NCBI GenBank assembly: GCA_049967855.1
Contig: JBMFRX010000002.1
Coordinates: 67,925 to 131,924 of the forward strand
Direction of reading: 5' to 3'
DNA length: 64,000 nucleotides
From: Caldisericaceae bacterium
GTDB taxonomy: Bacteria; Caldisericota; Caldisericia; Caldisericales; Caldisericaceae
A program made the position numbers and the translations under genes. The notes below the pieces were generated by a model. The model had not been told where the DNA came from, made no database searches, and saw nothing but the letters and a program-made list of their open reading frames with translations. How positions within the stretch are numbered: the stretch's first letter is position 1; every line of letters begins with the position of its first letter. Below are positions 1-64,000 of this stretch, piece after piece.

Positions 1-740
1 TTGAAATCTTTAAGTGAAGCAGTTCTTACAGTAATTCCATTTTTTTTCAAACGTTCTTCCAGAGAATCTCCGTTTACTGTGAATTCCTTTATTTTGTTTA
101 CGTATCCTATAACGCTTTTGTAATCAATTAAAAACGAATACCAATCATTTTCGCGCTCGCCAAACGAATCAAATATATCTTTATAATAAGGTGGATTGTA
201 AGGCTCCATAGGCATTGGCGTTAAATCAAAACCATCTATTAATAATCCTGCTTCTCCTGAGGCGTTGAATCTCATAGGTCCGATAATTTTCAGCGCATTG
301 TTTTCGCTCAGGTCCTTGATTGCGGCTTTTATAAGGGATTCTCCAACTTCTTTTGTCTCTGCCTCAAAAAGACTTATGATTCCAACCTTGCCTTCGAATT
401 TCTTCTCTTTGTAGTTTTTGTCTATTACTGAGGCTATTCTCCCTAAGGGCTTGCCGTCGTTTGCGTAAGCAATATAGTATTGTAGGAATTCAAGATGCTT
501 GAAAAAAGGGTTGGACCCTGGGAGATACTTTTTTATATGACCGTAATCTGGATTGAGATCCATCATCTCTTGAAGAACAATAGGAAAGACTTTCCTTGAT
601 TCAGGTTGCCTGTACCAGGAGATATGCCAGGGCACAGAAACAAACTTCTTTAGTTTGCTGTAAGAAATACTGAAAAGGGAGTTCCCATTATAAATAACTC
701 CATGAGGATTCTCAATTAACTTATCAATTCTGTAATCCAT
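1..740 (-). CDS. GNAT-family acyltransferase, YghO / bacterial ceramide synthase (bCerS)-like; partial, runs off the window's left edge
   Basis: Not in the ORF track; translated by hand from ATG at 740 with SD GGAGGT at 745-750. Reads MDYRIDKL...FVSVPWH...SNPFFKHLEFLQYYIAYANDGKPLGRIASVIDKNY...GIISLFEA...KIIGPMRFNASGEAGLLIDGFDLTPMPMEPYNPPYYKDIF. NPF, GRI, GP, GLLxxGF and YNPPYY motifs are typical of this family. Confidence 0.75.
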   Translation of the reverse strand, partial: MDYRIDKLIENPHGVIYNGNSLFSISYSKLKKFVSVPWHISWYRQPESRKVFPIVLQEMMDLNPDYGHIKKYLPGSNPFFKHLEFLQYYIAYANDGKPLGRIASVIDKNYKEKKFEGKVGIISLFEAETKEVGESLIKAAIKDLSENNALKIIGPMRFNASGEAGLLIDGFDLTPMPMEPYNPPYYKDIFDSFGERENDWYSFLIDYKSVIGYVNKIKEFTVNGDSLEERLKKNGITVRTASLKDF

Positions 741-918
741 GATTACCTCCATAACCAAAACTCGCTTTAGTCTATCATAATTTCAAATTTTCTCAAAAGG
801 CTTTGTAAGATTTTGGCAGCATTATTAGATACTGAGAATGGCTCCAGGTTTTTGATTTTGCTAATGTAGATAATTCGATAAAATATAATATGAGTATTTG
901 TGAATATAGGAGGGCATA

Positions 919-1347
919 ATGGGCGAAGTGAGAGACGAAGCAACTGGTTTGTTTAGCAGGGCCTTCTTTGATGCAGAACTGGAAAGATTGAGTAGAGCAA
1001 GAGGTGTTAATGTCGGCATAGTTGTTTGCGACGTTGAGCCGTCAGATAAAACTACTGAGAGCTTTAATGTAGAAGCTGAGTTCACGGGAATTCTTAAGAG
1101 TTCTTTCAGAGAGTCAGATGTTGTTGCAAAATTAAGCACTAACGAGTTTGGAGTTATTATTGAAGATGTGACCGAAGACACTGTCGTAAAAGCTACCGAA
1201 AGATTGCTTAAAAAGGTTGAATCCTATAACAGCAAAAATGTAGAACGAAAGATCAGTGTTTATGCAAATTGGTCTATGAGCGGGAATTTCTTTGGAGACG
1301 CAAGAAAAACCTTTGAAAAGTTGCACTCAAGCAGGAATAAGCATTGA
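919..1347 (+). CDS. Stand-alone degenerate GGDEF-domain protein (STNEF A-site, RESD I-site)
   Basis: RDEATGLFSRAFF, IVVCDV, FRESDVVAKLSTNEFGVII; SD AGGAGG upstream. Confidence 0.8.
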   Translation: MGEVRDEATGLFSRAFFDAELERLSRARGVNVGIVVCDVEPSDKTTESFNVEAEFTGILKSSFRESDVVAKLSTNEFGVIIEDVTEDTVVKATERLLKKVESYNSKNVERKISVYANWSMSGNFFGDARKTFEKLHSSRNKH

Positions 1348-1438
1348 CAAAGGTTGAATCCCATTTTAATATTAGCAAGAATCATATTTTTGAAATATTC
1401 GGGTTTCATAATGTGCAATGTGTGATGCAACATAATCT

Positions 1439-2503
1439 ATGAAAACGGGTTTTGTTGATTTACCTCTTCATAGAGGATCGGCTCCGCCCTGGCTTTTTAG
1501 CAGAATGAAGCTTCTTGCAAGGGAAATTATTCTATCTATCCTTATTAATTTTGACAGGGAAGAGTTATATTTGAGGCTTTCTGATCCAGTATGGTTTCAA
1601 TCGTTCGGCTGTGTACTCGGCTTTGATTGGCACAGTTCTGGGTTAACCACGGTAACTACAGGGGCAATCAAAGAAGGTCTAAGAGAAGAATCTAGCCATA
1701 TAGGCATTTTTTTTGCGGGAGGAAAAGGCAAAAGTTCCTTGAATACCCCGATGGATATAGAGAATTCTTTCGAGAAGGGATTCATCGGATATGATTATAA
1801 AGAAGAACTCAAAAAAACTTCGCGACTTGTTGCAAAAGTAGATTCAAATGCAGTCCAATCAGGTTATAAGCTTTATCATCACTTTATGATATACGACAAA
1901 GATAAAAACTGGGTAATTATTCAACAAGGAATGAAGGGTAACTCTGTTTATGCAAGAAGGTACCACTGGAGTTCTTACGGACTTGAGAGCTTTGTAAAAG
2001 ACCCACACAAAGGTGTCATAGCTTCTCGCAAAGAGTCACCTTTAAATTTAGTAGACTCTTCAATAGATTTTACAAGAAGTCAGATAGTGAATCTTGCGAA
2101 TGAAGATGCAAAGCTAGTTGCAAGAGAATTGAAAACAATCAAACTGCCGCAACATCATCCTCTCTTTCCATCAGATTTTAATGTGAATTACATTGAGAAG
2201 GTAATGAAGAAAGCTAATGAAGAAAACCCAAAGGACTTTGAGAAACTTCTCCTTGTAAGAGGCCTTGGGGAAAAGACTCTTCGTGCGCTCGCCCTGCTTG
2301 CAAATCTTACCTACGGAGGAGAGCTCTCGTTTAAAGATCCTGCAAATTTCTCTTTTGCCCATGGCGGTAAGGATGGCTATCCCTTCCCTGTTGAAAGAGA
2401 CACTTACGATAAGTCGATCGAGGTATTCAGGGTTGCTATCAACCATGCAAGGATTGGTGATTTAGAGAAATTCAATGCACTTAGGCGCCTTAAAGAATTA
2501 TGA
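1439..2503 (+). CDS. DUF763 family protein
   Basis: DLPLHRGSAPPWLF, DPVWFQSFGCVLGFDWHSSGLTT, ARRYHW, FSFAHGGKDGYPFPV. Confidence 0.85.
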   Translation: MKTGFVDLPLHRGSAPPWLFSRMKLLAREIILSILINFDREELYLRLSDPVWFQSFGCVLGFDWHSSGLTTVTTGAIKEGLREESSHIGIFFAGGKGKSSLNTPMDIENSFEKGFIGYDYKEELKKTSRLVAKVDSNAVQSGYKLYHHFMIYDKDKNWVIIQQGMKGNSVYARRYHWSSYGLESFVKDPHKGVIASRKESPLNLVDSSIDFTRSQIVNLANEDAKLVARELKTIKLPQHHPLFPSDFNVNYIEKVMKKANEENPKDFEKLLLVRGLGEKTLRALALLANLTYGGELSFKDPANFSFAHGGKDGYPFPVERDTYDKSIEVFRVAINHARIGDLEKFNALRRLKEL

Positions 2504-3090
2504 AATTCAGGACTGTAAATGCGCCGATTACTGTTAGAAAGAATATTAAAAAATCTATCTTTATTGGTTCTTTGAGTCCAGCTGAAGATGTTTTCAGTGC
2601 GAAGAATTTTATTGAGGAAATAAAGTCTGCCTATAGAAATGCAAACCACAATGCATACTGTTTCAGGGTGGGAGTAAAGAGCGAGCAAGTTTTTTATTCA
2701 GATGACGGTGAGCCATCAAGGACTGCAGGCCTTCCAATTTTTAATGCTATACGCTCTGCAGATTTGACGAACGTGGTTATGGTAGTATCTCGCTTTTTTG
2801 GTGGAATAAAGCTCGGAGTTCCAGGACTTATTGAAGCCTACGGCGAAACCTCAAGATTTGCGATAGAAAATGCTGAAATAGTTGAAGAGACAGTCAAGGT
2901 AACTTTCCAACTTTCCTTTGCGTACAACGAACTTCAGTTTGTAAATTATGCAATTGGCAAGTTCTCAGGGGAGGTAATTCAAAAGCAATTTGGCGAAAAT
3001 ATTGAGTTTACAGTGCGAACCTGTGAGGAGATTTCAAATGATTTCAAGGAATTTCTATTGCAATACGGGCATTATGTTACCATAAAATAG
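2500..3090 (+). CDS. yigZ: YigZ/IMPACT family protein
   Basis: IKKSIFIG, ANHNAYCF, SDDGEPSRTAG, VSRFFGGIKLGVPGLIEAY; ATGA overlap with the upstream stop. Confidence 0.9.
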   Translation: MKFRTVNAPITVRKNIKKSIFIGSLSPAEDVFSAKNFIEEIKSAYRNANHNAYCFRVGVKSEQVFYSDDGEPSRTAGLPIFNAIRSADLTNVVMVVSRFFGGIKLGVPGLIEAYGETSRFAIENAEIVEETVKVTFQLSFAYNELQFVNYAIGKFSGEVIQKQFGENIEFTVRTCEEISNDFKEFLLQYGHYVTIK

Positions 3091-3170
3091 AAAACTTTGC
3101 GTAAGTTTTGCATTAGTATTATAATAAAGTTGTTCAAGTTTATTGTATATGTGTTTTTTGGAGGTATTCG

Positions 3171-3386
3171 ATGAGTGACTTTAAAACAAATGCAGATGAA
3201 ATAGTTGGAAGCATTGGTGATGTTATTCAGGAAATTACAAAGGATAATGATGGCAGAGTTCGTATGAGAGGTACTACGTGGGAGGCTTTTACTGACGAGG
3301 ATACGCCGATAAGAGTTGGCGAGAAAGTAATTGTTATTTCTATCAGTGGAAATAGGTTGAAAGTCAAAAGAAAGGAGGCAAGATAG
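3171..3386 (+). CDS. Short NfeD-like OB-fold protein, partner of the stomatin gene
   Basis: GRVRMRGTTWEA...GEKVIVISISGNRLKV; SD GGAGGT; immediately upstream of an SPFH gene. Confidence 0.75.
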   Translation: MSDFKTNADEIVGSIGDVIQEITKDNDGRVRMRGTTWEAFTDEDTPIRVGEKVIVISISGNRLKVKRKEAR

Positions 3387-3387
3387 T

Positions 3388-4350
3388 ATGTTAGGCACTA
3401 TTTTTACAGTAATTATTATCATTGTTCTTTTAGTTATTCTTATCAAAGCAATTGTTATTGTGAGACAAGGTAGCAATTCAATTGTTGAGAGGCTCGGTAA
3501 ATTTGCAAGAGTGTTGAAGCCTGGACTGCACTTTGTTATTCCAATAATTGAGTCTGTTAGAAGCGTTGTCGATATGAGAGAACAGGTGTGGGATTATCCA
3601 CCACAAAGCGTAATTACAAAGGATAATGTTCCAACAAATATAGACACTGTTATGTATTACTATATACTTGATCCTGTAAAGTCTGTCTACGAAGTGAGAA
3701 ACCTTAATGAGGGCATCTTGAAGCTTACAATGACAGCTTTGAGAAACATAGTAGGAAGCCTCACCCTTGATGAATTACTTACAAGCAGAGAACAGATTAA
3801 CGAGAAGCTCAGGATTATTGTTGATGAGGCAACTGACCCCTGGGGAGTAAAAGTAACAAGAGTCGAGGTAAAAACAATCGCACCCCCGGAGGAAATTCTT
3901 GAAGCAATGACTAAGCAGATGAAAGCTGAGAGGACAAAGAGAGCTTTAATTCTTGAGGCAGAGGGAATTAAAGAGTCAGAGATAAGGAAGGCAGAAGGAG
4001 AACAACAGGCTACTATACTTCGTTCAGAGGCACAAAAACAGCAGGAAGTTCTTCTTGCCGAAGGTAAAGCCCTCGCTGTGTTAAATGTTGCAAAAGCGCA
4101 AGCCGAAGCTGTCAAGGTTTATTATAGTGCTATTCATGAGGGTAATCCAACTAAAGACCTCATTGCCATAAAATATCTTGAAGCTCTTGAAAAGATTTCT
4201 GAAAACCCGTCAAACAAAATCTATATACCATATGAATCGTCAGCATTAATGGGTTCTATTGGTGTTATAAAAGAACTCTTTTCCTCCCAAAAGCCTGAAG
4301 AGCCATACTCAGAAGAGTCGGACAAGAATAAAATTCAACCTAAAAAATAA
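3388..4350 (+). CDS. SPFH/band-7 (stomatin, QmcA-like) membrane protein
   Basis: N-terminal TM helix, IVERLGKF, PPQSVITKDN, LTSREQIN, WGVKVTRVE, AMTKQMKAER. Confidence 0.92.
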   Translation: MLGTIFTVIIIIVLLVILIKAIVIVRQGSNSIVERLGKFARVLKPGLHFVIPIIESVRSVVDMREQVWDYPPQSVITKDNVPTNIDTVMYYYILDPVKSVYEVRNLNEGILKLTMTALRNIVGSLTLDELLTSREQINEKLRIIVDEATDPWGVKVTRVEVKTIAPPEEILEAMTKQMKAERTKRALILEAEGIKESEIRKAEGEQQATILRSEAQKQQEVLLAEGKALAVLNVAKAQAEAVKVYYSAIHEGNPTKDLIAIKYLEALEKISENPSNKIYIPYESSALMGSIGVIKELFSSQKPEEPYSEESDKNKIQPKK

Positions 4351-4359
4351 ATGTTTTCA

Positions 4360-4393
4360 AAAGGCCTACTCCTTTGCGTAAGAAGCAGGCCTT
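4360..4393 (+). terminator. Probable terminator hairpin after the SPFH gene
   Basis: AAGGCCT...AGGCCTT inverted repeat about 10 nt after the stop. Confidence 0.45.
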
Positions 4394-4402
4394 ATTGTAC
4401 GT

Positions 4403-4430
4403 TTGACTGGATGGAATAATTCGTTAAAAT
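4403..4430 (+). promoter_or_regulatory. Sigma70-type promoter, probably giving a leaderless transcript
   Basis: TTGACT (4403-4408), 16 nt, TAAAAT (4425-4430), then 7 nt to the ATG at 4438. Confidence 0.6.
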
Positions 4431-4437
4431 AGTAGGT

Positions 4438-5589
4438 ATGAAAAAGAAAAATATAGTTCTTAAAAAGAGTTTTTGGACAAAGAGAAATATAATTTTGTTA
4501 GCATGTATAATTCTGTTGGTTGCGTTAGGTTCTTTGTTTGCGGTGCACTACTTAGAGGTTTCAAACTCTATGCTTTCGAGCCACTTGATTTATACATTGC
4601 AGAACAATGTAGTTAAGAGTATAGCTGTTTCTGAAAACCTGTTGATTGGCACTGACAAAGGAGATATAGTTCTTATGTCTCCAACAGGAAAGATTGTATG
4701 GAGGCAGTCTGTAAAATCAACGGTTTATACTTTAGATTGTAGCCCTGATTCTAATTATGTTATTGCAGGTGGAACATCTTTTCATCTTTATGATATCAAC
4801 GGAAAGGAACTCTTCGACAAAGGTATTGCAAATTATATACCCTACAAATCCAGATTTATTGACAACAAGACTATTGCCCTGTTATATCAGTCTTTATCTG
4901 ATTTGTCTTTCTCTTGCTTAACGGTCGACTATACTGGCAAGACCATTAATTCTCAGAAGATAAACGACCTTGGCGAGACGGCATCTTTGGATTTATCACA
5001 GGATGGGTCGGTTCTGTTTGCTGGAGAGAGAGGAGAGGTTTACAGGATTGCAAATGGAAAGCTTGTGAGTGATGCTATTATAGACAAAAAACTTTCTACT
5101 GTTCATCAAATATTTGGTTTCTACCTGAACAACAACACAGTAGTAGTTGGGTACGAAATCTCAAGTAGTACTGATTCTAGCAACGTACCTGTTTACTTCT
5201 ATGATAATAACCTGAAGCTTGTTAAGTCGATTGATGTGCCTGGTAACATCAACAACTTCTCAATTGACAACGGAAACGTTATTTTTGCAACCGACGGAGG
5301 ATTTTTCACTTATTCTCAGAATGGAACTTTGCAGGGGCAAAAGACACAGTCAGACTTGATAGGACTGGAATTTGGTCAAAATCCCGAATACGATATGTAT
5401 GTGTATGAGAAAAAACCAGTTCAGGAGAAGGATAAACCTGTCATAAATGTTCTGCTTACTGATAAAAATGGTAACTTAAAGGGCTCTTACCTGTATACGT
5501 TTGATACAACTCCTGGAATTACTCTTTCTGCAAATGGGAAAATAATTTTTGTAACCGAGAGGAATAAAGTAAGCATATTGACAAAATAG
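4438..5589 (+). CDS. Membrane-anchored beta-propeller-like hypothetical protein
   Basis: Basic N-terminus plus one TM helix; beta-rich repeats (GKIVWRQ, LDCSPDSNYVIAG, LDLSQDGSVLFAG). Confidence 0.6.
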   Translation: MKKKNIVLKKSFWTKRNIILLACIILLVALGSLFAVHYLEVSNSMLSSHLIYTLQNNVVKSIAVSENLLIGTDKGDIVLMSPTGKIVWRQSVKSTVYTLDCSPDSNYVIAGGTSFHLYDINGKELFDKGIANYIPYKSRFIDNKTIALLYQSLSDLSFSCLTVDYTGKTINSQKINDLGETASLDLSQDGSVLFAGERGEVYRIANGKLVSDAIIDKKLSTVHQIFGFYLNNNTVVVGYEISSSTDSSNVPVYFYDNNLKLVKSIDVPGNINNFSIDNGNVIFATDGGFFTYSQNGTLQGQKTQSDLIGLEFGQNPEYDMYVYEKKPVQEKDKPVINVLLTDKNGNLKGSYLYTFDTTPGITLSANGKIIFVTERNKVSILTK

Positions 5590-5601
5590 TATTATGGTTG
5601 A

Positions 5602-7641
<2,040 letters not shown>

Positions 7642-7688
7642 AGGAAAAAATACTCACCAGTTTTAAGACTTAGAAGGAGGAAACTAAA

Positions 7689-7964
7689 ATGATTGATTTG
7701 GACAAAATCGAAGCACTTGCATCCCTAAAACTTAGTGGAAGTGAGAGGGAGAACATACTCAAAGACCTTGACGAAATAATTGATTATTTCAAGGTTTTGA
7801 ATGAAGTTGACACCGATGGCATTGAACCTCTTGTGTATACGAAAGGAGTAAAACTTTTTTTGCGCAAAGACCAAGTTAAAGAGGCAATCAATGTAAAAGA
7901 GCTTGAAAAGAATAGAAGGCTTTTTGGAGACAACTTCTTCAAAGTAAGACGTATTATACAATAG
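7689..7964 (+). CDS. gatC: Asp/Glu-tRNA amidotransferase subunit C
   Basis: IEALASLKLS...LNEVDTDGIEP...FFKV; precedes gatA and gatB. Confidence 0.85.
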   Translation: MIDLDKIEALASLKLSGSERENILKDLDEIIDYFKVLNEVDTDGIEPLVYTKGVKLFLRKDQVKEAINVKELEKNRRLFGDNFFKVRRIIQ

Positions 7965-7990
7965 TGGAACGAATATACTAAAGGATAGCG

Positions 7991-9415
7991 GTGAATTACA
8001 TGGATTTAGATAGATTATCAATAAGTGAGATTGCAAATAATATAAAAAGTGGAGATTTGAGTGCAACAGAGATTGTTCAGTTCTATCTTGATAGAATTGC
8101 CTCAAAAGACTCATCAATAAGCTCTTTTCTTTATGTGGACTATGAAGGAGCACTCAAGCGTGCACAGGAAATTGATAACCAAACGCAGAAAGAAGGAAAA
8201 CTCCTCGGTGTACCCGTTGGCATAAAGGATAATATGAATGTTATTGGGCTTGAGGCAACCGCTGGCTCGAGAATTCTAAAAGGATACAAAGCTCTTTATG
8301 ATGCAACGGTTATAAGCAAAATAAAATCTGAAGGTGGAATTATAATAGGGAAAACAAATCTCGACGAATTCGCAATGGGCTCCTCCACAGAGAATTCTGC
8401 TTTTATGTCAACAAAAAATCCACTGGATGTTTCGTATGTCCCAGGAGGATCTTCCGGTGGTTCTGCTGCAGCTGTTGCGGCTGGTTTTGTCCCAGTTGCC
8501 CTTGGCTCTGATACTGGTGGCTCTGTCAGACAGCCTGCGGCTTTTTGCGGAGTTGTTGGCTTAAAACCGACCTACGGAAGAGTATCAAGATATGGGCTTA
8601 TTGCTTTTGGCTCTTCCCTTGATGTTATTGGGCCTCTTACCAGGACTGTTAAGGATTCTGCCTTAATGCTCAGCGTAATTGCTGGCTTTGATAAAAATGA
8701 TGAAACAACAGTCAATACTGGCATTGGAGATTACACTTCTCACATCAGTGAGGGTGTCAAAGGGATGAAAATTGGCTTGATTAAAGAGATAATGGACTTC
8801 AAAATTGATAGTAGTGTAGTAGAATCTCTGAAAGAAGCGTGTAGAAAGCTTGAAACACTTGGCGCACAAATTGTTGAGATCTCAATTCCGCACCTTAAGT
8901 ATGCACTGCCGACTTATTATATCGTTGCTCCTTCTGAGGCTTCAGCAAATCTTGCAAGGTTTGATGGAGTGCGGTACGGTTTTGAGGGAGAAGGGGATAG
9001 CATCAAAGATTTCTACGAAAATACACGTACAAGAGGTTTTGGAACAGAAGTCAAACGAAGGATTTTAATCGGAACTTTTGCACTTTCTTCTGGGTTCTAT
9101 GACGCATATTACCTCAAGGCAGCGAAAGTAAGACGAGTCATAAATAACGATTTTGAACGTGCTTTTGAGAAAGTGTCAACGATTATTCTACCTACAACTC
9201 CAACAACTCCTTTCAAGTTCGGCGAAAAGAAAAGCCCTCTTGATATGTATATGAGCGATATCTTTACCATCCCTGTTAACTTAGCTGGTGTTCCTGCAAT
9301 ATCAGTTCCTTTTGGAAAGGATGACAAAGGGTTCTCAATAGGCATACAGCTTATTGGAAAGTGGTTTGATGAAGAAACTCTTCTCAGAGTTGGCTTTGCG
9401 CTCGAGAATCTTTAG
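7991..9415 (+). CDS. gatA: Asp/Glu-tRNA amidotransferase subunit A
   Basis: GKTNLDEFAMGSSTENS, PGGSSGGSAAAV, GSDTGGSVRQPA, NLARFDGVRYG. Confidence 0.97.
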   Translation: MNYMDLDRLSISEIANNIKSGDLSATEIVQFYLDRIASKDSSISSFLYVDYEGALKRAQEIDNQTQKEGKLLGVPVGIKDNMNVIGLEATAGSRILKGYKALYDATVISKIKSEGGIIIGKTNLDEFAMGSSTENSAFMSTKNPLDVSYVPGGSSGGSAAAVAAGFVPVALGSDTGGSVRQPAAFCGVVGLKPTYGRVSRYGLIAFGSSLDVIGPLTRTVKDSALMLSVIAGFDKNDETTVNTGIGDYTSHISEGVKGMKIGLIKEIMDFKIDSSVVESLKEACRKLETLGAQIVEISIPHLKYALPTYYIVAPSEASANLARFDGVRYGFEGEGDSIKDFYENTRTRGFGTEVKRRILIGTFALSSGFYDAYYLKAAKVRRVINNDFERAFEKVSTIILPTTPTTPFKFGEKKSPLDMYMSDIFTIPVNLAGVPAISVPFGKDDKGFSIGIQLIGKWFDEETLLRVGFALENL

Positions 9416-9424
9416 GAGGTAAAA

Positions 9425-10882
9425 GTGGATAATTCTTCGATAAATGTACGACCAACAATTGGTCTTGAAATACATGTCCAACTTGCAACAAAGTCAAAAA
9501 TATTCTGTGGATGCTCGACAGAATTTGCTAAAGAACCAAATACTCAGGTTTGCCCTGTTTGCCTTGGACTTCCTGGAGCGCTACCCGTTCTGAATGAACA
9601 GGTTGTTGAATATGGGGCAAAACTTGCTCTTGCACTTAATATGACTGTTAACAAATTTTCGACATTTTACAGAAAGAATTACTTTTACCCAGACCTTCCA
9701 AAGGGTTACCAGATTACTCAGTATGCAATACCTATCGGTTCTGAAGGTTTCCTTGAGGTGCCAGGTTCTCCTGAGAAGAAGAGAGTAAGGATTTTAAGAG
9801 GGCACATTGAGGAAGATTCAGGTAAATCAATACATGCAGCAGATATAACTGAATCAGAGTTTTCTTACATTGACTTTAATCGTTCCGGTGTGCCACTTAT
9901 GGAAATTGTTACATATCCAGACATAGAGACAGGTGATCAGGCTTATGAATTTCTAGTGCTTTTGAGAAGTATAGTTCGCTACATTGGAGTTTCAAGCGGT
10001 GATATGGAAAAGGGCGCAATGCGTTGTGATGTGAATGTTTCTGTCTCTGAAACCGAAAAGATGGGTACAAAGGTAGAGATAAAAAACCTCAACTCCTTCA
10101 AAAGCGTAAAAAGGGCACTTGAATATGAAATTGCACGACAGACGGAATTGCTGAAGAAGGGAGATAGAGTAATTCAGGAAACCAGGCACTTTGATGAGCA
10201 TGACGGTACTACAAAACCTATGCGTACCAAGGAAGAACTCAATGACTACAGATATTTTCCAGAGCCTGACCTTCCCCCACTTTCCTTGAGCGATGAATTT
10301 ATTGAGAAAGTAAAACAACAGATTCCTGAGCTTCCTTATGTTAAAGAAAAACGTTTCGTGGAAGTTTTCGGAGTCCAGGAGGATTATGCTAGAGCAATTG
10401 CCTATTCTCAAAGGCTTTCAAATTACTTTGAGGAGGTTGTTAATTTTGCTGGTCACCCAAAAGAAGTTTCAAATCTGCTAATGGTTAATGTAGTTGGGTT
10501 TATGAATGACAAAGGTATAGGTTTGGATGACATTAGCTTCGAAAAGAGCAAGTTTAAGGAATTGCTTGAGTTTGTTGATAATAAAGTCATATCTTATAAC
10601 ATTGCAAAAGAAGTCCTAAATGAATCTATGTTGACAGGGAAAACGCCCAAAGATATCATTCAAGAGAAAGGACTCGCTCAAATAACCGACGATGATTCTA
10701 TAAGAGCATCTGTGCTTGAAGTGATCAGCGAAAACCCAACTCCTGTAAGCCAATATGTTTCAGGCAAGAAGCAGGTTTATGGTTTCCTAGTAGGTGCCGT
10801 AATGAAAAAAACGAAAGGTAAGGCAAATCCAGAAATATTGAATATTATTCTTAAAGAGGAATTGGAAAAATTGACTCGATAA
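9425..10882 (+). CDS. gatB: Asp/Glu-tRNA amidotransferase subunit B
   Basis: IGLEIHVQL, RKNYFYPDLPKGYQITQ, MRCDVNVS, DYRYFPEPDL. Confidence 0.97.
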   Translation: MDNSSINVRPTIGLEIHVQLATKSKIFCGCSTEFAKEPNTQVCPVCLGLPGALPVLNEQVVEYGAKLALALNMTVNKFSTFYRKNYFYPDLPKGYQITQYAIPIGSEGFLEVPGSPEKKRVRILRGHIEEDSGKSIHAADITESEFSYIDFNRSGVPLMEIVTYPDIETGDQAYEFLVLLRSIVRYIGVSSGDMEKGAMRCDVNVSVSETEKMGTKVEIKNLNSFKSVKRALEYEIARQTELLKKGDRVIQETRHFDEHDGTTKPMRTKEELNDYRYFPEPDLPPLSLSDEFIEKVKQQIPELPYVKEKRFVEVFGVQEDYARAIAYSQRLSNYFEEVVNFAGHPKEVSNLLMVNVVGFMNDKGIGLDDISFEKSKFKELLEFVDNKVISYNIAKEVLNESMLTGKTPKDIIQEKGLAQITDDDSIRASVLEVISENPTPVSQYVSGKKQVYGFLVGAVMKKTKGKANPEILNIILKEELEKLTR

Positions 10883-10930
10883 TCGCAATATTGTTTTTAG
10901 CATTTATTAGGTTTTTTCTTGAGTATACGT

Positions 10931-10963
10931 ATTCATATTTATTTCACAATTTAGATATAATAT
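10931..10963 (+). promoter_or_regulatory. Direct-repeat OmpR/CssR-like operator plus -10 box upstream of DUF996-lemA-htpX
   Basis: ATTCATA-TTTA-TTTCACA-ATTTAGATA-TAATAT (a TATAAT overlaps at 10956-10961); same layout as three other promoters in the window. Confidence 0.5.
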
Positions 10964-10999
10964 TAGGAAGAGTTAAATATAGATTAGGAGGTAATTTAT

Positions 11000-11641
11000 A
11001 TGGAAATTAGAAATGCGAAACTAATGGGGGGTATTGGCGCGATTCTCACCGTCCTTGCTTTTATCCCGGAAGTTGGATGGCTTTTTGCGATAACAGGCCT
11101 TGTGCTTGTGTTGTTGTCTATTAAGGAGCTTTCTCTCGCCGTGAATAACAAAAAGATTTTTGATAACTATCTCGTTGCTTTTATCCTGAATATTGTTGGT
11201 TCTATTGTCGCGGTCGTAGCAGGTGTTGCAACGTTCTTAGGCGTATTTGGGCTCAGAGGACATTCTGGAGTTGCTATGCGTGGTAATATGATCAACGGAG
11301 AAAGATTCTTCGGTAATTTCAGCGGAGGATTTTTTGGGGCTGGTATTATCGCTATTATAATTGTTGCTCTTGCTGCTCTTGCCGTTGTAATAATCGCAAG
11401 CTATTTTACAAAACTCAGTTTTGAGGGTATTTCAAAGGGAACAAATGTTGAATACTTCAAAACTTCAGGAATGTTAATTTTCATAGGTTCAATACTTCTT
11501 GTTGTTTTTGGAGTAGGGGCAATTGTCATGTTTGTAGGTTTAATACTGGAGATAGTTGGCTTCTTCTCTCTTCCTGATAAGCTTGAGAGACCAATTACCG
11601 ATAATAATTTGCCGTCAGGTTCTGCAAGCGTAAGTCAATAA
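11000..11641 (+). CDS. DUF996 family membrane protein
   Basis: [42 protein letters not shown]; multiple TM segments. Confidence 0.8.
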
Positions 11642-11663
11642 AAAATTTAAAAGGAGGCACAAA

Positions 11664-12212
11664 ATGCTATTAGCGATTGTATTAGGAATTATCCTTATCC
11701 TTGCTTTCTGGTTCATTGCAATTTACAATGGGCTCGTCACGCTTAGAAATAGGGTTAAAAATGGGTGGGCACAAATCGATGTCCAGTTGAAGAGAAGATA
11801 TGACCTTATCCCTAATCTGGTTGAAACAGTTAAGGGATATGCTGCGCACGAGAAGGAAGTTTTTGAGAAGGTAACGGAGCTTAGGGCAAGCGCGATGGGT
11901 GCTCAGTCAGTTAAAGATATTGGAGAGACTAATAACCAACTGACACAAAGCTTGAAAACACTCTTTGCTGTTGCAGAAAATTATCCTGAACTCAAGGCAA
12001 ATGAGAATTTCCTGAAACTACAGGAAGAGCTCACAAATACAGAAAACAAAATCGCTTTTGCTCGCCAGTTCTATAACGACGTTGTAATGCAGTATAATAC
12101 AGCACAGCAGAGGATTCCCGATAATTTTGTCGCAGGTTTTATGCACTTAACACCTGAGGAGTACTACCCGATTGACGAAGCTGAAAAAGGACCAGTAAAA
12201 GTTCAGTTTTAG
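11664..12212 (+). CDS. lemA: LemA family protein
   Basis: [47 protein letters not shown]. Confidence 0.95.
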
Positions 12213-12217
12213 GAAAG

Positions 12218-13123
12218 GTGGTTGCTTTGAAGAAGACTCTTTATGAATTAAGGGAGCAGAACATTCGCAACACGATTCTGTTTATTTTTGTTTTCTCCCT
12301 TATGCTTTTTGCAATTGGATATTTTCTTGTTTATGAGTTCAACTGGGGTTCAACAGGTATTGTAATACTTGGTGTTATTATTATTGTTTACAACTTGATT
12401 GCATACGAGTACTCCGACAAAATTGCTCTTGCTTCAGCGGGGGCTGTTCCTGCGGATCCTGAACAGTATTACGAACTGCACAATGTTGTGGAGGAGGTGG
12501 CACTTGCCGCTGGAATTCCGAAGCCCAAGGTATACATTATGAATGAAGCTCAACCAAATGCTTTTGCAACTGGCAAGAACCCTAAAAATGCTTCAATTTG
12601 CGTTACAACAGGGCTGCTTCAGATGATGAACCGTGAGGAATTGCAGGGTGTTATAGCTCATGAGATGTCGCACATAAGGAACTACGATATTCTCTTGATG
12701 ACAGTAGTAGGAATAATTGCTGGTTTAATTATCATAATAAGAGATGTTGCGTTCCGTGGTATGTGGTTTGGAGTTGGCGAAAGGCGAGGTGGAAGAGATA
12801 GAGATGAGGGAGGAAACATTCTTATGATTATTGGTTTATTGCTTGCAGTTATATCTCCCATCCTTGTAGCTTTAATTCGTGCGGCTGTCTCACGTCAAAG
12901 AGAATTTCTTGCCGATGCTACTGGCGCTTATATAGTTCGCGACCCTAATGGTCTTGCTTCAGCACTTGGCAAAATAGGCTCTTATGAAAAACCAATGCGA
13001 AATGCGACAGAGGCTACTGCTCATATGTTCATAAGTAGTCCCTTTGGGCATATCAATGAAGCTTTTGCTTCTCATCCTCCGATTGAGGAAAGAATTAAGA
13101 GGTTGCTTTCTCTTACTGTGTAA
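12218..13123 (+). CDS. htpX: M48 zinc metalloprotease HtpX
   Basis: [16 protein letters not shown] (HExxH), [19 protein letters not shown]. Confidence 0.92.
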
Positions 13124-13150
13124 TTTGGAATCAATATGATAAATAAAATT

Positions 13151-13175
13151 AAAGGGCGCTAGAAAGCGCCCTTTT
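13151..13175 (+). terminator. Intrinsic terminator after htpX
   Basis: AAAGGGCGCT-AGAA-AGCGCCCTTTT. Confidence 0.85.
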
Positions 13176-13244
13176 GCTATAATTTGCTAATGTGATGGCA
13201 AGGTATTTTTCAAATTTGCATTTTTTTATTATAATTACGCCAAT

Positions 13245-14501
13245 ATGGACAGAGTGCTTAAGTGTGTAAGGTGTGGAAAAGAGTACGATTTATTTTCGTC
13301 TCGTTATAGGTGTGATTGCGGGGGACTGCTTGAGGTTGAGATAAAGGATCCCATAAGTCCATCACTAAAGGAAGTTTTCCAGAGTAGAAAGCTTTCAAAT
13401 AACCCAGCTGATTTTAGTAACGTTTGGAGATATAGAGAATTAGTTCTCGACATTCCATGTAATTCCATTGTAACTCTTCCAGAAGGAAGGACAAACCTTT
13501 ACAGAAAAGATGTTTTGGGAATGGAAGTGTTTTTCAAACACGAAGGCGAAAACCCAACAGGTTCGTTTAAGGATAGAGGAATGACTGTTGGTGTAAGTGT
13601 TGCAAAATACCTTGGTTACAAAGTTACTGCTTGTGCGTCAACAGGAAATACTTCTGCATCTCTTTCAAGCTACTCGGCTCATGCAGGCTTAAAAAGTATT
13701 GTATTCATACCAAAAGGGCACGTAGCCATAGGAAAACTTTCGCAGGCGCTGGCTTATGGAGCTTATGTTTTTGAGATTGCTGGTGATTTTGACGATTCGA
13801 TGAAAATTGTTGAAAAGATAAGCGAAGAGTATAAAGTGTACCTGCTGAATTCTCTTAATCCACTTCGTCTTGAAGGCCAAAAGACAATTATCATAAATAT
13901 ACTCGAGGAACTTGGTTGGCAGGTGCCAGACTGGATAATTCTTCCCGGAGGAAACCTTGGCAATACAAGCGCTTTTGGAAAGGCTCTTAAGGAATTATAC
14001 AAATTTGGTTTTGTTGACAAGATTCCCCACATTGGAGTAATTCAGGCAGAAGGAGCATCTCCTTTTTACAAAGCATATCTGCGTGATTTTGAAGAGTTCG
14101 AGCCTGTAAAGGCAGAAACCATTGCCACTGCAATTCGTATAGGAAATCCAGTAAACTATGAGAAGGCAAAGGAGACTATAAAGTTTACGAAGGGCGTTGT
14201 GGAAGCCGTTTTTGATAAAGAAATCCTTGAAGCAAAGCAAAATATAGATCGGCTGGGCATTGGATGTGAACCTGCGTCTGCTGCAAGTCTTGCAGGACTT
14301 AAGAAACTCGTTGATAGAGGAATTATAAAGAAAACCGATACTGTTGTTTTGTTGCTTACGGGAAGTATCTTAAAAGATCCTGAAACAACAATTAAATTAC
14401 ATTCTGGTCAGCTAGGCAGTTTCCCCGAAAATAGATTCTTCAAAATAGATAATTCAAATGCACTTGATAAAATTTTAGGCTCTCTGTTTTTGGATAGGTG
14501 A
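13245..14501 (+). CDS. thrC: Threonine synthase
   Basis: N-terminal CxxC..CxCGG; KHEGENPTGSFKDRG; CASTGNTSAS; PGGNLGN; CEPASAA. Confidence 0.95.
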   Translation: MDRVLKCVRCGKEYDLFSSRYRCDCGGLLEVEIKDPISPSLKEVFQSRKLSNNPADFSNVWRYRELVLDIPCNSIVTLPEGRTNLYRKDVLGMEVFFKHEGENPTGSFKDRGMTVGVSVAKYLGYKVTACASTGNTSASLSSYSAHAGLKSIVFIPKGHVAIGKLSQALAYGAYVFEIAGDFDDSMKIVEKISEEYKVYLLNSLNPLRLEGQKTIIINILEELGWQVPDWIILPGGNLGNTSAFGKALKELYKFGFVDKIPHIGVIQAEGASPFYKAYLRDFEEFEPVKAETIATAIRIGNPVNYEKAKETIKFTKGVVEAVFDKEILEAKQNIDRLGIGCEPASAASLAGLKKLVDRGIIKKTDTVVLLLTGSILKDPETTIKLHSGQLGSFPENRFFKIDNSNALDKILGSLFLDR

Positions 14502-14506
14502 GATTT

Positions 14507-16882
14507 ATGATCGTGCTAAAATTTGGTGGCACATCTGTAGGAAGTGCAAAGGCAATAAAACAGGTATATGAAATTGTTTCAGGTATCACTGAGTCAAGAG
14601 TTGTTGTTGTGTCAGCGATGAGCGGTGTTACAGACAGCCTTATTAAAGCATTGACTCTTGCTGCGTCTAATGACAAATCTTATGAAGAAGTATTCAACAC
14701 TATTAAGGATAAACACAACGATGTTTCTCTTGAACTTTTTGGGGAAGAGATCGATTCAATTAAAGAACTTCTTTCAGAGCTTGAGCAAATTTTGTTCTCT
14801 ATATACAAATTAGGCGAAGTTTCAGATAAAGCAAATGCACTTGTGCAGTCTTTTGGCGAAAGACTTAATGCAAGAATTGTGTCGAGATATTTTCAGGCGA
14901 AGGGTTTGAAATCGTCTCCAGTTGATGCAACAACTTTTTTGATAACAACTACTGACTATCTTGACGCAAATCCACTATACGATGAAAGCAAAAGAAGAGC
15001 CTCGAAGGTTTTAGGCAGATACATAAAAGAGAATTCTGTTCCTGTAGTAACAGGATACGTGTGTAATGATAAATCTGGCTCAATCACGACGCTTGGAAGG
15101 GGCGGTTCCGATTTTACCGCAACAATTTTGGGCAGACTCCTTGATGCAAGAGAAATCTGGATTTATACGGATGTTAATGGAATACTTACCGCAGATCCAA
15201 AGATTGTAAGAGAAGCAAAGACTATCGAGAAGTTAAGTTTCAGAGAGGTTAGAGAACTCTCTTATTTCGGAGCAAAGGTAATGCACTCAAAATCACTTAT
15301 CCCTGCAATGGAGGGAAATATTCCGATTCGGGTAAAGAATACATTTAATCCCGAAGGACCACATACTCTTATCTCAGCTGAATCAGCAAGTTTTAATGCA
15401 AAAGCAATAACCTCAATCAAGGATGTCGCTCTTGTTTCTATTCTTGGTTTGGGGATGCAGGGACTTAAAGGTATTTCTAAAAGAGTCTTTGAAACTGCTT
15501 CAAAGAGTAATTTTAATGTTGTTATGATCGCACAGTCTTCGTCAGAGCAAAACATAGATATCTTTGTCAGAGAAAGCGATAGCGAGAAATTTGTTACTGC
15601 GTTAAAATATGAATTTGAAAACGAGATGAAACTTAAACTAATTGATATGGTCAGTGTCAGAAAAAATCTTTCCGTCATTTCCATTGTTGGCGAAAACCTC
15701 AATAATATACAAAACGTAAAGAAGGAAATATTTAGAATCACTTATTCTTACAATATAAATGTAATTTCTGTTGTGCAGGGTTCATCTCTAGATAGCATAT
15801 CCTTTGCAGTAAAAAGAAGCGATTTGCAAAAGACAATCAGAGCACTGCATACAGAGTTAGGGCTCATTGGGCATAAGCTTAAAACAATTAACATCTTCCA
15901 ATTCGGAGTAGGTGGCGTAGGAAAGGCACTAATAGAACTTACATCAGAGAATAGTAAAATAACTGAAGAACTCGGAATCAAAATAGACTACCTAGGACTT
16001 GCAAGGTCTAGTTCATTTGCAACTAGTGAAGAGGTAAAGGAGCATATAGATAAGATGGATTTTGGCTTTAAACACTCAGGCAGTCCTTTGAACTACATAA
16101 AAACACTACCAAGAAATACTGTGATTTTGGATTTAACAAACTCCACTGAAATTGCAAATGATTTACTTGAACTTCTTTCTTTAGGATACTATGTGGTTAC
16201 CTCAAATAAAAAGAACCTTGCAGCTGACTTTGACGCATTCCAAAAGTTCACGAAGAATAACAGGCAATTCCTATTTGAAGCGACAGTCGGAGCATCTCTT
16301 CCTATAATAAAGACGATTAAGGATTACTTAAGAACGGGAGATGTTGTTGAAAAGATTATTATGCTTCCATCAGGAACGCTTTCATTTATATTTACACTTT
16401 TCAATACGGGCGTAGACTTGAAGACAGCAATTAATAAAGCGATTGAATTTGGATATACTGAGCCGAATCCAATTGAAGATCTTGTGGGCATGGATCTACT
16501 GAGAAAAGGAAAAATTATTGCATATCTCATTGGAAAGAACTTTGATTCTTCTCAAATCGAGTTTGAATGTTTCACAAAGGCAAAGAATATAGAAGAATTT
16601 TTTGAAAACGATTTTGAACGGTTTCTTAAAAAAGTAGAAAAGCTTTCACGAATTGGTCTGGTCTATCCTGTTGTTGAAATAAGCGATAAATTGAAAATTC
16701 ATTTGACTGCCTTTGGAAAAGATTCCTCTTTTGGAAGCTTGAGGGAAGGAGAAAATGTTTTCGAGATTTATTTGAGGAACTTCTCTGGGATGCCTGTAAC
16801 CATAAAAGGTTTGGGTGCAGGATACAGAGTAACCGCCGAGGCTGTCCTTCAGGATATTTTGAGTTTGGAGGCTTATATATGA
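14507..16882 (+). CDS. thrA: Bifunctional aspartokinase / homoserine dehydrogenase
   Basis: KFGGTSV, TTLGRGGSDFTA, TDVNGILTADP, two ACT domains, GVGGVG, EATVGASLP, GYTEPNPIEDLVGMDLLRK. Start placed at ATG 14507 after SD AGGTGA; GTG 14498 is the alternative. Confidence 0.93.
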   Translation: MIVLKFGGTSVGSAKAIKQVYEIVSGITESRVVVVSAMSGVTDSLIKALTLAASNDKSYEEVFNTIKDKHNDVSLELFGEEIDSIKELLSELEQILFSIYKLGEVSDKANALVQSFGERLNARIVSRYFQAKGLKSSPVDATTFLITTTDYLDANPLYDESKRRASKVLGRYIKENSVPVVTGYVCNDKSGSITTLGRGGSDFTATILGRLLDAREIWIYTDVNGILTADPKIVREAKTIEKLSFREVRELSYFGAKVMHSKSLIPAMEGNIPIRVKNTFNPEGPHTLISAESASFNAKAITSIKDVALVSILGLGMQGLKGISKRVFETASKSNFNVVMIAQSSSEQNIDIFVRESDSEKFVTALKYEFENEMKLKLIDMVSVRKNLSVISIVGENLNNIQNVKKEIFRITYSYNINVISVVQGSSLDSISFAVKRSDLQKTIRALHTELGLIGHKLKTINIFQFGVGGVGKALIELTSENSKITEELGIKIDYLGLARSSSFATSEEVKEHIDKMDFGFKHSGSPLNYIKTLPRNTVILDLTNSTEIANDLLELLSLGYYVVTSNKKNLAADFDAFQKFTKNNRQFLFEATVGASLPIIKTIKDYLRTGDVVEKIIMLPSGTLSFIFTLFNTGVDLKTAINKAIEFGYTEPNPIEDLVGMDLLRKGKIIAYLIGKNFDSSQIEFECFTKAKNIEEFFENDFERFLKKVEKLSRIGLVYPVVEISDKLKIHLTAFGKDSSFGSLREGENVFEIYLRNFSGMPVTIKGLGAGYRVTAEAVLQDILSLEAYI

Positions 16883-17904
16883 AAAAGAAAGTTGCAATTA
16901 TGGGAGCGACGGGGATGGTGGGGCAGAGATTTGTGAGTTTGCTTGACGAACACCCATATTTTGAGGTGACAAGTCTATATGCAAGTAAACATAGCGAAAA
17001 TAAGAAATACGGGGATACTGTAAATTGGATGCTTGAGAAGCCAATTCCGCAATATGCGCAATCGATGACCGTGAAATCATTTGAAGGAAATGAAGGGGTT
17101 GAAGAAAGTATCTTGTTCTCAGCACTTCCTGCTGACGTTGCAAACATCTTAGAAGTGGAGCTTGCAAAGGCTGGAAAATTCGTTTTCTCTAATACATCTT
17201 CCCATAGATATGACCGTTATGTCCCAATCCTGATACCAGAGGTAAACCCTGATCACTTTGAAGCAGTGAGATTTCAAGAAACAAGAGGATTTATTGTAAC
17301 TAATGCGAACTGTTCTACAACTGGACTCGTAATACCTTTAAAAGCACTTTTAGAAAGATTTGCCATTCGTTCTGTTTTTGTCGTGACTATGCAAGCAATC
17401 TCTGGAGGAGGATTAAATGGTGTTTCTGCTCTTCAGATTACTGGGAATATAATTCCTTTTATTGAAAAAGAGGAAGAGAAAATTGAGCTTGAAACTCGTA
17501 AAATTCTTGGTAGCTTCAATGGAGACTTCATCTTGAATGACATTTTTATCTTTGCAAGAGCAAATAGAGTACCTGTTCGTGAAGGTCATACAGAAGTGGC
17601 ATTTGTTGACTTAGATGCAAGTGTTGAAGAGGTGAAAGAGGCGTTTTCGGACTTTAGAGGGATTCCTCAGGAGCTATTATTGCCAACTGCACCAAAAGAA
17701 GTAATCAGAGTATTTGATAATGTTAATCATCCTCAGCCGATACTTGATGTAAATGCAAATTCTGGTATGAGCGTGAGTGTTGGACGAATAAGAAAAAGTG
17801 GAAACTTCATAACCTTTACTCTTCTCTCTCACAATACAGTGAGAGGAGCTGCAGGCGGTAGTGTTCTCAATGCAGAATTTGCCTACAGGAGAGGCTGGAT
17901 ATGA
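16879..17904 (+). CDS. asd: Aspartate-semialdehyde dehydrogenase (archaeal/fungal-type subfamily)
   Basis: GATGMVGQRFVSLLDEHPYF, IPEVNPDH, TNANCST, MQAISG, RVPVREGH, SHNTVRGAAG. Confidence 0.95.
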   Translation: MKKKVAIMGATGMVGQRFVSLLDEHPYFEVTSLYASKHSENKKYGDTVNWMLEKPIPQYAQSMTVKSFEGNEGVEESILFSALPADVANILEVELAKAGKFVFSNTSSHRYDRYVPILIPEVNPDHFEAVRFQETRGFIVTNANCSTTGLVIPLKALLERFAIRSVFVVTMQAISGGGLNGVSALQITGNIIPFIEKEEEKIELETRKILGSFNGDFILNDIFIFARANRVPVREGHTEVAFVDLDASVEEVKEAFSDFRGIPQELLLPTAPKEVIRVFDNVNHPQPILDVNANSGMSVSVGRIRKSGNFITFTLLSHNTVRGAAGGSVLNAEFAYRRGWI

Positions 17905-18911
17905 GTTTTAGAAGAGGCACCTTAAACGACATCTTTAAAGATTACATTGTGTTTCGGGAGCTTAGACCGATAAAAGAAGGGTTATCTAGTTTTGAAGAGT
18001 TAGGTAATAAATCCCATAAGGGATTCCCAAGGAAAAAGGATAAGGAATATGCTGCCATTCTTTGCCAGATTTTCAGAAGTGCAATGAGTTTTTCCAAAAT
18101 TGTTTACATTGGGGACACGTTTTTGTCTGATCTTGCTGTGATTGAAAATATCAAAGAACTCGGATACGATGTTTTTGGTGTTATTACTGATGAAACTGGC
18201 AAAAACTCCGAAAGCAAATATCCTTACATAGTGTTTAATAACTCCTGGGATCAATTGAGTAATTATGTTGTCGACAAGATAAACAATGAGACAGTGCTTG
18301 TTGTTGATATTGATAAAACTGCAATTGGAGCTCGTGGGAGAAATGACTCGTCAGTTGACAAAGCAAGGACCGATGCGATTTTAGATTTAGCAAAAAGAGT
18401 ATTCAAAAACCCAGAAAAGGACGAGTTTATGAGGCTTTACCATTATATACATGCAAAGGACTTCTTAAATTTCACACAGGATAATCAGGATATTGTTTCG
18501 ATACTCTCCCTTATTATATATTCTAACGCAATTTCTTTTGATGATTTTTCAAGTTTTGCGAAGACACGAAAGTTTGAAGAATTCATTCAAGATGTTAAAG
18601 TACAAGGCGAGCTCGTGCCTCTGGTAGACGAGGTGAGGACAAATATTAGGGAAGACAATGCAACACTTTTCCCTACCTTTAGAAGAATTGAGCTTGAAAA
18701 GACTTTAAATAGAATGGATTTTTTGCCAGATGATACGCCAATTGAAAAACTTCTTGAAGAAGAAATATTAATCACGGGAGAAGTTTATAGAATTGGGATA
18801 CGTGCAAACGAGAAAGGTGCACTTGTTTTTGGCGTTTCAGACAAACCAGAGAAAGCCTCATTTAATGATAGCAAAGCACTATTCAGAAAGACAGCCAAAA
18901 TATATCCATAG
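17901..18911 (+). CDS. Hypothetical protein with permuted HAD-superfamily motifs; last gene of the thr operon
   Basis: ATGA overlap with the asd stop; PRK (aa 43-45), IVYIGDTFLSD (aa 67-77), VLVVDIDKT (aa 132-140), LVFGVSDKP (aa 308-316). Confidence 0.65.
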   Translation: MSFRRGTLNDIFKDYIVFRELRPIKEGLSSFEELGNKSHKGFPRKKDKEYAAILCQIFRSAMSFSKIVYIGDTFLSDLAVIENIKELGYDVFGVITDETGKNSESKYPYIVFNNSWDQLSNYVVDKINNETVLVVDIDKTAIGARGRNDSSVDKARTDAILDLAKRVFKNPEKDEFMRLYHYIHAKDFLNFTQDNQDIVSILSLIIYSNAISFDDFSSFAKTRKFEEFIQDVKVQGELVPLVDEVRTNIREDNATLFPTFRRIELEKTLNRMDFLPDDTPIEKLLEEEILITGEVYRIGIRANEKGALVFGVSDKPEKASFNDSKALFRKTAKIYP

Positions 18912-18984
18912 TACCGATGCGCTTAATTTGTTTTTGCTTGTTCAAGGCAAATTTGCATAGATGAATGCTACCTCATCATAAATT

Positions 18985-19009
18985 AAAGGGCGCTTTCTAG
19001 CGCCCTTTT
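18985..19009. terminator. Bidirectional terminator between the thr operon and pckG
   Basis: AAAGGGCGCT-TTCT-AGCGCCCTTTT between convergent genes. Confidence 0.85.
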
Positions 19010-19065
19010 CTGTATGGCTTTTAATCATCAACTGCAAGGCTAGACTTGCAGATTTCTTAATCGTT

Positions 19066-20940
19066 TTATGCAAATCTGTCGGGAGGAATGTAGTCACCAA
19101 AATCTTTTTGTGCCTTTAGTAGGCGCTTTTCTTCTTCATCGTAGAGTTCAAAAACTCTCTCTGGGGTGTTCTTTATCTCTTTGTAAATCTTTCTGAGTCT
19201 AGCAATTTTGGAGATATTTTCAGGGACTCTGATAGTAAATTGTTCAACGTACTCTTCATATGTGTATTCTTTGTCTAATACCCTTTGGAACAATTCACGC
19301 AGGTCGTCATATTTGGGTAAAAAACCTACAGGTGTCTCAATTGCGCCTACATCATTGTGTACCCTCATTTCCATCCACTTTATCCAAACTTTCTTGTCAT
19401 TCTTTTCATTCAAGAATTTGCCATCATTCCCTTTAAGGAAGTAGTTTACACCGAAAATTGCTGGTGGGTTAGTGAGTTTGCTCCCAAAATCGAGGTTGAT
19501 TTTAACATATTTGCCAATCGGTATGGAAAGGAAGTCTAGATTAGACATCGGATTGAAAGCCCTTACTCCAACACTTCCAAGTGTAGCTGCGGTAGTCTCT
19601 GACTCAATTGAAGCCCCTTTCAAGACAATGCCATGCTCCCAATTAAAAGACTGACACACAGGAACCCAAGTGTCAGAATCCCTTCCTCCGTAGATTATTC
19701 CACCGACAAGAGCTCCATCTGGGTCATGCAGTTTTGGGTCTATATTATCGAGTGTTTCAAGATGAAGCGTAAATCTTGCATTTGGGTGCGAAGGTGGAAT
19801 TTCTTTACCTTTTGCATCAACCTTACCCTTAAACCAGTCCCCTGAATGGTTAATCCCTTTTTCCGGAACAGGCCCATCATGTCCTGTCCAATAGACAGAA
19901 CCATCTTCAAGCATTAGTACATTTGAAAAAATAATTTCTCCTTCGTTATGAAGTGCTTTCCATTGTATAGGGTCGTCTTTGGAGTTTACCCCTTCAATAA
20001 TGCCAAACATACCTTTTTCTACATTCACGGCAAATGCCTTACCTTGTTTTTCTCTTATGTAGGCTATGTCATCTCCAACGATTGATTCTCCTTCGAGCAT
20101 TGAAGTTGATGTCTTTCCACACATAGATGGGAAAGCGCCTGTAAAATATGTGACCCTTCCATTTGGCCCGTGTACCCCCATAAGAAGCATATGCTCGTTA
20201 AGCCACCCTTCATTTGATGCTCTGTTGATTGCAAGTCGCATTGCAAGTTTCTTAAGACCGATAGTATTGCCACCATATTGTGTATTGACTGAATATGTTG
20301 TTTCTCCTTTGAGGTCTATATAGATTCGCCGATTCTGGAGATTTTTGCAAACGTGTCTTTCGTCAAGTTCACCCTGTGAATGTATAAATCTAAAGAATCT
20401 TCCATTGTCCCCAAGTCTTTTGAATTCATTATAGCCCTGTCGGTAAAGGATGTTATCGGAGTGAGCTACGTATGCAGAGTCAGTAATCTGAACAGAGGGT
20501 ATAGAGAATATTGAGTTTTCAGGGCCAAGCGAAAAGAAACATACAAACATCTCTCGTCCAAGCATTATATTCCTCATAATTTCATGAACTTCTCGAAGAT
20601 TCTCTTCTTTTTCTCCTGTAACAATTTGGCTGCCAAGGTCAACTCCACTCTCAACTAAGATTTTAGTGTGTTCTTTGTCCCTGCCCTGGTCACCGTAGGC
20701 ATCGAAGTGTAGAGTATGGCCTTTAATCTTAAGATTAACCTCTTCCTCATTCCTTAGAGCCTTGTCTTTAATGTATTTAAGGTCTTTTTCAGAACCATCA
20801 GAAATAAAGATATTCTGAGGATTGCAAAGCTCAATATACTTTGCAATGAATTCTTCAAGTTGGTGGTTTCCCAGAGCAACAAGCTTGCGATAATTCTCCC
20901 CATCAAGCTTTTCTCTTAGAGTTTCATTTGCAGTTTTCAT
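19066..20940 (-). CDS. pckG: Phosphoenolpyruvate carboxykinase (GTP)
   Basis: QYGGNTIGLKK, GWLNEHM, AFPSMCGKTSTSM, VGDDIAY, HPNARF, GIIYGGRD, NPMSNLDF. Confidence 0.93.
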   Translation of the reverse strand: MKTANETLREKLDGENYRKLVALGNHQLEEFIAKYIELCNPQNIFISDGSEKDLKYIKDKALRNEEEVNLKIKGHTLHFDAYGDQGRDKEHTKILVESGVDLGSQIVTGEKEENLREVHEIMRNIMLGREMFVCFFSLGPENSIFSIPSVQITDSAYVAHSDNILYRQGYNEFKRLGDNGRFFRFIHSQGELDERHVCKNLQNRRIYIDLKGETTYSVNTQYGGNTIGLKKLAMRLAINRASNEGWLNEHMLLMGVHGPNGRVTYFTGAFPSMCGKTSTSMLEGESIVGDDIAYIREKQGKAFAVNVEKGMFGIIEGVNSKDDPIQWKALHNEGEIIFSNVLMLEDGSVYWTGHDGPVPEKGINHSGDWFKGKVDAKGKEIPPSHPNARFTLHLETLDNIDPKLHDPDGALVGGIIYGGRDSDTWVPVCQSFNWEHGIVLKGASIESETTAATLGSVGVRAFNPMSNLDFLSIPIGKYVKINLDFGSKLTNPPAIFGVNYFLKGNDGKFLNEKNDKKVWIKWMEMRVHNDVGAIETPVGFLPKYDDLRELFQRVLDKEYTYEEYVEQFTIRVPENISKIARLRKIYKEIKNTPERVFELYDEEEKRLLKAQKDFGDYIPPDRFA

Positions 20941-20964
20941 TTTCTATCTCCTTTCTTGTTATAT

Positions 20965-22119
20965 TTAAATGTTGAAATTGCTCCTAATTTGTAAGAATTT
21001 ACTAACACTTTTGCCTGGCGCGATCGGTATTCCAAGATTTAAAAGAGTAGATTCAAGAGCGGCTAACGTAACAAGTATATCATTTGAATTTATGAACCCC
21101 ATATGTCCAACTCTGAAGGCTTTGCTTTTCAGTTCTCCCTGGGTTGTTGCTATTTCTACGTTGTAATTTTCTCTCATTTTCTTTACAATTTCATCGGCAT
21201 TTACTCCTTCTGGTGAATAAACTCCAGTTACGCAGGGCGATGCGTCAGCATCATTTGCAACAAACTTAAGCTGCAATTCGGCAATAGACTTTCTTGTGAG
21301 CTCCTTGCAGAGCTCGTGTCTTTTGTATGCATTTTGCAGCCCCTCTTCGTAAAGCATTTTTAATCCCTCATTAAGACCAAAACAGTCTGATACAGGGAAA
21401 GTGGTGAATGGCTGTCCTAGGTCTCCATTCTTTTTCAGTTCCTTTATGCTAAAATAAAAAGCGTCAGTTTCGTTTGAAAGAGCATATTCAAGTGCACGTT
21501 TGCTAACTCCTACTATCCCAATTCCTGGAGGACTCATAAGGCCCTTCTGCGACGCTGCCACAACAACATCAAGATTCCATTCTTCCATGTTTATTTCTGC
21601 AATCCCTATTGAGCTCACTCCATCAACTATTATAAGGGCATCTGTAATTTGCTTTATTTGATTCGAAATTTCCTTAATATTGTTTATGACCGTGGACGAT
21701 GTTTCGTTATGCGTTAGGAACACCGCTTTGATGTCTGTATTTGCCTTGAGTACTTCTAATATTTCTTGAGGTTCTACAGCTCTTCCCCACGGTATCGCAA
21801 GTCTAATTGCATTTCTTCCATGAGCTATGTTAATTTTGTAGAAACGCTCTCCGAAGAATCCAGTATCGGCGATAAGTACTTTATCTCCCCTGTGAGTGAA
21901 ATTTTCCACGGCAAGCTCCATTGCTCCTGTGCCTGATGATGGAATGAGAAAGACATCCTGTTTGCATTTAATCATTTCTTTAAGCATTGACACTGAATCT
22001 AAAAATATTGCTTTGAACTTAGGACCTCTATGGTTGGTCATCGGCTTCTGCATTGCTGCAAGAACGCGCGGTGGAAGAGGTGTTGGGCCTGGGATCATTA
22101 AATATTCTTTATCAAGCAT
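20965..22119 (-). CDS. Class V PLP aminotransferase (alanine-glyoxylate, serine-pyruvate or phosphoserine type)
   Basis: LMIPGPTP, SSGTGAME, THNETSS, IVDGVSS, ASQKGLMSPPG, FRVGHMG. Confidence 0.9.
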   Translation of the reverse strand: MLDKEYLMIPGPTPLPPRVLAAMQKPMTNHRGPKFKAIFLDSVSMLKEMIKCKQDVFLIPSSGTGAMELAVENFTHRGDKVLIADTGFFGERFYKINIAHGRNAIRLAIPWGRAVEPQEILEVLKANTDIKAVFLTHNETSSTVINNIKEISNQIKQITDALIIVDGVSSIGIAEINMEEWNLDVVVAASQKGLMSPPGIGIVGVSKRALEYALSNETDAFYFSIKELKKNGDLGQPFTTFPVSDCFGLNEGLKMLYEEGLQNAYKRHELCKELTRKSIAELQLKFVANDADASPCVTGVYSPEGVNADEIVKKMRENYNVEIATTQGELKSKAFRVGHMGFINSNDILVTLAALESTLLNLGIPIAPGKSVSKFLQIRSNFNI

Positions 22120-22194
22120 TTGTGCCTCCTAACGTTTTCTTTAGTATATTTTATCACAGAAAAGGATTAAATTAAATTTGCTTGAATTCAGGTA

Positions 22195-23496
22195 CTATTT
22201 TTTTAGCTGAGGGACATTTTCAGCACCAATTATTCTTGTTACATTAAGCTCTTTATGGCCAAAAGCTTTCCTGTATGTTGAGAAATAGATTAATATCGTA
22301 AGGGTGAAGACAATTATACCCACGGTTATGTGTGTAATATTTACTCCAAATCTCTCACTCATAGCACCAGTAAATAATGAACCAAAAGGCGTAAAGCCGA
22401 GCAAGACTAAAGAATAAAAGCTCATTACTCTGCCTCTAAATTCTATTGATGATTCCATTTGTAGTAATGTGTTTACCACATTCAAGAAGGTAACCATAAA
22501 GAACCCTGAAAAAGCTACTAAAACAAGTGTGAGCGTATAACTTCTCTGCAGGCCAAGCAAAATGAGTGTCACTCCAAGGAGAACTGAGCTTCCAAAGAAA
22601 TACAGGTGTTTTAGACCTTTGTAACTTGCAATTGCAAGCAAAAGAGACGCAGTTAGAGCGCCTACGCCCATCATTGACATCACAAATCCGTACTGTTGTG
22701 AGCTTAGCTTAAGGACATTCTGTACCAAAACCGGTATTAGAACGTTGAAATTCAGGCCAAACACATTTACTACAGCAAATACTGCAAAAGTAATTAGTAT
22801 TATCGGGATGCCCTTCACATAATCTATTCCAGAAATCACACTCTTGTTTACTCCTCTAATGTCTCTAAAGTTAAAGCTGCCTTTTCTGATAGTTCTTTCA
22901 CGTATTAGAAATAGTGCAACAATGACTGGTATGAAACTGATAGCATTTATGAAAAAGCACCATGCATACCCAATGACAGATATTAGTATTCCAGATATTG
23001 CTGGGCCAAGTATTCGTGCAAGGTTGAATGTAGAAGAATTAAGTGAAATCGAGTTCATCAGATATTCTTTGTCAACAAGGTCTGTGTAGAAAGCCTGTCT
23101 TGCGGGCATATCAATAGTGTTGATAAGTCCTGTGAAGAATGCTATTATTAGCACTTGCCAGTATTGAACAACTCTGAGTGCTACAAGCAGTCCAAGTATA
23201 AAAGCAAGCACCGTAAATGATACTTGAGTAAAAATGATAATCTTTCTTTTTGACATCTTATCAATAATAGCGCCAGCGTATAATGAAAGGAACAACGCAG
23301 GCAAGAACTGAACCGCCGTAAGCAGACCGAGTTTAAATGGAGAATTAGTTATTTGAAGCACAAGCCATCCTTGACCAATATTTTGCATCCATGTTCCGAT
23401 TACCGAGACAAGCTGCCCAAAGAAAAAAAGCTTAAAATTTCTGTATCTGAACGAAGGGAAGTACAAGTCGAATTTTCTTTTTATATTCTCAATCAT
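22195..23496 (-). CDS. MFS transporter (DUF894/H+ antiporter-like)
   Basis: YRNFKLFFFGQLVSVIGTWMQ, DMPARQAF, NLARILGPA, FRGRVMS; start moved to the internal Met (MIENIKR), so the start is uncertain. Confidence 0.88.
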   Translation of the reverse strand: MIENIKRKFDLYFPSFRYRNFKLFFFGQLVSVIGTWMQNIGQGWLVLQITNSPFKLGLLTAVQFLPALFLSLYAGAIIDKMSKRKIIIFTQVSFTVLAFILGLLVALRVVQYWQVLIIAFFTGLINTIDMPARQAFYTDLVDKEYLMNSISLNSSTFNLARILGPAISGILISVIGYAWCFFINAISFIPVIVALFLIRERTIRKGSFNFRDIRGVNKSVISGIDYVKGIPIILITFAVFAVVNVFGLNFNVLIPVLVQNVLKLSSQQYGFVMSMMGVGALTASLLLAIASYKGLKHLYFFGSSVLLGVTLILLGLQRSYTLTLVLVAFSGFFMVTFLNVVNTLLQMESSIEFRGRVMSFYSLVLLGFTPFGSLFTGAMSERFGVNITHITVGIIVFTLTILIYFSTYRKAFGHKELNVTRIIGAENVPQLKK

Positions 23497-23634
23497 TGCA
23501 GTCTTTTCCACACAAACAATTTTATCACTAAATCCTGTAAATTCAAACAGTTTTCTCTTGCCAACTTTTATAGTTGCAAAAAACATCTTTATGCGTAAAA
23601 TATTTACTAAAGTGCAGAAAGGGTAGGTGAAATA

Positions 23635-24834
23635 GTGGATATATTTGGCAAATTTAAGAATTCGGATAGAGAGTCTCCTATAAACGATGCCCGATTAGCT
23701 ATAGAAAAGGGTATTTATCCTTATTTTTTACCTCTTGAGGAAACTGAAGGCACCGAAGTGGTTATAAATGGTAGGAAACTTATTATGCTTGGTTCTAACA
23801 ACTATCTCGGACTTACTACTCATCCTAAAGTGAAGGAGGCTGCTATTAACGCTGTAAAAGAATATGGTACAAGTTCTACAGGCTCTCGTTTTATGAATGG
23901 CACTTTGAAAATTCATCGTGAGCTTGAAGATAAACTTGCCGAGTTTCTTCATAGAGAAGCCTGTCTTGTGTTCTCCACTGGTTATCAGACCAACGTTGGC
24001 ACAATTTCGTCACTTGTTGGGCGAAACGATTATGCAATTACCGACAAGGAAGACCATGCTTCAATTATTGATGGTGTTAAAATGTCTTATGGTAAATTGG
24101 CTCGATTTAAACATAACGATGTTGATGATCTTGAGCGTGTTATAAAAACACTTCCTGGAGATTCTGGCAAGCTTTTGATTGTAGATGGAGTTTACTCTAT
24201 GGCAGGCGACATTGCTCCATTGCCTCAAATGCTTGAAGTTGCTAAGAAAAATGACGTAAGGATTATGGTTGACGATGCTCATTCCATTGGGGTGCTTGGT
24301 GACCATGGCAGAGGAACTGCAAACTACTATGGGCTAGACAAGGAAGTAGACTTGATAATGGGTACTTTCAGCAAGTCTTTTGCAAGTCTTGGAGGTTTTA
24401 TTGCAGGAGATGAGGATGTAATTTTTTACATAAAGCATACTGCAAGGTCTTTCATATTCAGCGCGAGTATGTCGCCTGCAAGTACAGGAGCAGCGTTGGC
24501 ATCTTTGCAAGTTATGCAAGACGAGCCAGAGCGAATTGAGCACCTCTGGAAGATAGCGGAGCGAATGAAACAAGGTCTAAAATCACTTGGATTTGATATA
24601 GGCAACAGTAGTACTCCTGTTATACCTGTTTATATACGCGATAGGTGGAAAACGATTTATATGTGGAAAGAGCTTTTTGATTTGGGAGTTTATGTGAATC
24701 CAACTGTGCCGCCTGCTGTTTCACCTAATGAGTCCCTCTTAAGAACAAGCTACATCGCAACCCACACCGAGGAGCAGATAGACAGAGCTCTTGAGATTTT
24801 TGAAAGAGCAGGTAAGAAAATAGGTCTTATTTAG
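23635..24834 (+). CDS. Alpha-oxoamine synthase, serine palmitoyltransferase-like (AONS/KBL/SPT family)
   Basis: GIYPYF, GSNNYLGL, GSRFMNGT, DHASIIDG, DDAHSIG, GTFSKS (PLP lysine), FIFSAS, VNPTVPPA. Confidence 0.85.
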   Translation: MDIFGKFKNSDRESPINDARLAIEKGIYPYFLPLEETEGTEVVINGRKLIMLGSNNYLGLTTHPKVKEAAINAVKEYGTSSTGSRFMNGTLKIHRELEDKLAEFLHREACLVFSTGYQTNVGTISSLVGRNDYAITDKEDHASIIDGVKMSYGKLARFKHNDVDDLERVIKTLPGDSGKLLIVDGVYSMAGDIAPLPQMLEVAKKNDVRIMVDDAHSIGVLGDHGRGTANYYGLDKEVDLIMGTFSKSFASLGGFIAGDEDVIFYIKHTARSFIFSASMSPASTGAALASLQVMQDEPERIEHLWKIAERMKQGLKSLGFDIGNSSTPVIPVYIRDRWKTIYMWKELFDLGVYVNPTVPPAVSPNESLLRTSYIATHTEEQIDRALEIFERAGKKIGLI

Positions 24835-24842
24835 CAATTTTT

Positions 24843-24867
24843 AAGGGCATCCCTGTGGGATGCCCTT
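24843..24867. terminator. Bidirectional terminator
   Basis: AAGGGCATCCC-TGT-GGGATGCCCTT between convergent genes. Confidence 0.85.
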
Positions 24868-24897
24868 ATTATATTAAAAGCCTGCAAGCATTGGTGA

Positions 24898-25410
24898 TTA
24901 TGGATTTCTTGGAGTTGTGCAATTCCCTGAGCCTGTCCTGTTTCCCTTGACTGCGCTTTTTGCCCATGAAGGTGACCCAGTTGCAGTTCTCTCAACCATT
25001 GTTTTTACTCTTGAAAGCACTTGGGAAGAAGCACTATCAAATTGTTTCTGAGTAATCTTGCCATTTGAAAGGAGTGTTTTTAATTCATCGGTTCTCTTTG
25101 TAACAATAAACTGTACGAGAGAATCCTCGGTCTTGCCTTTTTCTGATGCAATTGTTGCAAGGCTTTTTCCTGAAGCTCTTTCTTGTTCAAGGCTACTAAC
25201 TGTCATTCCAAGAAATGTGGCAATATCTGAGTTTTTACTTCCACTGTTCTTTAAAGATATGCCATTCGATTGAGTTCCCTTAAATCTTGACATACTTCCT
25301 GCTCCCGTGTCTGAAGCATTTGAAGAAGTGCTTGCATTAGCAAATCCAATACCTCCAAGCACGAGTCCTGCTACCATTACTCCAACTAACAACCAATTAA
25401 ATTTTCTCAT
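24898..25410 (-). CDS. Secreted hypothetical protein
   Basis: Signal peptide MRKFNWLLVGVMVAGLVLGGIGFANA; helical core LGMTVSSLEQERASGKSLATIASEKG...GKITQKQ; SD GAGGAGGT. Confidence 0.75.
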   Translation of the reverse strand: MRKFNWLLVGVMVAGLVLGGIGFANASTSSNASDTGAGSMSRFKGTQSNGISLKNSGSKNSDIATFLGMTVSSLEQERASGKSLATIASEKGKTEDSLVQFIVTKRTDELKTLLSNGKITQKQFDSASSQVLSRVKTMVERTATGSPSWAKSAVKGNRTGSGNCTTPRNP

Positions 25411-25449
25411 TCTTACCTCCTCAGGTAAATAATTTTTAACTACAAGCTT

Positions 25450-25482
25450 ATTTTAAATAATAAGTGTGAAGCCAATATGAAG
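25450..25482 (-). promoter_or_regulatory. Direct-repeat OmpR/CssR-like operator plus -10 box
   Basis: Minus strand CTTCATA-TTGG-CTTCACA-CTTATTATT-TAAAAT. Confidence 0.65.
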
Positions 25483-25747
25483 TCATATAATATTGTTTTT
25501 GGATAGCAGCCAAATAGGGAATATTAGTTCAAATTGGATTGAAAATGAAACTAGCTTTTGCAGAATGCCAAATGAATATTCTAAGAAGATTTGTAGTCTT
25601 ACTTGAGTTAAAACGGCATTCTTTCAATGTGTCCTGCATCAACTGCCAGACTCAATTTTGGCAAGCAAAAAACATACTGATTCGTGTTTTATTTTAGAGA
25701 TTCTGTTTAATGTTAAAATTGAAGACCTTTTAACAAGTATTTTCCGT

Positions 25748-27358
25748 TCAAGTGGTTTTCTTTAGACTCTTGGATGAATACAAAAGTCGATCTACAATTT
25801 CTAAGATTTCGTTAGAAATTAGTTGCACATTATTTTTTTGTTCAGGGTTTTTCGCTATGAATTCTTGGTAAAACTCCTTAAAGCTCAATTTCCCATAAGA
25901 GAACCCGAACTTAAATTGCTCTATAAATTGGCCAAAGTTTTCCCTGAATGCTACATTCAGTCTGGCAATTACAAGCTCAATTGTAGGAGGGGGAGACTCA
26001 GGAAAGAGCATTAAAAACTCGTCTCCTCCATATCTGAAAGCATAATCAATTTTTCTTATGCTTTTTAGCATCAAATCTGCCGTCTGTTTTAGAATCCTGT
26101 CGCCCTCAATGTGCCCGAAATTGTCGTTTATCAATTTAAAATTGTCAAGGTCCATAAAAATAATTTGGAAGTTATTTTCCTTTCTGAAGAACTTGTTTAT
26201 CTCGTAATTTAATACTTCTTCAAGCTTTCTGCGATTGTATAAGGCTGTTAGTGCGTCTTCCCTTGAAGCTTTTGATAAGGCTGCATTTAACTGCTCCACA
26301 TTGTGCAGGAGAGCATCTTTTTCGAATACAGTCATAATTGTTCTTGAAAGGAGTTCAATGTTTGAAACATCCGTTTCGGTAAATCTATTTGGCTTAGCTG
26401 AATCTACGTTTAATACCGCAATAACCTCTCCATTAACTATAATTGGTACTCCTATATAACTTCTTGTTGGGACTGCTTTTACCCAATATCTAAATTTATG
26501 TGTATCTTTCATAAGGATAGTGGTTTTATTTTTCATTATTTCTTCTAGATTGCTTGGTTTAACTGACCTAAAGCCTGCTTCAGTTTTCTGAATTGTTTGT
26601 TCTGGAATGTTATCCCATGCTATGAACTTCCATTCTCCATTTCTATATTCAATTATTGAAGCTGAATCACCTCCAACTACTTCTCTTGCAATACTAACAA
26701 TATGTTTAAGAATTTCCTCTTTGTTTCCAATGTATGTTGTTAGCTCAATTGTAGCTTCTCTTAGGGAATCTATTGTGAAGCGTTCTTTGTTGAAGCTGGT
26801 AAAGATTGCATTTGAGAAAAACGAAGAAAGGAGAAGGAAAAACCCAACATCCAGGATTTTCTCATACACAGATGCAAGGCTTCCCTGGTTAAGATTTTGT
26901 GGAAAGTAAGGAATCAATCCAAAGGACTCGCTTAAGAGTAAACCAATGTACAAGAGAAAAGAAATCGCGGAAAGAAAAAAAGTGTAGCTTGTTTTCCTGT
27001 ATGCACTTATGCTCAGAACGACAAAGAGATACATTACAAAGAAAGGACTGGCGGCTCCTCCTGTAAAGTATGCTAGCATTGTAAAGAAAATCACTTCTAT
27101 AAACGCTACAGCAAACAAATAACCAAACATTACATTTTCATTGGTAATCTTTTCAATTAAATAGTGTGCAAGCAAAGTGAAAAGTAAATACATTAGAGAT
27201 GCATATAAAATAATCAGAGGCCTCATAGGAAAGCTAAAAGATTTAGAAAGTGTTGATAAAAAGCACAACAAAATCCCGAAGGCTGGGATAAGCAGTTTCA
27301 GCCTTAAGATTTTTTGTTCCATCTCTTTAAGCTCTGGAAGTGTCAGTGATTTTTTCAT
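25748..27358 (-). CDS. Membrane diguanylate cyclase (TM-GAF-GGDEF)
   Basis: About 5-6 TM helices; GAF (RSYIGVPIIVNGEVIAVLNVDS); DALTALYNRR, DLDNFKLINDNFGH, RKIDYAFRYGGDEF. Confidence 0.93.
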   Translation of the reverse strand: MKKSLTLPELKEMEQKILRLKLLIPAFGILLCFLSTLSKSFSFPMRPLIILYASLMYLLFTLLAHYLIEKITNENVMFGYLFAVAFIEVIFFTMLAYFTGGAASPFFVMYLFVVLSISAYRKTSYTFFLSAISFLLYIGLLLSESFGLIPYFPQNLNQGSLASVYEKILDVGFFLLLSSFFSNAIFTSFNKERFTIDSLREATIELTTYIGNKEEILKHIVSIAREVVGGDSASIIEYRNGEWKFIAWDNIPEQTIQKTEAGFRSVKPSNLEEIMKNKTTILMKDTHKFRYWVKAVPTRSYIGVPIIVNGEVIAVLNVDSAKPNRFTETDVSNIELLSRTIMTVFEKDALLHNVEQLNAALSKASREDALTALYNRRKLEEVLNYEINKFFRKENNFQIIFMDLDNFKLINDNFGHIEGDRILKQTADLMLKSIRKIDYAFRYGGDEFLMLFPESPPPTIELVIARLNVAFRENFGQFIEQFKFGFSYGKLSFKEFYQEFIAKNPEQKNNVQLISNEILEIVDRLLYSSKSLKKTT

Positions 27359-27435
27359 TATATATAATTATATCTAAAGCCTTATGCTTCCAAAACACCT
27401 ATTCAAATAAAGCCATTGTAACATTAAACAAAACT

Positions 27436-28053
27436 TCATCTGTTCTTATTTGCGCTCTTTATTTTTGAGGGAAGCTCATTATTTAGTAGTTCGACAATTT
27501 CCTTTACGCTCATAATCCTTGCTCCCATATTCTTCATATCGTTCAGGTTAGCTCTCTGCGTTTCTTCGTTATTTGAAGCAGTGCCGTCCTCCATCACCAC
27601 TACATCGTAATCAAAGGATATTGCATCTGTAAAAGTTGCCCTGATGCAATTTGGTGTTTGCACTCCACACATAATAAGTGTGTTGATGTTGCTTCTGCGG
27701 AGTATCAAGTCTAATTCCGTACCAAAGAAAGCTGACCATCGTTTCTTTGTTATTACAATTTCATTGTCTAAGGGCTTAAGTTTTTCAACAATTTGTGCTC
27801 CACGGCTTCCCTCAATCAAAAAGCCACCTGTTTTACTGAATAGGTCGGCTCTTGGCTTGTCAATATCACTGCCATCCTTCCTGTGAAGCCTTCTTACAAA
27901 TACTATACTCAATTGGTGCTCCCTGAAAAAGCTTAAGAGCTCACTTATTTTTCCTATAATTGCAGGCCCCTGTTTTACAAAAAGCTCCGAATCTGGTTCA
28001 AGAAAATCATACTGCATGTCAATTATTAACAAACAAACTCTTCTCTTATTCAT
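27436..28053 (-). CDS. Isochorismatase-family cysteine hydrolase
   Basis: LLIIDMQYDF, KKRWSAFFGTELD, GVQTPNCIRAT. Confidence 0.9.
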   Translation of the reverse strand: MNKRRVCLLIIDMQYDFLEPDSELFVKQGPAIIGKISELLSFFREHQLSIVFVRRLHRKDGSDIDKPRADLFSKTGGFLIEGSRGAQIVEKLKPLDNEIVITKKRWSAFFGTELDLILRRSNINTLIMCGVQTPNCIRATFTDAISFDYDVVVMEDGTASNNEETQRANLNDMKNMGARIMSVKEIVELLNNELPSKIKSANKNR

Positions 28054-28063
28054 AATATACTAA

Positions 28064-30382
28064 TTATATTCTAATTTTCTTATAAACGAATAATTTTAGC
28101 AAGTCAGTGAATAGCAGGGTAACAACGAATGTATATGCAAGAGCTATCAGTATATGGATTATGGGGATTCTGGTCACGAATATACCCAGGTAGACAATTA
28201 ATGTAGCCACAGCTATATCAGAAGCAATTGCAATTAAAATAGTATTGCTCGGTCGTGACCTTAAGAAGAATCTTTCCTCTCTAAAATTGAGAATATTCAA
28301 CAAGCCCGAAACAAGTAATAGGTAAAACATCAGCGTTTGCATCTGACTGAAAGGAAGTTTGAGATATTTAAAGGCAAGATACATTGCAAGGAACAGTTCA
28401 AGAATTTTCAATGAACCGAAAATCAAAGAAAGTTTTATCAGCTTGCTCACATTCCACCTCTCGGGCTTTTTTGATGCAACAACATTGTCTGTTGCTATAG
28501 ACATTGTAACAAAGTCATATAGAAAAAGCATTAAGACCATTTCAACAGGTGTAATTACGGGTTTTCCAAGTATCAATGTAGCAATTGAAACAAAGAATAC
28601 AATCTGGAATGTTTTTACAACTTTATTAATTATCCAGAGCACAATTCTTCTATATATTTGTCTGCCAGTATTTATGAGATCAACAATATTTGAAAGACCC
28701 GAACGTGTAAGGATTACTTTTGCCGACTGTTTTGCTATCTCAAGTGAATTTGAGACAGCAATTCCTAAGTCTGCTTTCTTTAGAGCAGGAGCATCATTTG
28801 CGCCGTCTCCAGTCATGCCAACAACATGATTTTTTGACTGGTAAATACCTACTATATTAAACTTGTCTTCTGGTACAACTTCTGCAAAAGTGTCTATATT
28901 TTCTGCAGCCGTTTTCTTATCGTCTTTCCAATCGTGAATGCTTACGACATTGCTCCCAATTCCGACGCTCTCTGCAACTGACTTTGCAATTAACGTATTG
29001 TCGCCTGTAACCATTTTTACAGAAATACCCATATCTTTTATCTTTCCAATAAAATCTTTTGAATCACTTCTTGGATAGTCAAAGAATGTAAGCAGGCCAA
29101 TTGTAATAGTCTGCCCATCTCTTTTGCAGGAAATAATAAGGCTTCTCTTACCATCTTTAGCAAAACTCTCCACAATCTTGCTTATTTTTTCGTTATCGGT
29201 GGGAGACATTGGCATTAGGATTTGTGGAGCACCTTTCATAACTAAGAAACTGCTTTTGCCTTCACTTACTTCTGCTGCCGAGAATTTCTTATCAGGGTCA
29301 AAAGGATAAAACTTAACGAGCCTAAATCTGTTCTTAACTTTATCTTTGGAGTATTCAATGACCGCTGAGTCGATTGGGTCTTTCGTGACGGGGTCGGAAG
29401 CAAGCAGGGCTAACTCCAATACGTCTGCTTCTAAATACGATGTGTCAAAAACTATCACATCGGAGATTCTTATTTTATTCTCAGTAATAGTGCCAGTTTT
29501 ATCAAGGCAAAGAACATCCATCATTGCACTGTTCTCTATCCCATCCAATTTCCTTATTAGCACTCCTTTTTTTGCAAGTTCAAGCGAGCCTAACGACAAT
29601 GCAAGCACGGTCATTGCAGGCAGCGCAACAGGAATTGAAGCAATGAGAAGAGTAAGTATTATTGGAAGAGTGTCTTTGAGAGGCGTTCCTGAAATAATGA
29701 ATTTCGCAAGCACTGCTACAATAAAGAATGCGTCAACAACTAAAAGACCCTTTGTGACGCTCATTGTTATGTCTTCTATAATCAATTTAGGATGGGCCTT
29801 CTCAATGAGTTCGGCAGTCTTTCCAAAATAGGTTTTGCCACCTGTTGCTGTAACCCTGCAAATTGCTGCGCCTCTCGTAACGAGGCTTCCCGAAAAAATC
29901 TTGCTGTCTAAACCACGTTCCTGTGCAATTGATTCTCCTGTGAGCGTCGATTGGTCAACAAGTATATTTCCGTTCACTATATTAGCATCGGCTGGTACTA
30001 TGTCCCCCATTGATACTTTAATTATGTCATTCGGTACAATTTCCCTTGCAGGAATTTCTTGCCAGGAACCGTCCCTTAATACTTTTGCAGTTATTTTGAG
30101 CCTTTGCTTAAGTGCGTCTATTGCTTTTGTTGCTCTGAATTCCTGCGTGAATCCCAAAACTGCATTGAGTATAAGAAGAGCAAACATTACAATTGAGTCT
30201 ACATAATTCTTAAGAAAAGCCGAGATTATCATTGACGCTTCTATAACGTAGGCTGTCAACCCTGTAAATCTTTTCATAAAATCAAGCACTAAACTCTGTT
30301 TTTTTTCGATAATTTCGTTCGCTCCGTATTGCTTAAACAGTTCCTCAGCTTCGTTTGTGGAAAGCCCTTTTAATTCGTCCAT
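28064..30382 (-). CDS. P-type ATPase, plasma-membrane proton-efflux (P3A) type
   Basis: LTGES, ASIPVALP, DKTGT, KGAP, TGDN, TGDGANDAPALK, YDFVTMSIATDN; start at MDELKGL after SD AGGGGG. Confidence 0.88.
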   Translation of the reverse strand: MDELKGLSTNEAEELFKQYGANEIIEKKQSLVLDFMKRFTGLTAYVIEASMIISAFLKNYVDSIVMFALLILNAVLGFTQEFRATKAIDALKQRLKITAKVLRDGSWQEIPAREIVPNDIIKVSMGDIVPADANIVNGNILVDQSTLTGESIAQERGLDSKIFSGSLVTRGAAICRVTATGGKTYFGKTAELIEKAHPKLIIEDITMSVTKGLLVVDAFFIVAVLAKFIISGTPLKDTLPIILTLLIASIPVALPAMTVLALSLGSLELAKKGVLIRKLDGIENSAMMDVLCLDKTGTITENKIRISDVIVFDTSYLEADVLELALLASDPVTKDPIDSAVIEYSKDKVKNRFRLVKFYPFDPDKKFSAAEVSEGKSSFLVMKGAPQILMPMSPTDNEKISKIVESFAKDGKRSLIISCKRDGQTITIGLLTFFDYPRSDSKDFIGKIKDMGISVKMVTGDNTLIAKSVAESVGIGSNVVSIHDWKDDKKTAAENIDTFAEVVPEDKFNIVGIYQSKNHVVGMTGDGANDAPALKKADLGIAVSNSLEIAKQSAKVILTRSGLSNIVDLINTGRQIYRRIVLWIINKVVKTFQIVFFVSIATLILGKPVITPVEMVLMLFLYDFVTMSIATDNVVASKKPERWNVSKLIKLSLIFGSLKILELFLAMYLAFKYLKLPFSQMQTLMFYLLLVSGLLNILNFREERFFLRSRPSNTILIAIASDIAVATLIVYLGIFVTRIPIIHILIALAYTFVVTLLFTDLLKLFVYKKIRI

Positions 30383-30392
30383 AATACCCCCT

Positions 30393-31664
30393 TTAATCAA
30401 TTATTATAGTGAAAGTTGAACCAACACTCTCCTCGCTTCTAACTTCGATATGTGCACCAATTTTCTGTGCAAGGTTATATGCAATTGAGAGACCCAATCC
30501 TGCTCCGCCTGTTTCTCTTGAACGCGACTTTTCTCCTCTGTAAAATCTGTCAAAAATGTGAGGTAAATCTTCTCTGGCAATTCCAATACCTGTATCTTTA
30601 ATATTTATTCTTACGCCCTTATATTTGGAGTCAACATAAATTTTTACATTTCCGCCATATTTATTGAATTTAATTGCGTTTTCTACTATAATACCAAGGA
30701 TTTCCTCAAGGGCTTCCCTGTTTGTTTCAACGAAAGCATTTGTGCTTTCTGAGTCAAGGCTTATGTTTTTTTGCAAAGCTGAATCAGTGAATCTTTTTTT
30801 GACATCGTTTATAAGGAGGTTGAGATCGACTTTTTCTTTTCTGAACTCATAAGACCCAGAATCCATATCGGACAAATGGAGCATGTTTGTTATGATACTC
30901 GCCATTCTGTTAACTGAGTTGTTAATCACATCCAGCTTCTCTCTGTAATATTGTATTTCTTTTACATCTTTTGAAAGGGCAACGTCAATATTTGCTTTTA
31001 TAGCAGCAATAGGTGTTTTTAGCTCATGAGAAGCATCCTCAGTAAATTGTCTCAAGTCTCTGTAAGATTGCTCAATTGGATTTATGGCAGTACTTGCCAA
31101 TTTATAAGAGGCTAACAGCGTAATTATTAATATGAATGGTAAAATTAACAAGAACGAAAGCAAGATATTGTTAATTGAGTTGCTTATATCTTCATAGGTC
31201 ATTCCAACTGTTACGTAATAAGGCTGATTTTGAACGGAAGCCGTGTAAGCCCTGATTTTTTGCAAGATTTCTTTGTTATCCACCTGTTCCAAATATGTTC
31301 CAAATGAAAATTTATCAGGCTCTATTTTTATTTTAGGACTGTTTATTGCAGATGACAAGAAGGCGACGTTTCCCTTATTATCAGTTATTTCGATAATTTC
31401 GTTTCCGCTTTGCAAAGTACTCTGAGACAATTTCAGTGAATTGAGCAATTCACTGCTTAATTCTTCTCTTCCTGAAAGTGTTGAGGCTATTGATGCAGCT
31501 CTTTGCATTATACTTGTATCGAAATTCTTGTAAACGCTGTTTGAATAAACTACAAAGAAAGATGCCATTAATAATGCCGAAATAAGAATAGTAATGAGGG
31601 TATAAGTAATTGCCAGTCTCAGTTTTTGCCTTTTGACCCGTTTTTCAATGTCATTCAATCTCAT
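30393..31664 (-). CDS. Sensor histidine kinase
   Basis: Two TM helices; DASHELKTP; ENAIKF; DTGIGI; FDRFYRG; GAGLGLSI. Confidence 0.95.
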   Translation of the reverse strand: MRLNDIEKRVKRQKLRLAITYTLITILISALLMASFFVVYSNSVYKNFDTSIMQRAASIASTLSGREELSSELLNSLKLSQSTLQSGNEIIEITDNKGNVAFLSSAINSPKIKIEPDKFSFGTYLEQVDNKEILQKIRAYTASVQNQPYYVTVGMTYEDISNSINNILLSFLLILPFILIITLLASYKLASTAINPIEQSYRDLRQFTEDASHELKTPIAAIKANIDVALSKDVKEIQYYREKLDVINNSVNRMASIITNMLHLSDMDSGSYEFRKEKVDLNLLINDVKKRFTDSALQKNISLDSESTNAFVETNREALEEILGIIVENAIKFNKYGGNVKIYVDSKYKGVRINIKDTGIGIAREDLPHIFDRFYRGEKSRSRETGGAGLGLSIAYNLAQKIGAHIEVRSEESVGSTFTIIID

Positions 31665-32313
31665 ATCCTATGCCTTTTATGGTTTTGATTATTTCTCTTC
31701 CTTTGTCGATTTTTCTCCTTAGGTTTTTGATGTGAGTTCTGATGGTGTCAGACCAGAGACTTGCATTTTCATCCCACAAATGATTTTCAAGTTCTTCTTT
31801 TGTTACAATCCTTCCCTTGTTTATTGCAAGATAAACAAGAATCTGGTATTCTTTCTTTGTGAGTTCGACAACAACGTCTTTGCTTGTCACGATATTTGTT
31901 GAAGTATTTATTTTAATGTCGTCAATTTTGATTATTGTAGTCTTTGTATCTTTTTCTCGCCGCAGCAGAGCATGCACTCTTGCAAGTAATTCTCGAAAAT
32001 CAAAAGGCTTTGTTAAGTAATCATCTGCACCTAAATTGAGCGTTTGAATCTTGTCGTCAACACTATTCTTTGCAGTAAGCATTAGTACCGGCATCTTGTA
32101 GTTTCTTTTTCTAATTTCCGATAGTAGTCTTACACCATCTATTCTTGGAATCATTATGTCAAGAATAATAAGGTCGTAAGCTTGTTCTACTTCGATCTTG
32201 CTCAAGGCGTCTCTTCCGTCAAACGCCTGATCCACTACAAATAAATTGTCCTCTAAACCCTCGCGAATTGCATTAGATAAAGACTGCTCATCTTCAACAA
32301 TCAGGATTCTCAT
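31651..32313 (-). CDS. OmpR/PhoB-family response regulator
   Basis: ILIVEDE, LDIMIP, LGADDYLTKPF, LTKKEY, HIKNLRRKI, IKTIKGIGY. Confidence 0.95.
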   Translation of the reverse strand: MRILIVEDEQSLSNAIREGLEDNLFVVDQAFDGRDALSKIEVEQAYDLIILDIMIPRIDGVRLLSEIRKRNYKMPVLMLTAKNSVDDKIQTLNLGADDYLTKPFDFRELLARVHALLRREKDTKTTIIKIDDIKINTSTNIVTSKDVVVELTKKEYQILVYLAINKGRIVTKEELENHLWDENASLWSDTIRTHIKNLRRKIDKGREIIKTIKGIGYEIE

Positions 32314-32317
32314 ATAT

Positions 32318-32887
32318 TCACCAACTTTGTTTGCCCCTTACAAACATTTTCCTCTCGATAATAATTGCCTTATCTGAAATAGTATCCAAACTTTTCTTTA
32401 TGCCAAAAGCGAGCAATGTCCCGATAAAGCCGAAAACAATTCCTCCAAGAATGTCGAAAGGGAAGTGTACTCCAATATAAATCCTTGAGATGGCTACAAT
32501 GAAAGCCATAATGAAACTTATAACTGCCAGTCTATATTTCTTAACAAAAAAAATTGCGAAACTAAGTGCAAACATTGCAGTTGTATGATTGCTCGGAAAG
32601 GATGAAGTAGGTCCGTCTGGTACTAAGTCCAATCCCAAACCGATTGCAAAAGGCCTTGGATGGTAATAAATATTTTTCGTAATGTAACCTAAAAGCAAGG
32701 CAACACCAACTGCAGATGTTACAAATATCGCAGATCTTTTACTCTCGGCTGTTCGATTAAACCATAGCAAGAAAATAATTATGGGAATAATTCCAACCAA
32801 GTATTTTGCAGCAAAAATCATAATTTGGTCAAGCAAAGCGTTTTTCCCTGCTAGGCCATTAATAAGTTCAAAAAAATAAACGTTCAT
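32318..32887 (-). CDS. PAP2 undecaprenyl-diphosphatase (BcrC-like)
   Basis: KNIYYHPRPF, SFPSNH, SRIYIGVHFPFDI. Confidence 0.9.
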   Translation of the reverse strand: MNVYFFELINGLAGKNALLDQIMIFAAKYLVGIIPIIIFLLWFNRTAESKRSAIFVTSAVGVALLLGYITKNIYYHPRPFAIGLGLDLVPDGPTSSFPSNHTTAMFALSFAIFFVKKYRLAVISFIMAFIVAISRIYIGVHFPFDILGGIVFGFIGTLLAFGIKKSLDTISDKAIIIERKMFVRGKQSW

Positions 32888-32929
32888 TATTTTTCACCTT
32901 CTTTAAATTATAGCATTTTTATAAGCATA

Positions 32930-32958
32930 AAAAACTCCGGGGCGAATCCCGGAGTTTT
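32930..32958 (-). terminator. Intrinsic terminator after the PepSY gene
   Basis: AAAACTCCGGG-GCGAAT-CCCGGAGTTTT. Confidence 0.8.
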
Positions 32959-32977
32959 GGTAAAACAAACTAATTAT

Positions 32978-33523
32978 TTAATTCCCAGATTGAACTTCTT
33001 CCTGCACTGTATCAGCATCAATTCCCTTTGAGACTTCTTCGCCTTTTGCTTCAGTGCCTTTTTCCTCTGTGCCGTCTGAAGCTTCAACTGTTAGTACTGA
33101 TCCTGTTCCTGCATCAATCTTTACATCGCTCATTTTGGAAGAGGCGTCCTTCACGCTAACGCTGTAGACAAGATATCCGTTCTCGTTATCAATGCTTGTT
33201 TTTACAACTGTCCCTGGAACTTTTGCAAGAGCTGCCTTTTCTGCATCGGCTTGTGAAATCTTTGCAAGTCCTTGGAGAGCAGCTGATTCACTTGCTTCAT
33301 CCTTAGCGTTTGTATCAGTTACCTTAATGCTTCCAACATAACTTGGCTCCTGAACATTACTGTCAGCAGTTTCTGCATCATTTGCCTGTGCAGTTGCTGT
33401 CACTGTGGTTTGTGATGGAGTTGTCGAACCTCCTGCAAAAACAATGTGTTTCCCAACAAAAAGGGCTACGCTTGAAACCATCAAGCCTACAACTAGCATT
33501 CCAACCAAAATTCTCTTTTTCAT
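32978..33523 (-). CDS. Secreted PepSY-domain protein
   Basis: Start at MKKRILVG (33523) after SD GGAGGT; signal peptide; AKISQADAEKAAL...IDNENGYLVYSV...VKIDAGTGSVL; acidic tail. Confidence 0.85.
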   Translation of the reverse strand: MKKRILVGMLVVGLMVSSVALFVGKHIVFAGGSTTPSQTTVTATAQANDAETADSNVQEPSYVGSIKVTDTNAKDEASESAALQGLAKISQADAEKAALAKVPGTVVKTSIDNENGYLVYSVSVKDASSKMSDVKIDAGTGSVLTVEASDGTEEKGTEAKGEEVSKGIDADTVQEEVQSGN

Positions 33524-33577
33524 CTTTGCACCTCCTAGTGCCATTTTTTTGGAAGCTCTTTTGGACTTCCTACTGAA

Positions 33578-33610
33578 ATTATATAAGTCCTCTGTGAAGA
33601 ATCCGTGAAG
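33578..33610 (-). promoter_or_regulatory. Direct-repeat OmpR/CssR-like operator plus -10 box upstream of the PepSY/PAP2/two-component cluster
   Basis: Minus strand CTTCACG-GATT-CTTCACA-GAGGACTTA-TATAAT. Confidence 0.7.
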
Positions 33611-33710
33611 AAAGAAATTCGTTTTATTACCTTTGAAAAATCCTTGTTTGCGAATAGTGTGTGAAAAGGCTATAATTTTATTGAAAACGTTTTGTTGCAA
33701 GGAGGGAAGA

Positions 33711-34361
33711 ATGAAACCGTTCGAATTTTGGATTAGTGCTGATGTGATTTACCTTTCGAACACCAAAGCCAGGAATCTGTCAGAGCTTTTAGACGGCATT
33801 AAAAAAGCTGATGGTGCAACTATTTATCATCATACGCACCGCTACCTTGAACAACACTATTATCTATCGCCAGAACCTCCAAATGACTTTGCATACTGGA
33901 CTTCAAACGTATTGCTTGAAAGAATCGTAGGTGAAAAACTTGCTGCGATAGATATAAGAGGATTCTATACAATTAGTTCTCTAAAAGAGAAGTTAATATC
34001 GATTATCCAAGATTATCTTGCAGAAGGAAATGAATTGAGGGATGCACCTGAGGGAATGGAATTTCGTTTTATGCGTTCCAAAAGCTTTCTTCTTAAGACT
34101 GGTCTCAGTGCAAATGACCTCGAAGGATTTTATGAAGCGGTTAAAAAGGTAAGCATACACTCTTTGTACTACCACATTTTTGAATCGAGGCTTCGCATAG
34201 GTAAAGAAGACAATGATTTTTCTATCTGGCTAAGGGATGAGCTAAAAGAGGAATCTCTTGCAGAGGAAATTTCAAAACTTGACCCATACACTATCACCCT
34301 TGAGGGTTTAAGGGATAAGATTTGCAGTTTGATAGAGGTGAGATTAAATGGCAAAACTTGA
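33711..34361 (+). CDS. DUF5752-like protein associated with TreT
   Basis: Start MKPFEFW after SD GGAGG; internal duplication (TIYHH...NDFAYW and SLYYH...NDFSIW); overlaps the treT start. Confidence 0.75.
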   Translation: MKPFEFWISADVIYLSNTKARNLSELLDGIKKADGATIYHHTHRYLEQHYYLSPEPPNDFAYWTSNVLLERIVGEKLAAIDIRGFYTISSLKEKLISIIQDYLAEGNELRDAPEGMEFRFMRSKSFLLKTGLSANDLEGFYEAVKKVSIHSLYYHIFESRLRIGKEDNDFSIWLRDELKEESLAEEISKLDPYTITLEGLRDKICSLIEVRLNGKT

Positions 34362-35571
34362 TGATTACAGGTCCATAGCTGGTGACGGCGTTATTGATGA
34401 GCTTTTCAGTGTAGCTAAACATCTCAACGGCAAGATTGTGCAGAATATAAACTCGACTTCTGTTGGCGGCGGGGTTGCCGAGATTCTGAGTAGAATGGTC
34501 CCCCTGCTTAATGAACTTGGAATTAATGCAAGGTGGGATGTAATAAAGGGCGGTGACAGATTCTTTAGCATAACAAAGAAAATGCACAATGCTTTGCACG
34601 GAGTAAATATCGAAATCACTGAGAAAGAATTAGATTATTTTCTTGAAGTGAACAGAGAAAATGCTTCAAATATAGAACTATCTGGTGACATAATTTTTAT
34701 ACATGACCCACAGCCAATTGCAATCATAGAGAAAAAGACCGAAATTGGAAGACTTTGGCTTTGGCGTTGTCATATTGACTTTTCACGGCCACAACAACAA
34801 ATTTGGGAATTTCTCAGGAGTTATATAGAGAAATATGATTCTGCTGTCTTCTCTGCGCCTGCCTTTGCAAGGGACCTTTCAATTCCACAGATTCTTATTT
34901 CTCCTTCAATAGATCCATTGAGTGATAAGAATAGAGAATTGACAGATGAAGAGATAAAAGGAGTTTTCGAGACTTACAAGATAGATATGGGCAGGCCTGT
35001 TATAACACAGGTTTCTCGCTTTGACTATCTAAAAGATCCTGTGGGAGTTATTGAGGCATACAAGCTTGTGAAAAAATATGTTGACTGTCAGCTTGTCCTT
35101 GCCGGAGGCGGTGCCTCAGATGACCCCGAGGGAGCCAAAGTGCTCAGCGATGTAAAAGAAGCCGCTGCAGGAGACCCTGACATTTTTATTCTACTTTTGC
35201 CTCCTGGAAGTGACTTTGAAATCAATGCGCTACAAAGAGGTTCGACTGTTGTATTGCAGAAATCGCTCAGAGAAGGTTTTGGGCTGACTGTCGCAGAGGC
35301 ATTGTGGAAGTCAAAACCTGTAATAGCTTCAGCAGTGGGTGGCATACCTCTCCAGATAGCCCACAAGTATTCTGGAATCCTAACAAATACTATTGAAGGA
35401 ACTGCTTATTGGATTAAACAACTCATTCAAACTCCTGAATATGCAATAGTGCTCGGAAGACATGGCAAAGAGCATATCAAAAATAACTTTCTAATTACAC
35501 GGCATCTTCGTGATTATTTGCTTGCTTTTCTTTCGCTATTCTATGAAAATGATGTAGTAAAGCTTGATTAG
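34348..35571 (+). CDS. treT: GT4 glycosyltransferase, trehalose glycosyl-transferring synthase-like
   Basis: NSTSVGGGVAEIL, HDPQP, WRCHID, PSIDPLSDKN, QVSRFDYLKDP, QKSLREGFGLTVAEALWK. Confidence 0.85.
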   Translation: MAKLDDYRSIAGDGVIDELFSVAKHLNGKIVQNINSTSVGGGVAEILSRMVPLLNELGINARWDVIKGGDRFFSITKKMHNALHGVNIEITEKELDYFLEVNRENASNIELSGDIIFIHDPQPIAIIEKKTEIGRLWLWRCHIDFSRPQQQIWEFLRSYIEKYDSAVFSAPAFARDLSIPQILISPSIDPLSDKNRELTDEEIKGVFETYKIDMGRPVITQVSRFDYLKDPVGVIEAYKLVKKYVDCQLVLAGGGASDDPEGAKVLSDVKEAAAGDPDIFILLLPPGSDFEINALQRGSTVVLQKSLREGFGLTVAEALWKSKPVIASAVGGIPLQIAHKYSGILTNTIEGTAYWIKQLIQTPEYAIVLGRHGKEHIKNNFLITRHLRDYLLAFLSLFYENDVVKLD

Positions 35572-35589
35572 AGGTCTTTTTAGGAGTTT

Positions 35590-35626
35590 GCACTACGCAT
35601 CAGTGCCAGGCACGGGTGCGTAGTGC
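35590..35626. terminator. GC-rich hairpin between convergent treT and EamA genes
   Basis: GCACTACGCATC-A-GTGC-CAG-GCAC-G-GGTGCGTAGTGC; no clear U-tract. Confidence 0.55.
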
Positions 35627-35634
35627 GATAATTA

Positions 35635-36513
35635 TCAGGAAGCACCAAAGATGCCTAAGATGATTATACCCGCAGCAATAATTATTGAAGCTAGTATCCT
35701 TTTTCTTCCATAGGGTTCGTGCAATATTAGAATTCCTTCTATTACACCGAAGACTATCCCAATTTCTCTTATTGATACTATGTAGCTTAATGGAGAATAC
35801 TTCATCACATAAACCACTATTGAGTATGAAATGACAATCATTATACTTGAGAGCGCCATTGAAAAAGAATTTAGCCTCAACTCTTCCCTGATTGATTTTA
35901 TGTCTTCTGTGACTGCTACCACAGGAGAGAGCAGCAAAAATGCAACGAACTCAAATAGATAAACATAAATCAAAGGGTTAACAATTGATGACGCCTGTTT
36001 GTCTATAAACGAGTAAAGTATAACCATCATTAACGTTATAAATGCAAATGAAACACCCTTATCTTTAAATCTAACGATTCCGAACAGGGTTGTGACTATG
36101 TTGTTACTCTCGAAAGTTATCATGAAAATGCCGATGTTTACAAGTACTATGCCAAGTATGCCTCCTATTGGAATACGCTCCCCCGCAAAGATAAATGCAA
36201 TTATAGGAATGACAGCAGGAGCTGACCTCGCAATGGGATAGACTAAAGAGAGGTCGCCGTATGAGTATGCTCTTGAAAGTGAGTACCAGTAAATTCCGTT
36301 GGCAATGCCGCTCGCCAATATGTAAATGAATGCTTTGGGCTGAATCTCAAAATTCATAACGAAGTAAACAGCAAAAGGGAGAAATATGAGCAGTTCAAAG
36401 ATTTTTGTGATATACAAGAACGCAAGTTTGTCTTTACTTCTCTTAGTCAACAGATTCCATAACGAATGTATCAATCCCGATAAAATAACAAGTAAAATCA
36501 AAGAAATGTTCAT
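35635..36513 (-). CDS. EamA/DMT-family transporter
   Basis: HSLWNLLTK, AYSYGDLSLVYPIAR, YSFIDK, SIREIG; about 10 TM helices. Confidence 0.9.
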   Translation of the reverse strand: MNISLILLVILSGLIHSLWNLLTKRSKDKLAFLYITKIFELLIFLPFAVYFVMNFEIQPKAFIYILASGIANGIYWYSLSRAYSYGDLSLVYPIARSAPAVIPIIAFIFAGERIPIGGILGIVLVNIGIFMITFESNNIVTTLFGIVRFKDKGVSFAFITLMMVILYSFIDKQASSIVNPLIYVYLFEFVAFLLLSPVVAVTEDIKSIREELRLNSFSMALSSIMIVISYSIVVYVMKYSPLSYIVSIREIGIVFGVIEGILILHEPYGRKRILASIIIAAGIIILGIFGAS

Positions 36514-36634
36514 AGGAATATTTTATGTAGAAGTTGTTATTTAAAAAAATATGAAACCTAAGTTTTACAAGAAGTTTTAAATTTGTGTTCTTTAGTGATA
36601 AAATTAGCAAAATAATTATTATAAAGGAGTTAAT

Positions 36635-37552
36635 ATGGAAAATAAGAATGTTCCTTCACTTCACGGACAAGCGAACAAGAGCAGTAAAGACTATCCCAAT
36701 GAAACTTTGAGGATTCTTTGCGAGCGTGGAAGCCTGAGAAATTTTTCAGATAAGAAAATCCCGAAAGAGGTCCTACAACTGATTTTAGAGGCAGGTATTC
36801 ATGCTCCAACTGGCGGAAACCTTCAGCCCTACTCAATTATCAAAATACAGAATCAGTCAACAAAAGAATACCTTGCAAAGATTTGTGAACAGAATTTCAT
36901 AGAGAAGGCACCAATTGATTTGCTTTTCTGTATCGATTGGCATCTCATCAAGAGATGGGCTGAACTTGAATGTGCTCCGTTTGCTGCAATAAGCTCATTC
37001 AGGCACTTTTGGATATCGTTTCAGGACGCTCTGATTGCAGCGCAAAGTGTTGTAACTGCTGCAGATTCAATGGGTTTGGGCTCAGTTTACGTGGGAACTG
37101 TTGTTGACTTTGTAAGAGAGATTAGAAAGCTTTTTGAATTGCCTCAAGGAGTCTTTCCTGTGGTTCTGCTAAGTTTAGGCTATCCTTCAACAAGACCGAT
37201 GTCAAGAAAGAAGCTTGGAACAGGAATGATTGTACACGATGAGAAATATGAGGAAAGAAGCAACGAAGATATAATTAAAAATTTCGGAGAGAAATATTCA
37301 GAGATTAAAATTCCAGCAACTTCCGAACGTATTGAAACAATTCGTAAGGTTTGTAATGAGCTCGAAGGAGAAGCTTTAGCCGCTACAGTAATATCAAGAA
37401 TTCAAGAAGCCGGCTATATCAATGCCGCGCAGAGATATTTTGGACTTCACTACATTGCAAGCGAAATGGTAAAAGGGAATGACGAATACCTGAATATCAT
37501 GAAAGAAGCAGGTTTTGATTGGTTTGAGAAGTTTGAATCCAAAAATAGATAA
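36635..37552 (+). CDS. Nitroreductase family protein (NfsA/FRP-like)
   Basis: RGSLRNF, APTGGNLQPYSII, DALIAAQ, GLGSVYVG, LSLGYP. Confidence 0.88.
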   Translation: MENKNVPSLHGQANKSSKDYPNETLRILCERGSLRNFSDKKIPKEVLQLILEAGIHAPTGGNLQPYSIIKIQNQSTKEYLAKICEQNFIEKAPIDLLFCIDWHLIKRWAELECAPFAAISSFRHFWISFQDALIAAQSVVTAADSMGLGSVYVGTVVDFVREIRKLFELPQGVFPVVLLSLGYPSTRPMSRKKLGTGMIVHDEKYEERSNEDIIKNFGEKYSEIKIPATSERIETIRKVCNELEGEALAATVISRIQEAGYINAAQRYFGLHYIASEMVKGNDEYLNIMKEAGFDWFEKFESKNR

Positions 37553-37567
37553 AACAGGGAGGATATT

Positions 37568-38143
37568 ATGCTAAAAGATTTAGTTTTGAAGAACAGAACT
37601 TACAGAAGGTTTTATGGGGACTTTAAAGTAGATTGCTCGACTCTAAAAGAGCTCGTTGACCTTGCGAGGCTCTCTTCGTCTGCTGGCAATAAACAGCCAC
37701 TTAGATATGTGCTTTCCTGTGACAAAGGGAGAAACGATTTAATATTTCCAAATCTTTCCTGGGCAGCCTCCCTCAAGGATTGGGATGGCCCTGAGATTGG
37801 AGAGCGTCCGTCCGCATATATTTTTATGCTTGCTGATAAGGAAGCACAACCAAATTATTACAACTGGGACGCAGGCATTGCAGCTTCTGCAATTATGCTT
37901 GGTGCCACTGAAAGAGGCCTCGGCGGTTGCATAATAGCATCTGTCAATAGGTCAGATTTAGCAACGACTCTTAACATTCCAGACAAGTACGTGATTGTTT
38001 TTGTCCTTGCTATCGGGAAGCCAAAGGAAACTGTTGTTCTTGAGCCTGTGGCAGAAGGTGGCAGCATTACCTACTATAGAGATGAAAATCAAGTGCATCA
38101 CGTTCCCAAAAGAGCACTTGAAGATATTATCCTTGATATTTAG
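37568..38143 (+). CDS. Nitroreductase family protein
   Basis: KNRTYRRF, SSAGNKQPL, DAGIAA, GLGGCII, HHVPKR. Confidence 0.88.
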   Translation: MLKDLVLKNRTYRRFYGDFKVDCSTLKELVDLARLSSSAGNKQPLRYVLSCDKGRNDLIFPNLSWAASLKDWDGPEIGERPSAYIFMLADKEAQPNYYNWDAGIAASAIMLGATERGLGGCIIASVNRSDLATTLNIPDKYVIVFVLAIGKPKETVVLEPVAEGGSITYYRDENQVHHVPKRALEDIILDI

Positions 38144-38146
38144 ATT

Positions 38147-39022
38147 ATGAGTATCACTATAAGGAGGGTTACTGCCTCGGACAAAGCAAGTATACTTGAA
38201 ATCTCGTCAAAGATTTGGGGTGGCGATGATTACGTTCCCTTTGTTTTTGACGAATGGCTCAAAGACCCTAAAGGGTTTTTTGCTTGCGCAGAATATGACG
38301 GCAAGATATCAGGCTTTGATAGGTGCGTTGAAGTGAACCCTGGCTATTTTTGGCTGGAGGGGCTCCGAGCAGACCCCAAGTTACAGGGACACGGAGTTGG
38401 GGAGGCACTCACGAGCTTCTTCATTGACCTTGGCATCGAAAGAAAAGCTCATACTTTGGCCCTCTCGACATATGTAGATAACAAAGCAAGCATTCATATT
38501 ATTGAGAAAAATGGTTTTGAAAAAGTAGCTGGTTTCATTTTCTTTGAGACCTGGAGAAGAAAAAAGATAACTCCCAAAAGTGTACCAGGTGTTGAGAAAA
38601 TAGATAGTGAAAATGCCCTTGGATTTATTTTAGATTCTGATTTTGTTAAGCTTTCAAATGGATATTTCCCTCACGGCTGGAAGTTTATCAATTTGCAGTT
38701 TGGAGTAAAAAAGGTTCTCAATGAGAATAGCTTTATTTTTGGAGTTAAGAGCCAGGGGGAAATTGTAGGGCTTGCTTGTGGAGGCGAAATAGTAAGAGGT
38801 TCTGGTGTCCTGAGCGTCTTTTTTATTGACGGGACACCCAAAGCGTCATCAAAACTCTTGAAAGCAGTCCTCAGTCTCAAATCAATTTATTCTGGCATTG
38901 AGTTTATGATTCCTGCCAAACAAGGACAGTCTTTTAGCACGCTTGATATTATTAAGAAGGCGAAGATAAGGAACCACAATAATTATGCTCCTGACGTATT
39001 TGTATATGAAAAGAAGTTGTAA
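38147..39022 (+). CDS. GNAT N-acetyltransferase
   Basis: WLEGLRADPKLQGHGVG (motif A), NKASIHIIEKNGF. Confidence 0.85.
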   Translation: MSITIRRVTASDKASILEISSKIWGGDDYVPFVFDEWLKDPKGFFACAEYDGKISGFDRCVEVNPGYFWLEGLRADPKLQGHGVGEALTSFFIDLGIERKAHTLALSTYVDNKASIHIIEKNGFEKVAGFIFFETWRRKKITPKSVPGVEKIDSENALGFILDSDFVKLSNGYFPHGWKFINLQFGVKKVLNENSFIFGVKSQGEIVGLACGGEIVRGSGVLSVFFIDGTPKASSKLLKAVLSLKSIYSGIEFMIPAKQGQSFSTLDIIKKAKIRNHNNYAPDVFVYEKKL

Positions 39023-39241
39023 ATTCAAGCAAAACTGGTTCTTGCACAACGAAAAAATTTTAGGCTTCTGAACGAAATTCTTACGTAAAACTCACGCGAA
39101 GAACGAGTGTTTTACAGGTGTCCAAATTCTCAAAGCAAACAAGAGAGGATTCTGATTTGTTATGTCTGGCTCTTTTGGAAGCCAGGTATTCGCAATGGAA
39201 AAATCGATGCTTTTCAATCCTGTAGTTCAGCGGCAGTATAT

Positions 39242-39274
39242 CTTCACATTTGATTCAAATTGCTTTGCTATTAT
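39242..39274 (+). promoter_or_regulatory. Direct-repeat OmpR/CssR-like operator plus -10 box
   Basis: CTTCACA-TTTG-ATTCAAA-TTGCTTTGC-TATTAT. Confidence 0.55.
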
Positions 39275-39313
39275 CTAAGTGATAAGTCTTTTAGCTTGGA
39301 GGCAAAATTGATA

Positions 39314-40717
39314 ATGAAAAAATTAAGTAAACAAATTCTAGTATTTGTGGTGTTTCTAATGGTGATAATGTTATTTCCGTTTTCGAAGGTTCTTGGCTGT
39401 GAAGTAAGCATAGTCCCTTCTAAAACCGAAGTGTCATTGAATGAAGTTATTTCAGTTGACATTCTGAGGACTCAAACACATAAAACTTGTGTACTTCCTC
39501 TTGATGCTACTAAAATTGAAATAACAGGCGGGGAAATAGTTAAGGATTACCCATGGATTGAAGGAAACCCTGACAAAAAAACTATAGAAGTCAAATTTAC
39601 ACAGGTAGGTGATGGACTGATAACAGTCACAAGGGATTGCCCAAAGGGTGGTTTGATGGTATGGACTGCTACGGTTAAGGTAGTGAGCTCTGGTGTGTCC
39701 AGTCAAACGACCCAACCATCTGGCTCTTCAGCCCCACCTGCAACAAATACGGACAATCCTGCAAACACAAATTCAACGAATCAAAACTCTGCATCATCCC
39801 AACCTCAGACGTCGGTGTCCAATAGTAGTCAATCTGATACTACTAGTTTACAACAGAATACCGAAAAAGATAGTTCTCTCGCTACTGGTAATGTATCCAC
39901 TGTTCAGGATAGTTAAACACAAGACAAAAAAATTAATCCTCTTGAAAATATCTTTTCGACACAAAATATTCTCTATATTTTGCTTCTTGTCTTGGGAGTT
40001 ATACTTTTTGTTAAGAGAAAGCTCAAGTTGAGATATTTACTTCTTCTTGTTTCCCTTGGAGTACTTGGTTTCTATTTTGGAGGATGTCCCTGCCCTATGG
40101 GGTTTGTAGAAAAAATCTGGCTTACTCCTTTTGGGTCGACTCTTTCAATATCCATTCTTGTAATGCTTGGAATTATTACAGTAGTGACTCTCTTTAAGGG
40201 CAGAATATTCTGCGGTTGGGTTTGCCCACATGGTGCCCTTCAGGAATTTCTATTTCAGAAGAACGTTGCTATAAAAATAAACCCAAAATTAGACAAGCGG
40301 CTTAAGTATGTGAAATATTTCGTTCTTATTTTTGTAATTGCTTTTGCATTGGTAACTGGTACCAGCATACTCTGCAAAATTGAGCCTTTTAAAGGAATAT
40401 ATAATCTCACTGCTACTGGAATTGGGCTCGGTCTTATTATTATTACACTTGTAGCCTCAGTTTTCATTTATAGACCGTGGTGCAGGTATATTTGTCCTTT
40501 TGGTGCGTATCTTGGAGTAGTAAGCTGGATTGGTGGCAAGTTGCATCTAAACAGGACCAAAATCACAAACAAATGTCTTCTCTGCAAAAACTGTGTGAAA
40601 GCCTGTCCTGCGAATTCAATCATTGATGAAGGTAACAGTTTCGAAATAGATTACAAAGAATGCTTTACCTGTGGAGAGTGTATGGATAATTGTCCACAAA
40701 ACAGAAAAAAATCCTGA
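39314..40717 (+). pseudogene. Secreted domain + Ser/Thr linker + NapH/MauN-like 4Fe-4S membrane protein, interrupted by one in-frame TAA (39914-39916)
   Basis: ORFs 39260..39916 and 39980..40717 share a frame; after the TAA the frame stays open (TQDKKINPLENIFSTQNILYILLLV). C-terminal GCPCP, CGWVCP, CRYICP and two CxxCxxCxxxCP motifs. Confidence 0.75.
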
Positions 40718-40784
40718 GCAACTGTATAATTATTATGCTTTGTTTGAATACCCAAACAAAATGCTATAATTTGTATAAAAGGCG

Positions 40785-41405
40785 ATGGATAAGAACTTAT
40801 GGATTTGGTTACTTTTCTTGTTTTCTTATTTTATTGGAGCGGTGCCCAATGGATTTATTATTACCAGGTATTTTTACCATTTTGATGTACAGAAACGGGG
40901 CAGTGGGAATATTGGAGCAACTAACATATTTGTTACTTTGGGTTTCACTCCTGCCCTTGTTACGTTTTTGCTTGATGCTCTGGTGGGAGCTGCACCTGCC
41001 CTTATTGCAAAGTCTCTTTATCAATCCATATACATTATTGCATTTGCAGGGGCAATTGCAGTATTCGGGCATAATTATTCAATATTTATGAAAGGATTTA
41101 AAGGTGGGAGGGGAGTTGCCACCGCTTTTGGTGCAGGACTTGTTATTGCCCCAAAAGTTACGCTCATTTGTTTAGCCATTTTTGTTTTATTGTTACTTTT
41201 TTCGCGGCATGTTGCTGTTGGGTCTATTTTTTCTATAGCAAGCTCACCATTGCTTGCTCTATTACTTTATAAGGACGTCTATCTTTCGTTAATTATCACT
41301 ATTTTTCCTGTACTTGTGATAATTTCTCATGCAAAGAATATTAAACATCTGATTGACGGTACCGAGATGCGAGTAGAAAAGCAAGTAATAAAGAGGAAAG
41401 AATAG
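40785..41405 (+). CDS. plsY: Glycerol-3-phosphate acyltransferase
   Basis: SYFIGAVP, GSGNIGATN, GHNYSIF, FKGGRGVAT, HAKNIKHLIDGTE. Confidence 0.93.
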   Translation: MDKNLWIWLLFLFSYFIGAVPNGFIITRYFYHFDVQKRGSGNIGATNIFVTLGFTPALVTFLLDALVGAAPALIAKSLYQSIYIIAFAGAIAVFGHNYSIFMKGFKGGRGVATAFGAGLVIAPKVTLICLAIFVLLLLFSRHVAVGSIFSIASSPLLALLLYKDVYLSLIITIFPVLVIISHAKNIKHLIDGTEMRVEKQVIKRKE

Positions 41406-41455
41406 ATTCTCACATTTTCAATTATAATTGATATAAAACTAAAAGGAGGGCTTCT

Positions 41456-42145
41456 ATGAAAAGAAGTGGAAAAGCAGTAGTGTGGATTGTTGTGGTGGCT
41501 GTTCTGTTTTTAATTGCAGGTTTTGTGGTTTTTTCTTTCACAGGAAAAGCAAAGGACTTGGGCGTGAGATACACAAGTAAGGACTTTCAGAATGTTTCCA
41601 AAAAGGCAGGGGTGATTAAGGATGCTATTCCTGTCTCAGGGAAGAGAAGTGATTATACTTACAACTGGTCAGGCAAAGTGAACGTAAATGCAGTTTATTC
41701 TCAAGAGGAGTTGACAGCCTGGTTTGATTCAAATAGACCTTCCTACTCGCCTTTCAAAAATGTCCAAATCAAGATAAATAATGATGGCACAGTTGAGGCA
41801 AGCGCAAACGTTGATTTTAAATCCATAGCTGATTATTACCTTACGCCGGAGGAAAGAAAATATGTTCCTTCTTTTATACCTTCAGCTGCCCCGATGTATG
41901 CAAAGGGGACACTGTCTGTTACAAATAATGTTGTGCATTTAAACCCTGAGAAGATTACTATTGGTCTAGTACCAGTTCCTTCAAACCTTCTTACACCAAC
42001 GAATGTGTCATACCTTGAAACAAAAATAGAGTCACTGATTGCAGAAACCCCAAACCTTTACGTTGAGACTTTGAAAGTTCAAGATGGTAAGATTGTCTAC
42101 AAGGGCACTGGTCCAAAGACATTAACAAGGGTAAAAAAGCCTTAG
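41456..42145 (+). CDS. Membrane-anchored hypothetical protein
   Basis: N-terminal TM/signal; SD AGGAGG; no motif recognised. Confidence 0.7.
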   Translation: MKRSGKAVVWIVVVAVLFLIAGFVVFSFTGKAKDLGVRYTSKDFQNVSKKAGVIKDAIPVSGKRSDYTYNWSGKVNVNAVYSQEELTAWFDSNRPSYSPFKNVQIKINNDGTVEASANVDFKSIADYYLTPEERKYVPSFIPSAAPMYAKGTLSVTNNVVHLNPEKITIGLVPVPSNLLTPTNVSYLETKIESLIAETPNLYVETLKVQDGKIVYKGTGPKTLTRVKKP

Positions 42146-42199
42146 TGTTTTAAGATTCAATAATTAGTGGTAAAATTTTGTTAGTGTTTAGGAGGCATT

Positions 42200-43375
42200 A
42201 TGATTAATATAAAAAGAGTAATTGTAATAGTGCTGGATAGTGTTGGAGCAGGAGAGTCCTTTGATGCTTATGATTATGGAGATTGGGGTGCAAATACCCT
42301 TCTGCATACATTGCAGTATAATCCCTCGCTTGAGCTTCCAAACTTCGACAAATTGGGCTTAAAAGGTGTTGTGATGAACGAAAATGGAAACTATGTTTCA
42401 TCATATGGAAGGCTGAGGGAAGATTCTGTTGGTAAGGACTCAATTAGTGGACACTGGGAAATGATGGGAGTTATACTTACGAAAGCTTTTCCTACATATC
42501 CGAACGGTTTTCCGCAGGATGTAATAGAAAAGTTTGAGTCTCTTACTGGCAAGAAGGCACTTGCAAATAAACCTGCCTCAGGCACAGAGATTATAAAAGA
42601 GTTCTATGAAGAGCATAAGCGCACAGGTAATCCTATTGTTTATACCTCTGCGGACTCAGTGTTTCAAATTGCAGCTCATACCGATGTCATTCCTCTCGAA
42701 GATCTATACAAAATGTGCGAGATTGCAAGAACCAAAATATGCATAGGAGAACACGAAGTGGCAAGAGTTATTGCTCGCCCTTTCATCGGGACTCCAGAAT
42801 CTGGATTTGTACGTACTGCCGATCGAAGAGACTATGCAGTTAAACCTCCTTACGCTACGATGCTTGATAAGGTTAAAGAAAGCGGGCGTCAGGTTGTAGG
42901 TATAGGAAAAATACACGACCTTTTTGCAGGTACTGGTCTGACAAAGAGTATTCATACTGAAAACAATTTTGACGGTATAGAAAAAACAGTACAAGAGATT
43001 AATCAAGACTACGAAGGCATTCTCTATACTAATCTTGTCGAATTTGATGCCAATTGGGGACACAGAAGAAACTTTGTTGCATATGGAAATGGGTTGAAGG
43101 ATGTTGATGACAGGTTACCCTTAATTTTAGGAACTATGAAAGAGACAGATTTAATAATTTTCACGGCAGACCATGGGTGTGACCCGACATTCAGAGCCCA
43201 CACCGATCATACTCGTGAGTATGTTCCTCTGATAGTTTATGGAAAACATGTCAGTGAGAACATAAACCTTGGATTGAGAGGTTCTTTTGCTGATATCAGT
43301 GCGACAATTGCAGAGATATTTGGAATACCAAAGATAAATGGAGAGAGTTTTCTGAAACAGATCTACAAAGAATGA
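42200..43375 (+). CDS. deoB: Phosphopentomutase
   Basis: VLDSVGAG, GKDSISGHWE, YTSADSVFQIAAH, RVIARPF, GHRRN, TADHGCDP, DHTREYVP. Confidence 0.96.
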   Translation: MINIKRVIVIVLDSVGAGESFDAYDYGDWGANTLLHTLQYNPSLELPNFDKLGLKGVVMNENGNYVSSYGRLREDSVGKDSISGHWEMMGVILTKAFPTYPNGFPQDVIEKFESLTGKKALANKPASGTEIIKEFYEEHKRTGNPIVYTSADSVFQIAAHTDVIPLEDLYKMCEIARTKICIGEHEVARVIARPFIGTPESGFVRTADRRDYAVKPPYATMLDKVKESGRQVVGIGKIHDLFAGTGLTKSIHTENNFDGIEKTVQEINQDYEGILYTNLVEFDANWGHRRNFVAYGNGLKDVDDRLPLILGTMKETDLIIFTADHGCDPTFRAHTDHTREYVPLIVYGKHVSENINLGLRGSFADISATIAEIFGIPKINGESFLKQIYKE

Positions 43376-45717
43376 CTCCAAAATCCATAATAGGCCCTCT
43401 TATTCTTGAGTCCAAAAGAGGTTACAAAAACGACTCCGTGATTGGAGGGCTTGACAAATTTGTTTTAAATACTGTAAAGCAAATTGAGTGTGATGAGCCG
43501 AGCATAAAAAAAATCAAAGAGATTTTTTCTCTTTATAGCGAAATGTCCACTTTCGAGAGACAAAATGCTATAGATGAAGCTTTGCAAATTCTTAAAGCCT
43601 GTTCACAGCCTTTAGGCGATGCTGCGGATAAACATATGTCGGTTTCTCTAGCTTCACTTTTTAGACCGATTGATACTGCCAGAGGGATTGGACCAAATCT
43701 TGCAAAAACCTTCGGTAGACTAGGAATAGAAACAGTTTACGATCTAATGTATTATTTCCCACGAGATTATCTTGACCTAAGAGAGCTAAACCATATCGGT
43801 TCAATGAACTCTGGTGATTCAGTCGTTCTGAAAGTAAAGATAGTAAACTTCACAGAAAGAAAAGCAGGAAGAGTAACTATAACAACTGCTTTAATAACTG
43901 ACGGAACAGGTTTTGCAAATGCAGTATGGTTTAATCAGAGATATATAACCAAGAATCTCAAAGAAGGTATAGTAGTTCTGTTGTCAGGAAAAGTACAGTT
44001 TGCTTATGGAAAATGGGAGATTATATCGCCAGATTACGAGATTTTTGAGGAAGGCAAAGAATCTGTTCACACCTTGAGAATAATTCCGATTTATTCGCTT
44101 ACTCAAGGTGTATCTCAAAAATTAATTCGAAACAGGATAAAACAGCTAATAGATGTGTATGGGAAAAGTGCAATTGACTTCATTGACAGCTCAGTACTGA
44201 AGAAGTACAAATTCCTGCAACTTGCTGATGCATTGGAGAATGTTCACTTCCCTTCAAGTTTTGAACTTCTTAATAAAGCCAGAGAAAGGCTAATCTTTGA
44301 TGAATTATTTGAACTTGAGTTAATGCTTGGTTCAAGAAGACTTGAAATAAAGAAGCTTACAGGTATAAAGCTTGATACTGGTAAGAATGATATTGAGGAG
44401 TTTGAATCATTTTTGTCTTTCAAGTTGACGGGCGATCAAATTCGAGCTATGAAGGAAATAATGAGTGATTTTACTTCTGGTAAGCCAATGAACAGGCTAT
44501 TGCATGGAGATGTTGGTTCAGGCAAGACTGTTGTTGCTCTTTTTGCTATTTACATTGCAGCTAAGAATGGCTATCAATCGGTGCTTATGTCTCCTACTGA
44601 AATTCTAGCGCAGCAGACTTATAATACAGCAGAAATAATTCTCACTAAGGCTGGTTTGAAGGTTGCCCTTCTGACATCTTCTACATCTCCAAAGGAACGC
44701 AAAGTGATACTCAATAGAATTATCAAAGGCGAGCTTGACTCTCTTTTTGGGACGCATGCTCTCATAGAGAAAGATGTCCAGTTCAGTAAGCTTGGTGTTG
44801 TTATAGTAGATGAGCAACACAGGTTTGGTGTAATGCAGAGAGGAGCGCTGCGTAGCAAAGCTGATTTTCCTCATACACTTGTAATGAGCGCAACTCCAAT
44901 CCCGCGAACTTTAGCCTTGACACTTTATGGAGATCTCGACATAACGCAAATCCGTGAAATGCCAGAAGGAAGAAAGCCTATTTTTACAAAAGTTTTTTTT
45001 GAAAACGAGGACAGGACTGTTTACAATCTTCTTGCAAATGAGTTAAAAGAGGGTAGAAAAGCATACGTAGTTTGTCCTCTTATCGAGGACTCTGATGAAC
45101 TCGAGCTGCAATCTGTTGAGCGAAGGATAGAGGATCTGAAGAACAATTATCTATCAGGTTTTGAACTCGGGATGCTTCATGGTGGGATGTCATCAGAGGA
45201 AAAGAAAAATATAATGGAGGCTTTCAGGTACGGGGATTTGCAGGTGCTCGTTTCTACAACTGTCGTTGAGGTAGGAGTGGATGTTAGCAATGCGACAGTG
45301 ATTGTAATAGAGGATGCTGATAGGTTTGGCCTGGCGACCCTTCACCAGTTGAGAGGGCGTGTTGGCAGGAGTGAATTACAGTCTTATTGCTATCTCATCA
45401 CTCGCAACCCCTCTGAGGAAGCTATTAAAAGGCTGAGAGTGCTAGAAAAAACAAGTAATGGATTTGAAGTCTCCGAAGAAGACCTTAAGTTAAGAGGTCC
45501 TGGTGAGATTCTTGGCACAAAGCAGTCAGGAATTCCTGAACTTAAGTTGGCGAATCTTGTAAACGAAACCGATCTGAGGCTGTTGGAAATAGCACGAGAA
45601 GAGGCCATTAGATTTGTAAACAACGAAGTTGAATGGGAGAAAAATGCTAAAACTGAGTTGTTGAAAATCCTTAAAGAAAAGTTCAAGAACAAGATTTTCC
45701 TTGGAGATGTTGCCTGA
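43372..45717 (+). CDS. recG: ATP-dependent DNA helicase RecG with N-terminal extension
   Basis: MNRLLHGDVGSGKT, DEQHRFGV, MSATPIPRTL, LHQLRGRVGR, DLKLRGPGE. Confidence 0.97.
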   Translation: MTPKSIIGPLILESKRGYKNDSVIGGLDKFVLNTVKQIECDEPSIKKIKEIFSLYSEMSTFERQNAIDEALQILKACSQPLGDAADKHMSVSLASLFRPIDTARGIGPNLAKTFGRLGIETVYDLMYYFPRDYLDLRELNHIGSMNSGDSVVLKVKIVNFTERKAGRVTITTALITDGTGFANAVWFNQRYITKNLKEGIVVLLSGKVQFAYGKWEIISPDYEIFEEGKESVHTLRIIPIYSLTQGVSQKLIRNRIKQLIDVYGKSAIDFIDSSVLKKYKFLQLADALENVHFPSSFELLNKARERLIFDELFELELMLGSRRLEIKKLTGIKLDTGKNDIEEFESFLSFKLTGDQIRAMKEIMSDFTSGKPMNRLLHGDVGSGKTVVALFAIYIAAKNGYQSVLMSPTEILAQQTYNTAEIILTKAGLKVALLTSSTSPKERKVILNRIIKGELDSLFGTHALIEKDVQFSKLGVVIVDEQHRFGVMQRGALRSKADFPHTLVMSATPIPRTLALTLYGDLDITQIREMPEGRKPIFTKVFFENEDRTVYNLLANELKEGRKAYVVCPLIEDSDELELQSVERRIEDLKNNYLSGFELGMLHGGMSSEEKKNIMEAFRYGDLQVLVSTTVVEVGVDVSNATVIVIEDADRFGLATLHQLRGRVGRSELQSYCYLITRNPSEEAIKRLRVLEKTSNGFEVSEEDLKLRGPGEILGTKQSGIPELKLANLVNETDLRLLEIAREEAIRFVNNEVEWEKNAKTELLKILKEKFKNKIFLGDVA

Positions 45718-46295
45718 TGAGAATTGTAAGCGGAATTTTCAGGGGTCGTATAATTTATTCTCCGCCAAAGCATGCAGAAATTAGGCCGACAAGCGATATG
45801 ACAAGAGAATCAATATTTAATGTAGTTCGTTCTAAACTTATTGGTGCGAATTTCCTGGACTTATTTGCTGGTAGCGGAGCAATGGGGCTGGAGGCACTTA
45901 GTGAGGGAGCTAAATTGTCCGTTTTTGTTGATAAAAGCAGCCTTTCGATTGCAACAATAAGAAAAAACATAAAACTACTTGGAGTGGCAGATGAATCAAT
46001 TGTTGTTAAGAAAGATGTTCTTCAATTCCTTGAAAAACCTTACTCAGAGATAGCTGCCACTAAATTTGACCTTATCTTTATTGACCCGCCGTATGCTTCC
46101 AAGCTTGCTAGCCAAACACTTGCTGTTCTTACAAACTCTGATTTGATGAGCGAAGGAGCAATAATCATCGCAGAACACAGTAGTATCGAGCGACTCGAAG
46201 ATACTTACAAGGGAATACATTCGTTTGTGTGTTTCAAAAGAAAGGTTTATGGAACAATTGTTGTTAATTATTTTGAGTACACAAAGGACTTGTAG
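45717..46295 (+). CDS. rsmD: 16S rRNA m2G966 methyltransferase
   Basis: MRIVSG, RPTSD, LDLFAGSG, DPPY. Confidence 0.93.
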   Translation: MRIVSGIFRGRIIYSPPKHAEIRPTSDMTRESIFNVVRSKLIGANFLDLFAGSGAMGLEALSEGAKLSVFVDKSSLSIATIRKNIKLLGVADESIVVKKDVLQFLEKPYSEIAATKFDLIFIDPPYASKLASQTLAVLTNSDLMSEGAIIIAEHSSIERLEDTYKGIHSFVCFKRKVYGTIVVNYFEYTKDL

Positions 46296-46382
46296 CAGTT
46301 TGAAAGGCAAGTGTGAAGTTTGCAAAATTTTTATTTTAGCTGTACAATAGTCAAGTTTGTAAATTTATTTTAGGAGGATTTT

Positions 46383-46757
46383 ATGAACAGAGGAGTCAAG
46401 ATTGTGTTGACTTTTTATTTTATCTTTGTGCTTTTGGTATGTGTTTATGTTCCTTGGAAGGGCAGTCTTGCGATTGCTCAGGGAACAATCCTTATTGGTG
46501 CAAAAGGATATGCCCCCATCTGGTCTTCTACGCTTAACCCCACAAATTATGAAGGGGCCGAAGTTGATTTTGTAAGGATTATTGTAGAGATCATTGGACT
46601 CACAGCCCTATTTGCGATTCCATTTATTTTTACATACAAACCAGAAGATGATTACAGTTATTTTGAGGAACTTGCAGAAGACCTCCCAGAAGGAGAGGAA
46701 GCTAACGAGGAAGCATCTCACGAATCAAATTCTGCCGAAGAAGCTGAAAAAAATTAA
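46383..46757 (+). CDS. Small two-TM membrane protein with acidic C-terminal tail
   Basis: SD AGGAGG; two hydrophobic segments; Glu/Asp-rich tail; followed by a terminator. Confidence 0.7.
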   Translation: MNRGVKIVLTFYFIFVLLVCVYVPWKGSLAIAQGTILIGAKGYAPIWSSTLNPTNYEGAEVDFVRIIVEIIGLTALFAIPFIFTYKPEDDYSYFEELAEDLPEGEEANEEASHESNSAEEAEKN

Positions 46758-46784
46758 AGATTAAAACAACTTAGCAGGATTCTT

Positions 46785-46811
46785 AAGGGGGAAGCTTTTT
46801 CCCCTTTTTTT
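46785..46811 (+). terminator. Intrinsic terminator
   Basis: AAGGGGGAA-GCTT-TTTCCCCTTTTTT. Confidence 0.7.
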
Positions 46812-46829
46812 AATTCGTTTAGAGACCTC

Positions 46830-46885
46830 TTGACTAAAACTGAATTTTTGATAAATTATTAGCAGGTAACTGTTAAGAGTGCTAA
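46830..46885 (+). promoter_or_regulatory. Promoter and CIRCE-like HrcA operator of the dnaK operon
   Basis: TTGACT at 46830-46835, TGnTAAATT, then TTAGCAGGT-N9-GAGTGCTAA at 46859-46885 (consensus TTAGCACTC-N9-GAGTGCTAA). Confidence 0.75.
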
Positions 46886-46899
46886 TTAGGAGGAAAAAG

Positions 46900-47475
46900 A
46901 TGGCTGAAAATGATGATAAAGCGGATATGGTACCTGAAGAGTCGAAATCTGAAACTGTGAAAACTGATGAGCTCTTGAAAGCTTTGAAAGATAAAGACAG
47001 GCTTCTTGAGGAAAAAGAGAACCAGATTGAGAACCTTAAGATTGAAATAATAAAGCTGAAGGAATCAGTACGAAAGGAAGGAGAATTGCTCTCCAGAGAA
47101 GCTGATAGGAAGTTTCGCAAGGAAAAAGGTAATCTTATCAAAGAGTTTCTGGAAATAAACGACAATTTCGAGAGAGCTCTATCTTCAGTTGATCCTTCCG
47201 AAGAACGCTCGAAGGACGGCCTTTTGCTCATTAAGAATCAAATGGATAAGTTTCTCGTCGATGCAGGAGTTAAAGAAATGGATCTTGTTGGTAAAGCTTT
47301 TGACCCGAATCTCTGTGAGATAGGCGAGATTATTTATAGGGATGACGTTGAACCAAATACCATTTTGAAAGTGATGAGGAAGGGCTATTACCTAGATGAT
47401 AGCATATTAAGGACAGCTGTTGTTTCAGTGGCTGTCCATCCCACAGATAATAACACAGAAAATGGAGGTGTATGA
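46900..47475 (+). CDS. grpE: Nucleotide exchange factor GrpE
   Basis: [37 protein letters not shown]; start MAENDD after SD AGGAGG. Confidence 0.92.
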
Positions 47476-49316
47476 ATATGGGAAGAATTATTGGAATTGA
47501 CTTAGGAACGAGTAACTCTGCAGCTGCAGTTATGATTGGTGGAAAGCCAACCATTATACCTTCAGCAGAAGGAGCTACCGTTGCTGGTAAAACAGTTCCT
47601 TCTTATGTTGCTTTTACAAAAGATGGTACTGTTCTTGTTGGAGAGCCTGCCAGGAGGCAAGCTGCCATTAACCCTGAAGCTACGATAAGTGGCGTAAAGA
47701 GGTTAATGGGAAAGAAGGAAAAACTAAATATACTTGGAAAAGAGTATACTCCAGAGCAGATTTCGGCTTTTATTCTTCAAAAGATAAAGAAAGACGCCGA
47801 AGCCTTTCTTGGAGAGAAAATTGATAAAGCAGTAATTACTGTGCCTGCCTATTTTGATGATGACCAGAGGCAAGCTACTAAAAATGCAGGAGAAATAGCA
47901 GGCCTCGAGGTTGTTAGGCTCGTGAATGAGCCAACTGCTGCTGCATTTGCTTATGGCATAGACCGCTCTGACAAAGAACTCAAGATTATGGTGTTTGATT
48001 TTGGCGGAGGCACTCTTGATGTAACTATTATGGACTTTGGCGGAGGAGTTTTCCAGGTTAAATCGACCTCAGGCGACACTCACCTTGGTGGAAGAGATAT
48101 GGATGAAGCTCTTCTTAATTACGTTATAAGTGAATTTAAGCGTGAAAATGGAATTGATCTTGCAAACGACAAGATGGCTGTTCAGCGTTTGAGAGAAGCA
48201 GTTGAAAAGGCTAAAATTGAGCTTTCATCAGTGCTTGAGACTCAAATAAACCTTCCTTTCATTACGGCTGATGCAACTGGCCCAAAGCATCTTGTTATGA
48301 ACATTACAAGAGCAAAGCTTGAATCTCTTGTTGAGCCTATTGTCAACCGTTGCTCAGGACCAATGGAAAAAGCGATAACAGATGCAGGTCTTACGCCTCA
48401 ACAAATTGATAAAATTATTCTTGTTGGTGGACCTACTCGAATGCCTATAGTAAAGAAGTTTATTTCTGATTACACTGGGAAAGAGCCTGAGGGTGGAATA
48501 GACCCTATGGAATGTGTAGCGATGGGTGCTGCAATTCAGTCGGGTATCATTGAGGGTAATGTTAAGAACGTGGTTCTTGTGGATGTAGTTCCACTTTCCC
48601 TTGGCATTGAAACTCTCGGAGGAATGTTTACAAAAATGATTGACAGAAACTCCGCAATTCCTACAACGAAAACCCAAGTATTCACGACAGCAGCTGATAG
48701 CCAGACGAGCGTTGAAGTGCATGTTTTGCAGGGAGAGCGACCTCTTGCAAATGACAACCTTTCTCTTGGTAGATTCATTCTTGACGGTATTGCGCCTGCC
48801 CCACGTGGCGTCCCTCAAATTGAAGTTACCTATGCAGTCGATGAAAATGGTATACTCCATGTAACTGCAAAGGATAAGGCAACAGGGAAAGAGCAGCATA
48901 TCACAGTTACCAACTCTAATAAGCTCTCGAAAGAAGAGGTTGAGAAGATGAAATCTCAAGCAGAGCAGTTTGCAGAGGAGGATAGAAAGAGGGCCGAGGA
49001 AATAGAGGTCAAGAATAATGGAGACACTCTTGTTTATAGTGGCAGAAAGTTTATCAAAGACTATGGCGACAAGATAAAGCCAGAAGACAAAACTGAACTT
49101 GAAACCGAGATTAACGACCTTGAACAGGCTGTTAAGGATAATAATATTCAGAAGATTAAAGATAGTATCGAAAAAGTTAATGGAACAATGAGTAGAATTG
49201 GTGAGCAGATGTATAAGAGTGGAGGAAGTGCTGGGCAACAGCAACCAGGAGATAATTCTCAAAGTAGTGGAGATAACAGTGGGACTGTAGATGGCGAAGG
49301 AACCACTAAACAATGA
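47472..49316 (+). CDS. dnaK: Chaperone DnaK
   Basis: [54 protein letters not shown]. Confidence 0.98.
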
Positions 49317-49351
49317 TCAACTTGAAATGTTCTTCAGGAAAGGAATGAGAA

Positions 49352-50449
49352 GTGGCTCAAAAAGATTATTATGAAGTGCTTGGGGTTTCTAAGAACGCAA
49401 CTCCCGACGAAATAACTAAGAAATACAGGGAGCTTGTTATGAAATATCACCCAGACCTTCACAAGGATGATGCGGATGCTGCCAGGAAAATGGCGGAAAT
49501 TAATGAAGCCTACGAAGTACTGAGTGACCCTGAAAAACGTGCCCAATACGACAGATTCGGTGCCGTGGGTGAAGGTGTTGGTGCTCCTGGTTATGGCGGA
49601 GGTCCAGGGTTCGATGTAGGAGGAGATTTCTTTGGCGGAGTCGAAGACATACTAAGAAACTTTGGTTTTGGAGGTTTTGGAGGAGCCACTACTGAAGAGC
49701 AGGTCGAGCGTAGAGGCAGCGACATTGAGACTTCAGTCACAATAAGCTTTGCAGAGGCTGTGCTTGGCACAAAGAAAGATGTGAACGTGCAGAGGTACGA
49801 TACCTGTCCTGTTTGCCATGGCACAGGTGTGGAGCCGGGGGCAGGTTATGTTACCTGCCCTACCTGCAAAGGAAGTGGAGTAGTAAAGAAAATTCAGCGT
49901 ACGATCATAGGTGAATTTGTTGTGCAGACAACTTGTCCCACCTGTCATGGCACTGGCAAGGTTCCTAAAGAGAAGTGCCACAATTGTGGTGGAACAGGCG
50001 TTGTTAAAGGCGAACACGTTGTAACAGTTACAATACCTGGTGGAATTGAAGATGGAATGCGCGTAAGAGTACAAGGTCAGGGTAATTCAGTTGGACACGA
50101 CGCACGTGAGGGCGATTTATACGTTCTTGTGCGCGTTAAGAGTGACTTACGCTTTACACGCGACAAAGATAAGATCTATTTTACTGCACACATTTCAGTG
50201 CCTGATGCTGTAATGGGGACCACTATCTCTGTTCCTCTAATAGAGGGCGGAGAAGAGAAGGTTAGGATACCTGCGGGGACTCAAAATGGAACCGAGTTTG
50301 TTATAAGAGGAAGGGGTTCATACACAATAGGTTCACGTAGAAGAGGAGATTTGGTTGTTAAAGTGCTTGTTGATATTCCAACAAGGCTTTCAAGTGAGGA
50401 AGCTTATTACTACGAAAAAATAAGGGAGGTTAATAATGCAAAAAAGTGA
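49352..50449 (+). CDS. dnaJ: Chaperone DnaJ
   Basis: J-domain HPD, G/F region, four CxxCxGxG repeats. Confidence 0.97.
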   Translation: MAQKDYYEVLGVSKNATPDEITKKYRELVMKYHPDLHKDDADAARKMAEINEAYEVLSDPEKRAQYDRFGAVGEGVGAPGYGGGPGFDVGGDFFGGVEDILRNFGFGGFGGATTEEQVERRGSDIETSVTISFAEAVLGTKKDVNVQRYDTCPVCHGTGVEPGAGYVTCPTCKGSGVVKKIQRTIIGEFVVQTTCPTCHGTGKVPKEKCHNCGGTGVVKGEHVVTVTIPGGIEDGMRVRVQGQGNSVGHDAREGDLYVLVRVKSDLRFTRDKDKIYFTAHISVPDAVMGTTISVPLIEGGEEKVRIPAGTQNGTEFVIRGRGSYTIGSRRRGDLVVKVLVDIPTRLSSEEAYYYEKIREVNNAKK

Positions 50450-51863
50450 TAACGTGAAAACTAAGATTGTAGTAACCCTTGGGCCCCAAAGTGATTCGCC
50501 TGACGCAATAGAACAGCTTATTAATGCAGGTACAAATGTATTCAGATTGAACTTTTCTCACGGAACCTACGATGAACACAAAGCAGAGATTGAAAACATA
50601 AGAGACATATCGGAGCGTTTGGGAAAAGAAGTCTCTATTATGCAGGATCTTCAAGGGCCAAAGATAAGGCTGGGTAAGATTGAAGGGAACTCTGCTTTAT
50701 TGAAAGACGGCCAGGATTTTACTCTAACAGATGAAGACCTTATTGGTAATAGTTCTATTTCCTCTATCACTTTTGGTGAAGTAATAAATGACGTCAAAGT
50801 GGGAGAATCCATATTTATCAATGACGGGCTGGTTAAACTCAAAGTTAAAAATATCTTGCCACACAAAGTTATCACAGAAGTTGTTGAAGGCGGTATTATT
50901 TCCGACCATAAGGGGCTGAATTTTCCTGAAACTCGCATCTCTGTGTCAGCTTTTACTGATAAAGATAAACAAGATCTTGTTTTTGGGCTTGAGAATGATG
51001 TCGATATGATTGCACTTTCATTTGTAAAATCGCATGTTGACATAAAACAGTTTAAAGAGCATATGAATTCGTTGGGAAAGAACTTGCCAGTTGTTTCTAA
51101 AGTTGAGAAATGGGAGGCTGTAGAGGACCTTGAAGCAATAATAGATGAGTCATCAGCAGTTATGGTAGCAAGGGGTGACCTTGGCGTAGAGCTTCCTGTT
51201 GAAAAAGTTCCTATAATACAAAAGAGAATGATTGCACTTGCTAATAGCAAGGCAAAACCTGTTATAACTGCTACCCAGATGCTTAATTCTATGGTGGAAA
51301 ACCCTACTCCAACACGAGCAGAGGTTAATGATATTGCAAATGCAATTTTTGATGGAACAGATGCGGTGATGCTTTCAAATGAAACTGCAGTAGGTAAATT
51401 TCCCATAGAGTCTGTTAAAATGATGCGTCGTATTATTGTAGAGACTGAATCAAGCGAAATATTTAACCAGGACATAAGTAATTTCTATGAGCCAGTGGAA
51501 TCCGGTATTACTGATGCAATTGCTTACTCTGTGAAAGAGACAGCCAAGCGTTCTCAGGCAAAATTAATTATAGCTGCTACCGAGAGCGGCAAAACAGCAT
51601 CACTTATTTCCAAGTATAAACCAGATGTTCCAGTTTTAGCGCTGACTTCAAAAACCGAAACACTCAGGCTTATGAACTTGAAATGGGATGTAGTTCCGTG
51701 CCTTGTAAAGCCTTTTACAACTGTTGACGAAATACTTAGCAAAGGACCTCAGATTGCTTACGAACTTGGATTCCTGTCCAAGGGTGATGTATACATTATT
51801 GTATGCGGTACCCACACAGGTGTAAGCGGAAGTACCAACTTATTTAAGGTTGATTCAGTATAA
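50436..51863 (+). CDS. pyk: Pyruvate kinase
   Basis: TKIVVTLGP, RLNFSHG, DLQGPKIR, MVARGDLGVE, ATQMLNSM, DAVMLSNETA. Confidence 0.97.
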   Translation: MQKSDNVKTKIVVTLGPQSDSPDAIEQLINAGTNVFRLNFSHGTYDEHKAEIENIRDISERLGKEVSIMQDLQGPKIRLGKIEGNSALLKDGQDFTLTDEDLIGNSSISSITFGEVINDVKVGESIFINDGLVKLKVKNILPHKVITEVVEGGIISDHKGLNFPETRISVSAFTDKDKQDLVFGLENDVDMIALSFVKSHVDIKQFKEHMNSLGKNLPVVSKVEKWEAVEDLEAIIDESSAVMVARGDLGVELPVEKVPIIQKRMIALANSKAKPVITATQMLNSMVENPTPTRAEVNDIANAIFDGTDAVMLSNETAVGKFPIESVKMMRRIIVETESSEIFNQDISNFYEPVESGITDAIAYSVKETAKRSQAKLIIAATESGKTASLISKYKPDVPVLALTSKTETLRLMNLKWDVVPCLVKPFTTVDEILSKGPQIAYELGFLSKGDVYIIVCGTHTGVSGSTNLFKVDSV

Positions 51864-51865
51864 GT

Positions 51866-53290
51866 CTATTCTTCTGGAAATGCTCTCCCCAACAACTCTT
51901 CCTCTACTATAAGTGGCTTCTCTATAACGACTTTTTTCCAGCTTCCTCTTATGTAAAAAACTAGAATTAGCAGTGAAGAGAAAACGTTACTTAAAGTCAT
52001 TCCCCACCAAATACCGTTTGAGCCATAGTATTTCATAAGAATATATGACAAGGGGATTCTTAAAACCCACAATCTAACAAGGTCTGCTATCATTGGTGGA
52101 GTATTATGTCCTGATCCTCTGAAAACTCCTTCTACGGCACTCAGCAGTCCGAAGAAAGGCAGCCCGAAAATGAAGATATTGAGGAATTTCACCCCTTCGG
52201 CGATTATATCCTGGCGTCCAGGAATAAACAAGGCAAAGATTTGAGCTCTCACAAGATACAGCAATAATGACTCAGCAATTGTGATAGCAAATTCGACTTT
52301 AATCCCGGTTTTCGCAATTTCCTCTGCTCTATCTATTCTATTTGCCCCAAGGTTTTGACCAACCATTGTTACTAAACTTGCACCTATGCCTTCCACGACT
52401 ATAAATATAATGTTAACTGCCCTATCTCCTATTCCGTAAGCAGCTAATGTAGCTTCAGCATTTGCGACTCTGCCTATAAGTCCGGTCAGAACTACAAAAC
52501 CAAATGAAGTTGCGGAATTTCCAAACGCTGCAGGAAGGCCAATTTTGAAGATCTTTGCAAACCAGCCTAAATCTGGCGCAAGTTCTCTAAATATTATCTT
52601 GACGCCTTTGGTTCCTTTCAAAAGAAAATATATGGCTATCCCTGCGGCTATTGCCTCACATATTACTGTGGCAAGAGCAGCGCCAACGACGCCCATTCGT
52701 GGGAAACCCCACCATCCAAAAATTAAGAATGGGTCAAGCACTATGTTCAAGATATTTGTTATAAGGCTTATCTGAAACCAGGTTACATTGTCTCCCATAG
52801 CTGAAAGAATGCTTTGAAAAGATGCCCCTATAAATATGAAGGGTACTCCAATAAAGAACACTTTCATATATTGAATTGCAACTGAGGAAATATTGCTGAC
52901 GTTCGTTATCAATCTTGCAATTAGAGGCATAAAGAAAAACCCAATTACACCTATTGCCACACCGAATATTACGGCAAGTGAGATTACCTGAGAAGCAGAG
53001 TAATTTGCCTTCTCGTACTGTTTGGCTCCTATATATTGTGAAACAAGGGCGATACCTGCCATTGCAAAGCCAATCGAGAAAGATATCAGAAACCAGATAA
53101 TAGGAAATGCAACCTGGAGTCCTGCTACGGCACTACCGCTTTCGCTAACTGGCATATGTCCCAACCAAAATGTGTCGGCCATATTATAAACTGTGAATAG
53201 CAGTTGCGACAGCATTACAGGAATCCCAAGAGCAAACATTACTTTGACGATGTTACCATTAAGGATCTCTTCTCTTGAAACTTTTCGCAT
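51866..53290 (-). CDS. MATE family efflux transporter
   Basis: YNMADTFWLG, NIVLDPFLIFG, MGVVGAALAT, VGQNLGA. Confidence 0.93.
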   Translation of the reverse strand: MRKVSREEILNGNIVKVMFALGIPVMLSQLLFTVYNMADTFWLGHMPVSESGSAVAGLQVAFPIIWFLISFSIGFAMAGIALVSQYIGAKQYEKANYSASQVISLAVIFGVAIGVIGFFFMPLIARLITNVSNISSVAIQYMKVFFIGVPFIFIGASFQSILSAMGDNVTWFQISLITNILNIVLDPFLIFGWWGFPRMGVVGAALATVICEAIAAGIAIYFLLKGTKGVKIIFRELAPDLGWFAKIFKIGLPAAFGNSATSFGFVVLTGLIGRVANAEATLAAYGIGDRAVNIIFIVVEGIGASLVTMVGQNLGANRIDRAEEIAKTGIKVEFAITIAESLLLYLVRAQIFALFIPGRQDIIAEGVKFLNIFIFGLPFFGLLSAVEGVFRGSGHNTPPMIADLVRLWVLRIPLSYILMKYYGSNGIWWGMTLSNVFSSLLILVFYIRGSWKKVVIEKPLIVEEELLGRAFPEE

Positions 53291-53311
53291 TTTTCTCTCC
53301 TATAAATTATA

Positions 53312-53692
53312 TCATATTATTTCAATCTCGACATGCTCCCCTTCACTTCCTTCATCAACATCTATTACCTTGCCAGTAAAATTAGGGTCACTAATAGCCT
53401 TTTTAAGTTCTTCAATGTCTATAGGGATGCTTTCGCCACCTAAATTCATAGTCCTAGAGCCAGTCAATTTGAGTGCAGACAATCCAAAGTTGATTACGCC
53501 AATTGGCATTGTAATATTAACCTTGTCCTTTCCCTCTTCTGTAACTGTTATTCTCACAAATCTTTTGTTATAGGGCGGAGATTTCTTTTGATTTTCTGAA
53601 ACCTTAAGAGCCTCTATAAGCTCACTTGCTTCCTCTTTTGTAATCTTACCTTGTTCAAGTAAGTCCAACACTTTATTGAGTTCTTCGTTCAT
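53312..53692 (-). CDS. SHOCT-like / YvlB-N-terminal-like small protein
   Basis: EELNKVLDLLEQGKITKEEASELIEAL; RITVTEEGKDKVNITMP; in an operon with DUF4097 and DUF2089 genes. Confidence 0.7.
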   Translation of the reverse strand: MNEELNKVLDLLEQGKITKEEASELIEALKVSENQKKSPPYNKRFVRITVTEEGKDKVNITMPIGVINFGLSALKLTGSRTMNLGGESIPIDIEELKKAISDPNFTGKVIDVDEGSEGEHVEIEII

Positions 53693-54579
53693 TCTATCCT
53701 CCTAATTCTTATATCTCCAGATTTTGTTTTAATATTTACCGGTACAATGCCTTCGCCAATTCTTGTAACTCCACTATCGCTGACTCTCTTTATTCCGCTG
53801 TCAGATATCTCACCAGAGTTTGTTGCAGCAAATATTAGAACTTGTGTTGGGTCTATTTCAACATCAAAGTCCCCAAAAATCGTTGAAATATCAGTTGCAT
53901 CGTTGAATTTTGTCTTCACCAAGTCTACATCTCCGCTAAATACGCTTATTCTAGTTTTAGACAGGCTGCAGTTTTCCATTGAGATATCACCTGAATAACC
54001 TTTTATCATTCCTTCAATCTTCGAATCTAAGATATCAATATCTCCTGATTTTGTGTTTAATTCAACCGTACCTTCGATTCCTTTTAGTTCCAAGTCCCCA
54101 CTTATGGAGCTTACACAAGCGGACCCTTTGAAATTTTCAATTTTAATATCCCCTGAAACGACAGAAATATCAAGTTTACCGATAATTCCTGATACTTCGA
54201 TATCTCCTGAAACTACCCCGATTATTATTTCTTCGATGTTCTTAGGGACTAGCAGACTCACTCTATTTCCTTCGCTCCTGCTCCCCCAACCCAGGAAGCC
54301 AATTCCATTTAAATTAGGTTTGGGTGTAATTTTTACAGTTTCATTGTCCCTTTCAATATTTATGTAATCGCTTCCTTGTTTGATTACAGGTGCAGTTATG
54401 CTACCATTACCTTCGATTCTGACATCGTCACTTTTGAAACCTCTAATTTCAATCTTTTTTAGAGTAACTGCGCTTCCATCCTTGTATCCAAGTGCTTCTT
54501 TCAGGCGTACTTTATCGTCTTCAGAAATTTTCCCTTCCCTGAACATCCGCTCTATTTGGGCAATTGCTTCTTCATTCAC
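53689..54579 (-). CDS. DUF4097 beta-helix protein
   Basis: Repeated VSGDI, ISGDL, KSGDI motifs; N-terminal SHOCT-like segment; GTG start. Confidence 0.82.
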   Translation of the reverse strand: MNEEAIAQIERMFREGKISEDDKVRLKEALGYKDGSAVTLKKIEIRGFKSDDVRIEGNGSITAPVIKQGSDYINIERDNETVKITPKPNLNGIGFLGWGSRSEGNRVSLLVPKNIEEIIIGVVSGDIEVSGIIGKLDISVVSGDIKIENFKGSACVSSISGDLELKGIEGTVELNTKSGDIDILDSKIEGMIKGYSGDISMENCSLSKTRISVFSGDVDLVKTKFNDATDISTIFGDFDVEIDPTQVLIFAATNSGEISDSGIKRVSDSGVTRIGEGIVPVNIKTKSGDIRIRRIE

Positions 54580-54949
54580 CTTTGCTCCCTCCTTTGAGTA
54601 ACCTTAAAGACTCCTCTACTGTAATTTCTCCCCTTTCAAGTTTTTGCAGTATTTCGGTCTTGGTAAGCTCTGTATTTTCTTCTCCTTCATACAAGTCAAG
54701 GCTTTTTAACAATTTATCAAGCCTGGATTTTGCAGTGGGGTATGAGATACTCATTCTTGTCTCAAGCTCTTTGATATTACCCCTTGATCTAAGGAAAGTC
54801 ATAAGAAATTCCATATCTTCTTCGTCAAGAAGCATCAGCTTGTCAAATTGAAAATTCCCATGAATTGAGGTGCCACAGGAAGGGCATTTCAATTCAATAA
54901 CCTCAAGCGGACTTCCACAAACAGGGCATTTAGTAACTATTTTTTTCAT
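54572..54949 (-). CDS. DUF2089 family zinc-ribbon/HTH protein
   Basis: Start MKKIVTK after SD GGAGGTG; CPVC...CPSC, FLRSRGNIKELE, ISYPTAKSRLD. Confidence 0.88.
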   Translation of the reverse strand: MKKIVTKCPVCGSPLEVIELKCPSCGTSIHGNFQFDKLMLLDEEDMEFLMTFLRSRGNIKELETRMSISYPTAKSRLDKLLKSLDLYEGEENTELTKTEILQKLERGEITVEESLRLLKGGSKGE

Positions 54950-55154
54950 CTTCACCTCCGCAGTTAATCTTATCATAAATAATATTAATATAATTTTGAA
55001 TTTTGTCAATAGAGAAATTAATAATATTGAAAATATTTTCCTTCGGCACCTGGCAATGGTAATTTTAAATGTTAATCTGGCAACTTTCTAGTTGTAAGAA
55101 TTGGCTAGCTTATTTAATTTCTCGTTCTTACTTATGAGTGACTTAATAATAAAT

Positions 55155-55180
55155 AATCCCCTGCTATAAGCAGGGGATTT
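55155..55180 (-). terminator. Intrinsic terminator after porB
   Basis: AATCCCCTGCT-ATA-AGCAGGGGATT. Confidence 0.85.
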
Positions 55181-55201
55181 ATGTTACGAAAGAATAAATA
55201 A

Positions 55202-56134
55202 CTAAAACCTTACTTGTGCTTCCTCAAGTTGAAGCAAGCGTTCCCACTCTTCATCAATCATTTTTTGCATTTCTTCAATTATATGTTTGTTCTCTGGCTT
55301 AAATAGATGCTTGAATCTCCCCTGTCCTTTCAAGAATTCCTCAACTGGCTTTCTCTCTTTTGGTTTGTAATTAATGTGAACTTTGCCATTTTCAACCTCA
55401 TAAAGAGGCCAGAAGTTGGTTTCCGCTGCAAGCCTTGAGTATGCTATAGTCATCTCAGGCTCGTAATGCCAGTTTGTAGTGCAGGGTTGGAGTACTGCAA
55501 GGAAAGAAGGACCATCTGCCGCAAACCCCTTTTTTGCCTTAGAATGTAGGTCGAGCAAGTTATGAACAGCCGCCTGTGCAGTATAGGGCACCCTGTGTGC
55601 CGCAACAATCTCGACTATATTCTTTCTAAACTGAGGTTTACCAAAACTTTCTGTGCCCGCAGGAACAGTTGTAGTGCTTGCACCAAATGGGGTTGCTCCA
55701 CTTCTCTGGTTACCTGTATTCATATAACCTTCATTATCGTATACTACATACATAAATTTATGCCTTCGTTCAAGTGCCCCAGAAAGAGCCTGAAAACCGA
55801 TATCGTAAGTTCCGCCATCTCCTCCAAAGGCAATAATATTAACATCGTCCTTTATTTTGCCCCGTTTTTTTAATGACTTATATGCTGTCTCAATACCAGC
55901 TGCGACAGCTGCCGCATTCTCAAAAGTTAAGTGAATCCACGGAACCTTCCATGCGGAGAAAGGGTAAATAGTGGAAGTTACTTCAAGGCATCCTGTAGCA
56001 TTTGCTATTATAACAGGCTTATCGGAAGCCGCGACAATAGTATTTACAATGGGTGGAATACCACATCCAGCACACATTCTATGGCCTGGTGCCAACGGAG
56101 TTTCTTTTGAAACTATCTCTTGAATAGTAGCCAT
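55202..56134 (-). CDS. porB: Pyruvate/2-oxoacid:ferredoxin oxidoreductase beta subunit
   Basis: GHRMCAGCG, ATGCLEV, FENAAA, GGDGGTYDIG, DNEGYMNTG. Confidence 0.93.
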   Translation of the reverse strand: MATIQEIVSKETPLAPGHRMCAGCGIPPIVNTIVAASDKPVIIANATGCLEVTSTIYPFSAWKVPWIHLTFENAAAVAAGIETAYKSLKKRGKIKDDVNIIAFGGDGGTYDIGFQALSGALERRHKFMYVVYDNEGYMNTGNQRSGATPFGASTTTVPAGTESFGKPQFRKNIVEIVAAHRVPYTAQAAVHNLLDLHSKAKKGFAADGPSFLAVLQPCTTNWHYEPEMTIAYSRLAAETNFWPLYEVENGKVHINYKPKERKPVEEFLKGQGRFKHLFKPENKHIIEEMQKMIDEEWERLLQLEEAQVRF

Positions 56135-56138
56135 TTCA

Positions 56139-57308
56139 TTACCCCCTTAATCCAATGTATCTGTGATGTATGGAGTCAACATTTCCTGACATCAACTCGT
56201 CAAAAACCTTTCTGATGTCAGTTTTGAATATGTCTCTTCCACCAAGACCAAAGATATAACTCTGGAGTTTTGGTTTGTTTACTGACTCAAAAAGTGTGTT
56301 TCTGATTTCACTATAAACAGGAGCATAAGCCCCAAAAGCCATAGACCTGTCAAGCACTCCGACCACTTTAAACTTCTCAAGGACTGGTCTTAATTCATCA
56401 TATGGGAAAGGTCTGAATAGAATAGGTTTGATGAGACCGACTTTTTTCCCTTCGTTCCTTAATTCGTCAACAACGTCTTTTGAAGTACCTGCTGCCGACG
56501 AAAGTATTATGATCACGGCTTCTGCATCATCTGTTCTGTATTCTTCGAAATATGGGTATTTGTTTCCAGTAAGCTTTGAGAGTTCACTTCCGACTTCAAG
56601 GTATACTCTCTTTGCATTAATCATTGCTTCCTCTTGCTGTCTTTTTATTTCGAAATAGTAGTCTGGCAGGGCGAGAGGGCCAATAGTATAAGGATGTTTC
56701 ACATCAAGCAGATATCTGTCAGGCGTTCTTTCACCAACAAAGTCCTTTGCAACTTTATCATCAAGCACTTTGACGTTTTCAACTCCATGGCTTGTAATGA
56801 AACCGTCTTGTAGAACCATTGCAGGGAGCAGCACATCAGGATGTTCAGCTACCCTTAAGGCAAGGAACATATTCTCATAGGCTTCCTGAGCGTTCTCTGA
56901 AAAAATTTGCATCCAACCAATTGTAGTTGCACCCATTGAATCTGAATGGTCACAGTGTATATTTATTGGAGCTGAAAGAGCCCTGTTTACAACAGGCATT
57001 ACGATAGGTAATCTAAGGCCTGGCGTCGCTGCTACTACTTCCCACATTAAAGCAAGTCCTTGTGAAGATGTGGCGCACATTGCTCTTGCTCCTGCTGCTG
57101 CAGCACCAACCGTTGCAGACATAGCAGAATGCTCAGATTCGACTGGTATTGTCTCTGTGGTGACTTCTCCGTTTGCCACGAATTCCGAAAAAAACTCAAC
57201 TACAGGAGTCTGAGGAGTTATAGGATAGGCGACAACAACTTCTGGATTAATCTGTCTCATTGCCTCAGCAGTTGCTTGCGCTCCAGTTAATGGTTTAACT
57301 ATACTCAT
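56139..57308 (-). CDS. porA: Pyruvate/2-oxoacid:ferredoxin oxidoreductase alpha subunit
   Basis: AYPITPQT, VESEHSAM, ATSSQGL, NRALSAP, GLGGRD. Confidence 0.93.
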   Translation of the reverse strand: MSIVKPLTGAQATAEAMRQINPEVVVAYPITPQTPVVEFFSEFVANGEVTTETIPVESEHSAMSATVGAAAAGARAMCATSSQGLALMWEVVAATPGLRLPIVMPVVNRALSAPINIHCDHSDSMGATTIGWMQIFSENAQEAYENMFLALRVAEHPDVLLPAMVLQDGFITSHGVENVKVLDDKVAKDFVGERTPDRYLLDVKHPYTIGPLALPDYYFEIKRQQEEAMINAKRVYLEVGSELSKLTGNKYPYFEEYRTDDAEAVIIILSSAAGTSKDVVDELRNEGKKVGLIKPILFRPFPYDELRPVLEKFKVVGVLDRSMAFGAYAPVYSEIRNTLFESVNKPKLQSYIFGLGGRDIFKTDIRKVFDELMSGNVDSIHHRYIGLRG

Positions 57309-57317
57309 TTTATCCTC

Positions 57318-57668
57318 CTACTTTGAAGAAGCTTTTTCTACTGCTTCTTCTTCTCTTATCATAGTAATACACTTTGTAGGGCACTCAGCAGCACAGATTC
57401 CACATCCCTTGCAGTAATCGAAGTTGGTTTCAAGCCTCACAATGCCTTTATATGTTCTTCCGTTCTTTCCAACTACGCCCTCTTCACTTTTTGCAGTAGG
57501 AATTGCCATATCAGGGCAATAAGAAACGCAGATCATACAGTGTATACAATTTGATGGGTCAAAAACAGGTCTTAGTGACCTCCAGGAACCTGTTTTATAA
57601 TCGACGGATGTTGCTGCGGGGAGATCTGCCCCACGCATTAACTCTTTCCAGCCTTGTTTATCAGCCAT
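57318..57668 (-). CDS. porD: Pyruvate/2-oxoacid:ferredoxin oxidoreductase delta subunit
   Basis: Start MADKQG; KTGSWR, CIHCMICVSYCP, YCKGCGICAAECP. Confidence 0.9.
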   Translation of the reverse strand: MADKQGWKELMRGADLPAATSVDYKTGSWRSLRPVFDPSNCIHCMICVSYCPDMAIPTAKSEEGVVGKNGRTYKGIVRLETNFDYCKGCGICAAECPTKCITMIREEEAVEKASSK

Positions 57669-58245
57669 TTTTAGCCTCCTCATAGCCCCTCTTAAGTCCT
57701 TCGATGTTCTTGTCAACCTTTTCTTTTCCGATCTTTTCAAGGAAGTGATCTCTAATAACATCCGACAGAGCCTCAAGAGTTACAATTTCTGTTGCTTTTA
57801 CGAGAGTCCCAAGCATTGGGACATTGGGTGCGTCAATCTTCATAAGGTCAAGGGAAATACCGGTTGCGTCAACTGTAAAAATCTTTCCTTTGAAACCTGT
57901 AATTTTTCTCATTTCTTCAGGGTTTTGGTTTGTGTTTACAATAAGGATGCCGACAGTTTCATCTAATCCAGCAGTAACAGGTATTGTTCTTGCAAGACCC
58001 AAGTCGAATACCAGTACTACGTCTGGATTTACGATTGGCTCGTGTGTTCGTAGAGTTTTATCAGAAATTCTTGTGTAAGAAACAGTTGGTGCTCCTCTTC
58101 TTTCGGAACCGTACTCAGGAAAAGCCTGAATCCATTTTCCCTGTTTGAATGCGGCTTCTGCAAGCATCTGAGAAGCTGATTTCGCCCCCTGCCCTGCCCT
58201 GCCGTGCATTCTTATTTCATAGACATCTTTCTTGGTAATAACCAT
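57661..58245 (-). CDS. porC: Pyruvate/2-oxoacid:ferredoxin oxidoreductase gamma subunit
   Basis: EIRMHGRAGQG, FPEYGSERRGAP, PNVPMLG. Confidence 0.92.
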   Translation of the reverse strand: MVITKKDVYEIRMHGRAGQGAKSASQMLAEAAFKQGKWIQAFPEYGSERRGAPTVSYTRISDKTLRTHEPIVNPDVVLVFDLGLARTIPVTAGLDETVGILIVNTNQNPEEMRKITGFKGKIFTVDATGISLDLMKIDAPNVPMLGTLVKATEIVTLEALSDVIRDHFLEKIGKEKVDKNIEGLKRGYEEAKNG

Positions 58246-58269
58246 ATGTTTGTTACCTCCTTAGAGTTT

Positions 58270-58298
58270 AAAAGAGGGAAGAGCAAAAGCTCTCCCCT
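58270..58298 (-). terminator. Terminator/attenuator between the ferredoxin gene and porC
   Basis: Minus strand AGGGGAGAGC-TTTT-GCTCTTCCCT followed by CTTTT. Confidence 0.65.
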
Positions 58299-58314
58299 TG
58301 AGCTTGTTGTATTT

Positions 58315-58509
58315 TTACTCCTCAACAACCGTAATACTTTGGGTTGGGCAGTTCTCTGCAGCATCTTTGTTGCAGTCTGCTTCGGACTCTTTTGAAATGT
58401 ACATTGCTTTTCCATCATCGTCCATCTTCCAGTTTTCTGGGCAGATAGAAGCACACACTCCGCAGCCGATGCAGGTATCTTTGTTAATGTCCACTTTGTA
58501 TTTTGCCAT
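58315..58509 (-). CDS. fdx: Single-cluster ferredoxin
   Basis: CIGCGVCASICP...AAENCPTQSI; SD GGAGGTG. Confidence 0.92.
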   Translation of the reverse strand: MAKYKVDINKDTCIGCGVCASICPENWKMDDDGKAMYISKESEADCNKDAAENCPTQSITVVEE

Positions 58510-58555
58510 TTTTCACCTCCGTTCTTCGTTTAAATTATAGTATATTTTATATAAT

Positions 58556-61135
58556 CTACAAATAACTCTTAGTATTAGTTGGTTCTATAAAAAGTATGAT
58601 GAAGAGAGAAAGGAGAACTGGAATTAGTATATAACCAAATTTTGTGAAATAAGGACTTCCCAATCGCAAATATGTCGCAGCAGAAATAATGTAGTAAGAA
58701 AGCACCAGAAGGACTAAAACGAAAGTCATAGCATTCATTGAAACATCGGGCGATTTCTTTTTTGAGTTGTACTCCTCAAGTATCATGAACAGCAGAGGTG
58801 AAGCAAAAACATAGGCATCCTTTATTGAAAGCATTATTGCAGAAATATACTTGGTCTGCCCGTAATATATATTCGACAGAGGGATTGAGATTAAAATTAC
58901 TGCCAGAGAAAGGGCAAGCAATGAAGCTAACTTCAGATTGAGGCTTCTGTTGACTATTGCAAGCAGAATGACAAATGCAATTATTACAATAAAAGGAATT
59001 AGTGCCCTATAAGTTACTTGTCCAAGAAACGGGATTGAGGAAGAGTCAAAGAAGAAAACAATTGATGAAATCGCTGAAAATATCGCAAGCAACTCTGTTT
59101 TTGTGATACGTTTGTTGCCGTCTGTGAAGAAAAACATCATGCAAAAAATGAAAGGAAAGTAGAGTAAGAATTGTTCGAATGACTGTATCGGAGGGAACCC
59201 ACTGTAAAACAAAGGACGCAGACTTCCAAATTCGACAAAATTGTACAAATACCCAATAAAGATATTAAATATCATTGCAAGCAACGAATTCTGTGGATGG
59301 TCTGTTTTAAAAGAGTAGATGAGAAAAAGGGCAGCAAACAGCAAGTAAGTTACAGTTGTGGTAGAGTAATGAATATAAGCTCTGTTCAAGAGGATAATCA
59401 AAATCGAACTGAGAATTACAAGTATATAAAAACCGCTATTTGATATTTTATTGTTTATGTGAACATTTTTATTGAGAATCACAAGTAACATTGCAAGAAC
59501 CAAGAATGCAAAGAATATCCAATCGTAACTTATTTCATTCTGTCGGTTTACAGTGAAGCTTATGTTATCAAAAGAAACAGTTACAGGCAACTGGTCTAGC
59601 ACTATTATCTTTTCTTCAAATTGCCCCAGTGTTAGTTCCACTGGGTTTGAGCTGAACTGTGTTTTAAGTTCTATATTTTCCTTTCCCGAAGCGATACCTG
59701 TGTTTACAAAAATAGTTTCCATGCTTGTAGAGTTTGAAGGTTCTTTGAAAACGCCCAAATTCGTAGGAGAAAAAGCAATAGGTGCAATCCTTACGAAGTC
59801 AAAATCATTGACCTTATCTGTAACCTCAAAGTCACTCCCTTCTTGACTTATCTTTAGTAAGGTACCTGTGCTGTTGATGGCTCTGAATTGATTGTTGGCA
59901 AAATATACAAAGTCGTTTGCAGGCTTTAATGTTATATCTCCACTTCCTTTTATGCAATAAAAAGAGAAATTTGCTGAACCGAATTTTGTAATGATAGCTT
60001 CCTGAGAATTGGCAAGGCCATTAAAACCTGCTTGGTTAAGTTGTTTTATTAAGTTGGTCGTCGATGTTATTAGACCCGCATTTTGGTTCAAAAAATCTTC
60101 ATAGTATAAGAATTCACCTGTTTTAAGGTCTCTTCTGAACTCTGGATAGATTCCGTATAAAGTACAGTAATTTAGAAGTTCTTCGAGCCTCTTCCTTGTG
60201 GTAAAGTTGCCGTCGAATGTCATAAAAATCTGTTTCTTCGGGAAGCTTATGCGTGCTTCCTGAAGGAGACCTAGGTTATCGTAATTATAGCTAATCCCAA
60301 TGATGTCTGCATACTTGCCCATTTCAATGGTGTCTTTGGTTAGATTCTCTACAATTAAGAGTTTGCCTTTGCTATGTAAATATGAGGCAAGTTTTTCAAG
60401 TGACTCTGACAGAATTTTCTTGTAAGTATCGTCAATTTTGCTGTTCGGAATGTCTATGTAAAATCCCGCAAAGTCAAGGGTATTGTTTGATAGCTTGTTT
60501 CTTTGTACGAGAGTGTCAAAAAAGCACGGTTCTATGTCATATGTTTTTGCCAGATCAAAACAAGATAATCTCTCTCCGTTTATAACTTTCGATGGATCCA
60601 GCAGAAAATAAGTTGTTATTTTGTTTGTCTTAACTATGTGACGTTCTGGTATTTGAATATAACCGCTCTTTGTAGACTCTACTTTGTAAGTTATGTTTAC
60701 TTCAGGCTCGCTTGGAAGAGCGTATTCAACTGCTCTGCCGTTTTTCTTATAGAGAGAAAGAATTGCTGATCTGGTTCTTTCATATTCTTGCAAATCTGTT
60801 GGAGAAATTGATTCGAAATAACTGACGAGATCGTCTTCACTCATTTCTTTAGATGAAGTAATGGAATAGATAAATAAGTTGATTGGTGCAAATTCCTGCA
60901 CAGAATGCAAGTTTGCAATTTCCTCGTCGTTTACAAGATCCATAATGCTTGGAGCTTTAACTAGACCAACGGGAACATTCTGATTTATAGAGGTGAAGTC
61001 TTGCAGCGATATGTTTGAAACTACTAAACCCGTAAGCCACGGCACGTCTCCGTATTGAGAAGCCATAACAGTCATAGGGGCAACAAATAGCAGTAAAATT
61101 AAAGATATTAAGGAAATGCTAAGTATTCTTTTCAC
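58556..61135 (-). CDS. Large exported protein with polytopic C-terminal membrane domain; hypothetical
   Basis: Signal peptide, about 510 aa soluble region, about 10 C-terminal TM segments; GTG start at 61135 preferred because TATAAT lies 6 nt upstream. Confidence 0.75.
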   Translation of the reverse strand: MKRILSISLISLILLLFVAPMTVMASQYGDVPWLTGLVVSNISLQDFTSINQNVPVGLVKAPSIMDLVNDEEIANLHSVQEFAPINLFIYSITSSKEMSEDDLVSYFESISPTDLQEYERTRSAILSLYKKNGRAVEYALPSEPEVNITYKVESTKSGYIQIPERHIVKTNKITTYFLLDPSKVINGERLSCFDLAKTYDIEPCFFDTLVQRNKLSNNTLDFAGFYIDIPNSKIDDTYKKILSESLEKLASYLHSKGKLLIVENLTKDTIEMGKYADIIGISYNYDNLGLLQEARISFPKKQIFMTFDGNFTTRKRLEELLNYCTLYGIYPEFRRDLKTGEFLYYEDFLNQNAGLITSTTNLIKQLNQAGFNGLANSQEAIITKFGSANFSFYCIKGSGDITLKPANDFVYFANNQFRAINSTGTLLKISQEGSDFEVTDKVNDFDFVRIAPIAFSPTNLGVFKEPSNSTSMETIFVNTGIASGKENIELKTQFSSNPVELTLGQFEEKIIVLDQLPVTVSFDNISFTVNRQNEISYDWIFFAFLVLAMLLVILNKNVHINNKISNSGFYILVILSSILIILLNRAYIHYSTTTVTYLLFAALFLIYSFKTDHPQNSLLAMIFNIFIGYLYNFVEFGSLRPLFYSGFPPIQSFEQFLLYFPFIFCMMFFFTDGNKRITKTELLAIFSAISSIVFFFDSSSIPFLGQVTYRALIPFIVIIAFVILLAIVNRSLNLKLASLLALSLAVILISIPLSNIYYGQTKYISAIMLSIKDAYVFASPLLFMILEEYNSKKKSPDVSMNAMTFVLVLLVLSYYIISAATYLRLGSPYFTKFGYILIPVLLSLFIILFIEPTNTKSYL

Positions 61136-61545
61136 AGTCAAATTATACTACAAAAATTGAAATGCTAAAAGCAGTTTTCGCATTCATAAGCAAATTTTGA
61201 TGGCAAATCCACGCAAAGAAAACTTATTTCGATTGTTAATCAAAGGATGAGCGAAAATATATTTTTGTTTTTGTAATAAATATCTATTTTCTTCTTTCTT
61301 CATTCAGATAATTTGAATTGATTCTTTCTACTAAGAAGCTATAAAATGATTATTTGAAATTTTGCCGATTTGCTATCTCTACGCCCTCTTTGTATTTTTA
61401 ATTTTCTATGTCTAACGCTTTTAGCAAAATTTGCCTTGCGTTTTTCTGAAATCTGATTTTCAATTTTTTATTAAGAACTGAAAACAATTATTCAAAAATC
61501 TAATTTAACTGCTATAATAATAAAAAGATACCGTAAGGAGGAAAA

Positions 61546-62352
61546 ATGGACGATAGGATAGAATTTGGCGTTTTCGGGGGTTCTGGTTTCTACTCTTTTC
61601 TTGAGGCTGCTCAAGAAGTAAAGGTTGAAACTCCGTACGGTGCCCCATCAAGCCTTGTTGCAATTGGAAGCTACAAAGGCAGGAAAGTTGCGTTCTTGCC
61701 ACGCCATGGAAAGTTGCATGAGTTGCCGCCTCATAAGGTTCCCTACAAGGCGAACCTCTGGGCTATGAAATCTCTAGGAGTAACTCGCATTATAGCACCA
61801 ACCGCTGTAGGGAGCTTGCAGTCAGACTACAAAATTGGTGAGTTTGTCGTGACAGACCAGTTTATCGACAGGACATCAGGAAGAGATTGCACTTTTTATG
61901 ATGGTCCGATAACTACTCATATAAGTACGGCTGATCCCTATTGTCCAGAGCTCAGGGCAATTTCAATAGAAGCACTGAAAAATCTCAATCTACCGTTTCA
62001 CTCCAGTGGAACTGTTGTGGTTGTCCAGGGGCCTCGATTTTCCACTAAGGCAGAGAGCATTTGGTTTACAAAGATGGGGTGGCACACAATTAATATGACA
62101 CAGTATCCAGAGGTGGCGCTTGCAAGAGAGCTTGAGATGTGCTACGTTAACATTGGCGTTATTACCGATTATGATGCAGGGCTTGTGGCCGAAGGAGCAG
62201 TTCTTCCAGTTACACAGGAAGCCGTAGTTGAGAAGTTCAATAGTAGCATCGACAAGTTGAAAGAAGTGATAAAGTTCATCATAGAATTTACCCCTAAAGA
62301 AAGGCATTGCAAATGCGGTGAAGCCTTAAAAGGAGCAAGAGTCGGAGAATGA
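61546..62352 (+). CDS. mtnP: S-methyl-5'-thioadenosine phosphorylase
   Basis: GGSGFY, TPYGAPS, FLPRHG, DQFIDRT, GPRFSTKAES, INMTQYPE, TDYD. Confidence 0.93.
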   Translation: MDDRIEFGVFGGSGFYSFLEAAQEVKVETPYGAPSSLVAIGSYKGRKVAFLPRHGKLHELPPHKVPYKANLWAMKSLGVTRIIAPTAVGSLQSDYKIGEFVVTDQFIDRTSGRDCTFYDGPITTHISTADPYCPELRAISIEALKNLNLPFHSSGTVVVVQGPRFSTKAESIWFTKMGWHTINMTQYPEVALARELEMCYVNIGVITDYDAGLVAEGAVLPVTQEAVVEKFNSSIDKLKEVIKFIIEFTPKERHCKCGEALKGARVGE

Positions 62353-63059
62353 TTCCTCTAAAAGATACTCAAGAAACAAAGACATTTCCTTTTCTAACTA
62401 TACTAATAATTCTTCTAAATGTTTTGGTTTATATCTGGATGGATATGATCATAGGAAGTGCACCAGACCAGGCTGCTGCTCAAGCAAGCTTGTACTTTCG
62501 GTACGGTATTGTTCCGTTCGAGATAACAACAGGTAAACAAATTTCTGGATATCCTTCTATATCTCCTTTATGGCTTTCTATTTTCACATCTATGTTTGTA
62601 CACGGCGGGTTTATGCACATTGCTGGAAACATGCTTTATTTTTGGATTTTCGGCAACAATATTGAGGATTATCTTGGACACTTTAAATTCTTGCTGTTTT
62701 ACCTTGCTTCAGGTGTTGCTGCCGCAGCAGTTCAAATTTTTACAAGCCCTAATTCGACCGTACCAGTAATAGGAGCAAGCGGTGCAATTGCAGGCATAAT
62801 GGGGGCATACTTTTTCCTGTATCCCCGTGCACGCATAAAAACACTTGTGTTTGTATTGTTCTTTTTCACATTCATCCAAATTCCAGCTTACATTTTTCTT
62901 CTTATATGGTTTCTTATGCAGCTCTCGAGTGGATTTTCTACCTTTGGAAGTGCCTCTGGGGTCGCTTTTTGGGCACATGTCGGAGGATTTATCTTTGGCT
63001 TTATAGTTGCGGTTCTTACAAAGTCGTTGAGACATGAACCAGAAGAGTACTGGAACTGA
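62349..63059 (+). CDS. Rhomboid intramembrane serine protease
   Basis: TSMFVHGGFMHIAGNM, GASGAIAG, AFWAHVGG. Confidence 0.93.
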   Translation: MIPLKDTQETKTFPFLTILIILLNVLVYIWMDMIIGSAPDQAAAQASLYFRYGIVPFEITTGKQISGYPSISPLWLSIFTSMFVHGGFMHIAGNMLYFWIFGNNIEDYLGHFKFLLFYLASGVAAAAVQIFTSPNSTVPVIGASGAIAGIMGAYFFLYPRARIKTLVFVLFFFTFIQIPAYIFLLIWFLMQLSSGFSTFGSASGVAFWAHVGGFIFGFIVAVLTKSLRHEPEEYWN

Positions 63060-63855
63060 AGGAATAGAGACAGAACTTCGCCGCATTTCCCGCAAAGTTG
63101 ACCTACTGGGTAGATTTGCAGAAAATTCAGGAGTTACGATTAATGACCTGATTAACGTAAGAGGGTTTTCACTGAAAGAGACATCTTCTACAAGAAAATT
63201 CCTGCAGAGAATAGATACTGATTTATTATTCGAGTCGCTTACAAGTTATTATTTCAGGAGGTTCCTTGGGGATGCCTTAAATCTAGGTACCGTTGATAGA
63301 GAAAAAACTAGCATACTTATTTCTAAATGGGGCAGAGACTGTTTGGATTTCATTGCAAAAGCCATAGAGATAGGAATAGCAAAGAAAATGCCTTATGGTC
63401 TTGGGATGAAGTTAACGGTGAACGACTTTGGCGTTATGTTAGAGTGGTTCATAGCGGAATTTCTAAGAAAAAGCGAGTCCTTTGAGGCGATATTTGAGGT
63501 TCATTTGAAGAATCTCAAAGACGGAGGGGATATAGATATACTTGCTAGAAATAAGCTCGATTTAATTATGATTGAGTGCAAGGAGAGCCCTCCCAACAAT
63601 GTTCCTGTGTCAGAGCTTAAGTCAATAATGGCAAGAGTTCACAAGATAGACCCCGATATATTCATCCTGGCGATAGATACGACGCTTTCTATTCAAAGAA
63701 ATATTCTTGATAACATAAATTGGATTTCACATTCTTTGCCAATCAGATTGCGCGAAGGAGTTTACATTTTCAACAACAACAGCTTTGTGGTAACAGCCAA
63801 AAGGGACCTGCTCAAAAACATCTCCTTTGCAATTAGCCTGGCAAATAAACATTGA
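63034..63855 (+). CDS. Hypothetical protein with C-terminal PD-(D/E)xK nuclease-like domain
   Basis: FGVMLEWFIA...GGDIDILA...IMIECKES. Confidence 0.6.
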   Translation: MNQKSTGTEGIETELRRISRKVDLLGRFAENSGVTINDLINVRGFSLKETSSTRKFLQRIDTDLLFESLTSYYFRRFLGDALNLGTVDREKTSILISKWGRDCLDFIAKAIEIGIAKKMPYGLGMKLTVNDFGVMLEWFIAEFLRKSESFEAIFEVHLKNLKDGGDIDILARNKLDLIMIECKESPPNNVPVSELKSIMARVHKIDPDIFILAIDTTLSIQRNILDNINWISHSLPIRLREGVYIFNNNSFVVTAKRDLLKNISFAISLANKH

Positions 63856-63926
63856 TGACTTACTTTCAGTATTTTGCCATCTTGTGATAAAATACAATCT
63901 GTATCCCTTTTTGGAGGTAATAGATA

Positions 63927-64000
63927 ATGGTAAGAGTAAGGTATGCGCCTTCCCCTACAGGGGAAATTCATATAGGCAATGCAAGAACAGCATTGTTCAA
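63927..64000 (+). CDS. gltX: Glutamyl-tRNA synthetase; partial, runs off the right edge
   Basis: MVRVRYAPSPTGEIHIGNARTALF (HIGH-type motif HIGN); SD GGAGGT upstream. Confidence 0.9.
   Translation, partial: MVRVRYAPSPTGEIHIGNARTALF

What the first reader, a model, noticed from the sequence alone, without database searches (positions are those of the whole stretch)
13245..18911. thr operon lacks thrB but ends in a circularly permuted HAD protein: candidate new homoserine-phosphorylating enzyme
Seen: thrC-thrA-asd-ORF(17901..18911) form one tightly packed unit, and the ORF overlaps the asd stop (ATGA). It encodes every Asp-to-Thr step except homoserine to O-phosphohomoserine. The 336-aa ORF has no GHMP (PxxxGLGSS) or APH kinase motif. 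It has HAD-like motifs in non-canonical order: motif III-like Lys (PRK, aa 43-45), motif IV (IVYIGDTFLSD, aa 67-77), motif I (VLVVDIDKT, DxDxT, aa 132-140), a long helical cap-like insert, then motif II (LVFGVSDKP, aa 308-316). The canonical order is I-II-III-IV. Established: Pseudomonas ThrH is a HAD phosphoserine:homoserine phosphotransferase that can replace ThrB. Inference: this is a permuted HAD family filling the thrB gap through a phospho-Asp136 intermediate.
Basis: partly seen in the sequence, partly recalled or inferred. Interest (0 to 1): 0.88.

Follow-up and report, generated by a model that had tools for sequence, protein, structure and literature searches.

The report
Candidate new homoserine-phosphorylating enzyme family
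The last gene of this threonine operon encodes an unannotated, HAD-like enzyme with its catalytic motifs in rearranged order that most likely replaces the missing homoserine kinase, a step that is still unexplained in many bacteria.

Summary
thrC (13245-14501), thrA (14498-16882), asd (16879-17904) and a 336-aa ORF "X" (17901-18911) are joined by 4-nt overlaps.

X matches no Pfam, NCBIfam or PDB sequence. The genome (99.99% complete) has no ThrB, APH-type ThrB, ThrH or ApgM/HomK-type gene. Its only GHMP kinases are galK and ispE.

X defines a conserved family: 201 cluster representatives at E<=1e-3.
- In 69 of 80 loci from other genomes it lies within 5 kb of asd, aspartokinase, hom or thrC. 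In 52 of 80, asd is directly upstream.
- Some Anaerolineaceae encode an aspartokinase-X fusion.
- X and thrB never co-occur: 0 of 20 X genomes among 93 Caldisericota and 0 of 22 among 251 Chloroflexota, against 176 of 229 X-less Chloroflexota with thrB.

All four HAD motifs are (nearly) invariant, in the order III-IV-I-cap-II. Weak profile and fold matches agree with that register.

Most likely X is a circularly permuted HAD-type homoserine phosphotransferase or kinase. The phosphate donor is unknown, and the 3D convergence of the motifs could not be checked. I found no paper describing it.

The parts
13151..13174 (.). 24-nt GC-rich hairpin (AAAGGGCGC-6 nt-GCGCCCTTT) upstream of thrC. It is a perfect inverted copy of the one after X.
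   Evidence: only 2 copies in the 64-kb window; 0 expected in 100 shuffles
13207..13235 (+). sigma-70-like promoter match (TTTTCA-17-TATAAT) 10 nt before the thrC start
   Evidence: 10 of 12 positions match. This is a consensus match only.
13245..14501 (+). thrC, threonine synthase (418 aa)
   Evidence: PALP; TIGR00260 258 bits (cut-off 167.1)
14498..16882 (+). thrA, bifunctional aspartokinase / homoserine dehydrogenase (794 aa)
   Evidence: AA_kinase, ACT_9, NAD_binding_3, Homoserine_dh; NF006959 644 bits (below its cut-off of 726)
16879..17904 (+). asd, aspartate-semialdehyde dehydrogenase (341 aa, asd_EA type)
   Evidence: TIGR00978 410 bits (cut-off 301.2)
17901..18911 (+). ORF X (336 aa): candidate permuted HAD-type homoserine phosphotransferase/kinase
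18027..18035 (+). P43-R44-K45: HAD motif III-like Lys, just before helix 48-61
   Evidence: hhalign pairs K45 with the motif III Lys of a HAD_2 family.
18099..18131 (+). IVYIGDTFLSD (aa 67-77): HAD motif IV-like GDxxxxD at the end of strand 66-71
   Evidence: G71, D72, T73 and D77 are invariant.
18294..18320 (+). VLVVDIDKT (aa 132-140): HAD motif I-like DxDxT at the end of strand 131-136. D136 is the inferred nucleophile.
   Evidence: D136, D138, K139 and T140 are invariant. DxDxT is also kept in distant multi-domain relatives.
18330..18812 (+). all-helical insert (aa 144-304) in the position of a C1 cap. Invariant polar residues: R147, N148, R156, Y180, T192, D194, N195, Q196, D197, R261, E264, T268, T292, E294.
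18822..18848 (+). LVFGVSDKP (aa 308-316): HAD motif II-like Ser/Thr at the end of strand 308-312
   Evidence: A weak PF00702 match of homologue P0065 covers this region in register.
18985..19008 (.). terminator-like hairpin after X, shared with the convergent PEPCK gene

Best explanation
ORF X is the founding member, in this window, of an unannotated protein family that replaces homoserine kinase (ThrB) in Caldisericota, WOR-3 and part of the Chloroflexota.

X is most likely a circularly permuted HAD-superfamily phosphotransferase. The N-terminal third carries the motif III Lys (K45) and motif IV (G71-D72...D77). Next come the motif I strand (D136-x-D138-x-T140), a 160-residue helical cap, and the motif II strand (S313).

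Inferred mechanism:
- D136 takes a phosphoryl group from a donor to form an aspartyl-phosphate. Mg2+ is held by D136, D72 and D77, and the phosphate by S313 and K45.
- D138 acts as general acid/base.
- The closed cap presents the gamma-hydroxyl of L-homoserine, giving O-phospho-L-homoserine.
- The ThrC encoded in the same operon converts that product to threonine.

What is shown: gene order, conservation, linkage to the operon, the aspartokinase fusion, and exclusion with thrB. What is inferred: HAD ancestry, the phospho-Asp chemistry, and the product. The donor is unknown. Candidates are ATP, phosphoserine as in ThrH, aspartyl-4-phosphate, PPi and acetyl-phosphate.
For: 1. The gap is real.
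- The genome is 99.99% complete. Its two GHMP kinases are galK and ispE.
- TIGR00191 (thrB) gives only 39 bits, on ispE.
- TIGR00938, TIGR02137 (ThrH) and PF10143 (ApgM/HomK) give no match at E<=1.
- The other Asp-to-Thr steps are all in the operon.

2. Linkage.
- 69 of 80 loci from other genomes have asd, AK, hom or thrC within 5 kb of X.
- asd is directly upstream on the same strand in 52 of 80.

3. Fusion. One cluster of 6 Anaerolineaceae proteins, from JGI, NCBI and Logan, is AA_kinase + ACT + X.

4. Complementary distribution.
- Caldisericota, 93 genomes: X in 20, thrB (E<=1e-20) in 21, both in 0. ThrC scoring 241 bits or more occurs only in genomes with X or with thrB.
- Chloroflexota sample, 251 genomes: X in 22, thrB (E<=1e-25) in 176, both in 0. 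Fisher p = 2e-13, not corrected for kinship.
- Four further X genomes also lack thrB.

5. X is not simply the missing SerB. Canonical serB is absent from 249 of 251 Chloroflexota whether or not they carry X, and the 2 genomes that have serB also have X.

6. HAD character.
- All four motifs fit the HAD signatures and are invariant or nearly so.
- In an AF2 model (pLDDT 94.3) they sit at the ends of strands 66-71, 131-136 and 308-312, and before helix 48-61.
- hhalign aligns X residues 24-124 to the motif III-IV end of a HAD_2 family in exact register, P 0.0007-0.005.
- Three weak Pfam hits (PF00702, NIF, Hydrolase_like) fall in the same permuted register.
- When the C-terminal fragment is folded alone, all 8 VIA rows that span both strands start at target residues 1-8. 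Five of the 8 are HAD or beta-PGM by title.
- 10 of 41 listed Foldseek rows, including rank 1, are HAD-type by title.
- In the ESM Atlas, the nearest named clusters are all HAD, at score 0.78.
Against: - No experiment exists, and no RNA or DNA sequencing run was listed for this stretch.
- Every sequence or fold similarity to HAD is individually below significance:
  - 0 of 46 members reach a Pfam gathering score.
  - Foldseek finds nothing at E<=1e-3.
  - VIA gives Z 4.4-5.9, which is in the tool's stated noise range.
  - Permuting the alignment did not raise the hhalign score.
- The whole model matches generic Rossmann-like folds better, up to Z 7.1.
- Most HADs are phosphatases, not kinases.
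- 11 of 30 X genomes carry an ApgM/HomK-fold protein. None reaches the HomK cut-off, but a confirmed HomK from Dehalococcoides does not reach it either.
- 11 of 80 loci show no Asp-pathway neighbour within 5 kb.
- The genome counts come from related genomes and from MAGs.
Confidence: 0.68

Rival explanations
1. X is an ordinary HAD-like phosphatase, or a regulator, that works in aspartate-family metabolism. It might dephosphorylate phosphoserine, O-phosphohomoserine or aspartyl-phosphate. On this reading homoserine is phosphorylated by some other, still unknown enzyme.
For: - Most HAD enzymes are phosphatases (established knowledge).
- The own genome also lacks canonical serB, and its serA is not clear.
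- No activity data exist.
Against: - A phosphatase would not be expected to exclude thrB, yet 0 of 46 X genomes examined have thrB.
- serB is missing from 249 of 251 Chloroflexota regardless of X, and the 2 genomes with serB also carry X.
- X travels with asd, AK and thrC, not with ser genes.
- In Caldisericota, the operon-type ThrC occurs only where X or thrB is present.
Confidence: 0.15
2. X fills the thrB gap but is not derived from HAD. It would be a classical Rossmann-like (321456) domain that acquired DxDxT / S / K / GDxxxxD-like residues by convergence, possibly with different chemistry such as direct in-line transfer from a nucleotide.
For: - The best whole-model matches are generic Rossmann-like folds: LacI-type, ribokinase-like, SAM methyltransferases and 2-hydroxyacid dehydrogenases, Z 5.6-7.1.
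- No HAD match is significant by itself.
- A HAD sheet (54123) permuted between strands 3 and 4 has the same strand order as a Rossmann fold. Topology therefore cannot separate the two readings (inference).
Against: - All four HAD motifs are present, with the right spacing, hydrophobic lead-ins and secondary-structure context.
- Independent weak hits all point to HAD and all fall in the permuted register.
- No nucleotide-binding glycine-rich loop is conserved.
Confidence: 0.12
3. X activates homoserine, or acts on another pathway intermediate, in a chemically different way. It could, for example, make another homoserine ester used by this ThrC, or salvage a related compound. The exclusion with thrB would then reflect a different pathway variant rather than the same reaction.
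For: - The donor and the product are unknown.
- In 2 of 80 loci X follows an archaeal-type SAM synthetase, and in 2 an aspartate-aminotransferase-like gene.
Against: - The partner ThrC scores as an ordinary equivalog: 258 bits against a cut-off of 167.1.
- That ThrC groups by score with the ThrC of thrB-bearing Caldisericota.
- Known threonine synthases use O-phosphohomoserine (established knowledge).
- The motif set is that of phosphoryl transfer.
Confidence: 0.05

Closest known systems
ThrH (Pseudomonas aeruginosa phosphoserine:homoserine phosphotransferase, HAD family; TIGR02137)
   Same: - It is a HAD-type enzyme that forms O-phosphohomoserine through an aspartyl-phosphate and can stand in for ThrB. 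This is cited in GapMind 2026 (passages read).
- X has the same motif chemistry (DxDxT, S/T, K, acidic motif IV) and a cap inserted after motif I.
   Different: - No detectable sequence relationship: TIGR02137 finds nothing in the genome at E<=1, and X has no NCBIfam hit.
- The motifs are in the order III-IV-I-II.
- The cap is about 160 residues.
- X sits inside thr operons and excludes thrB.
- The donor is not known.
ThrB, GHMP-type homoserine kinase (TIGR00191 / PF00288)
   Same: Same inferred pathway step. X shows a complementary phyletic pattern and lies at the same kind of operon position next to thrC, hom and asd.
   Different: Unrelated fold and motifs: X has no PF00288 or TIGR00191 match. 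ThrB transfers phosphate directly from ATP, whereas X probably works through a covalent phospho-Asp.
HomK / ThrB2 (BT2402, TIGR02535; ApgM-like metalloenzyme)
   Same: It is a precedent for non-orthologous replacement of ThrB. It was found by the same logic of operon context and complementary occurrence, and later confirmed by complementation of E. coli thrB::kan (passages of PMC9026213 and of 10.1101/2024.10.14.618325).
   Different: Different superfamily (alkaline-phosphatase-like). PF10143 is absent from this genome.
C1-capped HAD phosphatases and mutases (phosphoglycolate phosphatase / HAD_2, beta-phosphoglucomutase, L-2-haloacid dehalogenase)
   Same: - The four motifs.
- The motif I strand followed by a helical cap and then the motif II strand.
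- These are the only PDB folds that align across the whole C-terminal fragment.
- hhalign pairs the K and GDxxxD region in register.
   Different: - Canonical motif order I-II-III-IV.
- Caps of about 70-80 residues.
- Significant Pfam membership, which X lacks.
P-type ATPase P-domain (one lies in this window at 28064-30400, PF00702)
   Same: HAD core phosphorylated on Asp from ATP, with a large inserted nucleotide-binding domain. This is a precedent for a HAD that takes phosphate from ATP (established knowledge). The 'DKT' tripeptide also occurs in X.
   Different: It is a membrane pump with canonical motif order. In X the DKT lies within DxDKT, so the +2 residue is Asp, as in phosphatases and mutases.

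Membership tests
HAD superfamily | Motif I: hydrophobic strand ending in DxDx[TV] | tested here: met
   VLVVDIDKT at aa 132-140, at the end of strand 131-136. D136, D138 and T140 are invariant in 46 sequences and are kept in 28 distant relatives.
HAD superfamily | Motif II: Ser/Thr at the end of a hydrophobic strand | tested here: met
   LVFGVS313 at the end of strand 308-312. S or T in at least 90% of sequences.
HAD superfamily | Motif III Lys/Arg before the helix that leads to the motif IV strand, and motif IV (DD, GDxxxD or GDxxxxD; these signatures are recalled) | tested here: met
   K45 lies before helix 48-61. G71-D72-x4-D77 lies at the end of strand 66-71. All are invariant. hhalign pairs them with the SKPDP and IGDSxxD of a HAD_2 family.
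HAD superfamily | Canonical order I-II-III-IV along the chain | tested here: not met
   The order is III-IV-I-cap-II. This is compatible only with a circular permutation.
HAD superfamily | Significant match to a curated HAD model (Pfam clan) or to a solved HAD structure | tested here: inconclusive
   - 0 of 46 members are over a gathering score. Single weak hits: PF00702 E 0.0031, NIF 0.058, Hydrolase_like 0.12.
- PDB profile search: none.
- Foldseek: nothing at E<=1e-3.
- VIA: Z 4.4-5.9 to HADs.
HAD superfamily | Catalytic residues converge at one site, with squiggle and flap after motif I | not testable with these tools
   Model coordinates are not returned. Only the secondary-structure string and aligned ranges are available.
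ThrH (TIGR02137) | Match to the HSK-PSP equivalog model | tested here: not met
   No hit in the genome at E<=1. X has no NCBIfam hit at E<=1.
ThrB, GHMP type (TIGR00191 / PF00288) | GHMP kinase domains | tested here: not met
   X has no Pfam or NCBIfam hit. The genome's PF00288 genes are galK and ispE.
HomK / ThrB2 (TIGR02535, PF10143) | ApgM-like PhosphMutase/Metalloenzyme domains | tested here: not met
   No PF10143 match in the genome at E<=1, and none in X.
Functional class 'homoserine kinase/phosphotransferase' (works like) | Forms O-phospho-L-homoserine and rescues a thrB mutant | not testable with these tools
   Only comparative evidence is available: operon linkage in 69 of 80 loci, the AK fusion, and 0 of 46 co-occurrence with thrB.

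The most novel reading that the evidence does not exclude
X is not an ATP-dependent kinase. It would be a phosphate relay inside the aspartate pathway, taking the phosphoryl group from L-aspartyl-4-phosphate onto D136 and passing it to L-homoserine. Aspartyl-4-phosphate is the acyl-phosphate made by the aspartokinase encoded two genes upstream, which is fused to X in some Anaerolineaceae. Donor and acceptor would be two look-alike C4 amino acids using one cap pocket in ping-pong fashion. That would make X the first naturally circularly permuted HAD enzyme and a new reaction in threonine synthesis.
Probability: 0.1. Interest if true: 0.95.

Novelty: new variant of a known kind. Interest (0 to 1): 0.85.

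Why it matters
Homoserine kinase is one of the four steps that still account for most unexplained gaps in amino-acid biosynthesis. GapMind 2026 reports thrB missing in 16 of 208 prototrophic genomes and warns against calling such genomes auxotrophs (passages read).

A testable candidate that closes this gap for Caldisericota, WOR-3 and a sizeable part of Chloroflexota would correct auxotrophy predictions for these largely uncultured lineages. One Atlas cluster of the family alone has 932 members.

It would also add a further independent solution for homoserine phosphorylation, after ThrB, the APH-type ThrB, ThrH and HomK.

Structurally it would be a natural circular permutation of the HAD fold. 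I found no such case in print (searches; passages).

The same permuted core, with its catalytic residues kept, also occurs in multi-domain proteins of unknown role. The family is therefore wider than threonine synthesis.

Tried and rejected
- Foldseek of the full model and of the C-terminal fragment against PDB found nothing at E<=1e-3.
- A PDB sequence search and a PDB profile search found no relative. The only row was a ribosomal L38 chain at E 0.38.
- VIA-wide on the full model gave only generic Rossmann-like matches, Z<=7.1.
- hhalign with the alignment circularly permuted at 33 cut points did not increase the score. The motif III-IV segment alone carries it, and motif I adds nothing against this template.
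- A quick Gaussian DCA on 284 sequences, meant to recover strand pairings, was dominated by gap and indel artefacts and was discarded.
- Rfam found no leader or riboswitch in 12500-19500 at E<=0.1.
- Earlier findings of this scan: nothing for this sequence.
- I looked for an 'empty site' in the same-genus genome G022, which lacks the operon. Its two flanks lie on different contigs and nothing could be concluded.
- The GHMP kinase next to X in L052 was checked as a possible ThrB. It is a mevalonate kinase: TIGR00549, 265 bits.
- X as the missing SerB was considered and ranked low.
- Complex prediction was not used, because the report claims no protein-protein binding.
- The GapMind 2026 supplements held as text do not name Chloroflexota or Caldisericum genomes. 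Whether any of its 16 thrB-gap genomes carries X remains open.


Full report
**1. The observation**

The + strand carries four back-to-back ORFs:
- 13245-14501 (418 aa)
- 14498-16882 (794 aa)
- 16879-17904 (341 aa)
- 17901-18911 (336 aa, here called X)

Each junction overlaps by 4 nt. At the asd/X junction the sequence reads ATGA at 17901-17904.

Pfam and NCBIfam identify the first three genes:
- Threonine synthase: TIGR00260, 258 bits against a cut-off of 167.1.
- Bifunctional aspartokinase/homoserine dehydrogenase: AA_kinase, ACT, NAD_binding_3 and Homoserine_dh. NF006959 scores 644 bits, below its cut-off of 726.
- Aspartate-semialdehyde dehydrogenase: TIGR00978, 410 bits.

X has no Pfam hit at E<=0.01, no NCBIfam hit at E<=1, and no PDB sequence hit at E<=10.

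A consensus promoter match lies 10 nt before thrC. The operon is bracketed by two perfect inverted copies of a 24-nt GC hairpin (13151-13174 and 18985-19008). These are the only two copies in the window, and the second has the look of an intrinsic terminator shared with the convergent PEPCK gene. Rfam finds nothing in 12500-19500.

**2. The gap is real**

The window lies in a 1.30-Mb assembly of 42 contigs, rated 99.99% complete. It holds two GHMP kinases. NCBIfam names them galactokinase (NF003705, 496 bits, next to galT) and IspE (TIGR00154, 158 bits).

Searches for the known homoserine-phosphorylating types gave:

| Model | Type | Result |
|---|---|---|
| TIGR00191 | thrB | 39 bits, on ispE only |
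| TIGR00938 | APH-type thrB | no match at E<=1 |
| TIGR02137 | ThrH | no match at E<=1 |
| PF10143 | ApgM/HomK fold | no match at E<=1 |

The control genomes responded in every one of these searches. All four known kinds of homoserine-phosphorylating enzyme are therefore missing, while every other step from aspartate to threonine is encoded in the operon.

**3. X is a conserved family**

- The word-indexed search gave 112 proteins at E<=1e-3. All but one are unnamed or 'hypothetical'. One JGI entry carries an unrelated dioxygenase-like name. The hits include Caldisericum exile at 60% identity.
- The exhaustive representative search gave 201 proteins at E<=1e-3, 126 at E<=1e-10 and 24 at E<=1e-30.
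- In 46 aligned homologues (29-63% identical to X), 34 columns are invariant. These include R19, P43-R44-K45, G71-D72-T73, D77, W116, D136, D138-K139-T140, G146-R147-N148, R156, Y180, T192, D194-N195-Q196-D197, F257, R261, E264, T268, T292, E294 and D314-K315-P316.
- The ESM Atlas holds the family in clusters with no common Pfam. One has 932 members, mostly Chloroflexota.
- A quick tree of 78 X proteins splits into a Caldisericota + WOR-3 clade and a Chloroflexota clade, with phylum labels largely monophyletic (quick tree, midpoint root for drawing only). Inheritance therefore looks mainly vertical within phyla.

**4. Genomic context elsewhere**

A scan of one genome per GTDB species matched 152 stretches. 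Of these, 140 encode a relative and the best 80 were kept. tblastn with the window's own ThrC, AK, HSD and Asd gave:
- 69 of 80 loci have at least one of these genes within 5 kb of X.
- By gene: asd in 56, AK in 43, thrC in 37, hom in 24.
- asd lies immediately upstream on the same strand in 52 of 80.

Of the 11 loci without such a neighbour, one is a contig-edge fragment. Two have an aspartate-aminotransferase-like gene upstream, two have an archaeal-type SAM synthetase upstream, and the rest have unrelated neighbours. A GHMP kinase beside X in L052 is a mevalonate kinase, not ThrB.

Among the longer relatives, P0135 (841 aa) is AA_kinase + ACT + X. Its 90% cluster has 6 members from JGI, NCBI (Anaerolineaceae MAGs, named 'aspartate kinase') and Logan. 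The fusion is therefore not a single assembly artefact.

**5. Phyletic pattern**

*Caldisericota (all 93 held genomes):*
- X at E<=1e-10 occurs in 20: the own genome, 14 of 25 others in its family, and 5 of 9 in a second family.
- thrB at E<=1e-20 occurs in 21, all within one genus-level group (21 of 23).
- No genome has both.
- TIGR00260 hits of 241 bits or more occur only in genomes with X or with thrB. In X genomes they lie about 4.5 kb from X on the same contig.
- A second ThrC-like paralogue (about 205-230 bits) is widespread, including in genomes with neither gene.
- One genome (G005) has only an X remnant with in-frame stops, and it has lost the operon-type thrC.

*Chloroflexota (an evenly drawn sample of 251 genomes):*
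- X occurs in 22.
- thrB at E<=1e-25 occurs in 176, of which 169 are over the cut-off.
- Comparing the two lists by hand, none of the 22 X genomes is among the 176.
- Fisher p = 2.4e-13. This number ignores kinship and overstates the evidence.
- Three of the 176 thrB-positive genomes (G258, G123, G255) are flagged unpublished. Without them the count is 173 of 248 (p = 3e-13).

*Further X genomes:* four more (a Chloroflexia, an Anaerolineae, a WOR-3 and a 'Thermotogae'-labelled MAG) also lack thrB over the cut-off. In total, 0 of 46 X genomes examined hold thrB.

**6. Is X instead the missing phosphoserine phosphatase?**

The own genome has no serB over the cut-off. However, canonical serB is absent from 249 of 251 sampled Chloroflexota whether or not they carry X, and the two genomes that do have it are both X carriers. 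X therefore tracks the absence of thrB, not of serB.

One caveat concerns HomK. Eleven of 30 X genomes have an ApgM/HomK-fold protein. None reaches the HomK model's cut-off: the best is 279.5 bits against 446.3. That model also misses the experimentally confirmed Dehalococcoides HomK, so those 11 genomes remain ambiguous. The own genome has no such protein.

**7. Fold and motifs**

AF2 with the 46-sequence alignment gives a confident model, pLDDT 94.3 and pTM 0.90. The order of elements is:
- short N-terminal strands
- helix 48-61
- strand 66-71
- helix 74-86
- strand 90-96
- strand 110-113
- helix 116-126
- strand 131-136
- an all-helical insert, 144-304
- strand 308-312
- strand 332-334

The motifs sit where HAD motifs sit:
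- K45 just before the helix that leads into the strand ending in G71-D72 (motifs III and IV).
- DxDxT at the end of strand 131-136 (motif I), followed by the insert in the position of a C1 cap.
- S313 at the end of the next core strand (motif II).

A HAD sheet (order 5-4-1-2-3, recalled) cut between motifs II and III and re-joined at the old termini has the strand order of a classical Rossmann fold. That fits the whole-model VIA matches to LacI-type, ribokinase-like, methyltransferase and dehydrogenase domains, Z 5.6-7.1. It also means topology alone cannot prove HAD ancestry.

Evidence specific to HAD is consistent but weak:
- hhalign was run against 26 HAD_2 (phosphoglycolate-phosphatase-like) proteins of the same bacterial family. 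It aligns X residues 24-124 to their C-terminal motif III-IV part, pairing K45 with the SKPDP Lys and IGDTFLSD with IGDSIN-D, at P 0.0007-0.005. Permuting the query did not raise the score.
- Of 46 members scanned at E<=10, one hits PF00702 (E 0.0031; its residues 299-370 against profile 53-128). One hits NIF (0.058; residues 49-118 against profile 65-135 of 160). One hits Hydrolase_like (0.12; residues 59-93). All three are in the permuted register.
- On the full model, VIA lists one HAD phosphatase: 6iah_A, Z 5.9, model 131-334 against chain 1-166. The Atlas structure search lists a HAD cluster at TM 0.36 over residues 102-332. The nearest named clusters by language-model features are all HAD, at 0.78, below the tool's trust level.
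- The C-terminal fragment (127-336) folded alone gives pLDDT 93.4.
  - In VIA-wide, the top rows (Z up to 6.4) match only the helical insert to T4-lysozyme-like bundles.
  - All 8 rows that span both strands begin at residues 1-8 of the target. Five of the 8 are HAD or beta-phosphoglucomutase by title, and a sixth is the phosphatase 6iah. Z is 4.4-5.2.
  - Foldseek on the fragment has no hit at E<=1e-3. Ten of the 41 listed rows, including rank 1, are L-2-haloacid dehalogenases, HAD hydrolases or beta-PGM by title.
- Model coordinates are not returned by the tools, so the convergence of the six residues was not measured.

**8. A wider family**

Weaker relatives of 500-1040 aa carry the X-like domain fused to other domains:
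- an N-terminal DUF4062 (9 of the 28 scanned)
- a calcineurin-like phosphoesterase (1)
- a C-terminal JAB domain (1)
- unrecognised regions in the others

Aligned to the X profile, 28 such proteins keep R19, R44-K45, G71-D72, D77, W116, DxDxT (mostly DIDQT), R156, Y180, DN[QEM]D and SD[KR]P. Two of them lack the C-terminal part. In contrast, R147-N148, T292 and E294 are largely restricted to X proper and its closest relatives, including the JAB fusion P0180 and P0183. Those restricted residues are candidates for substrate specificity.

**9. Mechanism**

The best reading is a HAD-type phosphoryl transfer. D136 is phosphorylated by a donor, and D138 then acts as the general base for attack by the homoserine hydroxyl. 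The large cap closes over the site to exclude water and bind the amino-acid moiety. ThrC consumes the product. All of this is inference from family chemistry.

The donor is open:
- ThrH uses phosphoserine (cited).
- P-type ATPases show that a HAD core can be phosphorylated by ATP (established knowledge).
- The aspartokinase fusion and adjacency make aspartyl-4-phosphate an attractive but untested donor.
- Whether the own genome makes phosphoserine is unclear. No serA is over the cut-off. A class-V aminotransferase at 20965-22119 is unassigned.

**10. Literature**

- Searches for 'homoserine kinase' combined with 'missing/novel/threonine biosynthesis', 'haloacid dehalogenase' or 'GapMind' found no description of this family.
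- From passages of Ashniev et al. 2022 (PMC9026213): ThrB2 (BT2402 type) was predicted by the same kind of evidence, and 50 gut genomes lack both ThrB and ThrB2.
- From passages of GapMind 2026 (bioRxiv 10.1101/2024.10.14.618325 = PMC13759103): BT2402 (HomK) and a Dehalococcoides homologue rescue E. coli thrB::kan, and thrB is still missing in 16 of 208 prototrophs. The supplements held as text do not name Chloroflexota or Caldisericum.
- Searches for 'circular permutation' + 'haloacid dehalogenase' and for 'circularly permuted' + 'HAD superfamily' (passages of two papers) found no natural permuted HAD. Subscription journals are not covered by this library.

**11. Verdict**

X is a strong, experimentally testable candidate for a further, non-orthologous homoserine-phosphorylating enzyme.

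My confidence:
- About 0.8 that X replaces ThrB functionally.
- About 0.8 that X is a permuted HAD derivative.
- About 0.68 for the combined statement.

Novelty: a new variant of a known kind. The reaction is known and there is a HAD-type precedent in ThrH, but the family, the topology and the operon role are new.

Noticed in passing
window 13151-13174 and 18985-19008: Two perfect inverted copies of a 24-nt GC-rich hairpin bracket exactly the thrC-thrA-asd-X unit, with 5810 nt between them. They are the only copies in the 64-kb window. They could be shared bidirectional terminators or the ends of a transferred cassette. The same-genus genome G022 lacks the whole operon.
   Followed up: partly
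L129:4878-6134 (-) = G000:C5:41877-43133: A second ThrC-like gene (418 aa) passes NF006050 (322 bits against 303) and TIGR00260. It sits next to four genes resembling a 'putative B6 ABC transporter'. This paralogue is widespread in Caldisericota, including genomes with neither X nor thrB. Its substrate is unclear.
   Followed up: partly
proteins P0185, P0193, P0207, P0210, P0219, P0222, P0225, P0250, P0255 (DUF4062 fusions), P0224 (Metallophos fusion), P0180 (JAB fusion): Multi-domain proteins of 500-1040 aa carry an X-like domain with the catalytic motifs kept (DIDQT, RK, GDT, SDRP) but with different cap residues. This suggests a wider permuted-HAD-like family with other, unknown roles.
   Followed up: partly
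Chloroflexota sample and own genome: Canonical SerB (TIGR00338) is over the cut-off in only 2 of 251 sampled Chloroflexota and is absent from the window's genome. Phosphoserine phosphatase is a separate, phylum-wide gap.
   Followed up: partly
G005:C54:49354-49707, G015 (C43 and C79), G197:C70:31684-32733: Some X copies are remnants or carry in-frame stops. G005 has an 87-aa open frame with 2 TAA. G015 is split over two contig ends, with stops. G197 has 1 TAA. G005 has also lost the operon-type thrC.
   Followed up: no
L047 (CAZMWB010000001.1): A 193-kb contig of a bin labelled 'uncultured Klebsiella sp.' has a thrC-AK-asd-X locus nearly identical to that of a Chloroflexota MAG (L041; tree branch lengths 0.004-0.008). 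The bin label is probably wrong.
   Followed up: no
rows such as G324:C11, G264:C35, G191:C102, G104:C39: Several Chloroflexota thrB matches lie in open frames of 740-850 aa. This suggests ThrB fusions, or read-through with a neighbouring gene.
   Followed up: no
window 20965-22119 (-): A class-V aminotransferase next to PEPCK scores best to aspartate-glyoxylate aminotransferase BhcA (282 bits, far below the cut-off of 650) and only weakly to SerC models. It might be a SerC3-type phosphoserine aminotransferase.
   Followed up: no
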